Positions 1 through 47,495 of a stretch of DNA of 47,495 nucleotides are shown in pieces. The DNA comes from an uncultured Clostridia bacterium. GTDB lineage: Bacteria > Bacillota > Clostridia > TANB77 > CAG-508. The notes under the pieces were generated by a model that did no database searches, was not told the origin of the DNA, and saw nothing but the letters and a program-made list of their open reading frames with translations. Each line of letters begins with the position of its first letter. The first letter of the stretch is position 1. A program made the translations under genes and the position numbers. The stretch is from positions 1 through 47,495 of the forward strand of contig CALXJR010000002.1 of NCBI GenBank assembly GCA_944388675.1. The letters run 5' to 3'.

Positions 1-3000
1 ATCTATTTGATTTAAGTCTTCTTTTAAGCTATGTTCTACTCCGTTTACTGTTATTCTATCTATTTGTTTTTGTACACTTAAGTTAAATGTTTGTTTTCTA
101 TAATAGTAAATTACTTCTATATCTTCTTCTGTGTATACTCCTGCCTCATTGCTTGGTCTTAATTCTTCTACAAAGTTATAGAATGGTATGTCTTTTTGTT
201 CTGTAGTATATGGCTGTCCACATAGACCACTCATTTGCTCTCTGTAGCTTGTGTATTCTTCACCATCTTCTGTTTGTACTTTGCGTAATATTTCTTCGTT
301 TGTGTCTACATCTACATATTTTACTGTTACAATTCCACTTGGCTTTCTTTCGTAATAGTATGTTACATATATGTCTTCTTTTGTCATTGTTCCTGTGCTA
401 TTCTCTGGCTCTGGGTCTGCTGGCCTATAGTTTTCTATTTCTTTTCTTTCTGCATTATAGCTGTCTCCACTAAAGCCTTCTATTGTTTCTTCCTCTGCTA
501 ATACTACATTGTCCGTATTGTCGTCTGGTGTATTGTCTTTTTCTAAGTATTGTACTATTACTTTTGCTGGAATCTTCTTGTAAACATATGTTACTTCTAT
601 TACTCCTTCTGTTAGTTCACCCTCTGTTTGTCCTTCAACTCTTACAAATTCGTAATTTGGTATGTCTTTTTGCTCTGTCTTGTATTGTTCTTGTACTTTA
701 CCTGAAATTGTTACATCATCTACAAGTTTGTTGCCTTCTTCATCTACATAATGTACAATTACTCCTCCTGCGTTTGTTCTTTCATAATAGTAGATTACTT
801 CTATTGTACCTTCTATCATGTTTCCTGTTGTATTATTTGTACTTTCTACATATGTATAGCCATATATATCTTTTTTCTCTGTTCTATATAGATCTCCTGC
901 TAAGCCTTCTAATTCATAACCTTCTGATATTTCTTTATCTGTATCTTTATCCACATATTTTACAATTACATTTCCTTGTATTTCTATTTTTGTTTCATAT
1001 GTAGTTTCAACAGTGTTTGTTGTTTCATTTTCATATAAGTCTATTCTTCCGTTTACTTTATTTACCATTGCTTTTGCTGTAATATCAAGGTTTTTGAATA
1101 CTACTGAAATATTCTTTTCTATTGAAACTTTGTAATCTCCGCTTTGGTATGTATTAATGTGGTCTATTTCTTCTGTCCAAGTTATTGTATTTGTTAAGCT
1201 ATCATATGTTCCACCATCTAGCTCAGATTTTTCAACATCTATTGCATATGGTAAATAGTCTGTTAGTGTTATTTCTGCTCCACCTAAGTAGTCTTCAACT
1301 GTTGCATTGTATTTAATGTTGTAATTTACTTCTTGAGTTGAGCTTGTTATTAAGTCTGTACCTGTCTTTTCTATGTTAGAGTCTAAGTTTGTATCCATTA
1401 ACTTATAACTATTTGTCACTCTTACTGTTACTAATGTATCTGTATTAAATACTTGAATATCAGGTTCATCGTAGTATTCTAAATCGTTTGTATTAGTTTC
1501 TGTCTCTAACACACTGTAGTTTATTTGATTTCCTTGCTCTGTATATTTTGGTAAGTCTTGGAATGTATGTGTCCAGTTATTTTCAGTATTTAATACTACT
1601 TTATATTCATTTTCAGTAGTTTCTGCTGTTGTAGCATTTTCCGAGTTATTATTTATGTTGTTTGTACTTATAATATCTTCAATATTTTCTACAACTTTTC
1701 CATCTGCTGTTAATTGTACTGTTACACTATCTGGTCTTCTACCCTTGATGTCTTCATTATCATCCCAAACTTTTTCTACTGTGATGTCTTTTACAAATTC
1801 TGTTTCTGTTTCCTTGCTAGCTTCAGGTGTTTCTTGTTCTTGTTTTGTTTCTTCTAAGATAATCTTTCCTTTTGCTCTATTTGTAAAGCTTTCACTTGTG
1901 CAGTTCATTTGCGTAAATACTACTTCTATGTTCTTTGTTATACTTATATCTTTTGCTTCATCTGTGTAGGTATTTACTCTTCCTAAATCTTCTACCCAAG
2001 TTATTGTGTTATTTGCTGGATTATATAATCCGCCATTTAATTCTGATATTGCTTCATCTATTGCATAAGGTAAGTAGTCAACTATTTCTACTTTTGCATT
2101 TCCTACATAGTTTTCAACTCTTCCTGTGTAGCTAATTGTATAACTTACTTTATCGTCTTTATTTATGATTTTGTCTGTACCTTCTTTTGTAATTGTATTT
2201 TCTGTTATATCTCCTGGTTGTAATCTGTAGTAGTAAATTACTTCTATTGGTGTTCTAGTCATTATTCCTGTAGTGTTTCCGGTATTTGAAACTACTTTGT
2301 AGTTTTCTTGTACATTGCTTGATGCACTTGTTGTGTAATCTTGGCCTACAAATCCTTCCTTAGTTTCATCTTCTACCACTTCTCCATATACTTTTGATGG
2401 TACTTTTTGTGTTGTTCCTTCTATGTAGTGATGTACTATTATGTATGTTGGAATTTGTACTTTTGTTTCAAATGTTGCTTCTTTTGTATCTTCTAGAACT
2501 ACTTTATCTTCTCCTGGTTTTTCTGGATCTTTTTGTATTAATTCTAGTTTGCCTTCTACTCTATTTGGTATTGTTCCTTCTAGAGTTTCTGCATCTTCTC
2601 CATATACATATTTTACTGTTATGTTCTTTTCTATATTTACTGTTTTGCCTCCGTTTGTATATGTATCTATTGAACCTAAGTCTTCTTCCCATGTTATTGT
2701 CTTTGCATTAGAGTCATAGAATCCGCCATCTAAATATTGTTTTTCTACATCTATTTCATATGGTAAGTAATCTACTAAGGTAACTTTTCCTTCTCCTACA
2801 AAGTCTTTTATTGTTGCATTATATGTTATTTGATATGTTATAGAGTCTTCTGTAGAATTTATTATTTCTGTTCCTGTTTTTTCTATTGTGCTTTCTTCTT
2901 TTATTTCTGGTTTTTCATATGGAGTTTCTGTTTCGTTTGTATCTTCTCCATCTATGCTAGCTATGTTTGTGATATTCTTACTGTCTACTACATCGTAATT

Positions 3001-6000
3001 TACAGTTACCTCAAAGCTTACTTCCGCCGATTCTCCAACAGCTATGCTATCTATTGTCCATGTTATTTCGTTTTTGTCATTTACTGCTCCTCCAATAGAT
3101 GTCTTACTTAATGTTGTTCCTTCTGGTACTACATCTTTTACTGTTACATTTGTTACAGGTTCTTCTCCTAAGTTGTTTACTCTTATTGTGTATTTAATCT
3201 TATCTCCTGCTGTAACTGTTCCTTCTGGAAGTTCTTCTTCTGTTTGTCTAATTACTTCTGATGTTTTTTCGTAATTTATTACTGGTACTTTTGTCTCATT
3301 TGTTTCTTCTTCATCTACTGTTGCTGTGTTCTTAATTTCTGTTGCTCCTTCAAGTACTGTTACTGTAAAGCTTATTGTTTGTTCTGTGTCTCCCACATCT
3401 ACTGTTATTCCACTTTCTAATTGTTCTTTTGTTACATTAGACTCTGTTCCATTTAGAAGTACACTACCTTCTACAAACTCTGTTCCTTCTGGAATACTAT
3501 CTGCTACTGTAATTGTCTTACTTAAGTCTCCTGTGTTTCTAATTCTTATTGTGTATGTTATTTTCTCACCTGGTATTACATAACTTAAGTCTTTTTCTGT
3601 TTTCATCTCTTTGTTTGCTTCTATTACTGCTTCTACATACTCATGTGTTACTTCATTTGTTGGTACATCATTTACTGTTGCAATATTTGTTATTGTATCT
3701 CCATTTTCTAAGTCTTGTACTTTAACTCTAAACTCTACTGTTTTAGCATCTCCTGCTCCTATTTCTATATTTATTCCCGTTGTTGTTAAGTCTTCTAATG
3801 TATAGCTTTCATCGCTACCTTCTACTTTTATACTTCCATCTACAAAGTTTGTTCCTTCTGGTATACTATCTTTTACTGTAACATCTACTGGCAATGTTCC
3901 TTTGATATTTTCTAATACTATTACATATCTTATTTCATCACCTTGTGTTACTTTTTCTCCATTTGCTGGCTCTGATGTTTTTCCTATTCTTAAGTCTGTT
4001 TTATTCACTGTTTCTGTTACTTCATTTGTTTCTTTGCCATCAACTGTTGCAGTATTTTTTATTGCTTTCATAAATAAGTCTTCTTCTAACTCATCTACTG
4101 TAACTTGGAAGCTTACTTCTGCTATTCCTTTTGCTGCTACATTTACTGTTATTCCTGTGTTTAAGTCTTCCTCTGTGTATTCGTTTGGAACGTCTAAGCT
4201 ATTTTCTGTTATTTTTATGCTATTCTCAACAAATGTTGTTCCTTCTGGCACCTCGTCTTGAACTACTACTTCTTTTCCAACTTCTCCAGAGTTTTCTACT
4301 GTTACTTTATAAGTAATTGTTTCTCCTTCTACAACATGGTCTTGATTATTCTCTGTTTCTGCAGATTTTGTAGCTGTAATTATTGGTCCATTATATGTGT
4401 TTGTAATTGTTGTTCCTTCTATGTCTTTTTGATAGTATGCTAAGTCTCCTTCATTTACCTCTACTTCATCTACTGTGTAATTTATTTCTTTTCCTTGTGA
4501 ATCATATTTTTGTAAGTTTGTAAATATGTAACTCCATGTATTTATATCTTCACCTACTTTGTTTGCTTCTGTTAATACCGCTTCTTGTACTACATTTTCT
4601 CCATTCTTTAATTGAACTTTTACTTGTGTTGGTATTGTATAAATATTATTTGTATGGTTCCATACCTTTGTTACTGTTACATCTTTTCTAAAGTCTGTGG
4701 TTGTTGTTACTGTGTCTTCTACTGGACCTTCTTCTTGCTCTGTTGCATCTAGCTCTATTTGTCCTTGTACTTTATTATCAAAGCTTGTCTGGCTATAATC
4801 CATATCTTTATATACTACTGTTATTTGTTTTGTTATTGTTATTTTTCCTGTTTCTGCATTTGTATATGTGTCTATGTTTTCTATGTCTTGTGTCCATGTT
4901 ATTGTATTTTGAGCCTCGTTATATAGACCGCCATCTAAGTTAGATTTTGCCTCATCTATCTCATATGGTAGTGTGTCTACTATTGTTACTTTTGCATTTC
5001 CTATGTAGTCTGTTACTTTTCCTGTGTAAGTTATACTATATGTTACAGCTTCATTTTCTTGTGTTATTTTCTCTGGTCCTTGTTTATCTATTTGTTGTTC
5101 TATTTGTGCATCTTTTATTCTATAGTAGTATATTACTTCTATTTGCTCTGGTGTCATTGTACCATTTTTATTTGATGGCTCTGCTACTAGCTCGTAGTTT
5201 GGTGGTATGTCTGTTGCATATTCTGTTTCATATGTTTGTCCTACTTTACCATTTATTAATACGTCTTGAATTACATCTCCATTAATAGATGGCACTCTTT
5301 CATCTGTTCCTTCTATGTAATGGTGTACTATTACACTTGTATCCATTGCTTCGTTTGTTAATGTAACTAAAGCTTGCTCATTTGCAATTAAATCTGTTGG
5401 TATTTCGTTAAATGTAAACATACTTGCATTATACATGTCTAATACTGCATAACCGGATTCTGTTTCTTGCATTTGGATATCATCAGGATTACTGTTCGTA
5501 ATATCTAAATCAAATTTCACTATTCCTTCTACTAATCCTTCTGTATTATATTTTATTAATCCTACAGATAATGGTACTTCTGCACCTAAATCTGCTGTCA
5601 ATGTTATTTCTTCTCCACTTGCTGTATCTTCTGGTGCAACTGTTATTTCTCCCATGTATGCCATAATACCAATATAGCCACTACTTACTTCTTTGATACG
5701 TGCTATTGATGACATTCCAGTTATGTCTTTTGCCCATTCTATTTTTCCTTCTTGATTATATTTAATTAAAGCTCCACCTTGTACTTGTATTTCTTCTCCA
5801 CTTACTGTTTCAGTACTATCAAATACTATTGGTTCTTCTAAATAAGCTGATACTATTATTCCTCCATCTTTAGTTATTGCTAAACTCGTAGTTTGATAGT
5901 CTATATTTGGTTCTTTTATTTCAACAGCACTACTTACTTTACCTTCTTCATTGTAAATTAACATTACTGCACTAGAACTCGATATATTTAATATTGTTTC

Positions 6001-9000
6001 TTCTCCTGACTCTGTATTTTCCGAAGGTATAGTCACTGTTTGGTCTGCTGGTACATATTGGAATACGAAATCATCACATATATAGCCTATATTTACCAAA
6101 GTATTTACTTGTAAGTAATTTACATTTTGCATCCATTTTACTTTTCCTTCTTTATTAAAGGTAATCATGTACATACTTTCTGAATCTGTTCCATTAATTG
6201 TGATTGATTGGTTATTCTCTGTTTCTTCTGCTGGAATTGTTAGTTCACCAGCATATATACCTAATGCCGTTATATCTCCATTTTTACTTATCATAGTATA
6301 TGCTAATATATTAGCACTATTCTCTTGAGATTTTACTTGATTTACTTTTACTATTTTTCCTTCTTTGTTAATTGTAAGAATTACTCCATCCATCATAGAT
6401 GTTTTTTCTAAATAAATATCCTCTCCTGATACTGTATTTTCAGCGGGAATTGTTACATTATCTTTAAGTCCTCCTGAAACCACTAAATTTTCTTCAGCAT
6501 CTAATGATATTATCTCTGATAATAATTGTATTTTATCCGAATCCATCCATGATAAGTCCAAATTAGCAAGTGAAATATCTTCTCCTTTTTCAATAGCATG
6601 TCCTGTATATCCTTCTGAAGTTATTTCAATTATTGTTTTTCTATCTTCTTCATTTTCTGCTAGTTTATAACCTTCTGGTGCTTTTACTTCTGTTAAGATA
6701 TATTTTCCTGGTTCTAAGTTTTCTGCTATTTGTCCATTTTCATCTGTAGTGGCAACTCTTAAATCTTGTCCGTCTATGTTCTCTATTTGCCCAACTGGGT
6801 TACCATTGCCATCTGTTACTTCGTTGCCTTGTTCGTCTGTTATTGTGAATTTAGCGTTTGGTAATAATTCACCAAATTCTCCTTGTTTTATTACTTTTAG
6901 AGTTGGGTCATTACCTATTGTGCATGTTATTTGTTTTTCTTCTCCTACAACTTCTGCAAAGTTTCCTTCTAGCATTTCTAAATTATAGATTCCATCTTGG
7001 TAATGTGCAACAAATTTATAAATATTACTATTTGATACATAACCTTTTGGTGTAGATATTTCTTGTAATGTGTATTCTATTTCATCTTCTAGTCCTTGTA
7101 ACCTTATAGTTCCATCTTCTGCTGTTACATAATTTTCTACTCTTTCTTCACCATATTGTGTTGTATATGTTAATTGGAACTCAGTTTCTGCTATTGGTTC
7201 TTTTGTCTCTATATCTATTTTGTTTAATGTTAAATCAAAGTAATTTATTTTTTCATCTACTATTGTTACTACATTGTCTTTATCTAATTCTACAACTGTT
7301 TCTATAGGTTCATTTAATAATTTATAACCATCTGGTGCTTTTGTTTCTGTTATAACAACATTTCCAATTGGGAAGTCTAAATTTATTTCACCATTTTGAT
7401 TAGTTATCATATTACCTCTACTACCGTTTTCTTTATTTTCTATTACGAATGTTGCACCTGCTAATGGTTCTCCATTTGCATTTTGTTTTATTATTTTTAG
7501 ATTTGCTTGTTTTAGTCTATATTCATAAGTTATTACTATTTCTTCTGTTCCAAATGTTCCTGTTGCATTTGAAGGTATTTCTACTAGTTCATATTTTTCA
7601 TCTAATTTTTCTAGTGTTATAGCTTTAGTAGAATATTCTTCTCCTTCTTTTCCTATTCTTGTTTCATCCTGAGCTAAACTTCCATCTTTTAATGGTACTG
7701 GATTTGTTGTTCCTTCTATATAATGATGTACTATTAATGGATAATCTTTTGCTTCATAATAGTATATTACTTCTTGGTCATTATCTACATCTCCATCAAA
7801 TGTTCCATTTGCTTCTTCTGGTATTACATAGTTTTCTTCTTCATCTTTTTCTAGTTCATATTTTTCTAAGTCCATATGAGGAATTGTTCTATATTCTTCT
7901 CCTTCTTTTCCAAGTAATATTTCATCTTCTGCAACTGGAGTAGTTGTATATGTTCCATCTTCTTTTAAATAATGATGTACTATTACTTTTTGTAATTCTT
8001 TATTTTGTATTGTTATTTCATGTTCTCCATCTGATGTAAATTCAAGTGTTATTGGTTCTTCAATTGTTTCATAGCCATATGGTACTTCTATTTCTGTTAT
8101 TTCGTATGTTCCAAATGGTAGTTGTACAACTGCTTTTCCTTCTTCATCTGTTGTAACTATTGTTTCATATAAGTTGCTTGCATCTTCACCTTCTGTTTGT
8201 GTTAGCCTAAATTTTGCTCCTTCTAGTGGTTCTCCTGTATGTTCATCTACTTTGCTTATAACTAATTTATGGTCTTTTTGCATATATGTTACTTCTACAT
8301 GTATGTTTTCTGTAACATTTGTAAACTGTGGCATTGTAAATGTTCCATCTGTATTTTCTTCAAATGGATAATCTCCTCCATTTACTGTAATTTTTACTAT
8401 TTCATAGTCTGGTTCTGGTGTCATTACTATTTCTTTTGTGCTATTATCTCCATATTTTACTTCTTCATAAGGATTTAAATCTTCTCCTGAAATACTTCCC
8501 CCTTTTACTCCATCTATTTCATTTACATCTGTGGTTATTTTTAATATATTTTTTTGGTTTTCCACTGTTAATTCTTGAACTTCTGGAACTCCAGTCATAT
8601 TAACAATCTTTAAAATCATTCCATTTTCGTAGCCATTATTGTTTAAAGTATGCCCATCTGTTTCTATTGTTCCACTATTAAAGTATCCCCCTGCTATTAC
8701 AATACCATCATTTTTTTCACTAACTGATTCTATAATTTCAGAATTATTTCCTCCTATAGATTTTGCCCATTCTACTTTTCCTTTGTCATTATACTTTACT
8801 ATTATTCCATCACTTATTGTTATTTTTTCATCAAACTTTACATTAGTTACTGTATAATTATCTACTGTAATACTTTTACTAGTAAAACTTCCTCCAATTA
8901 AATAACCTCCATCATTAGTTTCTATTACCGTGTTAATTATATCATCTTTTTTTCCTCCAATGCTTCTTACCCATTCCAAATTTTCATTTCTATCATATTT

Positions 9001-12000
9001 TACTATCATTCCTTCTGAAAAACCATACATCGAATTAAAATTATTGTTTACTAAATTATAATTTCCTACTTTAATGCTTTGACTAGTAAAATATCCACCT
9101 ATTATAAATCCTCCATCGTTTGTTCCTTTTATTGAATTTATTACTTCATCTCTACTTCCTCTTATACTTGTTGTCCATTCTACTTTGCCATCTTTGTTGT
9201 ATTTGATTACCATTCCATCTCTGTAACCCGTACTGTTAGTATTTGTTAAGGTATAGTCTCCTACTGTGATACTAGAACTATAAAAATATCCTCCTACTAT
9301 GTATCCTCCATCTTGCATTTCTGCTACTGAATTTATATAATCACCACTACTTCCACCTATGCTTGTTGCCCACTCGACTTCTCCTTCTCTACTATATTTT
9401 ATTACCATTCCATCATAAGAACCTGCATTTGTTAGGGTATAGTCTCCTACTATGATACTTGAACTTCTAAAGTATCCTCCTACTACATAATCTCCATCTC
9501 TGGTCTCTGCTACTGAAGTTATTTCTTCAATATTATTACCTCCTATGCTTGTTGCCCATTCTACTTCTCCATTATGATTATATTTTATTACCATTACATC
9601 GCCAATACCAGCATTTGTTAAGTCATAGTCTCCTACTGTGATATTGCTTGTAAAAGTTCCTCCTACTATGTAGCCTCCATCTCTTGTTGCTGCTACTGAT
9701 TTTATTTCGACAATACCTCCACTTCCTATGCTTGTTGCCCTTTCTACTTCTCCATTGTTATCATATTTTATTACCAATCCACTAGAATCACCTGTATTTG
9801 TTAAGGTATAGTCTCCCATTGTGATACTTGAACTCGAGAAATATCCTCCTGCTATATAGCCTCCATCACTTGTTGCTGTGACTGTTGTTATTTGGTCAGA
9901 ATTTTCTCCTCCTACTGAGGTTGCTTGTATTGTGGTAGGGTCATTTAAATCTACTTGCTCATATTTTATTACCATTCCCTCATAATTACCATTACTTTTT
10001 AGCTCTATTCTATCTAATTTAATATCTCCCTTAAAACGTCCTCCTACTATGTAATCTCCATCATGCGTTTCTGCAACTGAATATATATTGTCAGCATCAC
10101 TTCCTCCTATTACTTTTGCCCATTCTGCTGTTCCATCTACTCCATATTTAATTACCATTCCGTCATAATCTCCATTACTTCTTAGTTCTATTCCATCTAC
10201 TGTGATATTTTTAGAGAAATATCCTCCTACTATGAAGCCTCCATCTTGCGTTTCTGTTACTGAATTAATCATATCATAACGAATTCCACCTATTGTGTTT
10301 ACCCACTTAACTTCTCCTTTTGCTCCATACTTTATTATTATCCCATCATAATAACCATTATTTTTTAGTTCTATTCCATCTACTGTGATACTTCTTTGAA
10401 AAAATCCTCCTACTATGTAGTCTCCATCTTCTGTTTGTGCTACTGAATTAATATAATCATAATCACTTCCACCTACTGCATTTGCCCATTCTGCTGTTCC
10501 ATCTACTCCATATTTAATTACCATTCCGTCATAATCTCCATTACTTCTTAGTTCTATTCCATCTACTGTAATATTGCTACTCCTAAAACGTCCTCCTACT
10601 AGAATTCCTCCATCACTTGTTGCTGATACTGAATTTATTTGTTCATCATCATTTCCTCCTATGCTTCTTGCCCACTCTACTTCTCCGTCTCTACTATATT
10701 TTATTACCATTCCATCACAAGTATAAGAACTACCTGCATTTGTTAGAATGTAGCTTTCATCTAATTCTATTTTGTCACTTCCGAAATATCCTCCTACTAC
10801 GATTTCTCCCTCTTCTGTTACTGCTACTGAACTTACTTCATCTGAACTACTTCCTCCTATACTTTTTGCCCATTCTACTTCTCCTTCTGCTCCGTATTTT
10901 ATCACCATTCCATCATGAGAACTACTGCTAGCATTTGTTAAAGTATAGTTACCTACCTTAATACTACTTGATCCGAAATACCCTCCTGCTATATAGCCTC
11001 CATCACTAGTTGCTGCAACTGTTGTTATTTCGTCATAATCACTTCCACCTATAGACATTGCTTGTGTTGGTACATGTCCTGTTGGTTGTGGTCTTGATGC
11101 TCCTATTCCGAAGTAATATGTTTGGTTTGATAAATCATATTGTTCTGGTGCTTGTACTTCTACTGCTTTGTATAGTCCTTCTGGTAAGTCTACTGTTAGT
11201 TCTCCATTTTCATCTGTTTGTACTGTATAATATTCTCTTCCATTTATTGTTTCTTTTGTTCCTACTATTTCTTCTTTACTGTTTCTTGCTGGCTGTTCTG
11301 TTCCATCGTCCACGTTAAATATAGCAAATTTTATGTTTGCTAATGTTGCTTTAGTTTCTGCATCTTTTTTTATTAGTTTAAATGATGGGCTGTCTTCTAT
11401 TGTTAATGTTACTGTGTTTCCATCCACTGTGTAGTTTCTTTCTTCATTGTTTTCGTCTATTAATATTAGTTGGTCAGTTTCTTCGTCTTTTTGTACTCTA
11501 AAGCTTATGTCTTGTACTTTTGCATAACCTTCTGGTGCCATTACTTCTTTTAAGGTATAGGTTTGGTCTATATTTTTTTCTGATTCATATTGGTATAAGC
11601 CTTCTATTGTAACATATCCTTGTTCGTCTGTTGTATATTTTCCTAATTCTTCGCTTCCTTTATATAATTTAAATGTGGCATTTGCTAAAGGCACTACTTC
11701 TGTATCTGCTAAGCTTGTTTCTGCTTGTGCTATTAGTTCGTCCTCACTAACAGTACTTTCTGTTGTTTTTTGTATTTTGAATAATTGTAAGTTATATGTT
11801 GGTATTTTTTCATCTTCTAATGTAAAGTTTACTACTGGTATATCGTTTTCTTCTGTTACATTTTGTTCTAGCACTGTTCCTTCTGTTACTTGTAATTCAT
11901 AGCTTCCATTGTTATTTACTATTTTAAATTTTATTGGGCTTGCTAAATAGTACCCATCAGCTTTTACTTCTTCCAATGTGTATTCTTGATTTACAGATAA

Positions 12001-15000
12001 TCCATTAAGGATTGCTTCTCCATTTGTGTTTGTTCTTATTGTTCTTCCTGTTTCTGGTAAGCCATATCCTGTAATTTTATATTTAACTCCATAAAGCAAT
12101 ATATCAGTTCCTTGTTCTTTCTTTACTAGTTTTAAACTTGCTTTTATTTCGTCTTCTACTTGTATGCTTACTTTATAATTTTCTCCATCTTCTTTTATTA
12201 CTTGTGGGTCCTCTCTTGTTTCTCCAGTTTTTTCTATTGTAAGTATTCCTTGTTCATCTACATGACCAATAAACCTTATAACGTTGCTGTTTAATTCGTA
12301 GTTATCAGGTGTTTTTATTTCTCTTAATTCATATGTTCTTTCTGCATAAAGATTCCTTATTGTTAGTTTTCCTTCTGAGTTTGTAACTCCTGTTTTTGCA
12401 TCTTCATAGCTTTCTGTTCCATCATCCTTTGTAATTACTTCTTGTATGCTATATGTTGCTCCTGGAACTAATTTATCTTTTCCTGTTTGGAATTTACTTA
12501 GTTCTAGATTATATTTTTCTGCTATTCTAAGTCCTATTTTATTTGGCTCTGTTTGAGTTCTATATTTTCCATCTTCTGTGTCTAGTGCAAAATATACTCC
12601 ATGGTGACTAAATGATACTTGGTTAAATTCTAATCCATTTGGTATTTTTACTGTGTAATAGAATACATATTCTTGTCCTGTAGGCATTACATAGTCGCCT
12701 AAGTCTATTAAGAATGTTTTTATTTCATCCCAATTTGTTACTTCTTCTGATGTTTGCCATCCATTTTCACCATTGCTTAAATCTCTATCTGGATTTTCGT
12801 TTGTAGAATAGTAAATTGTAGCTGTGTCTAATAAGTCTTGTGGAATTTCTATACCCGTATCTACCATCTTTGTTGTGAATGTTGAACCTAGGCTACTACC
12901 ACTTAATACATATGTATTTCCTTCAAACGGGATTTTACCTAATATTTCTATCTCACTTATTGTACTTGCATAGTTATTTTTTATCTGTACTCCTATTTTT
13001 ACTGTTTGTTCTTCCTGCTCTTGGTCTACTACTGCATAAACTGGTTTTATATCTGCCACTTGTGGTGATACTACTACACTTCCTTTATCATCATAATCTG
13101 ACGCTGTTTGGTTTGTTAAAAGTGAGTTTGGTGATACCATACTGATACTCGTTGTTCTATAATTTACTAATTCTTCTGTGTTTAAGTTATTATTTACATC
13201 AAATCTATCTTGTGCTGTATAGTAATAGTCATTACCATTTTCATTTGATGCATACAATTCTATATTTCTAGATGTTGTTGCAATTCTTGGATCTGGTGTT
13301 AAGTCAACATCTATTTTTATATCATATGTCTGTTCTTTATCATTTTTTGTAACTATTTTTATGAATTTTTGTCCATCTTCTTCTATTAGTTCGTAGCTTT
13401 CTAGACTTACATTTGAATTATTTATTTCTACACTATTTAGCTCTGCTGTTAACATTTCATCTGGTAGTTTTACTAAAAATGAACCATTTACCCAACCTAC
13501 TTGGTTTGAGCTTGTATTTGCAGATGCTCTTATTGTAATAATATCATTTTCTTCTGTTGCTTGTGTTGATATTGTATTATTGCTTATGCTAATAGTTGCA
13601 ATAGAGAATGGTGCTTCATAATGTGCTTGATGAGTATCTGTCTCCACGTATTGTCCACCAACATATCCTTCTAAATTAGATTTTATATAATCTAATTCAT
13701 TAAACTCTGCTCTTTCATATTTTTCTAAAATCTTTTCATCATCTAATTCTTTTACATTATATACATAGAAATATGCATCATTTTCTACTATATTACTTGT
13801 TTCTACTCTTATGTGTTTTACAGATGTTTCATATCTGTATGGATTAGAACTTGTGTATCTGTTCCAATCACTTGAAGTAAATGTTACTAAAAGATTATCT
13901 GTTTCTTCATCATATACATTTATGTAACCATCTGTGCCTAACATTCTGTCTGCTCCAGAGAAGTATATTCCAACATTAGTTGTTACATCTTCCATACTTT
14001 CTTGTGAAGCATCTGATTTTATAAATTGGTCTACTACTTGCTCGCTATCGTTTTGTGTTTCCTTCATTACAATGCTTCCTAAGTTACTATTTGTTCCTAT
14101 ATATGCTTGCCATTTAACTATATATGTGTCATCTCTTTCTTCTTCACTTTGACCATTGTATAGTCTTAAAGGTTTTTGTTTTGATACAATATATCTATAT
14201 GTTGGGCTTGATACATAATTTCCAACCGTTATGTCAAATCTTGACTGTGTTCCTTGGTATTTTTGGAAGTTTGCTACTATCGTTGCTTTTGCTGTGTTAG
14301 ATAGATATGGGTTTGTAAATTCGTCGTTTGTGTTGTTATAACCTTCATAATATGTGCTTGCTGGTATTCTTAGTTGAACTGAATCTGTTCCTAAGCTAGT
14401 ATATGCTTCTAGTGGGTATGTTACTCTTACACTATAACTGTTAGATGTTGATAGTTTGTTTGTTACTGTTCCATCTTCTGCTAGAGTTGAAGTTCTTTCT
14501 AGTGTTAATATTTTTGTTTCTTCATTATAATTTGTTGTTGCGTTACTTCCTGTATATACTACTTCTAATGGTGCATAACCATTTAGCTCTAGTATTTCTA
14601 CTTCTGTGTGATTCTTTCCTAATAATAGTTCTTGTCTTGTTTCGTTTGTATTTACTGTAAATGTTAGATTAATTTTTCCGTTCTCTTCATCTATTAAATC
14701 CTCTATATATTTGCTTTGATATGTATTGCTTATGCTAGCACTAGTTCTTCCATGCCAATCCACAGTAAAATCTACTGTTTTACTTATTTCAATATTTTGT
14801 TCTTGTCCTTCTTCATCTGTATATACATATGTTCCTGTTAGTGTTACACTGTTTACTTTGCTGTAATTATTTATATTACTTCCTATTGCATTTGCTTTTC
14901 CTGAAGAGTATGTATAATCTCCACTTCTTACTATTCCTGTTATTAACTTTTGTGTACCATTGTTTATTTGGTTTAAGCCTATTTCTTTTATATTGTTTCC

Positions 15001-15450
15001 TATGTAATTATCAGCTAATTCTTCATCCTTTGGTAGGTTTGTTTGTAAATAGAAGTTATCACTGTTTATGGTTATTTTGCCATCTTTTAAATAACCTTCT
15101 GTAAGGACATTTAATTCCATATACAAGGTTGCTTCTTCTCCTATTTCATTACATGTTCCTCTTATGCTTTCTGCATAGCCATCTCCGTCAAGATCTCTTA
15201 AGAAAAAGGCATCAAACTTAACATTGTTTGTTTCTTCTAAGTCTTCGTCTCCGTCTTGTACTTGCTCATATTCCATGCTTCTTGCAATTTCTGGGCTTAA
15301 GCTTGCTAAATTGTTATTTCTATTTAGCATGAACACGGCTAGTATTGTAGCTAATGCAACTATTGCAGTTGTTCCTATTGCTATTACTTTTTTATTTAGC
15401 TTTTTTCCTTTCTTGTTTTTTAGTTGTGTGTTTTGATTTTTCTCTTTCAT
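1..15450 (-). CDS. Giant (>5,150 aa) cell-surface adhesin-like multidomain protein. The N-terminal part is in the window and the C-terminus lies beyond the left edge. Absent from the supplied ORF track.
   Basis: ATG at 15450-15448 with GGAGG (15458-15462) 7 nt upstream. 15450 = 3 x 5150 and the frame reaches position 1 without a stop. The track lists no minus-strand ORF at all in 1-15450, which is what an ORF with no in-window stop looks like. All + ORFs there are Leu/Phe-rich antisense artefacts. Hand translation of the N-terminus gives [42 protein letters not shown] (basic stretch plus hydrophobic helix). More than 12 sampled segments give coherent modules, e.g. [27 protein letters not shown] (Cna-B-like), [15 protein letters not shown]...IEVIYYY (MucBP-like) and [30 protein letters not shown] (DUF11-like). 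Confidence 0.9.
   Translation of the reverse strand, partial: [5150 protein letters not shown]
100..1000 (-). repeat. Four tandem MucBP-like domains at the window-proximal end of the giant CDS
   Basis: Translated: [15 protein letters not shown]...[24 protein letters not shown]...[24 protein letters not shown]...[25 protein letters not shown]...IEVIYYYRK. Confidence 0.7.
3000..4400 (-). repeat. Four tandem DUF11-like ('conserved repeat domain') modules of ~125 aa inside the giant CDS
   Basis: Period is ~370-390 nt. Each unit carries the signature G(D/E)xIxYTIxxxNxGxxxxxxVxVxDxIPEGTxFVxGS. Example: [38 protein letters not shown] (about 3110-3230), and the verified frame at 3600-3481. Confidence 0.7.
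5400..6600 (-). repeat. Second, divergent array of ~6 repeats of ~65 aa (beta-propeller-like) inside the giant CDS
   Basis: Translated units of the type ..TIPAExTxSGExIxLxxxxxxGxxIxYNxEGKxxW.., e.g. [36 protein letters not shown] (verified in frame at 5829-5761). Confidence 0.55.
6600..8290 (-). repeat. Mixed block of ~4 Cna-B-like and 2 MucBP-like (IVHHY..EG..) domains inside the giant CDS
   Basis: Translated segments: [22 protein letters not shown]...[48 protein letters not shown]...[24 protein letters not shown]...[38 protein letters not shown]. Boundaries are approximate. Confidence 0.65.
8610..11060 (-). repeat. Array of 13 tandem ~60-66 aa beta-propeller-like repeats (coding) inside the giant CDS
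   Basis: The + strand motif cctcctactatgta.cctccatc recurs every ~180-200 nt (near 10983, 10790, 10590, 10405, 10228, 10040, 9845, 9660, 9478, 9290, 9100, 8910, 8690). Translated unit: [61 protein letters not shown]. Confidence 0.8.
11100..12530 (-). repeat. About 4 tandem Cna-B/SpaA-type (prealbumin-like) domains inside the giant CDS
   Basis: Hand translation gives [22 protein letters not shown]...[30 protein letters not shown] and similar units (..[31 protein letters not shown]; ..[27 protein letters not shown]). This is the classic xTDxxGxxxxxxLxxGxYxxxExxAPxGY signature. Boundaries are approximate. Confidence 0.7.
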
Positions 15451-15891
15451 GTGTTTACCTCCAAAATTTATTTTGAATTAGCTTTATCTATGTTATCGCT
15501 ATATTTTAGCGTTATTACAAAAATTCAGACAATTTCCTACTTATATATAATAAATAATATATTCTTATAATTTTATTGTAAATATAGCTATTTCTAAGTA
15601 TTTAAACTTTGCTTGCGGAACCTCATTTTTAGACTTTTTTTAAATTTTTATTACATTTTTGTTACTTTTTTAGATCTTTTTTGCTACTTTACTAGGGAAT
15701 ACTAGTGTTTATAGTTTTTATTTATTTATGTATACCGTTTATTTCTATTATACTTACATTGATTTTTAGAGTAAATATAAAATGGGTTGGTAATTTTTAG
15801 TAAGCTTGTAAACTAAATAGTAATGCTACTTTGTAGTTTTTGGTAATTTCTGTTTATACTTTTTTTAATTGGTTTTTAGGCATAAAAATGC

Positions 15892-15924
15892 AAAAAAATA
15901 CACGCTAATTGTTTTATTAGCATG
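15892..15924 (-). terminator. Rho-independent terminator downstream of the AbiE operon
   Basis: On the minus strand, catgctaat-aaaaca-attagcgtg forms a 9-bp stem with one G-U pair. It is followed by tattttttt (T7). Confidence 0.55.
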
Positions 15925-16060
15925 TATTTATTTTTATTATTGTAAACCTTGTTTTTTTATGTTTACTGATATTCAACATTACATTAAGCCATACACTCGT
16001 TTATTCATCTAATTTGTAGGTTTTGTAACAATTACTTTAAATTTCAAATGAATATATTTT

Positions 16061-17020
16061 TTATTTGTTATTTAACTTCCATAGTATCATTGGATGTACT
16101 TTTACCCTTTCTATTATTTCTTTATCATTAAATATTATTTCTGGTTCAAAAATTCCATTTTGAAACTTATTATAAAATTCATTTACATTGCTGTCTATTA
16201 CCAATATATCCTTTAAATATTTTCCTACATCTTTTTTCATTTCATCAAGATTAATTTTTCTAGGATTCATATCTCTTAATGTTGGTAAAAGCTTTGTTAC
16301 TATGTCTTGTCTTTTTATTTTTTCGATATTTTCAATCTTCATTTGTTCAAGTTTATATCCACAAATAGCTATGTATTCTAACATAAAACATTGCTTTAAT
16401 AATTGTTTTTCTTCTTTATCAAATAAATCATATTTACTTAGTGTATATACGTCAAACAAATCTCTTGCAGTTGTTCTATCTAATAAAGCACATATTTTAG
16501 TTGCATATATTTCTATCGGATTTAAACAATGGATTATGAATTGATTATTAATAAATACATCTGTATTTACTTTCATTTTTTTCGTTTTAAGAATATGTAC
16601 TCTATCCATAAAGTTTATTTCAATTTTTATATTGTCTATATTACCTTTTATATCAATATATTCTGCAATAATAGAATCTAACGCATGGACATTTTTGGAT
16701 TTTTCCAAATTAATTCTGTAATTATTCGCAATTAAATACCTAACTAGTACATTATGTATTTTTTCTCGTTCTTTTAGCATTTGTTCCTTTTTTATATTTT
16801 GTGTAAAATCTAAATCAATATCAACCGATAGTCTTGGAAAATTAAATACTGCTGTATTTATAGCTGTTCCACCTTTCAGTGCTAATAAATCTTTTAAGTC
16901 TGGTCTGCTATTGATCCATTCTAGAACATTTAATAATCTATATACTTTTTCCAAAGTTGACCTTATAAAACCCGTTTCTTTTGCTAATTTTATTATATAT
17001 TCCTTATAATTTTCTACCAA
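16061..17020 (-). CDS. abiEii: AbiEii/AbiGii-family nucleotidyltransferase toxin (type IV TA, DUF1814)
   Basis: 319 aa. Motif LKGGTAINTAVFNFPRLSVDIDLDF is typical of the family. It has a TTG start with AGAGGAAGG upstream and overlaps the upstream partner gene by 7 nt. Confidence 0.75.
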   Translation of the reverse strand: MVENYKEYIIKLAKETGFIRSTLEKVYRLLNVLEWINSRPDLKDLLALKGGTAINTAVFNFPRLSVDIDLDFTQNIKKEQMLKEREKIHNVLVRYLIANNYRINLEKSKNVHALDSIIAEYIDIKGNIDNIKIEINFMDRVHILKTKKMKVNTDVFINNQFIIHCLNPIEIYATKICALLDRTTARDLFDVYTLSKYDLFDKEEKQLLKQCFMLEYIAICGYKLEQMKIENIEKIKRQDIVTKLLPTLRDMNPRKINLDEMKKDVGKYLKDILVIDSNVNEFYNKFQNGIFEPEIIFNDKEIIERVKVHPMILWKLNNK

Positions 17021-17766
17021 AACAAAGTCCTTCCTCTCATTAAATAAATCTCTGGAACAATTAAATTCCAGTTAGATATAAATTTATTTTTTATTCTTTT
17101 TGTTTCATCATCAAAATAATAATGAGTATTACACAAATTTTCATGACATTCTTGTATCGTCTCTTCTTCTATTCCTAACTTATCCTTAAATAATTCAAGT
17201 ACAAAACCTGCTTTAGCATACAATTTTTTTGAATTGTAATACTTTAAATATTCTTTTATTTTTTTATTGTCTAAACTACCAATAAGTTCTAAACACATTA
17301 TTAATTCTTCATTTCCTCCTGCCAAATCTGTTCTATTTATATTATCTAATACAGTTCTTTCTTTATCAGTTATACGGACTTTTCCTTCTTGTACTATTCC
17401 AAAATCATATTTATTTTTTATAAATTCATATGAATATCCATCAAACTCAAAATTTTCAAATTTCTTTCGACTTGAAATATAAACTACATAAAATACTTGA
17501 TTTTTCACTCCATAATAGTCAAATGCAGAATGATATGATACAAAAGAATCGTTTTGTATTTTAGAGCCAATCATATATTGATCTGGTATAACAAGTCCAT
17601 ACTCCAAATCACATACAGCATATAAATTATATTTTATTCTTTTTATATATTCTTCTTTCAACATTCTTTGTATTAAACTTTTTGATGAGTTTTCATTATG
17701 TGTTATATTATTTACATCTTGCATATTGAACACTTTTAACTTTAATAATTCCTTATAGTTTTTCAT
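17014..17766 (-). CDS. abiEi: AbiEi-family antitoxin / transcriptional regulator (type IV TA)
   Basis: 250 aa. It sits immediately upstream of, and overlaps, the AbiEii-like gene. Size and position fit AbiEi. The family call rests mainly on synteny plus general sequence resemblance. Confidence 0.6.
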   Translation of the reverse strand: MKNYKELLKLKVFNMQDVNNITHNENSSKSLIQRMLKEEYIKRIKYNLYAVCDLEYGLVIPDQYMIGSKIQNDSFVSYHSAFDYYGVKNQVFYVVYISSRKKFENFEFDGYSYEFIKNKYDFGIVQEGKVRITDKERTVLDNINRTDLAGGNEELIMCLELIGSLDNKKIKEYLKYYNSKKLYAKAGFVLELFKDKLGIEEETIQECHENLCNTHYYFDDETKRIKNKFISNWNLIVPEIYLMRGRTLFW

Positions 17767-17841
17767 AATACCCCCATTTTTGTATTTATATAATCATTAT
17801 TAGTGTTTTAAATTACATACTAAATTGTTAATTTTAAATAC

Positions 17842-17870
17842 ATTGTAACATTTTTTTATTTGATTTTCAA
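17842..17870 (-). promoter_or_regulatory. Sigma-A type promoter of the abiEi-abiEii operon
   Basis: Minus strand reads TTGAAA - 17 nt - TACAAT, with TG at the extended -10 position (..aaatgtTACAAT). Confidence 0.55.
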
Positions 17871-18660
17871 GTATTGTTATTTGCTTTAGTATTTTGTTTA
17901 GCTATTATAGTATTTAATATTGCATATTATACATATAATTATCAATACCTATTTAAAATCAATGTAACTTTTAGTCATATGAATACCTTTTTAAAATATA
18001 AATTTACTACGAGAACTTTTTAGTTCTCGTAGTTTTGGAATTCTTAATCTCACCAAATTTTTTCTTAAAATATTTTGTTGCATTATTTTAAATATAATAT
18101 AATATAAGGATTTTTTATGTAAGGCAGTACCCATAAAGTACTGCCTTAATACTAGGTATAGTTTGCTTTTTAAGTAAAATAAAATAGGGGATTTATATTT
18201 TATTTATATTTGTACTCATCAATTCAAAAAAACATTATCACCTCCTAAAACTGGTATAAGAGTTAACATTAATTTTTTTATTTCACTATGGGGGAATAGT
18301 TGAAAAACGTTCTTATGTATACTTTATAAATCTTTCGTAAACTTCAAACTAAATTTTCTTTAGAATTTCTAGATGCAAAATAATCAATTTAAAAGAATAG
18401 AGACTCTTTAAAATTTTTAATATCGATATTAATTCATCTGAATAAATAAGCTTGTACAAGTTTGTAAGTAAATTGTTTTATAAAACTAGAATAATAATAG
18501 CACGTAAATGGCCATTTATCAAGCTTTTTCGTACTTCTTATTTTTACATTTTTCTTTTATTTTTTTGTTTTTTTCTTGGATAAAATATATCATTTTATTA
18601 CATTTTGCATTAATTTGTAAATTTATAAATTTTTATACTTATTACTATTTTTTCAAAGTA

Positions 18661-18689
18661 TTGATAATTAAACTTTTGTAGAGTATAAT
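18661..18689 (+). promoter_or_regulatory. Sigma-A type promoter for the metallophosphoesterase/uridylyltransferase genes
   Basis: TTGATA (18661-18666) - 17 nt - TATAAT (18684-18689). Confidence 0.55.
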
Positions 18690-18817
18690 ATTTAAAGTTA
18701 TTAGATTAAAATGTTGAAAATTACTTTTTAGCAATCCATTTCTGTAAGATTTTGAATCTAACAAAAAATTAAGGAAGGAGAAATGATGTTAGTTTTATCT
18801 AACATCTACTAGGAATC

Positions 18818-19612
18818 ATGGAGCGTATTGCAATAATTTCGGATGTACATGCTAATATTGTAGCACTTGATACAGTTCTAGAAGATATTACCAAAAGAAA
18901 TATATCTAGGATTTTTTGTCTTGGAGATAGTGTTACTAAATGTCCTAATCCAGACCTCGTTATAGACAAGCTTAGAGAAAAGTGTGAAGTTATGTTAAAA
19001 GGAAATTGTGATGATATTATTTGCAAGCCTTCACCTGATGCTCAAAGATTTTGGTCTAGAAGAAAAATTGGCGAAGAAAGAGCAAATTATATATATAATC
19101 TTCCTATAAGTTTTGATTTTTATATGAGTGGAAGATTAATCAGACTATTTCATGCTTCTCCACAGAGTCTTTTTCATATATTTAATCCAATGTTTTCAAA
19201 TGCAGAAAATTCACATGCTGATATAGAAATTAAAGATCCTATGGATTTATTTGAAAATACGGAGTTTATTGGAAAGACAAAGGATTCTCCAATACCAGAT
19301 GTAGTAGGTTATGGTCATATTCACACTCCAAACATTTTTAGATTTAAAAATAAACTTGTATTTAATACTGGGAGTGTTGGAATGCCAGTAGAAATGGAAA
19401 ATACTAAAAATGCTGATAGTACAAGTAAGTTTTCTACTCTTTCTTCATATATTATATTAGAAGGTGAATATGGATCTAAAAATCTATCTTCATTTTCTGT
19501 AACTCTTGTTAGGCTACCATATGACATTCAAAAAGAAATAGACTATTTAAATAAATCTGATATGCCTGGCAAGGAAAATTTGATTTGCAGTTTAAAAACT
19601 GCATGTTCTTAA
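18818..19612 (+). CDS. Calcineurin-like metallophosphoesterase
   Basis: 264 aa. Motifs: IAIISDVHAN, CLGD, GNCD, GHIH. Confidence 0.75.
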   Translation: MERIAIISDVHANIVALDTVLEDITKRNISRIFCLGDSVTKCPNPDLVIDKLREKCEVMLKGNCDDIICKPSPDAQRFWSRRKIGEERANYIYNLPISFDFYMSGRLIRLFHASPQSLFHIFNPMFSNAENSHADIEIKDPMDLFENTEFIGKTKDSPIPDVVGYGHIHTPNIFRFKNKLVFNTGSVGMPVEMENTKNADSTSKFSTLSSYIILEGEYGSKNLSSFSVTLVRLPYDIQKEIDYLNKSDMPGKENLICSLKTACS

Positions 19613-19629
19613 ACAAATGAGGTGTATTT

Positions 19630-20859
19630 ATGGAAGATAATCTGAAGCAGAATTTAATTAAATATAAGCAAGAGCATTTAATTCGCTTTTATAAAGAATT
19701 AGAGCCAAGTGAGAAACATTCTTTAACATACCAAATAAAACATATTGATTTTGATAAAATTATTTCACTTTATGAACATTCTATGATAGATGATTATATT
19801 GATTCTAGTAGAATTTCACCTATTCCTTATATTGATAAATCTAGCTTAACTAAAGATGAATTAAATTATTATACTGATATAGGTAACAATATTATTAAAC
19901 AAAACAAATTAGCTATTATTACACTTGCAGGTGGTCAAGGTACTAGACTTGGATATAAAGGACCTAAAGGGACTTATGAAATTGATGTTCCTCCTAAGAA
20001 ATCTTTGTTTGAATTTGTTTGTGATTATTTAAAAAATGTAAGAGATAAATTTGGTGTAGAACTTTATTGGTACATAATGACTAGTCCATCTAATGACACA
20101 GAGACAAAAATTTATTTTGAAAATAAAAACTTTTTTGGATATTCTAAAAATAAAATTAAGTTTTTTATTCAGTCTACTTTGCCAATTATAGATATTAATG
20201 GAAAAATAATTTTAGATAAACCTTACCAAATTAAAGAAGGCTCCAATGGTAATGGTGATGTTTTTAGAGCTTTTGCAGATGCAGGCTTTTTGAATCAATT
20301 AAAGAAAAATAAAATAGATTATATTTTTATTGGTGGAATAGATAACATATTACTTAACCCTACAGACCCTTTATTTTTAGGATTAACAGCAGATAGGAAA
20401 TATAATATTGCAAGTAAAAGTTTAGCAAAAAAGGATTTAACTACAAATGAATGGGTATTTGCAAATATTGATCATAAACCTTCTATCATAGACCCTAAAT
20501 TTTTATCAGATATTTATGCTAAGGATATTAATGGTAAATATTTATATAATCAAAAAAATATGCTTGCTCACTTGTTTTCTACAAATGCCTTTGAAAAACT
20601 TATATCAGTCCATTTACCATATCACAGGGCTTTTAAAAGAAATGATTTTATTAATGAAGAAGGAGTAAAAGTCGTTTCTACAAAACCAAATTCTTTTAAA
20701 TTTGAAAAGTTTATATTTGACTCTTTTAAATTTTTTGATAAAATTTTATTATTACAGGTTAAACCAGAAGAAGAATTTGCACCAATTAAATCTTTTACAG
20801 GAAGTCAAACTCCTGAAACTGCATTAAAATTATATTTAGATTATAAAAATAGATTATAA
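19630..20859 (+). CDS. UDPGP-family (eukaryotic-type UDP-sugar/UDP-GlcNAc pyrophosphorylase-like) uridylyltransferase
   Basis: 409 aa. Motif LAGGQGTRLGYKGPKG and overall layout match the UDPGP type 1 family (compare the 'probable uridylyltransferase' of staphylococci). Confidence 0.7.
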   Translation: MEDNLKQNLIKYKQEHLIRFYKELEPSEKHSLTYQIKHIDFDKIISLYEHSMIDDYIDSSRISPIPYIDKSSLTKDELNYYTDIGNNIIKQNKLAIITLAGGQGTRLGYKGPKGTYEIDVPPKKSLFEFVCDYLKNVRDKFGVELYWYIMTSPSNDTETKIYFENKNFFGYSKNKIKFFIQSTLPIIDINGKIILDKPYQIKEGSNGNGDVFRAFADAGFLNQLKKNKIDYIFIGGIDNILLNPTDPLFLGLTADRKYNIASKSLAKKDLTTNEWVFANIDHKPSIIDPKFLSDIYAKDINGKYLYNQKNMLAHLFSTNAFEKLISVHLPYHRAFKRNDFINEEGVKVVSTKPNSFKFEKFIFDSFKFFDKILLLQVKPEEEFAPIKSFTGSQTPETALKLYLDYKNRL

Positions 20860-20900
20860 TTTTATAAAAAAGTTTGTAACATTTTTATAATTTTTGAATA

Positions 20901-20936
20901 ATATATAATACTAACTTTAGTATTATATATTTTTTG
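20901..20936 (+). terminator. Rho-independent terminator (A/T-only stem)
   Basis: atatataatact (20901-20912) / agtattatatat (20919-20930) form a perfect 12-bp stem. It is followed by tttttt. Confidence 0.5.
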
Positions 20937-21037
20937 TATAATAAATATTTTTCTAGAATATATTTTAATGAGTATAATTTTAGGTTTATAGATTAATCCT
21001 TAAGTAAAAATCTAAATTTATTAAAAGGAAAATTTAT

Positions 21038-21190
21038 ATGAGTAATATTAATTTTAATGATTTAATGAAAATGTTATCACAAATGGATAAAAAAGAGCTT
21101 GAAGAAAATATGGCTAAAGCTACTAAGATTTTAAATTCTAAAGACCCTAATGCATTTTTTAAACAAATGAACAACAATAAACAAGATTAA
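21038..21190 (+). CDS. Small hypothetical protein (50 aa), below the ORF-track cut-off
   Basis: ATG at 21038 preceded by aaaagga. Translation: MSNINFNDLMKMLSQMDKKELEENMAKATKILNSKDPNAFFKQMNNNKQD. It lies directly upstream of, and on the same strand as, two further small genes. Confidence 0.45.
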   Translation: MSNINFNDLMKMLSQMDKKELEENMAKATKILNSKDPNAFFKQMNNNKQD

Positions 21191-21214
21191 CTTTTATTTT
21201 AGGTGGTGAATTAA

Positions 21215-21586
21215 ATGGCTGATATGTCTGATATGTTAAAAAACTTTGCATCTATGATGGATGGAAAAGAAATTCCAGATGATATAAAAGAAATGCTAAA
21301 TTCTCTTTCTAAGGAGAATAATTCTACTAAAACCAATGATGAAAAATCATCAGATTCAAATAATTCACCTTCTTTTAATTTAGATGTTGATACAATGATA
21401 AAGATGCAAAAATTAATGAATTCTTTAAAGAGTTCTCAAAATAGTTCTGGAGCTAATTTATTACGCGCATTAAAACCATATTTGAAACCAAGTAGGCAAG
21501 CTAAAGTTGATGAATATATTCAGCTTCTCGGTATAGAAAAGGTCTTTGAAATGATGAATAATTCTGGTGGTGATGCTGTAAAATGA
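21215..21586 (+). CDS. Hypothetical protein (123 aa)
   Basis: AGGTGGTGA SD. Hydrophilic, with a conserved-looking C-terminus LLRALKPYLKPSRQAKVDEYIQLL. Its stop overlaps the next start (ATGA). Confidence 0.6.
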   Translation: MADMSDMLKNFASMMDGKEIPDDIKEMLNSLSKENNSTKTNDEKSSDSNNSPSFNLDVDTMIKMQKLMNSLKSSQNSSGANLLRALKPYLKPSRQAKVDEYIQLLGIEKVFEMMNNSGGDAVK

Positions 21587-21927
21587 TGGCAAATTATCCC
21601 TTTTTTGGCTTTCCAAATTATATAAACTTTATGAATAATGGTGTAAGAAGTCCTTCCCCACCACCACCTAATTTTACTCGTGAAAGAAAAGTAAATATTA
21701 ATAATACTAGACCAAATTTACAAAAAATTGCTAGTACAACTTCAAATGCAAATCAAACTAATGATAAAAGAAATCTAAATTCTGATGATGCCCCTATTAT
21801 TAATTTATTTGGTATAAATTTATATTTTGATGATATTCTTATTATATGTTTAATTTTTTTCTTATATAATGAAAAAGTAACAGATTATTATTTATTCTTT
21901 GTACTTATTCTATTGTTGCTTTCATAA
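21583..21927 (+). CDS. Hypothetical protein (114 aa) with a Pro-rich N-terminal part and a C-terminal hydrophobic segment
   Basis: Translationally coupled (ATGA) to the previous ORF. The C-terminal sequence ILIICLIFFLY...LFFVLILLLLS looks like a TM helix. Confidence 0.5.
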   Translation: MMANYPFFGFPNYINFMNNGVRSPSPPPPNFTRERKVNINNTRPNLQKIASTTSNANQTNDKRNLNSDDAPIINLFGINLYFDDILIICLIFFLYNEKVTDYYLFFVLILLLLS

Positions 21928-21934
21928 AAATTTT

Positions 21935-21970
21935 GCCAATTAGGAACACTCCTAATTGGCGAAATTTTTA
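21935..21970. terminator. Bidirectional terminator between convergent genes
   Basis: gccaattagga-acac-tcctaattggc forms an 11-bp perfect stem. T-rich sequence follows on both strands. Confidence 0.6.
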
Positions 21971-21990
21971 GCTATCAACTTTTTATTAAT

Positions 21991-22047
21991 CTGTCCCCAA
22001 AAACATCTATTGGATGTTTTTTGAAAACGTCCCCCAAAGCACCCATT
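21991..22047 (-). repeat. 57-bp repeat element, copy A (immediately 3' of the minC stop)
   Basis: ctgtccccaaaaacatctattggatgttttttgaaaacgtcccccaaagcacccatt is ~85% identical to 41775-41831, in the same orientation. It contains two TTTGGGGAC direct repeats (minus strand) flanking an aaaaacatc/gatgttttt inverted repeat. Confidence 0.7.
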
Positions 22048-22663
22048 ATTCTAAAATCATTTTTCCTTTTTCATTTATGTAAGCATATGTTTTCCTTGTT
22101 TCTTCCATTATTTCTTCTTTTTCTCTTTCTTTTACAATGTTTGAAATTCTTAATTGTGGTGCTTCTATAGATGAGGCAGCAATTATTGCATCTCTATTTC
22201 CTTTAGCTCCAGCATGTGCTAACCCTCTTAGTATTCCTAGAATTACTATATTTTCTCCAGCTATAACTTCTGCTCCATCGTTTACATCTCCTAGGACAAC
22301 CAAACTTCCTTCAAATTCTATTTTTTGACCAGATCTTAATGAACCTTTATGGAATTTTGTTTCTGATGTTGCTATTTCCTTGCTATATGATTTTACTATA
22401 CCATGTAATCCTAAGCTTCTAGGACTATCAAATTTTATTTCTACATCTAAATATCTTTTTATAAGGTCCTGTATTTCGTCTATTTCTCTATTTTTTAATA
22501 CTTTTCCTGTTATTACAATTGGTGTTGTTTCATCTTTATATAATTTTTTTAAGTCTGGAATTTTCTTTCTTAAAGCATATAATATTTCTTCTTGTTCTGC
22601 TGAGTCAGCTATTTTTATAACTATATTATCTTTCTTTAAATTTATGCTAACACAATTTTTCAT
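22046..22663 (-). CDS. minC: Septum site-determining protein MinC
   Basis: 205 aa. The C-terminal beta-helix region GSLVVLGDVNDGAEVIAGENIVILGILRGLAHAGAKGNRDAIIAA fits MinC. It is the last gene of the mre operon. Confidence 0.85.
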   Translation of the reverse strand: MKNCVSINLKKDNIVIKIADSAEQEEILYALRKKIPDLKKLYKDETTPIVITGKVLKNREIDEIQDLIKRYLDVEIKFDSPRSLGLHGIVKSYSKEIATSETKFHKGSLRSGQKIEFEGSLVVLGDVNDGAEVIAGENIVILGILRGLAHAGAKGNRDAIIAASSIEAPQLRISNIVKEREKEEIMEETRKTYAYINEKGKMILE

Positions 22664-22678
22664 AATTCTACATCCTTT

Positions 22679-24769
22679 TTAATTAATAATTTGTATTGTT
22701 GGTAATGCTGTTACATCTTCTGTTACTTCATTTATATTCATTCCAAAGTATTGTGCAATAATGTCTCTTGCAACTTCAGCTGTGTCTCCTCCATGTTGAC
22801 CATTTCTTACAAATACAACAATTGCTATCTCTGGGTCATCAAATGGTGCAAATCCAACGAACCATGCATTTGTTTTTCCTTCAACACCTGTTTGCGCAGA
22901 ACCTGTTTTTCCTCCTACTTCTATATTAAAGTTTCTAAATGTTGAATATGCTGTTCCTCCAGATTCGCTTGTAACTCCCCTCATTCCTTCTAGTATAGCG
23001 TCTAAGTTTTCTTGGTTTATTTGTAAGTCTTCTGTTGTGTCTTCTGTTAAACCTAATCTTTCGTTAACATATGATTCATATTCATCTCTTGGAACTTCAC
23101 TTCCATCTGCATTTACTATTGATTTAACAATTGTAATGTCAAGATGTTTTCCTCCATTTGCAAGTGTTGCAACATATTTTGCCATTTGTATTGGTGTAAA
23201 AGTATTATAACTTTGTCCAATTGCTGCAGATATTGTTTCTCCTGGATTCCATGTTCTATTTTCTTGCTCTGCAATTTTTGTGCTAGCTAAGACTCCTGGT
23301 ATCTCTCCTACAAGTTCTATTCCAGTTTTACGTCCTAATCCTAGATAAGATGCATATTTTGCAAGGTTATCTATTCCAACTCTATCTCCTACTTCATAGA
23401 AGAAATAGTTACAAGAATGTTGTATAGCCTGTGACACATTTAACCTTCCATGTCCTCCACTTTTCCAACATCTCCAACTACTATTATATTTTCTGTAAAT
23501 TCCTGTATCATTAATTCTTTCTGTTGTAGTAATCGCTCCAGTTTCTAAGCCTGCAAGAGCTGTTGCCATTTTAAATGTAGAGCCTGGTGAATACATTGCA
23601 GATATTGCTTTGTTTTCCAATGGTTTTGTATCATTATTAATATAATAATTCCAAGTATTAGTATCTATTCCATTTATAAATGCAGAAGGGTCATAATCTG
23701 GATAACTTGCCATTGCTAAAACTTCACCTGTTTTTACATTTAAAACAACAGCTGCTCCGGCATCTGCTGGTGTTTCTCCACTTGAAGCATTGCTTGCAAG
23801 TTTTGCAATATTATTTTTTAATGCTTCTTCTGTTACTGCTTGTAATTTTGAATCTATTGTAAGAATAACATCTGCACCAGATATTGCCTCTTTTGAAACA
23901 TATTCGTCTGTTATTGCTCCATCAACATCCATGTCTATTTGTTTTACACCATCTGTGCCTTTTAGATATTTTTCAAAAACATACTCAATTCCAGCTTTTC
24001 CTATTATATCATTTTGGTCGTATATATCTTCATTACCTTCTAATTCGCTCTCTTCTATTTGACCAATTCTTCCTATTATATGTGAAGCAGTTGTACCTAA
24101 AGGATATGTTCTTACAGATTTTTCAATTATTTCTACTCCTGGGAATTCTGCATTTCTTTCTTTTATTTGTAAAAGAGTAGCTCTACTTATATTACTTGAT
24201 ATTTCTATAGATTTTGTACTGCTGTAACCATTATATGAGATTTCATATCTTATTGCCATTATTTTTCTTGCATCCTCTACATTATCTGTAGTTATATTAT
24301 ATTTATTTTTGAAATAGTTAAAAGCTTCTTCTGCTGTTGCATTTTCATCTATGTTGTTTGCTTTTTTCCATGCTTTCTGACTGCTTTCTTCCTGCAATTT
24401 AAAACTGTATGGATTAATATTTATAAGGAACTCATCCACATAACTATCACCATTTGTGGATAATAGATTTATTATTCTTAATATTGTATCATTTAATGCT
24501 TCATCTGTTGCTTTTGTTTTGTATAATACTAATGCATATTGAGATTCTACACCAGCAATTAATGTTCCTGAACTGTCTCTAATATTTCCTCTATCTGCTT
24601 CTAGTACACTTTCTCTTGTAAGCCTTGTATTTGAAGTTTCCCTATACTCTTCACCATGTACAATTTGAAGATTAAATAATTGTCCAAGTAATATTATTCC
24701 AATTATGTATACTATAATTGTTATTATGTTATATCTAATTCTATCATTTTTTTCTCTAATTTTACCCAA
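22679..24769 (-). CDS. mrdA: Penicillin-binding protein 2 (elongasome transpeptidase)
   Basis: 696 aa with an N-terminal TM segment. Motifs: SxxK (STFK), SxN (SCN), KTG (GKTGSAQ). Located downstream of mreBCD. Likely TTG start. Confidence 0.85.
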   Translation of the reverse strand: MGKIREKNDRIRYNIITIIVYIIGIILLGQLFNLQIVHGEEYRETSNTRLTRESVLEADRGNIRDSSGTLIAGVESQYALVLYKTKATDEALNDTILRIINLLSTNGDSYVDEFLININPYSFKLQEESSQKAWKKANNIDENATAEEAFNYFKNKYNITTDNVEDARKIMAIRYEISYNGYSSTKSIEISSNISRATLLQIKERNAEFPGVEIIEKSVRTYPLGTTASHIIGRIGQIEESELEGNEDIYDQNDIIGKAGIEYVFEKYLKGTDGVKQIDMDVDGAITDEYVSKEAISGADVILTIDSKLQAVTEEALKNNIAKLASNASSGETPADAGAAVVLNVKTGEVLAMASYPDYDPSAFINGIDTNTWNYYINNDTKPLENKAISAMYSPGSTFKMATALAGLETGAITTTERINDTGIYRKYNSSWRCWKSGGHGRLNVSQAIQHSCNYFFYEVGDRVGIDNLAKYASYLGLGRKTGIELVGEIPGVLASTKIAEQENRTWNPGETISAAIGQSYNTFTPIQMAKYVATLANGGKHLDITIVKSIVNADGSEVPRDEYESYVNERLGLTEDTTEDLQINQENLDAILEGMRGVTSESGGTAYSTFRNFNIEVGGKTGSAQTGVEGKTNAWFVGFAPFDDPEIAIVVFVRNGQHGGDTAEVARDIIAQYFGMNINEVTEDVTALPTIQIIN

Positions 24770-24793
24770 TATACTTCTCTTCTCCTTAATTTA

Positions 24794-25327
24794 TTAAAAA
24801 TATCTTGTAAGCATAAATTTATCATCAAATAAATTTTCTAAATAGTATCCTGCCTTTTTTATTAATGGATATATTATTATTGTAATTAAAGTATTAAATA
24901 ATATTTCTATTATTAATATTTTTAAAAATGGAATAATTTCAATATCTGCACTTAATCTTAACATACTTAATACATATACTAAAATCTCGTAAATTGCTGT
25001 TGAAACTATTACCATTAAAGTAACTATAAATCTACTATCTTTTGAAAAGTTTTTACTTAATATTTCTCCAAGTAACCCTATTATTCCAAGTCCTAATGCA
25101 GATATTCCTACTACTCTTCCTAATACTATGTCTAAATATAATCCAAATATTAAACCTAGAACTAAACCTAATTTTCTTTTTACAAATAAGCCAATAAATA
25201 ATACTAATATTACATATAAATTAGGCATTATTCCTGCTATTGTAAACCATGTAAAGAAATTAGATTGTAAGAAATATATTATAAAAAAGGTTAATATTAA
25301 ACAAAATATTGATATAGCTTTCTTCAT
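24794..25327 (-). CDS. mreD: Rod shape-determining protein MreD
   Basis: 177 aa polytopic membrane protein, positioned after mreC. Confidence 0.8.
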   Translation of the reverse strand: MKKAISIFCLILTFFIIYFLQSNFFTWFTIAGIMPNLYVILVLFIGLFVKRKLGLVLGLIFGLYLDIVLGRVVGISALGLGIIGLLGEILSKNFSKDSRFIVTLMVIVSTAIYEILVYVLSMLRLSADIEIIPFLKILIIEILFNTLITIIIYPLIKKAGYYLENLFDDKFMLTRYF

Positions 25328-25346
25328 ATTTTTTCTTCTTCACTTT

Positions 25347-26162
25347 CTAATTTGTTATTACCAAAACAGTTTCTACTTTATTAATATCAACTGCTGGCTC
25401 TATTACTGCATATCTGTTTGTTAAATTTTTTGTATCTACTATGCTTTTTACAGTTCCTATTGTTATTCCTTTTGGATATATACCTCCTAGTCCTGAGGTT
25501 TCTATTTTATCTCCCTCTAATATTGTTGCATCTGTTGGTATATATGTAGCTCTTAGCATATCGTTATCATCTAGATTACCTTTTACTATTACAGCATCTC
25601 TTGTTGTTCCAACAAGGCTACTTACCGCACTTGAGGTATCTAATAAAGTTTGTACTTTTGCAGTAGTTCCAGTTACTGATATAACGTGTCCTACTAAACC
25701 TTCATCAGCTATTACTGCCATTCCTTCAGAAATTCCATCATCTGAACCAATATTAATAACTATAATATTGCTATAATTGCTTGTATCTCTATTTATTACA
25801 TAGCCTGGGACAGTAGTGTATTCTGTGTATTTATCTTTTAAATTTACATATTCTTTTAATGTTTCATTTTCAGCCTTTATAATTTCTAGTTCTCTTAAAG
25901 ATTGTTCTAATTTACTATTTTCATCCTTTAAACTTTCGTTTTCTTCCTTTAATGTTGATATATCTGAGAAAAATGTATTATTTCCTGTTATTTTATTTTT
26001 TAAATATGTTATTCCATTTTGTACAGGCATTACTAAAGAACTTAACGCACCACCAATTTGCGAAAAGTTTTCTATTTCTATATTTGAAACTACTACTATT
26101 GTTATTAAAATAATAACTGTGACTATTATTCCTATGATTCCAGTTTTTTTATTTCTATACAT
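25347..26162 (-). CDS. mreC: Rod shape-determining protein MreC
   Basis: 271 aa. Has an N-terminal TM segment, a coiled coil (LKEENESLKDENSKLEQSLRELE) and a C-terminal beta domain. Positioned after mreB. Confidence 0.85.
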   Translation of the reverse strand: MYRNKKTGIIGIIVTVIILITIVVVSNIEIENFSQIGGALSSLVMPVQNGITYLKNKITGNNTFFSDISTLKEENESLKDENSKLEQSLRELEIIKAENETLKEYVNLKDKYTEYTTVPGYVINRDTSNYSNIIVINIGSDDGISEGMAVIADEGLVGHVISVTGTTAKVQTLLDTSSAVSSLVGTTRDAVIVKGNLDDNDMLRATYIPTDATILEGDKIETSGLGGIYPKGITIGTVKSIVDTKNLTNRYAVIEPAVDINKVETVLVITN

Positions 26163-26300
26163 TTCCTAGTAGATGATAGCTTTTAAACTAACATCTTTCC
26201 TCCTTTTACTAATTATGTGTAAGCCTAAACTTACATAAACTAGATGGATGAAATTTTTCATCCCTTATCTCCTTATGTTTGTCTATTTTTAGTTAATAGT

Positions 26301-27335
26301 TTATTGTTTATTTTTTCTTGCATTTATTAAAGCAGTTCTTAACTTGTCCATATCTTCTATTGTTTTTCCTGTGCCGTTTGCTACACAATCTAGTGGCTTG
26401 TCTGCAATATATACTGGTATTTCTGTTTTTTGTGAGATTAACATATCTATGTTTTTAATTAATGCTCCTCCACCAGTTAAAGTAATTCCTCTTTCTACTA
26501 TGTCTGATGCAAGTTCAGGTGGAGTTTTTTCAAGTGTAGCTCTTACTAAATCTATTATTTTTTCTATAGAAGGTGTCATTGCTTCTAAAACATCATCTGA
26601 TGTTATAACTCTATTTTCTGGAAGCCCTGAGCTTAAGTCTCTTCCTCTAACTTCCATAGATTTTTTTGTAACTAATGGCATTGCGCAACCAAGTTCTATC
26701 TTAACTTGTTCTGCTGTGGTACTACCTATTGCAAGATTTAAATTGTCTTTTACATAGTTTATTATATCATCATCAAATACATCTCCTGCAATTTTTATTG
26801 AATCACTTATAACAATTCCACCTAAAGATATAACAGCAACCTCTGTTGTTCCTCCTCCAATGTCTAAAACCATATTTCCATTTGGTTCTGCAACATCTAA
26901 GCCTGCACCAATTGCTGCTGCCATTGGTTCTTCTATTAAATATACCTCTCTTGCTCCTGCTTGTGAAACAGCTTCTTGCACAGCTCTTTCTTCCACTTCG
27001 GTTATTCCTGATGGAACTCCTACAACTACTCTTGGTCTTCCTACATTATATCTTCTACAAATTTTTGTAATTATATTTTTTATCATTAATTGTGTTGCAG
27101 TAAAGTCCGCTATAACTCCTTCTTTCATTGGTCTTACAGCTTTTATTTGCTCAGGAGTTCTTCCAAGCATTTCTTTTGCTTCATGTCCTGTTGCAACAAT
27201 TCTTCCTGTTCTTCTGTCTATAGCTACAACTGATGGTTCATTTAGAACTATTCCCTTATCTTTAATTGTAATTAAAATATTAGATGTTCCTAAGTCCATC
27301 CCAATATCTTTTGATCCTAATGAAAAAAAACTCAT
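26301..27335 (-). CDS. mreB: Rod shape-determining actin homolog MreB
   Basis: Motifs IGMDLGTSN..., DIGGGTTEVAV and GGGALI. The start is placed at ATG 27335, which overlaps the radC stop as ATGA. The track's TTG at 27347 abuts the SD. Confidence 0.9.
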   Translation of the reverse strand: MSFFSLGSKDIGMDLGTSNILITIKDKGIVLNEPSVVAIDRRTGRIVATGHEAKEMLGRTPEQIKAVRPMKEGVIADFTATQLMIKNIITKICRRYNVGRPRVVVGVPSGITEVEERAVQEAVSQAGAREVYLIEEPMAAAIGAGLDVAEPNGNMVLDIGGGTTEVAVISLGGIVISDSIKIAGDVFDDDIINYVKDNLNLAIGSTTAEQVKIELGCAMPLVTKKSMEVRGRDLSSGLPENRVITSDDVLEAMTPSIEKIIDLVRATLEKTPPELASDIVERGITLTGGGALIKNIDMLISQKTEIPVYIADKPLDCVANGTGKTIEDMDKLRTALINARKNKQ

Positions 27336-28030
27336 TTTTTTATCCAATCCTTCCTATTTCGAAAAACGCTTTCATATCGTTCATTTGCAATTATAATATG
27401 GTCAACTAATTGTATTCCTAGCATTTCTCCTGCTTTATATACTGTTTTTGTAAGATTTTTGTCTTGCTCACTTGGTCTCGGATCTCCGCTTGGATGATTG
27501 TGTACCAAGATTATCCTTGGTGCTCCCATTTTTATTGGTTCTGTAAAAATATCTTTTGGATCAACCATTGCAAAATCTGTTGCTCCATAAGAAACATCAA
27601 TTATCTTTAGCAATATATTTCTCCTATTTAGTATTAATACTTTTAATTTTTCTCTTCTTTCGAATTTTAATTCATTCATTAGTAGTCTTACTACATCTAT
27701 AGATGTTATAATTCTAACGTTTATATTTTCTATAGGTCTAGAAATTCTTTTGGTAAGTTCACAAACAGCTTTTAGTTGTATTGCTTTTACTCTTCCAATA
27801 CCTTTTATTTGCATAAACTCTTCAATTGATATATCTTGTAAAAACTGTAGATTGTATTCTTCGTTTTTGCCAAGTTTTAGTACTTCTTGTGCTAATTCTA
27901 CAGACGTTTTTTCGTTTGTTCCTGTTTTAATTATTATTGCAAGTAATTCTGAATTTGATAAACTTTCACTTCCATACATTTGCATCTTTTCATATGGTCT
28001 TTCTGATTCGGGTAGTTTTTTTATTGTCAT
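27332..28030 (-). CDS. radC: RadC-family JAB-domain protein
   Basis: 232 aa. N-terminal HhH-like region (LSNSELLAIIIKTGT) and JAMM motif HNHPSGDPRPSEQD. Confidence 0.85.
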   Translation of the reverse strand: MTIKKLPESERPYEKMQMYGSESLSNSELLAIIIKTGTNEKTSVELAQEVLKLGKNEEYNLQFLQDISIEEFMQIKGIGRVKAIQLKAVCELTKRISRPIENINVRIITSIDVVRLLMNELKFERREKLKVLILNRRNILLKIIDVSYGATDFAMVDPKDIFTEPIKMGAPRIILVHNHPSGDPRPSEQDKNLTKTVYKAGEMLGIQLVDHIIIANERYESVFRNRKDWIKK

Positions 28031-28061
28031 TTTTATTTCCTTTCTACCCTTATTTTATTTA

Positions 28062-28316
28062 CTATAAAGCTTTTCTGTATATAAACAATGAAATTATTAC
28101 ACCTAGTATGCTTGCAATATTTATTTTAAACATTATCGCAAATTGTAATGTTATTACACCTAAATCAAGTTTTAATGGTTCTGATAGTCCAAACTCTTGT
28201 CCATATGATAACCACCATAAAAAATTAACTCCTGATGTAAGCTCTCCTATTAGACCTCCAATTACCAATCCTGCTAAAATAAATATTATACAAACCCAAG
28301 TACCTTTTCCCTTCAT
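28062..28316 (-). CDS. DUF4321-like small membrane protein
   Basis: 84 aa. The pattern ..FILAGLVIGGLIGE...LSYGQEFGLSEPLKLDLGVITLQF....IFIYRK resembles the DUF4321 family found upstream of the maf/radC/mre genes in clostridia (recalled from memory). Confidence 0.6.
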   Translation of the reverse strand: MKGKGTWVCIIFILAGLVIGGLIGELTSGVNFLWWLSYGQEFGLSEPLKLDLGVITLQFAIMFKINIASILGVIISLFIYRKAL

Positions 28317-28397
28317 TTTTTCCTCCGTTTATTTTTTCTTTTTTCTTTTATTTTTGCCTTACGGAAATTTTAATTTCCATATCTTACATATAAACGT

Positions 28398-28426
28398 ATT
28401 ATATATTGAATTAGTGTTTTTTTCAA
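28398..28426 (-). promoter_or_regulatory. Sigma-A type promoter of the DUF4321-radC-mreBCD-PBP2-minC operon
   Basis: Minus strand reads TTGAAA - 17 nt - TATAAT. Confidence 0.55.
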
Positions 28427-28623
28427 GACTATAATGTGTATTTAATAATTTTTTATATTTTCGTCAAAATTTTCTTTATTTTTTCTAAATTTTATGTTAT
28501 ATTTAGTATTACATTTTTGATAACTATTAAATATAATATTATATATAGCTTTTTCCATTTTTTGTCCATTTAAAAACTTATATTTTAATAGTATAATATA
28601 GGTAATGGCATAAGGAGGTAGTA

Positions 28624-29241
28624 ATGAAGTTCGAAAAGGTTAATAATGATAAAATAAAAATAACTCTAAGTAATGCAGACTTAGAGGCAAATGATATTGA
28701 TTATCATTCTTTTATGTCTGATTCTTATGAGACTCGTTCTTTGTTCTTGAGTGTTCTTGACAAAGCTGAAAGAGATTATGGGTTCTCTACTGATAATTAT
28801 CAATTAAAAGTTGAAACTTTAGCATTAGAAAATGGTACATTTATTTTGACAATTACAAGGTCTTTAGCACCAAATGATACATCAAAAAGGAAACTAAGAG
28901 TTTCTAGGAAGACTCCTAAAATATCTTCACAATCTTTAATTTATAAATTTAATGATTTTGAAGATTTATGTAGCTTTATAAGATCTTTAAATAATAATAT
29001 TTCTGTGGATTTTAAAAATGTTTCTAAAAATAATTTACTTTATTTATATAATAACAATTATTACTTAGTTTTTGATAGAGTGAATATAGATAATCCTTAT
29101 TTGAAAATTATATATTCATCTATTACAGAATTTGCTACATATGTTAAGTACTCAAATGTCTTTGTTGCAAAGATGAGAGAGTCTGGGAAACTTTTAATGG
29201 ATAAAAATGCAATAAAAATATGCCAAAAATATTTTATATAA
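28624..29241 (+). CDS. mecA: Adaptor protein MecA
   Basis: 205 aa with an AAGGAGG SD. The N-terminus MKFEKVNNDKIKITLSNADLEANDID is typical of MecA (MKIERINDNTIKVFLTYDDLEERGI-type). Confidence 0.7.
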   Translation: MKFEKVNNDKIKITLSNADLEANDIDYHSFMSDSYETRSLFLSVLDKAERDYGFSTDNYQLKVETLALENGTFILTITRSLAPNDTSKRKLRVSRKTPKISSQSLIYKFNDFEDLCSFIRSLNNNISVDFKNVSKNNLLYLYNNNYYLVFDRVNIDNPYLKIIYSSITEFATYVKYSNVFVAKMRESGKLLMDKNAIKICQKYFI

Positions 29242-29280
29242 ATAGCATAATAAACAGTTTATAAATAGTGTTTAAAAATT

Positions 29281-29319
29281 AAAAGACCGATTTATATTTT
29301 GATTATAAATCAGTCTTTT
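29281..29319. terminator. Bidirectional terminator between mecA and the M23 peptidase gene
   Basis: aaaagaccgatttata / tataaatcagtctttt form a 16-bp stem with one mismatch. An A-run precedes it and a T-run follows it. Confidence 0.65.
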
Positions 29320-29322
29320 TTA

Positions 29323-30327
29323 TTAATATAAATAATTTTGTGGATTTTGAGCAACTCCATTCACTCTTATTTCTAAATGTAAGTGATTTCCTGTTGAATC
29401 ACCAGTTGAGCCTACTCTTGCAATTAATTGTCCCTGTGATACTTGTTGTCCAACAGTTGCCACTAGTGAGCTACAATGTGCATATACTGTTTGAACTCCA
29501 TTACCATGGTTTATAATTATGTAATTTCCATATCCTCCATTATATCCATATGATGATACTGTAACTGTACCTGCTGCAGCTGCATAAATTGGAGTTCCTT
29601 TTGCTGTACCTATATCTATTCCTTTATGGTTATTTCTACTACGAGGTCCAAATCTTGATGTTATTACTCCAGTTGTTGGTCTTATTAAACTAATTCCTAA
29701 ATTTACTTTTTTACTCGATGTATTCATAGATGAAGGTGGTATACCACTTCCACTTGAAGACTTTGCAACTTTAACTACTGGTTTTGCTTTATACAATTCA
29801 TTCACACATGTATCAACTTGTGCAAATTCTTTCATCTCTGTATTATAAATTTCTTCTATAGTTATCTTATCACTATTTGTACTTTCCTTCTCTTTTAATT
29901 GATTTAGTACATCTTCTGCTTCATCAAAAGTAGCAAGATAATATTTTGTTTCTCCATCTTCCAATATTGCATAATATCTATAATAAGTTGTACTATTTTG
30001 CATTACTTTATTATATATTGCATCATCATCTGTTTCTACATCTCTTTTTAATAGGCATAATTGATATTCTGGCATAATATCAACTTGTTTAAATGCTACA
30101 TTGGCACCATCACCTTGTTTAATTGCTTCATTTATTCTAGTTTGTAATTGACTTTTATTTTTTGTGTATCCTATAAACTCACCATTTAATGTTACACTAT
30201 ATGTGGGCTTAAAAAAATAGGCAACTAATGCAAATATCATTACTGCTCCTATTAAAATTAATAAAGTAAATTTTACAGATTTTCTTATATGTGTTACTGA
30301 TTTTTTTAATACGTTAATAATAAACAA
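29323..30327 (-). CDS. M23/LytM-family metallopeptidase, membrane anchored
   Basis: 334 aa. Motifs HKGIDIG, GNYIIINHGNGVQTVYAH, GSTGDSTGNHLHLEI. Has an N-terminal TM segment. The start is uncertain because the TTG directly abuts the AAGGAG SD. Confidence 0.85.
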   Translation of the reverse strand: MFIINVLKKSVTHIRKSVKFTLLILIGAVMIFALVAYFFKPTYSVTLNGEFIGYTKNKSQLQTRINEAIKQGDGANVAFKQVDIMPEYQLCLLKRDVETDDDAIYNKVMQNSTTYYRYYAILEDGETKYYLATFDEAEDVLNQLKEKESTNSDKITIEEIYNTEMKEFAQVDTCVNELYKAKPVVKVAKSSSGSGIPPSSMNTSSKKVNLGISLIRPTTGVITSRFGPRSRNNHKGIDIGTAKGTPIYAAAAGTVTVSSYGYNGGYGNYIIINHGNGVQTVYAHCSSLVATVGQQVSQGQLIARVGSTGDSTGNHLHLEIRVNGVAQNPQNYLY

Positions 30328-31196
30328 CTCCTTTACTTTTTTTGTCCTAATTATTCTATATTATTTTTTTAAAATAAACAAGTCTTTTTTTAATATTTAT
30401 TATTATTTTTTATTATTTTTATTAATTAAAACAATTAATTTTTATTAATTGAATTTTAATAAATTAATTATTTATTTTTATAATTTATTTATTAATTATT
30501 TTTTAATTTATTTTATTTATTATTTTTAATTATTATTTTCTAATTTTATTTTTGATTTTATTTTTTGTTTTATTTTTATCCTTTATTTAGTACTAAATAT
30601 ATAATTAACTAAATATTAATTTATAAATTTTCTTATATTATGATATAAAAAAATGTTAAATTTTTAGTATAGATTTTCTTGTTTAATTTAAGTATTATGT
30701 AACTTGTTTTTTTAATCATTTTATTATCCAAAAAATACTTTTATTAAAATTACATCTTTTTATTTTCTTTTATTTCGATTATTAATTTATAAAATATTTT
30801 TAATTTTGATTCCAAATAGATTTCAAATTTTCTTTAAAATATGATAAAATGCACTATGATTATGTTTACTAAATAATATTTTGACATTTACTTATAAAAT
30901 AAACTTTTTATCCAGATAACCGTATATTTAAAGATGTTTTTTTAGGTATGTTTTTAGGTCTATTTTTTATACTCTACCTTTTAATTTCTTAAATCTGTCT
31001 TTTTTCTTGCTCTGTATTAGTCACTTAATATATAATGTAAATTATTATTTTTGTGTTTATGTGTGTTTACTTATTATGTATATTATATATTTTTCAGTTA
31101 TTTCCATTTTTAGGAAATCATTTTTCTCTTTTAGATTCTACTTTTATCTCTTTTGTTTTTTTACTTCTTAATGATTTTCTTAAACCTTTAACACAA

Positions 31197-31262
31197 TTTC
31201 TATTAAGAATTTTTATTAATAATATTTAATTTCTATTAAGAATTTTTATTAATAATATTTAA
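31197..31262. repeat. Perfect 33-bp tandem duplication
   Basis: tttctattaagaatttttattaataatatttaa occurs twice, back to back (31197-31229 and 31230-31262). Confidence 0.9.
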
Positions 31263-31503
31263 TTTTTATTAATTAAATATTTATTAATTATTAGTTTAAT
31301 AATTTTTTGAATTTATTATATTTTTTTATTTTATATTTTATTATTAATTTATTTTTAATTATTTAAATTTTAATATTATAATTTTTTATTATTATTTTTT
31401 ATTTATTATTTTATTATTATATTTTTTATTATTATTTTTATTTATTAATTTTTTATTATTTATTTTATATCAATTATTTAATTTAATATTTATTAAAATA
31501 AAT

Positions 31504-31528
31504 AAAGAAACCTAAATAAGGTTTCTTT
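31504..31528 (-). terminator. Terminator of the CotF-like operon
   Basis: aaagaaacc-taaataa-ggtttcttt lies 5 nt after the stop. U-rich sequence follows on the minus strand. Confidence 0.6.
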
Positions 31529-31533
31529 TAATT

Positions 31534-31776
31534 TTATTGTAATTCTGTTTTTACTGTTTGTATCTCTGTTGGAGTTGCTTGAGCTGCTGGTTTATAATAT
31601 CCTTTTGCTTGTGCTATTTTAAATAATTCATATTGAAAACTTTCATCATTATTTCTTATTTGTTGTATTGTTTGTCTTAATTGCATATTTTCAGCCTCAG
31701 TTATAACTCCTTGGTATGTTGTAAGACTAGATTTTACACCATCTAATATATCATTAACCATTGTTTTTTCGTCCAT
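31534..31776 (-). CDS. Spore coat protein F (CotF)-like protein
   Basis: 80 aa from ATG 31776 (TAGGAGGT SD 6 nt upstream). The pattern DILDGVKSSLTTYQGVITEAENMQLRQTIQQIRNNDESFQYELFKIAQAKGYY is Coat_F-like. Confidence 0.65.
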   Translation of the reverse strand: MDEKTMVNDILDGVKSSLTTYQGVITEAENMQLRQTIQQIRNNDESFQYELFKIAQAKGYYKPAAQATPTEIQTVKTELQ

Positions 31777-31787
31777 CACTATACCTC

Positions 31788-31976
31788 CTATATATTTAAA
31801 AATGACATTAATTTTTGTTTTGTGTTTAAAGCGTCTTGAGCTGATTTAGTAAATATTTGTTTAATTTGTGGATCAACTGCTTGTGAGGCATAAGTGTTTA
31901 GTTTTTGATATGATGTTTCATGTGCTCCTATTAAATGACGTAAATTTTGTAACTCTACTTGTGTTAAATTTGACAT
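31788..31976 (-). CDS. Small helical protein co-transcribed with the CotF-like gene (putative spore-coat associated)
   Basis: 62 aa with an AAAGGAAG SD. Its stop overlaps the SD of the next gene. Confidence 0.5.
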   Translation of the reverse strand: MSNLTQVELQNLRHLIGAHETSYQKLNTYASQAVDPQIKQIFTKSAQDALNTKQKLMSFLNI

Positions 31977-32052
31977 TTTTATAACTTCCTTTCTATGTTT
32001 TTTCTAGTCTTTATTATTTACAAATTAATTAATTTTATACATTTTTTGAAAG

Positions 32053-32610
32053 TTATAATAATATTTTTTGTATTTCATTCCAATTATTTACTCTAACCAA
32101 ATTATTTTTCTTTAATTCTTCATCTGGAATATTTCTGTTATGATATGCAGTAAATAATAATTTTAATTCTGCATCTCCATCAAGGTTTGATGGTTTATCA
32201 TCTATTTTTATTTGACATTCTACAATTTCTTTATTGCTTGTAAAAATATATTGTTCTGGTTGTATAAATGGAAAATTTTTAATTAAATAATCAAATTTAT
32301 TTTTCAATAATTCAGATGATTTTTCTTTATCATCTCTAAATATGTATGCTGTTGTTATATATAGTTCATATTTTTTATTTAGTTCTTCCAGAACATTATA
32401 TGCATTTGGTAAGACTTGAGTATAATCATATATATTTTTTTGTGCAAAGAATTTTGCCCAATCACTCATCTTTTCTTTTGGTATTAAATCTTGAATATAA
32501 TATGTATGAATATCTTCTTCTTTATAATTAGTTCCTAAAAAATCATTTACAAGTTTTAGGAATCCTCCTCCACATATTACATCATCCATATCTATCATTA
32601 ATTTTTTCAT
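32053..32610 (-). CDS. HAD-superfamily 5'(3')-deoxyribonucleotidase (NT5C-like)
   Basis: 185 aa with an N-terminal DxDxV motif (IDMDDV). Size and layout fit NT5C. Confidence 0.5.
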   Translation of the reverse strand: MKKLMIDMDDVICGGGFLKLVNDFLGTNYKEEDIHTYYIQDLIPKEKMSDWAKFFAQKNIYDYTQVLPNAYNVLEELNKKYELYITTAYIFRDDKEKSSELLKNKFDYLIKNFPFIQPEQYIFTSNKEIVECQIKIDDKPSNLDGDAELKLLFTAYHNRNIPDEELKKNNLVRVNNWNEIQKILL

Positions 32611-32674
32611 TTTTTTGTAAATGTGCTTTTATTAGCTTACATTTTCTCCTTTCTAAATTTTTATATAAATTAAT

Positions 32675-32705
32675 GGGTGAAAATTATTTTCACCCTATTT
32701 TTTTT
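32675..32705 (-). terminator. Hairpin just after the pcrA stop (possible terminator, atypical orientation)
   Basis: gggtgaaa-attat-tttcaccc. The long T-run is on the + strand side, while the minus-strand downstream sequence is only moderately U-rich. Confidence 0.35.
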
Positions 32706-35013
32706 AAAGTATTTCAAGACCTGCAAATTTTGCCATTAATCTTTTATGACCAACTTTATCAAATTGTAAGTCTACTTTTAGGTCGTCATCTTCTCTTTCC
32801 AGTTTTGTAATAACACCTTCTCCAAATTTTTTGTGATATACTCTTTGACCTACCTGATATTTTGATAAATCTACTTCTTCATTTTTATTCTTTAATGTAT
32901 TTAAGAAACTTTCTGCAGTTCTATATTGGAAATTAGATTTTGGCTTTTGTTCAATTGATGTTGCAGCAACTTGCGGCTGTTGTTCTTCAATTTTATATGT
33001 TTTAACTGATTGACCTTTTCCATAGCTCCATCTATATCCAAAATCCTTAAACTCATCGTCATTTGAGTTATTTCTTTCTACAACTTCAGCATAGCCTTCT
33101 AATAGTTCTTCTGGGATTTCTTTAACAAATCTTGATACTTGATTATAGCTTGTTGAACCAAATATTGTTCTATGTTTTGCACAAGTTAAATATAGATATT
33201 GTTTTGCTCTTGTAATTCCTACATAGAATAATCTTCTTTCTTCCTCTAGCTCTTTTGGTTCACCTATTGATTTATAGCCTGGGAATATTCCTTCTTCCAT
33301 TCCAACTAAGAAGACTACTGGGAATTCTAGTCCTTTTGCACTATGTAACGTCATTAATGTTACAGAATCTTCTTGGTCTTCTAGATTATCTATATCACTT
33401 GAAAGTGTAATGTTCTCTAAGAACTCTGCTAAAGTATTATCTGCAGATTGCTCCTCAAACTCTATTGCAACTGTTAAAAATTCCTCTAAGTTTTCAATTC
33501 TAGTTTCCGCTTCCACACTATTTTCTAGCTCTAATGCTTTTGTGTAACCAGTGCTTTTTAAGGTTTCTTTTATTAAATCTGATATTTTTAATTCATCTTT
33601 TTTATTTCTTAATTCTTCTATCTGATTAATAAAATCTCTTGAACTTAAATATACTCTATTTAATTCATATTCTTGTGCATTTTTTATAATTTCATACATT
33701 GATACACCGGTTTTATCAGATATTTCTTGTATTTTATCTAAGCTAGTTTTACCAATTCCACGTTTTGGTTCATTTATAATTCTTCTTAAAGATAAATTAT
33801 CTGCTGTGTTGTGAATTAATCTTAAATACGCGATTATATCTTTAATTTCCTTTCTCTCATAGAACTTCAAACCACCAATTACTTTGTATGGAACTTGCTC
33901 CCTCATAAGAATATCTTCTATTGCTCTTGATTGTGCATTCATTCTATATAATACTGTAAAGTCTGAGTATTTGTAATATTCTTCTGTTTTTAAGTGATTT
34001 ATCTGTTCTACAATATACCTTGCTTCATCATATTCATCTTCTCCACAATATATGCAAGGAATATGCCCCTCTTCATTTTCAGTCCATAATTTTTTGTCAT
34101 ATTTATTTTCATTATGCTTTATAACAGCATTTGCAGTTTTTAATATATTACCTGTACATCTATAATTTTGCTCTAATTTAATTATTTTAGTGCCTGGAAA
34201 GTCTCTTTCAAAATTCAATATATTGGTAATATCTGCTCCTCTAAAGCTATATATACCTTGGTCATTATCTCCAACTGCTGTAATATTTCCATATCTTGAT
34301 GCAAATAATGATACAAGAGTAAATTGTGCTTTGTTTGTATCTTGATACTCATCTACTAAAACATATTTAAATTTTTCTGTATAGTATTCTAAAACATCTG
34401 GATTTTCTGTTAATATTTTAATTGTAAAATTAATTATATCATCAAAATCTATTGCATTATTTTCTCTTAATTTACTTTGATATAATTCATAAATTTCTGC
34501 AATTTTTTCTTTTCTAAAATCTCCTGCATATTTTACAGAATAAGCTTTAGGCTCTAGCATTTCATTTTTTCCATTACTTATTTCTGAAAGTACTGCTCTA
34601 TCTGTAAACATTTTATCATCTACTTTTAATGCTTTTAAACACTCTTTTACAAGTGTTCTTTGGTCTGATGTATCAAATATTACGAAATCCGATTTATAAC
34701 CTATTCTATCTATATATCTTCTTAATATACGTACACAAATAGAATGGAATGTACCCATCCATACATCCTTTGCATCATCACCTATTAACTTTTCTATTCT
34801 TTCTTTCATCTCATTTGCAGCTTTCTTTGTAAATGTTATTGCAAGTATATTCCAGGGTTTAACACCATTTGCAATAAGATATGCTATTTTATGTGTTAAT
34901 ACTTTAGTCTTTCCGCTTCCAGCACCTGCTATTACTAAGCAAGGTCCTTCAGTAGCTAGTACTGCTTCTTTTTGTCTATTATTTAATCCTTGTATAATTT
35001 CTTCTTTTTCCAC
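32704..35013 (-). CDS. pcrA: ATP-dependent DNA helicase PcrA (UvrD family)
   Basis: 769 aa with a GTG start. Motifs: Walker A AGAGSGKT, DEYQDT, and the characteristic C-terminal Tudor-like tail YQVGQRVYHKKFGEGVI. Confidence 0.9.
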   Translation of the reverse strand: MEKEEIIQGLNNRQKEAVLATEGPCLVIAGAGSGKTKVLTHKIAYLIANGVKPWNILAITFTKKAANEMKERIEKLIGDDAKDVWMGTFHSICVRILRRYIDRIGYKSDFVIFDTSDQRTLVKECLKALKVDDKMFTDRAVLSEISNGKNEMLEPKAYSVKYAGDFRKEKIAEIYELYQSKLRENNAIDFDDIINFTIKILTENPDVLEYYTEKFKYVLVDEYQDTNKAQFTLVSLFASRYGNITAVGDNDQGIYSFRGADITNILNFERDFPGTKIIKLEQNYRCTGNILKTANAVIKHNENKYDKKLWTENEEGHIPCIYCGEDEYDEARYIVEQINHLKTEEYYKYSDFTVLYRMNAQSRAIEDILMREQVPYKVIGGLKFYERKEIKDIIAYLRLIHNTADNLSLRRIINEPKRGIGKTSLDKIQEISDKTGVSMYEIIKNAQEYELNRVYLSSRDFINQIEELRNKKDELKISDLIKETLKSTGYTKALELENSVEAETRIENLEEFLTVAIEFEEQSADNTLAEFLENITLSSDIDNLEDQEDSVTLMTLHSAKGLEFPVVFLVGMEEGIFPGYKSIGEPKELEEERRLFYVGITRAKQYLYLTCAKHRTIFGSTSYNQVSRFVKEIPEELLEGYAEVVERNNSNDDEFKDFGYRWSYGKGQSVKTYKIEEQQPQVAATSIEQKPKSNFQYRTAESFLNTLKNKNEEVDLSKYQVGQRVYHKKFGEGVITKLEREDDDLKVDLQFDKVGHKRLMAKFAGLEIL

Positions 35014-35052
35014 TTTGTTTCAACTCCAAATCTTTTATTTTCCCCTTTTCGC

Positions 35053-35081
35053 ATTATATAAAAAATGTCCCTAAAAGTCAA
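35053..35081 (-). promoter_or_regulatory. Sigma-A type promoter of pcrA
   Basis: Minus strand reads TTGACT - 17 nt - TATAAT. Confidence 0.6.
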
Positions 35082-35091
35082 CCACTTTTAA

Positions 35092-35103
35092 GAACATTTG
35101 TTT
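35092..35103. promoter_or_regulatory. LexA (Cheo/SOS) box upstream of pcrA
   Basis: GAACATTTGTTT has one mismatch to GAAC-N4-GTTC. It lies 10 nt upstream of the -35. The same 11-mer gaacatttgtt occurs upstream of the yhaO-like promoter. Confidence 0.55.
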
Positions 35104-35185
35104 TATTTTCACCCATTTCAGACGGTCTTTTTTATTATTAAATTAATATTTTGCAAAAAAGTACCGTAACAAATGGGTGAAGTAA

Positions 35186-35647
35186 TTATATCTTTTCTAT
35201 TATTTTTTCTAGTGCATCATATATTTCTTTTGCGCACTTTCTATAAACTTCTATTGGATACCCCCATGGATCTTCAATGTCTTTATCTTGTATATCTGGA
35301 CCATATGCATATTCTTTTATTGTAAATATTTTGTGGTCTAACTCTGGATACCAATATTCAACTGTTGTTAGTTGTGCATGTGTTGCACATAGTATTAAAT
35401 CCATATCTTTTATATTAGAGTCTTTTATATTTACAGATTTATGTTGTAATAAATTAACATCATAATCTTCTTTCATTACTATTATTGCTTCATCTGTAGA
35501 ATATTCCCCTGTTGATGCATGCAAGCCTGATGAATATACTTCTACATCTGTTCTGTTTCTGTCTTGTAGCATTTTTTTAAATAAACCTTCTGCCATTGCA
35601 CTTCTACATGTGTTTCCTGTACATATAAACATTACTTTTTTACTCAT
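35186..35647 (-). CDS. Low-molecular-weight protein tyrosine/arginine phosphatase
   Basis: 153 aa with the CX5R(S) P-loop FICTGNTCRSAMAE. Confidence 0.85.
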   Translation of the reverse strand: MSKKVMFICTGNTCRSAMAEGLFKKMLQDRNRTDVEVYSSGLHASTGEYSTDEAIIVMKEDYDVNLLQHKSVNIKDSNIKDMDLILCATHAQLTTVEYWYPELDHKIFTIKEYAYGPDIQDKDIEDPWGYPIEVYRKCAKEIYDALEKIIEKI

Positions 35648-35679
35648 AATATATCTTCCTTTTATTTTAATTTGTATTG

Positions 35680-35708
35680 ATTATACATTATAGATTGGCA
35701 AAAGTAAA
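35680..35708 (-). promoter_or_regulatory. Candidate promoter of the LMW phosphatase gene
   Basis: Minus strand reads TTTACT - 17 nt - TATAAT, starting right after the upstream gene's stop. Confidence 0.4.
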
Positions 35709-35710
35709 TG

Positions 35711-36277
35711 CTAATTCCACTCAAAACCAAAATCACTTCTTTTTATTTTACACATTTCTCCATTACCACGGTAAAATACAATTCCTTCTATATAGTGTTC
35801 CTTCAAATATTCTTTTATTCCCTCATAATCTCTTGGTACGTTTTCTAATATTCTTTTTCCATGTTTCTCTAGAATATCTGTATCTAAATTATATGGATTG
35901 CAATTTATGTGTCTTCCAATTAATTCATATGTTCCTTCTTCTAAATTATCATCTTTTTGCCTTTCAAATGCTTCTAAGTAATATTTAGCATTAGGGTCGT
36001 CTTCAGTACATAAAAGCCAATGTGGAAAATGTCCTGTTATTGGGTCTGGTTGTTCTTGGCAAGGGATTGCACCTTTTGGAAGAGTTCTTCCTTTTTTATA
36101 ATCATATCTTCTATAAATTTTCCCTTTCTTTATTAGACAACATGTCCCATCTAATTTTTCTGTTGCATATCCTTCTCCATCTAATACCCATTTACACTCT
36201 GGCTCTACTTCATTCAAACACTTTGCTATTTTATGGTTTTCAAATTGTCTTTTAAAAAGTGTTTTCATTTTTTTCAT
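35711..36277 (-). CDS. Minimal ATP-dependent ligase-like nucleotidyltransferase, RLIG1/C12orf29 (DUF5565)-like
   Basis: 188 aa. Covalent nucleotidyltransferase motifs: I EKLDGT (KxDG), III/IIIa YELIG, IV EGIVFY, V CKIKRSDFG. The motifs EKLDGTCC.., ELIG..IN.NPY.L and IEGIV....G...K match my recollection of human RLIG1. Confidence 0.55.
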   Translation of the reverse strand: MKKMKTLFKRQFENHKIAKCLNEVEPECKWVLDGEGYATEKLDGTCCLIKKGKIYRRYDYKKGRTLPKGAIPCQEQPDPITGHFPHWLLCTEDDPNAKYYLEAFERQKDDNLEEGTYELIGRHINCNPYNLDTDILEKHGKRILENVPRDYEGIKEYLKEHYIEGIVFYRGNGEMCKIKRSDFGFEWN

Positions 36278-36284
36278 AATTATA

Positions 36285-37523
36285 TCATCCCTTATAATTT
36301 TCTATATTTAAACCTATTTTGTCTTTAGTATCTAATAGCCAATCTATAACATTAATTTTTCTTATTCCATTATAATCAGCTTCTAAGTCTCTATCCATTG
36401 TTAGTAAATATCTAGGATAAAAATCGTCTGTCATTTGCAATGGTTTTAACTCTCTTTCCAAAGTTTTTTCATCTCTAGTTGTTAATGAAACCTGATAATA
36501 CTCTAGTCCATTTTTATTTTCTGCAACAAAATCTATCTCTAAATTATCTATCTTTCCTGTATATACCCTGTAGCCTCTTCTAAGTAATTCTAAATATACT
36601 ATATTTTCTAAAATGTGCCCCATATCTTGACCTGCTTTTTTTCCAAGCATATGCGTTCTAAATCCCATATCTACTACGTAATATTTATATCCACTAGAAA
36701 GAACATTTTTACCTTTTATATCAAATCTATCAACTTTATATATTAAAAATGCATCTATTAGTGCAGTAATGTAATTCTCTACTGTATGGTTACTTGTAGC
36801 TCTATTCATACTAGTTAATGTATCACTTATTTTTTTAGTACTTATTTGACTACCTATATTATTAAAAATATATTTTATTATACTTTCCAATAACATTTTA
36901 TTGTTTATATTATTTCTCTGCATTACATCTTTGTATATAACAGTTGAGAACACCCCATCTATATACGTTTCTATTAAGTCTGGATCTGTTTTAAAAAGCT
37001 CTACTGTTAGTGGTAATGAACCATATTTTAAATAGTTCAATAACTTTTCTTGTTTATCTACATTTACCTCAAATGCAGACATATATTCTTTAAAAGATAA
37101 CGGTAACATTTTTATTTCAACATATCTACCTGAAATTAATGTTGCCAAATCTCCTGACAATAGATAAGCATTTGAACCCGTTATATATAAATCAATATTT
37201 TTATTTATATATAAACTATCGATAGCCTTTTGGAAGCCTTCTATACGTTGTACTTCATCGATAAACACATAATTTTTTCTACTATTATCTATTCTTTCTT
37301 TTATATAATTATATAATTCCTTATAATCTTCAAAATTATAATCCTGACTTTCAAGATTTATTTTTATTATTTGTTTATCTTGAATACTATGTTCTTTAAG
37401 ATATTTAATATATATATCAAATAAAGTAGACTTGCCACATCTCCTAATTCCTGTCACGATCTTTATTAAATCTTTGTCTTTAAAATCTAATAGTTTTTTT
37501 AAATAATCATCTCTTTCTATCAT
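36285..37523 (-). CDS. COG1373-type AAA+ ATPase (AAA_14 + DUF4143 architecture)
   Basis: Walker A GIRRCGKST and Walker B VFIDEVQ. The start is set at ATG 37523 (GAGGTG SD 7 nt upstream). The track's upstream TTG start lies upstream of the predicted TSS. Confidence 0.75.
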   Translation of the reverse strand: MIERDDYLKKLLDFKDKDLIKIVTGIRRCGKSTLFDIYIKYLKEHSIQDKQIIKINLESQDYNFEDYKELYNYIKERIDNSRKNYVFIDEVQRIEGFQKAIDSLYINKNIDLYITGSNAYLLSGDLATLISGRYVEIKMLPLSFKEYMSAFEVNVDKQEKLLNYLKYGSLPLTVELFKTDPDLIETYIDGVFSTVIYKDVMQRNNINNKMLLESIIKYIFNNIGSQISTKKISDTLTSMNRATSNHTVENYITALIDAFLIYKVDRFDIKGKNVLSSGYKYYVVDMGFRTHMLGKKAGQDMGHILENIVYLELLRRGYRVYTGKIDNLEIDFVAENKNGLEYYQVSLTTRDEKTLERELKPLQMTDDFYPRYLLTMDRDLEADYNGIRKINVIDWLLDTKDKIGLNIENYKG

Positions 37524-37541
37524 AATTTTCACCTCACATAT

Positions 37542-37570
37542 ATTATACTGCAATTATCTCTTTGCGTCAA
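37542..37570 (-). promoter_or_regulatory. Sigma-A type promoter of the ATPase-ligase operon
   Basis: Minus strand reads TTGACG - 17 nt - TATAAT. The leader is very short. Confidence 0.6.
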
Positions 37571-37661
37571 TAAGCGTTGGAAGAATATTTCCAACACTTA
37601 TTATATACTTGATGTATTGGAAGTATTGTCTAAGTTATTATCTTTTTTGTATTTAATTAAT

Positions 37662-38424
37662 TTAGCTTAAATTTACGGCAAGTAACCCTAATACAAAGCC
37701 AATTATGTTTCCAATGGTTGCTATTTTTCCATCATATAGTTTGTTTGATTCTGGTGTTAATTCACCTGAAACTATATAAAGCATTGCTCCGAGCTGCAAA
37801 TGATAGACATATTGCTATTATATTTTCAGATATTCCACCTATTATTTTTCCAATAAATGCTCCTATTCCTGTTGTGACACCAGATAAAATCACATAAAAC
37901 AGAACTTTACTACCTTTCATTCCACCATTTTTCATTGGAACTGCCATAGAAATTCCTTCTGGTATATCATGTATGCATATAGCTATTGCTAATGAATAAC
38001 CCAAACTTAAAGATGCTCCGAATCCTGAACCTATTGCTAAACCTTCTGGTAAGTTATGTATTGCGAGTCCTATACTTGTAATTATTCCTGTTCTTAGTAA
38101 ATCTTTTTGGCTTGATTTAGTTGTATTTCTAAAAATTTTGCTAGTGTCGTTAAATTTTTTATCTACTAATGTATTACATATTATCATGCACGCTATTCCT
38201 AGTATTATTCCTATTATTACATTTATTATAGGTGATATTTTTAAAGCTTCCGGTATTAAATCAAAACTTAATACTGCTGTCATAAGTCCCGCTGCTAAAG
38301 ATAGTATAAAGCTTAAAAATTTATTTGATGTATTTTTAAATTTTAATCCAATTATGCCTCCTAGAGTTGTACCAAATGTACCAAAAAATAAACCTAACAA
38401 AGTTGTTTTTAATAAATCTTCCAC
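37662..38424 (-). pseudogene. ZIP-family (ZupT/GufA-like) metal transporter interrupted by a 1-nt frameshift near 37790
   Basis: Motifs HNLPEGLAIG and IHDIPEGISMAVP. The track ORF ends ..LSFAARSNALYSFR*. Removing one base in gct-c-gg (about 37791) restores the canonical C-terminus FAAGAMLYIVSGELTPESNKLYDGKIATIGNIIGFVLGLLAVNLS*, with the stop at 37662-37664. The total span is 763 nt, i.e. 254 codons + 1 nt. Confidence 0.8.
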
Positions 38425-38550
38425 TATTCTTCTCCTTATATTAAACTTCCTTGTTAGATTTATATGTTTAGATAATTTTGTTATGATTAATTTATATATA
38501 AATTTTGTTGAAATTGTTGTAAATAAGAAAGAAAATTTTAAAATGAAAAG

Positions 38551-38579
38551 TTGACGTAAATATAAATATAATATATACT
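38551..38579 (+). promoter_or_regulatory. Candidate sigma-A promoter for the 325-aa gene
   Basis: TTGACG (38551-38556) - 17 nt - TATACT (38574-38579). Confidence 0.45.
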
Positions 38580-38608
38580 GCTATTAAAATAATTATAAGG
38601 AGGTTTAA

Positions 38609-39586
38609 ATGAAAAGGGATATTATTATATGCATAATAGTAGTTTTATTTTTAATATTTGCTATTTTTGCAATAAATAAATTTTTATCACAAGATACAAA
38701 AACGGCAAATTCTGATGATAAAATAGAAATAGTTACTTTGCAAAAATTTATTCCGCAAAATGTAAATAAAGTAAAAATAATTATTTCTAGTGAAGGCAAC
38801 GAATATAATAATTTTAGTGATACTGTTTATTTTCTATCAGATTTAGACCAGATTAGTTCTTTTATTGATTACTATAACAACATAGAAATTAGCAACCCAG
38901 ATTCAAACGATATTGCTGATTTATTATACGAAATAAATTTACATGGAGATACTGATTCTGTATTTAAAGTCTATTCAAATAATCTGATAAATATCAATAA
39001 TGAAAATAATTTTTATAAAATTTCTAACAATTCCTTAAATAAAATTGGAGACTCTACAGATGTTAAATTCTACTTACATGATAGTGATTTAGAAAAGCCA
39101 TCTAGCAACAATTGTTATAAAGCTCAATCTACAATTCTTTCTAATGTTTCACAAAATGATATTTCTACTCTAAAATATGACATTCATAATGTCCATTCTT
39201 CATTAGAATATAATCTTGTCGATTATGTTAATACTATAAAAGATGCTAATAGCATTTATTGGGAACCTGCAACTAAAGATGAAGTATTTACACAACCTAA
39301 TGGCGTTTCCTTTCAATCTTATGGCTTATGGGAATATAGAGATACATTAAAAAATTTACTTAATTTAAAACTTAGCAATGAAGCAGAAGCAATTATAAAC
39401 GATATATTGTTGCATCTTCAAACTGGTATGGATAATCATGATTTATCCGAATGCTTTGAAGCTCATAAAATATTACACGATTTTGATTATTGGTGTGTTA
39501 ATTATCCAATCTCTTTAAAGGTTGAACCTGCAGATTGGGGTGGATTAAATTGTTATTATGGCTTAATTGAAAATTATAATTTATAA
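38609..39586 (+). CDS. Hypothetical membrane-anchored protein (325 aa)
   Basis: AAGGAGG SD. Has an N-terminal TM/signal anchor (IIICIIVVLFLIFAIFAI). No family was recognised. Confidence 0.65.
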   Translation: MKRDIIICIIVVLFLIFAIFAINKFLSQDTKTANSDDKIEIVTLQKFIPQNVNKVKIIISSEGNEYNNFSDTVYFLSDLDQISSFIDYYNNIEISNPDSNDIADLLYEINLHGDTDSVFKVYSNNLININNENNFYKISNNSLNKIGDSTDVKFYLHDSDLEKPSSNNCYKAQSTILSNVSQNDISTLKYDIHNVHSSLEYNLVDYVNTIKDANSIYWEPATKDEVFTQPNGVSFQSYGLWEYRDTLKNLLNLKLSNEAEAIINDILLHLQTGMDNHDLSECFEAHKILHDFDYWCVNYPISLKVEPADWGGLNCYYGLIENYNL

Positions 39587-39604
39587 ATTTTTTAGGAGCC
39601 AAAA

Positions 39605-39745
39605 ATGAAGATAATTAAAAATTTGTTAATAATTATATTCATAATTTTAATATATACTTTTATTTTATTGTTGTTAAAAAAAAAGAAACTCACTTATTTA
39701 ACCAGTGAGTTTTTTAATTTATTTATAAATTATTTTTTTAGCTAA
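39605..39745 (+). CDS. Possible small hydrophobic peptide (46 aa), below the track cut-off
   Basis: AGGAG (39594-39598) lies 6 nt before the ATG. Translation: MKIIKNLLIIIFIILIYTFILLLLKKKKLTYLTSEFFNLFINYFFS. The ORF runs through the terminator hairpin and into the convergent gene, so its reality is doubtful. Confidence 0.25.
   Translation: MKIIKNLLIIIFIILIYTFILLLLKKKKLTYLTSEFFNLFINYFFS
39677..39720. terminator. Bidirectional terminator between convergent genes
   Basis: aaactcact (39686-39694) / agtgagttt (39704-39712). An A8 run precedes it and a T-run follows it. Confidence 0.65.
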
Positions 39746-40531
39746 ATACCATTCTAATTCTTTTGCAGATTTTTCTCCATGTTTTTCAATTATTATGTCT
39801 GCATAATTATTCGCATCAGGATTTTCAATTAAAGTTTCATTATTTTTATATATTGAAATATGATATGGTATTTGTATATCTTTTATATTTATATAAATAA
39901 TACAATCCATCTCTTCATCGCTAGAATTATACCTGTTTGATGCTTTAGAAATTAAATCTATTTTTACATTTGATAATTTCTGTTCTTCTTCATTAAAGTG
40001 CTCTTCAAATGTTTGTTTTTGAAATGTCGATAAATCTTTATTGCTAATATAATAGATGTTTCCATTAGTTTTATTTATTTCATAATTATTAATTGAATAA
40101 TTATAAAAATAATTTTTTCCTATATCATTAACTAATATTAATTCTGCATCATTTAATTCAGAAATGTCTAAAGTTTCTCCTGTTACAAAATTTTGAAATT
40201 TAGTTTGATTAGAAATTCTTAAAATTGCATTTTCATAGTCTTTATATCCATATACGCCAAACGGATTACTTGAAATTTCTATATAATCATCACCTATTTT
40301 TTTTAGAATTCCAATTATATATTCGTTATTTTCAATTTTTTCTTCAAACGATTTGTATGCTATGTCTGTTGTTGTATGTGCATTATCTTTGATTTCGTTT
40401 TCTGTAATATTATTTTCTATATTTAAGTTTGAGGCATTTTCTTTATTGATTTCTATATATGCAATAGAAGCAATAATTATAATACATATTAATAGTATAA
40501 TCAAAATAGTTTTCTTTCTAATAAATTTCAT
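39719..40531 (-). CDS. Hypothetical membrane-anchored/secreted protein (270 aa)
   Basis: Has an N-terminal TM/signal (TILIILLICIIIIASIAYI). No family was recognised. It lies downstream of prfA with no intervening canonical terminator. Confidence 0.6.
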   Translation of the reverse strand: MKFIRKKTILIILLICIIIIASIAYIEINKENASNLNIENNITENEIKDNAHTTTDIAYKSFEEKIENNEYIIGILKKIGDDYIEISSNPFGVYGYKDYENAILRISNQTKFQNFVTGETLDISELNDAELILVNDIGKNYFYNYSINNYEINKTNGNIYYISNKDLSTFQKQTFEEHFNEEEQKLSNVKIDLISKASNRYNSSDEEMDCIIYINIKDIQIPYHISIYKNNETLIENPDANNYADIIIEKHGEKSAKELEWYLAKKIIYK

Positions 40532-40596
40532 TTTTTATCTCCTAAAATATTTATTATTAATTTTAAAGGTACCAACTATTGTTGATACCTTTTTAA

Positions 40597-41661
40597 TTAT
40601 TCTTCCTCTGAACCCTTTAATTTTTCTGCTCTGTCTGCTGCAATTAGTCTATCTATCATTTCATCTAGGTCACCATTTAAAAAGTTTTCTATTTGATAAA
40701 TGCTATAACCGATTCTATGGTCTGTTATACGACCTTGTGGATAGTTATATGTACGTATTTTTTCACTTCTATCTCCGCTTCCTACCTGGCTTCTTCTTTC
40801 ATTTGCAAGTTTTGCATCTCTTTCTTGTTTTTCCTTTTCATATAGTCTTGATTTTAATAGTTTCATTGCATATTCTCTGTTTTGTGTTTGTGAACGTTCT
40901 GTTTGACATTCTGCTACTATTCCTGTTGGTATGTGTATTAATCTTACTGCTGATGATGTTTTATTAACATGTTGTCCACCTGCACCAGATGCTCTAAATA
41001 CTTCCAATTTAATATCTGATGGGTTGATTTCTATTTGCACATCTTCTACTACTGGTAAAACTGCAACTGTTGCAGTTGATGTGTGAATTCTTCCACTTGC
41101 TTCAGTTTCTGGAACTCTTTGTACTCTATGCACACCACTTTCAAATTTTAATCTACTATATGCTCCTTTTCCTGTAATCATAAAAGATATTTCTTTATAA
41201 CCACCAAGACCTGTTTCATTCTCATTTAATACTTCTATTTTCCAATGTTTTCTTTCTGCATACATTGTATACATTCTATATAAAGTTCCTGCAAATAAAG
41301 CAGCCTCTTCTCCTCCAGCTCCTGCTCTAATCTCACATATTATGTTTCTATCATCATCTGGATCTTTTGGAATTAATAATAACTTTAATTCTTCTTCTAG
41401 TTTTGGAATTTTTACTCTTGCTTTAGAAGCTTCTTCTTCCGCAAGTTCTTTCATTTCAGGGTCATTCATCATTTCTTCAGCTTCTTTTAAAGCTTGTTCT
41501 GTTTTCTTATATTCTTTATATTTTAAAGCTATTTCTTCAATTTCTGCATGTTCTTTCATATATTCTGTCCACTCATGGGTATTCGCAATTATTTCTGGGT
41601 CTGCAATTTTTTTGTTTAAGTCGTCATATCTCTTTTCTACGGCTTCTAGTTTTTGAAACAT
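40597..41661 (-). CDS. prfA: Peptide chain release factor 1
   Basis: 354 aa. GGQ motif ([11 protein letters not shown]) and RF1-type PxT motif ([14 protein letters not shown]). Confidence 0.9.
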
Positions 41662-41708
41662 ACAATCTTCTCCTCTTTTATTTAAATTTAAACTTTTATA
41701 GCTTTTAT

Positions 41709-41737
41709 ATTATACACCAAAATTCCAATTATTTCAA
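41709..41737 (-). promoter_or_regulatory. Sigma-A type promoter of prfA
   Basis: Minus strand reads TTGAAA - 17 nt - TATAAT. Confidence 0.55.
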
Positions 41738-41774
41738 GGTTTATTTTAAACGTGCTTTTGTATGTTTTGATGAC

Positions 41775-41831
41775 CTGTCCCCAAAAACACCTAAAAGATG
41801 TTTTTATGAAACGTCCCCAAAAGCATCCATT
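41775..41831 (-). repeat. 57-bp repeat element, copy B (overlaps the last 9 codons and stop of the YhaN-like gene)
   Basis: ctgtccccaaaaacacctaaaagatgtttttatgaaacgtccccaaaagcatccatt aligns with 21991-22047 at about 49/57 positions, in the same orientation. Confidence 0.7.
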
Positions 41832-43966
41832 TCTATTAGATTATAGTTGCAATTTTCTTTTTCTAATATTTCTTTTTCTCTATCTGTACAAGTAAATATT
41901 ATTATCTGATGCTTTTTGTCTGAATTTTCTTGAGTTAATTTTATTAAATAATTAAGTGCATTTTCTAATCTTTGATTATCAAAATATGCAAATGTTTCAT
42001 CTAAGATTATTGGTAAGCTTTCTTTTGATAAGTCTTCTATCATTGATAGTCTTAATGACAAATATAATTGGTCAATTGTTCCTGTGCTAAGGTTATTTGC
42101 ATTTATGTATTCGCCTCTATTATTTTCAACTATCATACCTGTTTCATCATTGATTGATACTTTGCTATATTTCCCATTTGAAATTTGTTCTATATTTTTT
42201 GATAAGTTTTCTGTAAATTTAGGTGTTATAGTATTTTTCATTTCTTCATATGCTTGTTCTAAATTTTCAATAGTAAGGTTTATTATTTCTTCTTTTCTTT
42301 TTAAATCATTCAAATCTTCTTTTTTAGATTCTAAATTTTCTTCTAATTCAACCATTGTATCAATTTGAGGAATAACTGTATTTTCTTCTAGTTCAAGACC
42401 TTTTAATTTTATTTTTTCATTATTAATATCACTTTGTGTATCTTTTAAATCTTCTTCTATATTAGTGCTATTTATTATTTTTAATAATTCATTTTCTCCA
42501 ATTTTTTCTTTAAATGATACTAATATTTCCTCTTGATTATTTTTTTGCAAATTTTGTATTTTTTCTTTTATTTCTTTAATTTCGTTATCTAAAGCTTCAT
42601 TTGATTTTTCTAGTAATATTATTTGTCCATGTATCATGGAATTTTTGCTATTAATTTCTGATTGTTTTTCTTCTTGTTGTTTTAGCTCTTTTGAAATTTT
42701 TTCTATTTCTTTTAAAATATAATTTTTTTCTTCTTCTAATTCATTAATTTGTTCTTTTTTCTTTAACTGATTTTGTTCATTTTCTTCTTTAATTTTTTTA
42801 TTTAATTTATTTTTTTGGGTTATTAACAAAGTACAATCTATAAATACTATAATTCCAAAAATAGCAGGTATAAAATAATTTTTTAATATTAAAAATCCTA
42901 ATATTCCTAATATTAAAGAGATAATTAAAATTATAATATATATTACAAAATTACTTTTATTTTGCTTTAAATTATCTTCTATTGGCTTTTCATGTGCTGT
43001 AATTATTTCTTGTTCTAGCTGGCTTTGTTCAACCTTTTTTTCTTCTAAAGTTTTACTAATTTCATCTTTTTCTTTATCTATTTTGTTCTTTTCTTCTGCT
43101 ATATTACTCTCGTCTAATTTTAATTTTTCAATATGTTTCAAATTGTCATTTTTACTAATTTCTTTAATATCTTTTTCTTTTAAACTATCTAATTTGTTTT
43201 TATTTTTTTTATTAATTTCTTCTAATATTTCTTTTTTTATTTCTAAACTACTTAATCTTTTGTTTATTAAGTCTTTTTGATTATCTATTTCATATTTTTT
43301 ATTTACATTAGGTTTTATTTCTTCTATTTTATTTTGTAGTTGTTCTATTTGATTATTTAGTATATTTATTGGTTTTTGTGAAGTTTTATTTGTTCCTATT
43401 TCGTCTCTTATTTTATTTTGTAATTTAGTTAAAGCTTTTTTGTATGAAACATTATCTTCGCCAGTTCCTGCTAAGTTTGCAATTCTTTGTATTAGCATAT
43501 TTTGATTTTTATCATCTAGCCTTACTTCTTGTTGCATAGATACTACTGTTGAAGTATACATTTGTTTATCTATATCAGTTTGCTCTATAAAAAATTTGCT
43601 TCCTTCTTTTTTGTCAATTTCAAAATTATCAGTTATGTCTTCTAAATTTTTATTATATATTTTAGGATTTTTCTTCTTAAAGTCTCTAAAAACTTCGTAT
43701 TCTTCACCATTATCTAATTCATAAGCTATTCTTCCTGAAAATTCATCACTATTCCATGGTTTATATTTATCAAAGTCAGATATATCTTTTCCATCTTTAG
43801 TTCTAGAAATCCCATAAAATGTGTTTACTATATAACTTAAAATTGTTGATTTTCCACTTTCGTTTGCACCGTGTATTATATTAATTCCGTCTTTTAAATC
43901 TATTTCTTTATTTTCTATATTTCCATATGCATTTATTTTTAATTTTTTTATTTTCAATAAATTCAC
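41804..43966 (-). CDS. YhaN/SbcE-like Rad50/SbcC-type ATPase with a central membrane hairpin
   Basis: 720 aa. Walker A GANESGKST, signature LSTGTIDQLYLSLRL, Walker B LPIILDETFAYFD. It has long Lys/Glu-rich coiled coils and two hydrophobic helices in the middle (FVIYIIILIISLILGILGFLIL, FIPAIFGIIVFIDCTLLI). Confidence 0.75.
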   Translation of the reverse strand: MNLLKIKKLKINAYGNIENKEIDLKDGINIIHGANESGKSTILSYIVNTFYGISRTKDGKDISDFDKYKPWNSDEFSGRIAYELDNGEEYEVFRDFKKKNPKIYNKNLEDITDNFEIDKKEGSKFFIEQTDIDKQMYTSTVVSMQQEVRLDDKNQNMLIQRIANLAGTGEDNVSYKKALTKLQNKIRDEIGTNKTSQKPINILNNQIEQLQNKIEEIKPNVNKKYEIDNQKDLINKRLSSLEIKKEILEEINKKNKNKLDSLKEKDIKEISKNDNLKHIEKLKLDESNIAEEKNKIDKEKDEISKTLEEKKVEQSQLEQEIITAHEKPIEDNLKQNKSNFVIYIIILIISLILGILGFLILKNYFIPAIFGIIVFIDCTLLITQKNKLNKKIKEENEQNQLKKKEQINELEEEKNYILKEIEKISKELKQQEEKQSEINSKNSMIHGQIILLEKSNEALDNEIKEIKEKIQNLQKNNQEEILVSFKEKIGENELLKIINSTNIEEDLKDTQSDINNEKIKLKGLELEENTVIPQIDTMVELEENLESKKEDLNDLKRKEEIINLTIENLEQAYEEMKNTITPKFTENLSKNIEQISNGKYSKVSINDETGMIVENNRGEYINANNLSTGTIDQLYLSLRLSMIEDLSKESLPIILDETFAYFDNQRLENALNYLIKLTQENSDKKHQIIIFTCTDREKEILEKENCNYNLIEMDAFGDVS

Positions 43967-43969
43967 CTC

Positions 43970-45052
43970 TTAATTTAATACATCCATTCCTATTTCAAAT
44001 GAATTTATTAATTTTTCTTTTTCATCTTCTTTTGCATCCTTCATTTTTTCTAAAATATTTCTTGCAAAAATGCCTTTCAAACTTATTTGTTTAGCTATGT
44101 CTTCAATATTATATTTTATTTTTGTATGATTCTTTATTTTTACAATATTAATTTGTTTTACTAAGCTTAATAGGTTTGATAATTTAATTTCAAAATTTCT
44201 TTGTCCTATTAATATTATTTTATAATATTTGTTTTCATCTAAATTAAGTTCGTTTAATTCTTCTATTAATTCTTCTTCATCATTTATGTTTGCTATATCT
44301 ATATTTCTTTCTTCAAATGTTTTTGCAGAAGTTTGAATAAATTTTAACTCTAATTTTTTTGTGTTTTCATCTATGTTTCCTTCAATTACACCTCTAGGCC
44401 CTAATTCATCAAACCCAAGTGAAACTGTAGAACCTGGATAAACTATATGTTGATTTTCATAATCTTTATAACTAGCTTTATGGATATGTCCTAATGCTAT
44501 ATAGTCAAAATCCATTTGTTTTAATTCTTTTGATGTAAGTGGATTATATTGCTTGTTTTCATCATTTCCACCATCTAGACTTCCGTGTGTGATTAATATA
44601 TTTATTTTATTTTTATTTTTTATTTCTATATTATGATATTTATTAGGCATATAAAAATCGTTAAAACCATAACCATATATGTCTGCATTTTTTAATTCTA
44701 CTATTGATAATTCTTCAGAAAAAATATGTACATTTTTGCTCCAATTAAATTGCTTATAAAAAGAATTTTTTATATATGGGTCATGATTTCCTGGGGTTAT
44801 AAATATTAATGTATTAGGAATTTCTTCAAATAATTTATTTATATACTCTATACTGGATTTTTTTATATAGTCTTGTTCATATAAGTCACCCGCAATAAAA
44901 AAATATGGAATATTTTCTTTTTTTATATATTCCACTATTTCTTTCATTACTCTTCTTTGTTCCATTCTACGCTCTTTTGCTAGATTTGGTTTAGATGCTA
45001 AACTTTCAAATGCTCCATCTAAATGCATATCTGCCATATGTATAAATCTCAT
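43970..45052 (-). CDS. YhaO/SbcF-like Mre11/SbcD-type metallophosphoesterase (DNA repair exonuclease)
   Basis: Motifs HMADMHLDG, GDLYE, GNHD, GHIH. The start is set at ATG 45052, because the track's TTG at 45082 lies upstream of the predicted TSS. Confidence 0.8.
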   Translation of the reverse strand: MRFIHMADMHLDGAFESLASKPNLAKERRMEQRRVMKEIVEYIKKENIPYFFIAGDLYEQDYIKKSSIEYINKLFEEIPNTLIFITPGNHDPYIKNSFYKQFNWSKNVHIFSEELSIVELKNADIYGYGFNDFYMPNKYHNIEIKNKNKINILITHGSLDGGNDENKQYNPLTSKELKQMDFDYIALGHIHKASYKDYENQHIVYPGSTVSLGFDELGPRGVIEGNIDENTKKLELKFIQTSAKTFEERNIDIANINDEEELIEELNELNLDENKYYKIILIGQRNFEIKLSNLLSLVKQINIVKIKNHTKIKYNIEDIAKQISLKGIFARNILEKMKDAKEDEKEKLINSFEIGMDVLN

Positions 45053-45083
45053 ATAATCACTCTCTTTATTTTTTACTATCAAA

Positions 45084-45112
45084 TTTATATCATATCATTT
45101 TTGTTAAGTCAA
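45084..45112 (-). promoter_or_regulatory. Sigma-A type promoter of the yhaO/yhaN-like operon
   Basis: Minus strand reads TTGACT - 17 nt - TATAAA, with TG at the extended -10 position. Confidence 0.55.
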
Positions 45113-45121
45113 TAGTTTTGT

Positions 45122-45133
45122 GAACATTTGTTC
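45122..45133. promoter_or_regulatory. LexA (Cheo/SOS) box upstream of the yhaO/yhaN-like operon
   Basis: GAACATTTGTTC is a perfect GAAC-N4-GTTC palindrome, 9 nt upstream of the -35. Confidence 0.65.
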
Positions 45134-45145
45134 TTTTTTATTTCT

Positions 45146-45187
45146 AAAAAAATTTCACCCATAAGGGACATACCCTCTTGGGTGAAA
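45146..45187 (-). terminator. Rho-independent terminator after the coupling-protein gene
   Basis: On the minus strand, tttcaccca-ag-aggg-tatgt-ccct-ta-tgggtgaaa is followed by ttttttt. Confidence 0.7.
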
Positions 45188-45190
45188 ATT

Positions 45191-47335
45191 TTAGTTATCA
45201 TTGTTGTTATTATTATCAATTGGTCCAAATAATTCATCAAATTTTGCCTCTAATTCCTTTTGCAAATCCATAGTAAATAAATCATCTTCTTTCGTATTAT
45301 CTTCCATTGGAATTGTTGGTGCATCATTTAGATTTAAATTCATATTATTTGAATTTGCACTTTTTGATAATGTATTATTTACATTTTGTGTTTGATTGTT
45401 TCCAATCATATTGTCTAATGACTCTATTTCAATATTGTTTTGATTGTTACTTCTTGGTTGTGCTACATTATTTAAATTAAGCATGTTATTTGTATTAACA
45501 TTTTGATTATTTGGTGTGGTAGTATCATTATCATTCCACAAATCATCTAAAGATTCTATTTTTACTTCTTTTTTGTCATCTTCATCATCTAAATTTAATC
45601 GTGGATTTGATGGATCAAATTTTGACCAATTTCCTCTTTCCGGTACTACATAGTTATTGTGATCTACCATATTTGCTTGAAGTTGTTTATATACTGGTTT
45701 CTTGAAGTAATAATATTTATTTGCTTTTATTGGTTTTAATCCTTTTTCAAATATAATACATAAATCATTGTCCATTCTTCTTAACTCATCAGGTGTCATT
45801 AATGCTCTTCCCATCATTTGATCTGATGTGCTATAACCTTGTGTTGAATAGTTTTTTCCTCTATTTGTAGATCTTGTATTTCTAAATATTGTTTTTTCTC
45901 CCAACTGTTTTGAGAAATATTCTACTGTTTTAAATGAGTTACTTCCTAAGAAAACGTGTGTATCACAGTTACCCATTATAGTTTCATAAGATTTTTCATA
46001 AACCGCTTCCAATTGGTCTAAGTTCTGTAATATAACACTAAATGATATTCCTCTACTTCTAGATGTAGATATTTTTTTATCAAAGTCTGGTATTTGACCA
46101 ATGTTTGCAAACTCATCTAATATGAAATACATTGGCACTTTTAATTTTCCACCATTTTTATCAGCTATATCATATAATTGTTGTATTAATTGTGAGAAGA
46201 ATATTGTAAGTAAAAAGTTATATGCTGTGTGTGTATCTGATGAAATAACATATAATGCTGTTTTTCTGGTTGCCAATTCTTCAAAGTCTATTGTATTTGT
46301 AGATGTTACATCTGCAATCTCCTGAGAATCAAATTTTGATAGTTTTGATTGTAGTGTACTTAATATTGAGCTGTATGTTTTGTCAGATGCAAGTTCAATT
46401 GATTTATAGTTTGTAACAGCTGGGTTATCCCTTGGTAACTCTGATATTAACTCTCCTAATAAGCTACTTCCATTTTTATTACTTGCAGCTCTTACTAGTT
46501 CTGCACAAGAAGCTAGATTCTTTTCTTCATCTTTTGCTGCAGTCATCAAATAATAAATTAATGCTTTTAATAATGTTTCTGCGTTATCATCCCAGAATGG
46601 ATCAGAACTTGTTGATCCTCCATCTTGTCCTTTTACTATTGTGTTAGCAATTATATCAACATCAATTGTTGTTTGAATGTGCATAAGTGGATTGTAACTA
46701 TCACTATTTTCTGGATTTACTAGATTTAATACTTTTATATCATAACCGTGGCTCTTTAAAAATCCTGCAGTTTTATCATATAATTCTCCTTTTGGATCTG
46801 TAAATACATATGAGCCTAAAAGCTGACAGGCATTTGGAATTGAATATGATGCAGATTTACCAGAACCTGAACCTCCGACTACTAAAACGTTTACGTTTCC
46901 TGGTTTATCTACTGGCAAATAATTATTTTCTGCTAAAATTATTCCTTTATTTTTACTTAAAATTTTATATTGTTCTCCGCCTTCGCTCCAGTCACTTGAA
47001 CCGTTTTCAATATCTTTATATTCATTGTTTGGTTTTGACCTAATTATTCCTATTGTAGAGAATACTAAGAACATTATTGTAAGCCATAATGTACATTTAC
47101 CAAATACAGGGAAAACTCCTTCTTGTGCTATTTTTGTAAATGAAGTAAATGACATTATCTCATTACTAAAATTTCCGATAAACTCTGACATATGAAAGCC
47201 ATCTGCTTGTGTGCTATTTGTTATTGCAACAGCCAATGGCATACAAAGAAATATTTCTAATACTATCCATAATACTAGAAATATTATTAAGTACTTTTTA
47301 TTATCTTTAAAAGCTTTTTCTATTTTATAATTCAT
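45191..47335 (-). CDS. VirD4/TraG-type type IV secretion coupling protein (T4CP)
   Basis: N-terminal TM helices, Walker A VVGGSGSGKS, Walker B YFILDEFANIG. It has an Asn-rich low-complexity C-terminal tail of ~120 aa. The start is set at ATG 47335 (AAGGTG SD 9 nt upstream). Confidence 0.8.
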   Translation of the reverse strand: MNYKIEKAFKDNKKYLIIFLVLWIVLEIFLCMPLAVAITNSTQADGFHMSEFIGNFSNEIMSFTSFTKIAQEGVFPVFGKCTLWLTIMFLVFSTIGIIRSKPNNEYKDIENGSSDWSEGGEQYKILSKNKGIILAENNYLPVDKPGNVNVLVVGGSGSGKSASYSIPNACQLLGSYVFTDPKGELYDKTAGFLKSHGYDIKVLNLVNPENSDSYNPLMHIQTTIDVDIIANTIVKGQDGGSTSSDPFWDDNAETLLKALIYYLMTAAKDEEKNLASCAELVRAASNKNGSSLLGELISELPRDNPAVTNYKSIELASDKTYSSILSTLQSKLSKFDSQEIADVTSTNTIDFEELATRKTALYVISSDTHTAYNFLLTIFFSQLIQQLYDIADKNGGKLKVPMYFILDEFANIGQIPDFDKKISTSRSRGISFSVILQNLDQLEAVYEKSYETIMGNCDTHVFLGSNSFKTVEYFSKQLGEKTIFRNTRSTNRGKNYSTQGYSTSDQMMGRALMTPDELRRMDNDLCIIFEKGLKPIKANKYYYFKKPVYKQLQANMVDHNNYVVPERGNWSKFDPSNPRLNLDDEDDKKEVKIESLDDLWNDNDTTTPNNQNVNTNNMLNLNNVAQPRSNNQNNIEIESLDNMIGNNQTQNVNNTLSKSANSNNMNLNLNDAPTIPMEDNTKEDDLFTMDLQKELEAKFDELFGPIDNNNNNDN

Positions 47336-47363
47336 AAATAATTTCACCTTTTCTTGTGTTCTA

Positions 47364-47495
47364 CTATTTGTCTATATCAACATTCTTATTTGGATCTTCT
47401 CTATCTGGAACTAATGGAATAACCATAAAGTCATTTCCTAAAACCGCTTCCTTTGAATTTTGTGGTGGCATTTCTATTGTGTTTTGTCTTTCATT
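47364..47495 (-). CDS. 3' end (43 codons) of an unidentified gene upstream of the T4CP gene. Its start lies beyond the right edge.
   Basis: The frame is open from the window edge to TAG at 47366-47364 (..MPPQNSKEAVLGNDFMVIPLVPDREDPNKNVDIDK*). The T4CP SD follows directly. Confidence 0.4.
   Translation of the reverse strand, partial: NERQNTIEMPPQNSKEAVLGNDFMVIPLVPDREDPNKNVDIDK

Follow-up and report, generated by a model that had tools for sequence, protein, structure and literature searches.

A probable giant fibrillar adhesin cut by a contig end in an uncultured Clostridia bacterium

The minus strand from position 15450 to position 1 of a contig from an uncultured, low-GC Clostridia bacterium very probably encodes most of a fibrillar cell-surface adhesin. 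The contig, 47,495 bp long and analysed in its entirety, is referred to here as the window. The product encoded so far, the first 5,150 residues of the protein, amounts to 572 kDa with a pI of 4.3. In kind this would be an ordinary fibrillar adhesin of a size usual for its family, and the gene is found by standard gene callers.

Computational translation of the reverse complement of positions 1–15450 yields 5,150 codons without a stop, as the first-pass annotation had read; the remaining five frames contain 189–759 stops each, with a longest open run of 176 codons. About 445 stops would be expected in 15.4 kb, and the probability of a stop-free frame, estimated from base composition, is about 1e-202. 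The six plus-strand open reading frames in this region, previously described as junk-looking, are indeed Leu/Ser/Phe-rich antisense artefacts. Absent from the program-made list of open reading frames is any minus-strand frame for 1–15450, because that list omits frames running off an end; the ‘missing’ gene reflects a listing convention, not a biological oddity. The expectation that pipelines would miss the gene is overstated: public gene calls include a 5,409-aa ortholog and partial calls at contig edges.

Seven nucleotides ahead of the ATG at 15450 (8–12 nt upstream) is the GGAGG ribosome-binding site noted earlier, and an in-frame stop lies 9 codons upstream of the same ATG. The leader that follows the upstream AbiEii gene contains a terminator-like hairpin (15929–15896, minus strand) and three sigma-70-like sites (15775–15747, 15582–15554 and 15532–15503), all weak matches from a consensus scan in which promoter-like sites numbered 10 against 6.4 expected. 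The features of the region are as follows.

15503–15929, minus strand: intergenic leader (consensus scan, weak evidence)
15458–15462, minus strand: ribosome-binding site GGAGG (read from the sequence)
15301–15450, minus strand: predicted N-terminal export signal or signal anchor, residues 1–50 (sequence and AF2)
12526–15300, minus strand: conserved non-repetitive head, residues 51–975 (925 aa), a β-sandwich chain (AF2, no family match)
11104–12525, minus strand: four SpaA-type domains (CnaB-like fold), residues 981–1449 (Pfam PF17802, in-house HMM)
8482–11103, minus strand: first array of 62-aa blades, residues ~1450–2323, 13 clear and one degenerate (self-similarity, HMM, TRF)
8269–8481, minus strand: unassigned ~70-aa module, residues 2324–2394 (same block visible in relatives)
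6634–8268, minus strand: SpaA, two MucBP, three SpaA, residues 2395–2939 (Pfam, HMM coordinates)
5323–6633, minus strand: second, degenerate blade array, residues ~2940–3376 (blade HMM, BLAST)
4396–5322, minus strand: MucBP, DxLPY module 1, Cna_B, residues 3377–3685 (Pfam MucBP and Cna_B, HMM, motif at residue 3492)
2932–4344, minus strand: four DUF11/CLIPPER domains, residues 3703–4173 (Pfam PF01345, TIGR01451)
964–2919, minus strand: DxLPY 2, MucBP, DxLPY 3, Cna_B, DxLPY 4, residues 4178–4829 (HMM, motif, AF2 and Foldseek of copy 4)
97–960, minus strand: four MucBP domains, residues 4831–5118 (Pfam PF06458, NCBIfam, HMM coordinates)
1–96, minus strand: first 32 residues of a terminal DUF11-like domain, cut by the contig end (relatives’ fragments)

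The window is the whole contig, its PcrA protein being recorded on a single contig of 47,495 bp, and the gene accordingly runs off the contig end, as had been assumed. A second strain of the species (97% nucleotide identity) has the orthologous gene on a 58-kb contig, where the gene call is complete with 5,409 aa, and therefore only ~3–5% of the gene, about 150–260 codons, is missing here; the full protein would have roughly 5,300–5,400 residues. That the real protein extends further, as stated earlier, is accordingly true, but the excess, judged from the ortholog and from relatives’ fragments, is only about 150–260 aa. These fragments (77–87% identity) run on from exactly the sequence of positions 1–96 for ~153 aa, through a DUF11 domain (25.7 bits) to SVKTGG, a transmembrane helix and a Lys/Arg tail. 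Searches of genome and metagenome contigs with the last 400 aa returned only relatives of 33–38% identity.

At the N terminus, a Lys-rich n-region is followed by a hydrophobic helix of ~23 residues, modelled by AF2 at residues 20–49, in keeping with the basic stretch and signal anchor earlier placed at 15450–15320. These 50 residues would provide the predicted secretion signal expected of a fibrillar adhesin.

Tandem stalk domains of recognised families, another feature of fibrillar adhesins, are present throughout, all above Pfam gathering scores: eight SpaA (CnaB-like fold), eight or nine MucBP, four DUF11/CLIPPER and two Cna_B. The block of four SpaA-type domains matches PF17802 in four stretches (E 2e-35) as well as pilin and adhesin structures in the PDB, with Lys and Glu positions conserved. 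Residues 2395–2939 match Pfam SpaA at 5.7e-61 and MucBP at 3.5e-9, and the DUF11 block matches PF01345 at 1e-28 and TIGR01451 at 1.6e-34, with DUF7927 overlapping and the Lys, Asp and Asn positions present. In the last 1,850 aa, PF06458 matches six stretches at 5.9e-44, and an NCBIfam InlJ-like model also matches this MucBP region; ligand binding by MucBP domains is known from the family name only. The domain map drawn by hand in the first-pass annotation holds almost everywhere when compared with Pfam, NCBIfam and in-house HMM results. Its roughly four Cna-B-like domains at 12530–11100 are the four of SpaA type, and its Cna-B/MucBP mixture at 8290–6600 resolves into the SpaA and MucBP series listed above; MucBP, DxLPY and Cna-B at 5340–4440, four DUF11-like modules at 4400–3000, alternating DxLPY, MucBP and Cna-B modules at 2880–1030 and four MucBP domains at 1000–100 all recur in the same places. 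Pfam and NCBIfam both confirm SpaA, MucBP, DUF11 and Cna_B. The outcome shows that an accurate map of the domains in a 15-kb gene is within reach of a sequence-only reader.

Eight SpaA-type domains, with profile matches to SpaA, SpaC and BcpA pilin structures, would also suit a sortase-polymerised pilus subunit, an exceedingly improbable reading given that the 5,150 residues contain no [WYF]PK[NH] motif, that no pilin-specific sortase or partner pilins are adjacent, and that a mass above 570 kDa and a multi-family architecture suit a single-chain fibrillar adhesin.

Interspersed with the MucBP and Cna_B domains is the DxLPY module. Its motif occurs exactly four times, at residues 3492, 4227, 4458 and 4731 (nucleotides ~4977, 2772, 2079 and 1260), in agreement with the four copies of a ~125-aa module originally described. 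The AF2 model of copy 4 (pLDDT 91) has a predicted CnaA-like immunoglobulin β-sandwich fold, with CLIPPER (PDB 9ifr, TMt 0.57) second among its Foldseek matches and Cna (1amx), Cnm N2 and BcpA also among them (E about 1e-4). Lys14, Asp50 (the D of DxLPY) and Asn116 are invariant in 12 sequences and sit on predicted strands. DxLPY is thus confidently predicted to be a divergent CnaA/CLIPPER-like stalk domain, as opposed to a new fold, and together with the invariant Lys/Asp/Asn set this suggests an isopeptide domain not yet in Pfam. The isopeptide bonds are predicted from conserved residues only; precedent for such bonds in adhesin stalk domains, including the Lys/Asp/Asn isopeptide of CLIPPER, is given in PMC12617251. 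No Pfam or NCBIfam model covers the module, which is a candidate for a new family of isopeptide domains. Assignment to DUF11 by profile was rejected: PF01345 gives no match to isolated DxLPY modules at E ≤ 1, and hhalign against the DUF11 copies of the window gives a non-significant E of 0.056. An iterated HMM merging the two was circular and is therefore not counted as support. The InlJ Ig-like domain was likewise set aside, since the sequence matches in its favour are weak (E 0.017–0.2; PDB 3bz5, E 0.023) and the first 50 structural matches do not include InlJ.

Between the stalk segments are two arrays of blade-like repeats. The first, which had been reported as 13 propeller-like repeats at 11060–8610, consists of 13 clear 62-aa units and one degenerate unit at residues 1437–2323 by self-similarity and HMM, with coordinates within a few codons of those reported and TRF periods of 183/186 nt. 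A profile of the blades matches the C-terminal seven-bladed propeller in the solved structure of CylK (E 6e-14), and the SBBP-type NCBIfam model NF047494 matches the array at E 4e-14 and 52 bits, against an equivalog cut-off of 400 bits; Pfam gives sub-threshold propeller hints only. By sequence, the blade repeat is homologous to a known propeller, and the first array probably forms two seven-bladed propellers. The second array, previously placed at 6600–5400, is weaker, with 4–5 blades detected (HMM matches at residues 3001–3347, 29–39% identity to the first array by BLAST), no Pfam match, and a length that would suit about seven. Unit counts of 14 and about 5–7 would be compatible with closed 7 + 7 and 7 propellers; relatives have 13–15 blades, and short-read assembly across a 183–186-nt repeat may have altered the number of blades. 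An Ig-like module earlier proposed at 8600–8290 is in part the fourteenth, degenerate blade, and the remaining ~70 aa (residues 2324–2394) match no family, with no Pfam match at E ≤ 10.

Comparison with a contig of the same species covers up to 8.4 kb into the gene. Against strain L004, residues 1–50 are 100% identical, the head 98.8% and the SpaA block 91%, and the blade array, which has one extra unit in L004, is ~53% identical. Tandem repeats of 183/186 nt, many paralogous modules, a contig end falling inside MucBP repeats, the additional blade and poorly aligning array of L004, and the splitting of relatives from long-read assemblies by frameshifts within the blade array would all fit an assembly artefact, in which several adhesin genes were joined as a chimera or repeats were collapsed or expanded, or else a decaying pseudogene. 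This is very unlikely in view of the absence of the roughly 445 expected stops. In addition, L004 and L005, two independent assemblies, are colinear with the window at 97–98% identity from the head through the SpaA block and into the array, and in full-length relatives the modules follow one another in the same order along the whole chain. The internal repeats are just 40–70% identical at the protein level, and hence too diverged for easy collapse.

The head, given earlier as ~930 aa of non-repetitive sequence at 15320–12530, spans 925 aa, is non-repetitive and has no database assignment. Its AF2 model (pLDDT 86) is all-β, and a DLDGDG calcium-like motif is located at residue 86. Neither Pfam, searched with the whole head and five sub-pieces (E ≤ 10, noise only), nor NCBIfam gives a match, and comparison with PDB sequences by phmmer or a 50-sequence profile gives nothing. 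Foldseek searches of the model against the PDB and viral models return generic multi-Ig chains at TM ~0.2 and no catalytic fold; no lectin or other binding fold is recognisable in the family and structure searches. A thioester domain was considered and rejected, the head having no TQxA-type motif and C100 as its sole cysteine. From strain to strain the propeller array varies and the head hardly changes, which makes the head an obvious choice as the likely ligand-binding tip. It is a target for structural or binding work.

A giant surface protein with a main role other than adhesion, such as spacing the envelope, coating the cell in the manner of an S-layer or bearing an unrecognised enzymatic or toxic activity in its head, would accommodate a 925-aa region that matches no family and, by sequence, no solved structure. 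SBBP-type β-propellers can be enzymes, as in CylK, and degradative roles have reportedly been proposed for giant bacterial proteins (bioRxiv 10.1101/2023.11.21.568195). Set against this, the head is confidently modelled as β-sandwiches in series, with no catalytic fold among its Foldseek matches, and all the modules that could be recognised belong to known stalk or binding domains of adhesins (PMC12617251), which makes a non-adhesive main role unlikely.

The C terminus of the gene lies outside the window, and its anchor would be that of the 77–87% identical relatives. In at least 15 close relatives and 9 full-length relatives the chain ends in [S/T/A/N][V/I/P]xTG, a transmembrane helix and Lys/Arg residues. 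This tail looks like a sortase sorting signal without the proline of LPXTG or (S/P)PXTG: as in LPXTG substrates, a hydrophobic helix and a positively charged tail follow the motif in relatives, but the motif itself is SVKTGG, with no LPXTG-type pentapeptide above family threshold. Pfam Gram_pos_anchor (PF00746) scores the relatives’ tail at 13.2 bits, below its cut-off of 20, and NCBIfam sorting-signal models, including TIGR01167, do not match it. The sole LPETG in the 5,150 aa is internal, at residue 1131, and no sortase gene is found within the 47-kb contig. The nearest precedent is the NVQTG of C. difficile CbpA, which SrtB did not cleave in vitro (PMC4155245). The SVKTGG tail could be a sorting signal of a non-canonical type.

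Across the contig the surroundings are chromosomal and housekeeping in character (MinC, PBP2, MreBCD, RadC, MecA, PcrA and RF-1); tRNA and Rfam scans of the whole window found nothing. Directly upstream of the giant gene is an AbiE toxin–antitoxin pair, and at the opposite contig end (45191–47347) is a TraG/VirD4-type coupling protein. Both would be at home in a conjugative element or prophage carrying the gene as a mating adhesin or receptor-binding protein, and viral Foldseek matches to the head include tail-fibre-like Ig strings. Such an origin is highly improbable: TraG and the giant gene lie on either side of ~28 kb of core housekeeping genes, at least five independent contigs share the AbiE junction and the flanking MinC–Mre cluster, the viral matches are generic (TM 0.1–0.18), and the GC content of the gene is close to that of its neighbours.

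As a fibrillar adhesin, the protein would be exported by the Sec pathway through its Lys-rich, hydrophobic N terminus and held at the cell envelope by the tripartite tail known from relatives, which would either be joined to peptidoglycan by a sortase or serve as a simple membrane anchor. Its ~30 β-sandwich stalk domains (SpaA, Cna_B, DUF11/CLIPPER, DxLPY and MucBP), many of them probably locked by intramolecular Lys–Asn/Asp isopeptide bonds, would form a fibre of the order of 100–200 nm that presents the conserved head, the likely ligand-binding tip, away from the cell. The approximately three β-propellers and nine MucBP domains along the shaft may offer extra binding sites, probably directed at glycans or mucus. 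Between strains the blade array would vary in unit number and sequence, with the head staying nearly constant.

With the fibrillar adhesins of PMC12617251 the protein shares a predicted export signal, a distal non-repetitive region, tandem SpaA, Cna_B and DUF11–CLIPPER domains (DUF7927 overlapping), conserved Lys/Glu or Lys/Asp/Asn positions and, judging by relatives, probably a C-terminal anchor region. It differs in its head, which matches none of the catalogued adhesive domains, in the approximately three SBBP-type propellers of its shaft, in four DxLPY units that fall below every Pfam threshold, and in the tail motif of its relatives, which has no proline. Listeria InlJ, built as LRR, Ig-like domain, four MucBP and LPXTG, resembles the C-terminal third, in which a β-sandwich module and four MucBP domains are followed, in relatives, by the anchor; NCBIfam InlJ matches the MucBP region at 85 bits (model cut-off 1,700 bits), and Pfam InlJ_IG gives weak summed matches on the DxLPY core ‘LDGG.Y....TITW’. 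However, the Pfam and NCBIfam scans show no LRR family at all, the giant protein is six times longer, and InlJ is outside the top 50 DxLPY structural matches. C. difficile CbpA and the clostridial sortase-B candidate substrates, with (S/P)PXTG and NVQTG motifs, are likewise Clostridia surface adhesins with a tripartite tail of xVxTG, hydrophobic helix and basic residues, but here the motif, read from relatives, is SVKTGG, part of a family-wide [S/T/A/N][V/I/P]xTG, and no sortase is near the gene. S. aureus Ebh is another giant Gram-positive surface protein that is acidic, repeat-built and envelope-anchored. The 3,000–9,000-aa proteins of Lactobacillus kunkeei (PMC4494060) are reportedly similar, being multi-thousand-residue, acidic, repeat-built and envelope-anchored, in a small Firmicute genome. 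Compared with Ebh and the L. kunkeei giants, the repeat families here appear entirely different, with no FIVAR/GA modules in the giant protein. It is conceivable, if doubtful, that the head, propellers and proline-less xVxTG tail define a distinct class of giant adhesin with a ligand, and an anchoring enzyme or specificity, peculiar to it, a class on which small-genome uncultured Clostridia would depend for attachment to a host surface or partner cells. Current understanding of how such adhesins work is unchanged.

The head is always N-terminal in at least 814 clusters (E ≤ 1e-3; 50% identity), in proteins of about 600–6,541 aa, mostly 1,000–6,000 aa, and the initial view of the combination and scale as unusual is overstated. 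By sequence clustering this is a large family without a Pfam or NCBIfam head model, although the kind of protein is already familiar, and the gene marks a large unannotated family of giant surface fibres in uncultured Clostridia. The contigs of relatives are up to about 1.7 Mb long, and on some of them two or more such genes, of 7,000–10,000 aa, stand side by side.

The giant gene occupies window positions 1–15450 on the minus strand, where translation of the reverse complement gives 5,150 codons with 0 stops, bearing out the continuous frame that the first-pass annotation had read by hand. The remaining five frames contain 189–759 stops each, with a longest open run of 176 codons, and the chance of 5,150 codons without a stop is ~1e-202 (stop probability of 0.086 per codon, from the base composition of the strand). 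The ATG at 15450 is preceded by GGAGG 8–12 nt upstream and by an in-frame stop nine codons upstream. This is a real gene. No minus-strand ORF appears in the ORF listing of this region because the listing drops ORFs that run off an end, and the six plus-strand ORFs that it contains (104–173 aa, rich in Leu, Ser and Phe) are antisense artefacts. The expectation that pipelines would miss the gene was overstated, as public gene callers report it.

The window PcrA is on record on a single 47,495-bp contig; the window is thus the complete contig, and the giant gene is cut by its edge. The AbiEi-like neighbour (17014–17766) is present on 16 public contigs. ENA ERZ16268115 scaffold_194 (58,252 bp), from a same-species strain, is 97.4% identical to the window across 17.6 kb, and the gene call for its ortholog gives 5,409 aa, starting at record position ~15,861. 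As its end is expected near 32,090, well within the contig, this ortholog is complete. Four fragments from close relatives (P0121, P0124, P0125 and P0127; 77–87% identity) overlap the final residues of the window frame, ...LKEDLNQID, and run ~153 aa further. Together, these lengths put the protein of this strain at ~5,300–5,400 aa, so that it is indeed larger than the frame, as first proposed, with just 3–5% absent. With the final 400 aa as query, GTDB genomes and JGI metagenomes yielded only relatives of 33–38% identity and not the strain's own 3′ end.

Pfam and NCBIfam scans, self-comparison and in-house HMMs yielded the following map.

Domain map of the giant protein, N to C terminus, all on the minus strand
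aa 1–50, Lys-rich signal/anchor
aa 51–975, head, without family assignment
aa 981–1449, four SpaA domains
aa ~1450–2323, 62-aa blades, 13 clear and 1 degenerate
aa 2324–2394, conserved module without family assignment
aa 2395–2939, SpaA, two MucBP, three SpaA
aa ~2940–3376, second blade array, degenerate, with 4–5 units detected and space for ~7
aa 3377–3685, MucBP, DxLPY, Cna_B
aa 3703–4173, four DUF11/CLIPPER domains
aa 4178–4829, DxLPY, MucBP, DxLPY, Cna_B, DxLPY
aa 4831–5118, four MucBP domains
aa 5119–5150, beginning of a final DUF11-like domain

The earlier hand-made map agrees with this one nearly throughout, to a few codons. Its 'Ig-like module' (8600–8290) is in part the 14th blade, and the remainder matches no family. 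An LPETG pentapeptide (12046–12060, minus strand; aa 1131–1135) lies inside the second SpaA domain, distant from any C terminus, and is most likely a coincidence.

All recognisable parts of the protein belong to the known class of Gram-positive fibrillar adhesins, whose members combine an export signal and a conserved distal region with a long stalk of isopeptide-type Ig and MucBP domains and a C-terminal envelope anchor. The protein would most likely form a cell-anchored fibre of roughly 100–200 nm displaying the conserved head, with the propellers and MucBP domains as additional, probably glycan-directed, binding sites and with a shaft that would vary from strain to strain through repeat recombination; its binding to a ligand, its mode of anchoring and its isopeptide bonds are inferred. 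Rival explanations are that the frame is a pseudogene or an artefact of assembly, that the giant protein does not serve in adhesion, that the gene is cargo of a mobile element, and that the product is a pilin; even taken together they are unlikely, and each faces specific contrary evidence. Of interest here are the unannotated head family, a candidate new CLIPPER-like domain and a sorting-like motif without proline.

Sequence methods (Pfam, NCBIfam and PDB sequence searches) give no assignment for the head. An AF2 model from a 50-sequence alignment (pLDDT 86) is an all-β chain of sandwich domains, for which Foldseek returned generic multi-Ig proteins at TM ~0.2 (integrin alpha legs, alpha-2-macroglobulins, AgI/II C123 and a DUF11 protein) and no catalytic fold among the matches. 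Exhaustive HMMER searching with the head found 814 clusters at E ≤ 1e-3, and 407 when the threshold was tightened to E ≤ 1e-30. In full-length members the head always occupies residues ~40–1000; a few members carry names, as hypothetical proteins of 'Clostridia bacterium' MAGs. The homologue listing stopped at ~1.75 query lengths (at most 1,699 aa with 975 aa as query and 609 aa with 350 aa), and the true sizes of giant homologues come from the exhaustive representative search; the proteins listed span ~600 to 6,541 aa, some being truncated gene calls. Scale and composition, at first thought unusual, are typical of this large family. Shaft modules are swapped among its members (P0385, P0254, P0262, P0269 and P0291): P0385 (6,541 aa) is without blades and carries ~5 Gly/Asn-rich 'NCYN...GGI' repeats with 'YGDYNGDG' motifs ahead of them, and in several others there are 'ANSY...DYGYAT...YYLHLGY' modules of ~150 aa, arranged in pairs. 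The window has no such modules.

[quoted passage not shown] There is also a match to the SBBP-repeat lipoprotein model of NCBIfam (E 4e-14, far under its equivalog cut-off), and the propeller hints from Pfam are all sub-threshold. First arrays in full-length relatives have 13–15 units, 14 being commonest, a count that fits two seven-bladed propellers. Compared with window 8811–10144, the same-species locus (17596–19112) has an additional 183 nt, or one blade, and strongly diverged middle blades. The two strains, 97% identical overall, share 98.8% identity in the head, 91% in the SpaA block and ~53% in the blade array, the last value perhaps partly a product of repeat misalignment or repeat assembly; either the repeats turn over rapidly, or the array was misassembled from short reads. 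Among relatives with 63–67% head identity, the head gene is in pieces of 1,515, 73 and 8,249 aa at L002/L003 (1–24548; 67% head identity) and of 1,600, 309 and 1,681 aa at L001 (10001–21321; 63%), each with two frameshifts within the blade array. The record names point to long-read assemblies, so indel errors, and not biology, may account for these frameshifts. A second giant gene (7,299/8,048 aa) lies 2.5 kb upstream of the split gene at L002/L003.

Exactly four copies of the DxLPY motif were counted, the number given in the first-pass annotation. Isolated modules have no match in Pfam or NCBIfam, and hhalign against the window's own DUF11 copies was not significant (E 0.056). The AF2 model (12 sequences; pLDDT 91) is a β-sandwich whose top Foldseek matches (E ~1e-4) are Ig domains of adhesins and pilins: AggA, CLIPPER/DUF11 9ifr (a crystal structure, rank 2, TMt 0.57), Cnm N2, Cna and BcpA. 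Invariant K14, D50 (the D of DxLPY) and N116 lie on the first, middle and late strands, a placement resembling the reported CLIPPER isopeptide triad Lys715/Asp748/Asn806 (PMC12617251). In our reading, the module is a stalk unit of divergent CnaA/CLIPPER-like type, outside present family libraries and probably held by an isopeptide bond.

In relatives, the last MucBP is followed by a DUF11 domain (25.7 bits, barely over cut-off), then 'SVKTGG', a ~22-residue hydrophobic helix and a K/R-rich end, an order kept in at least 15 fragments. More distant full-length relatives have SVETGE, TVATGL, NVSTGS, SIKTGD, VIRTGE, NPKTGD or AVGTGE. This resembles a sortase sorting-signal layout, a reading that calls for caution because SVKTGG is without proline, the tail scores under the Gram_pos_anchor threshold with no NCBIfam signal model matching, and SrtB failed to cleave the nearest precedent, NVQTG of C. 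difficile CbpA, in vitro (PMC4155245). No sortase gene was found in the 47,495-bp contig. The anchor may be either sortase-mediated or a membrane helix.

The giant gene lies in chromosomal housekeeping DNA, with AbiEi/AbiEii followed by MinC, PBP2, MreD/C/B, RadC, MecA, an M23 peptidase, PcrA and RF-1, and its junction with AbiE recurs on at least five independent contigs. The 610-bp spacer upstream of it holds a terminator-like hairpin and promoter-like sites, which are weak evidence. Directly upstream (16061–17766, minus strand) is an AbiEii nucleotidyltransferase toxin (Pfam 2.5e-26), overlapped by a 250-aa partner gene upstream that has no Pfam match; the pairing, kept on 16 contigs, is probably an AbiEi/AbiEii type IV toxin–antitoxin pair.

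Elsewhere, 30330–31500 is a ~1.2-kb stretch without ORFs (GC 17% in the 30–32 kb bin, 27.7% overall), with low-complexity T/A runs, a 32-nt direct repeat TTTCTATTAAGAATTTTTATTAATAATATTTAA at ~31198–31262, and no Rfam match or skew switch; two small ORFs follow (62 and 81 aa; 31534–31976, minus strand). The opposite end of the contig encodes a conjugative coupling protein of TraG/VirD4 type (45191–47347, minus strand; Pfam 2.5e-84), which adjoins an SbcC/SbcD-like pair (AAA_23 ATPase and Metallophos nuclease), and the region (41804–47347, minus strand) may represent the margin of an integrative conjugative element.
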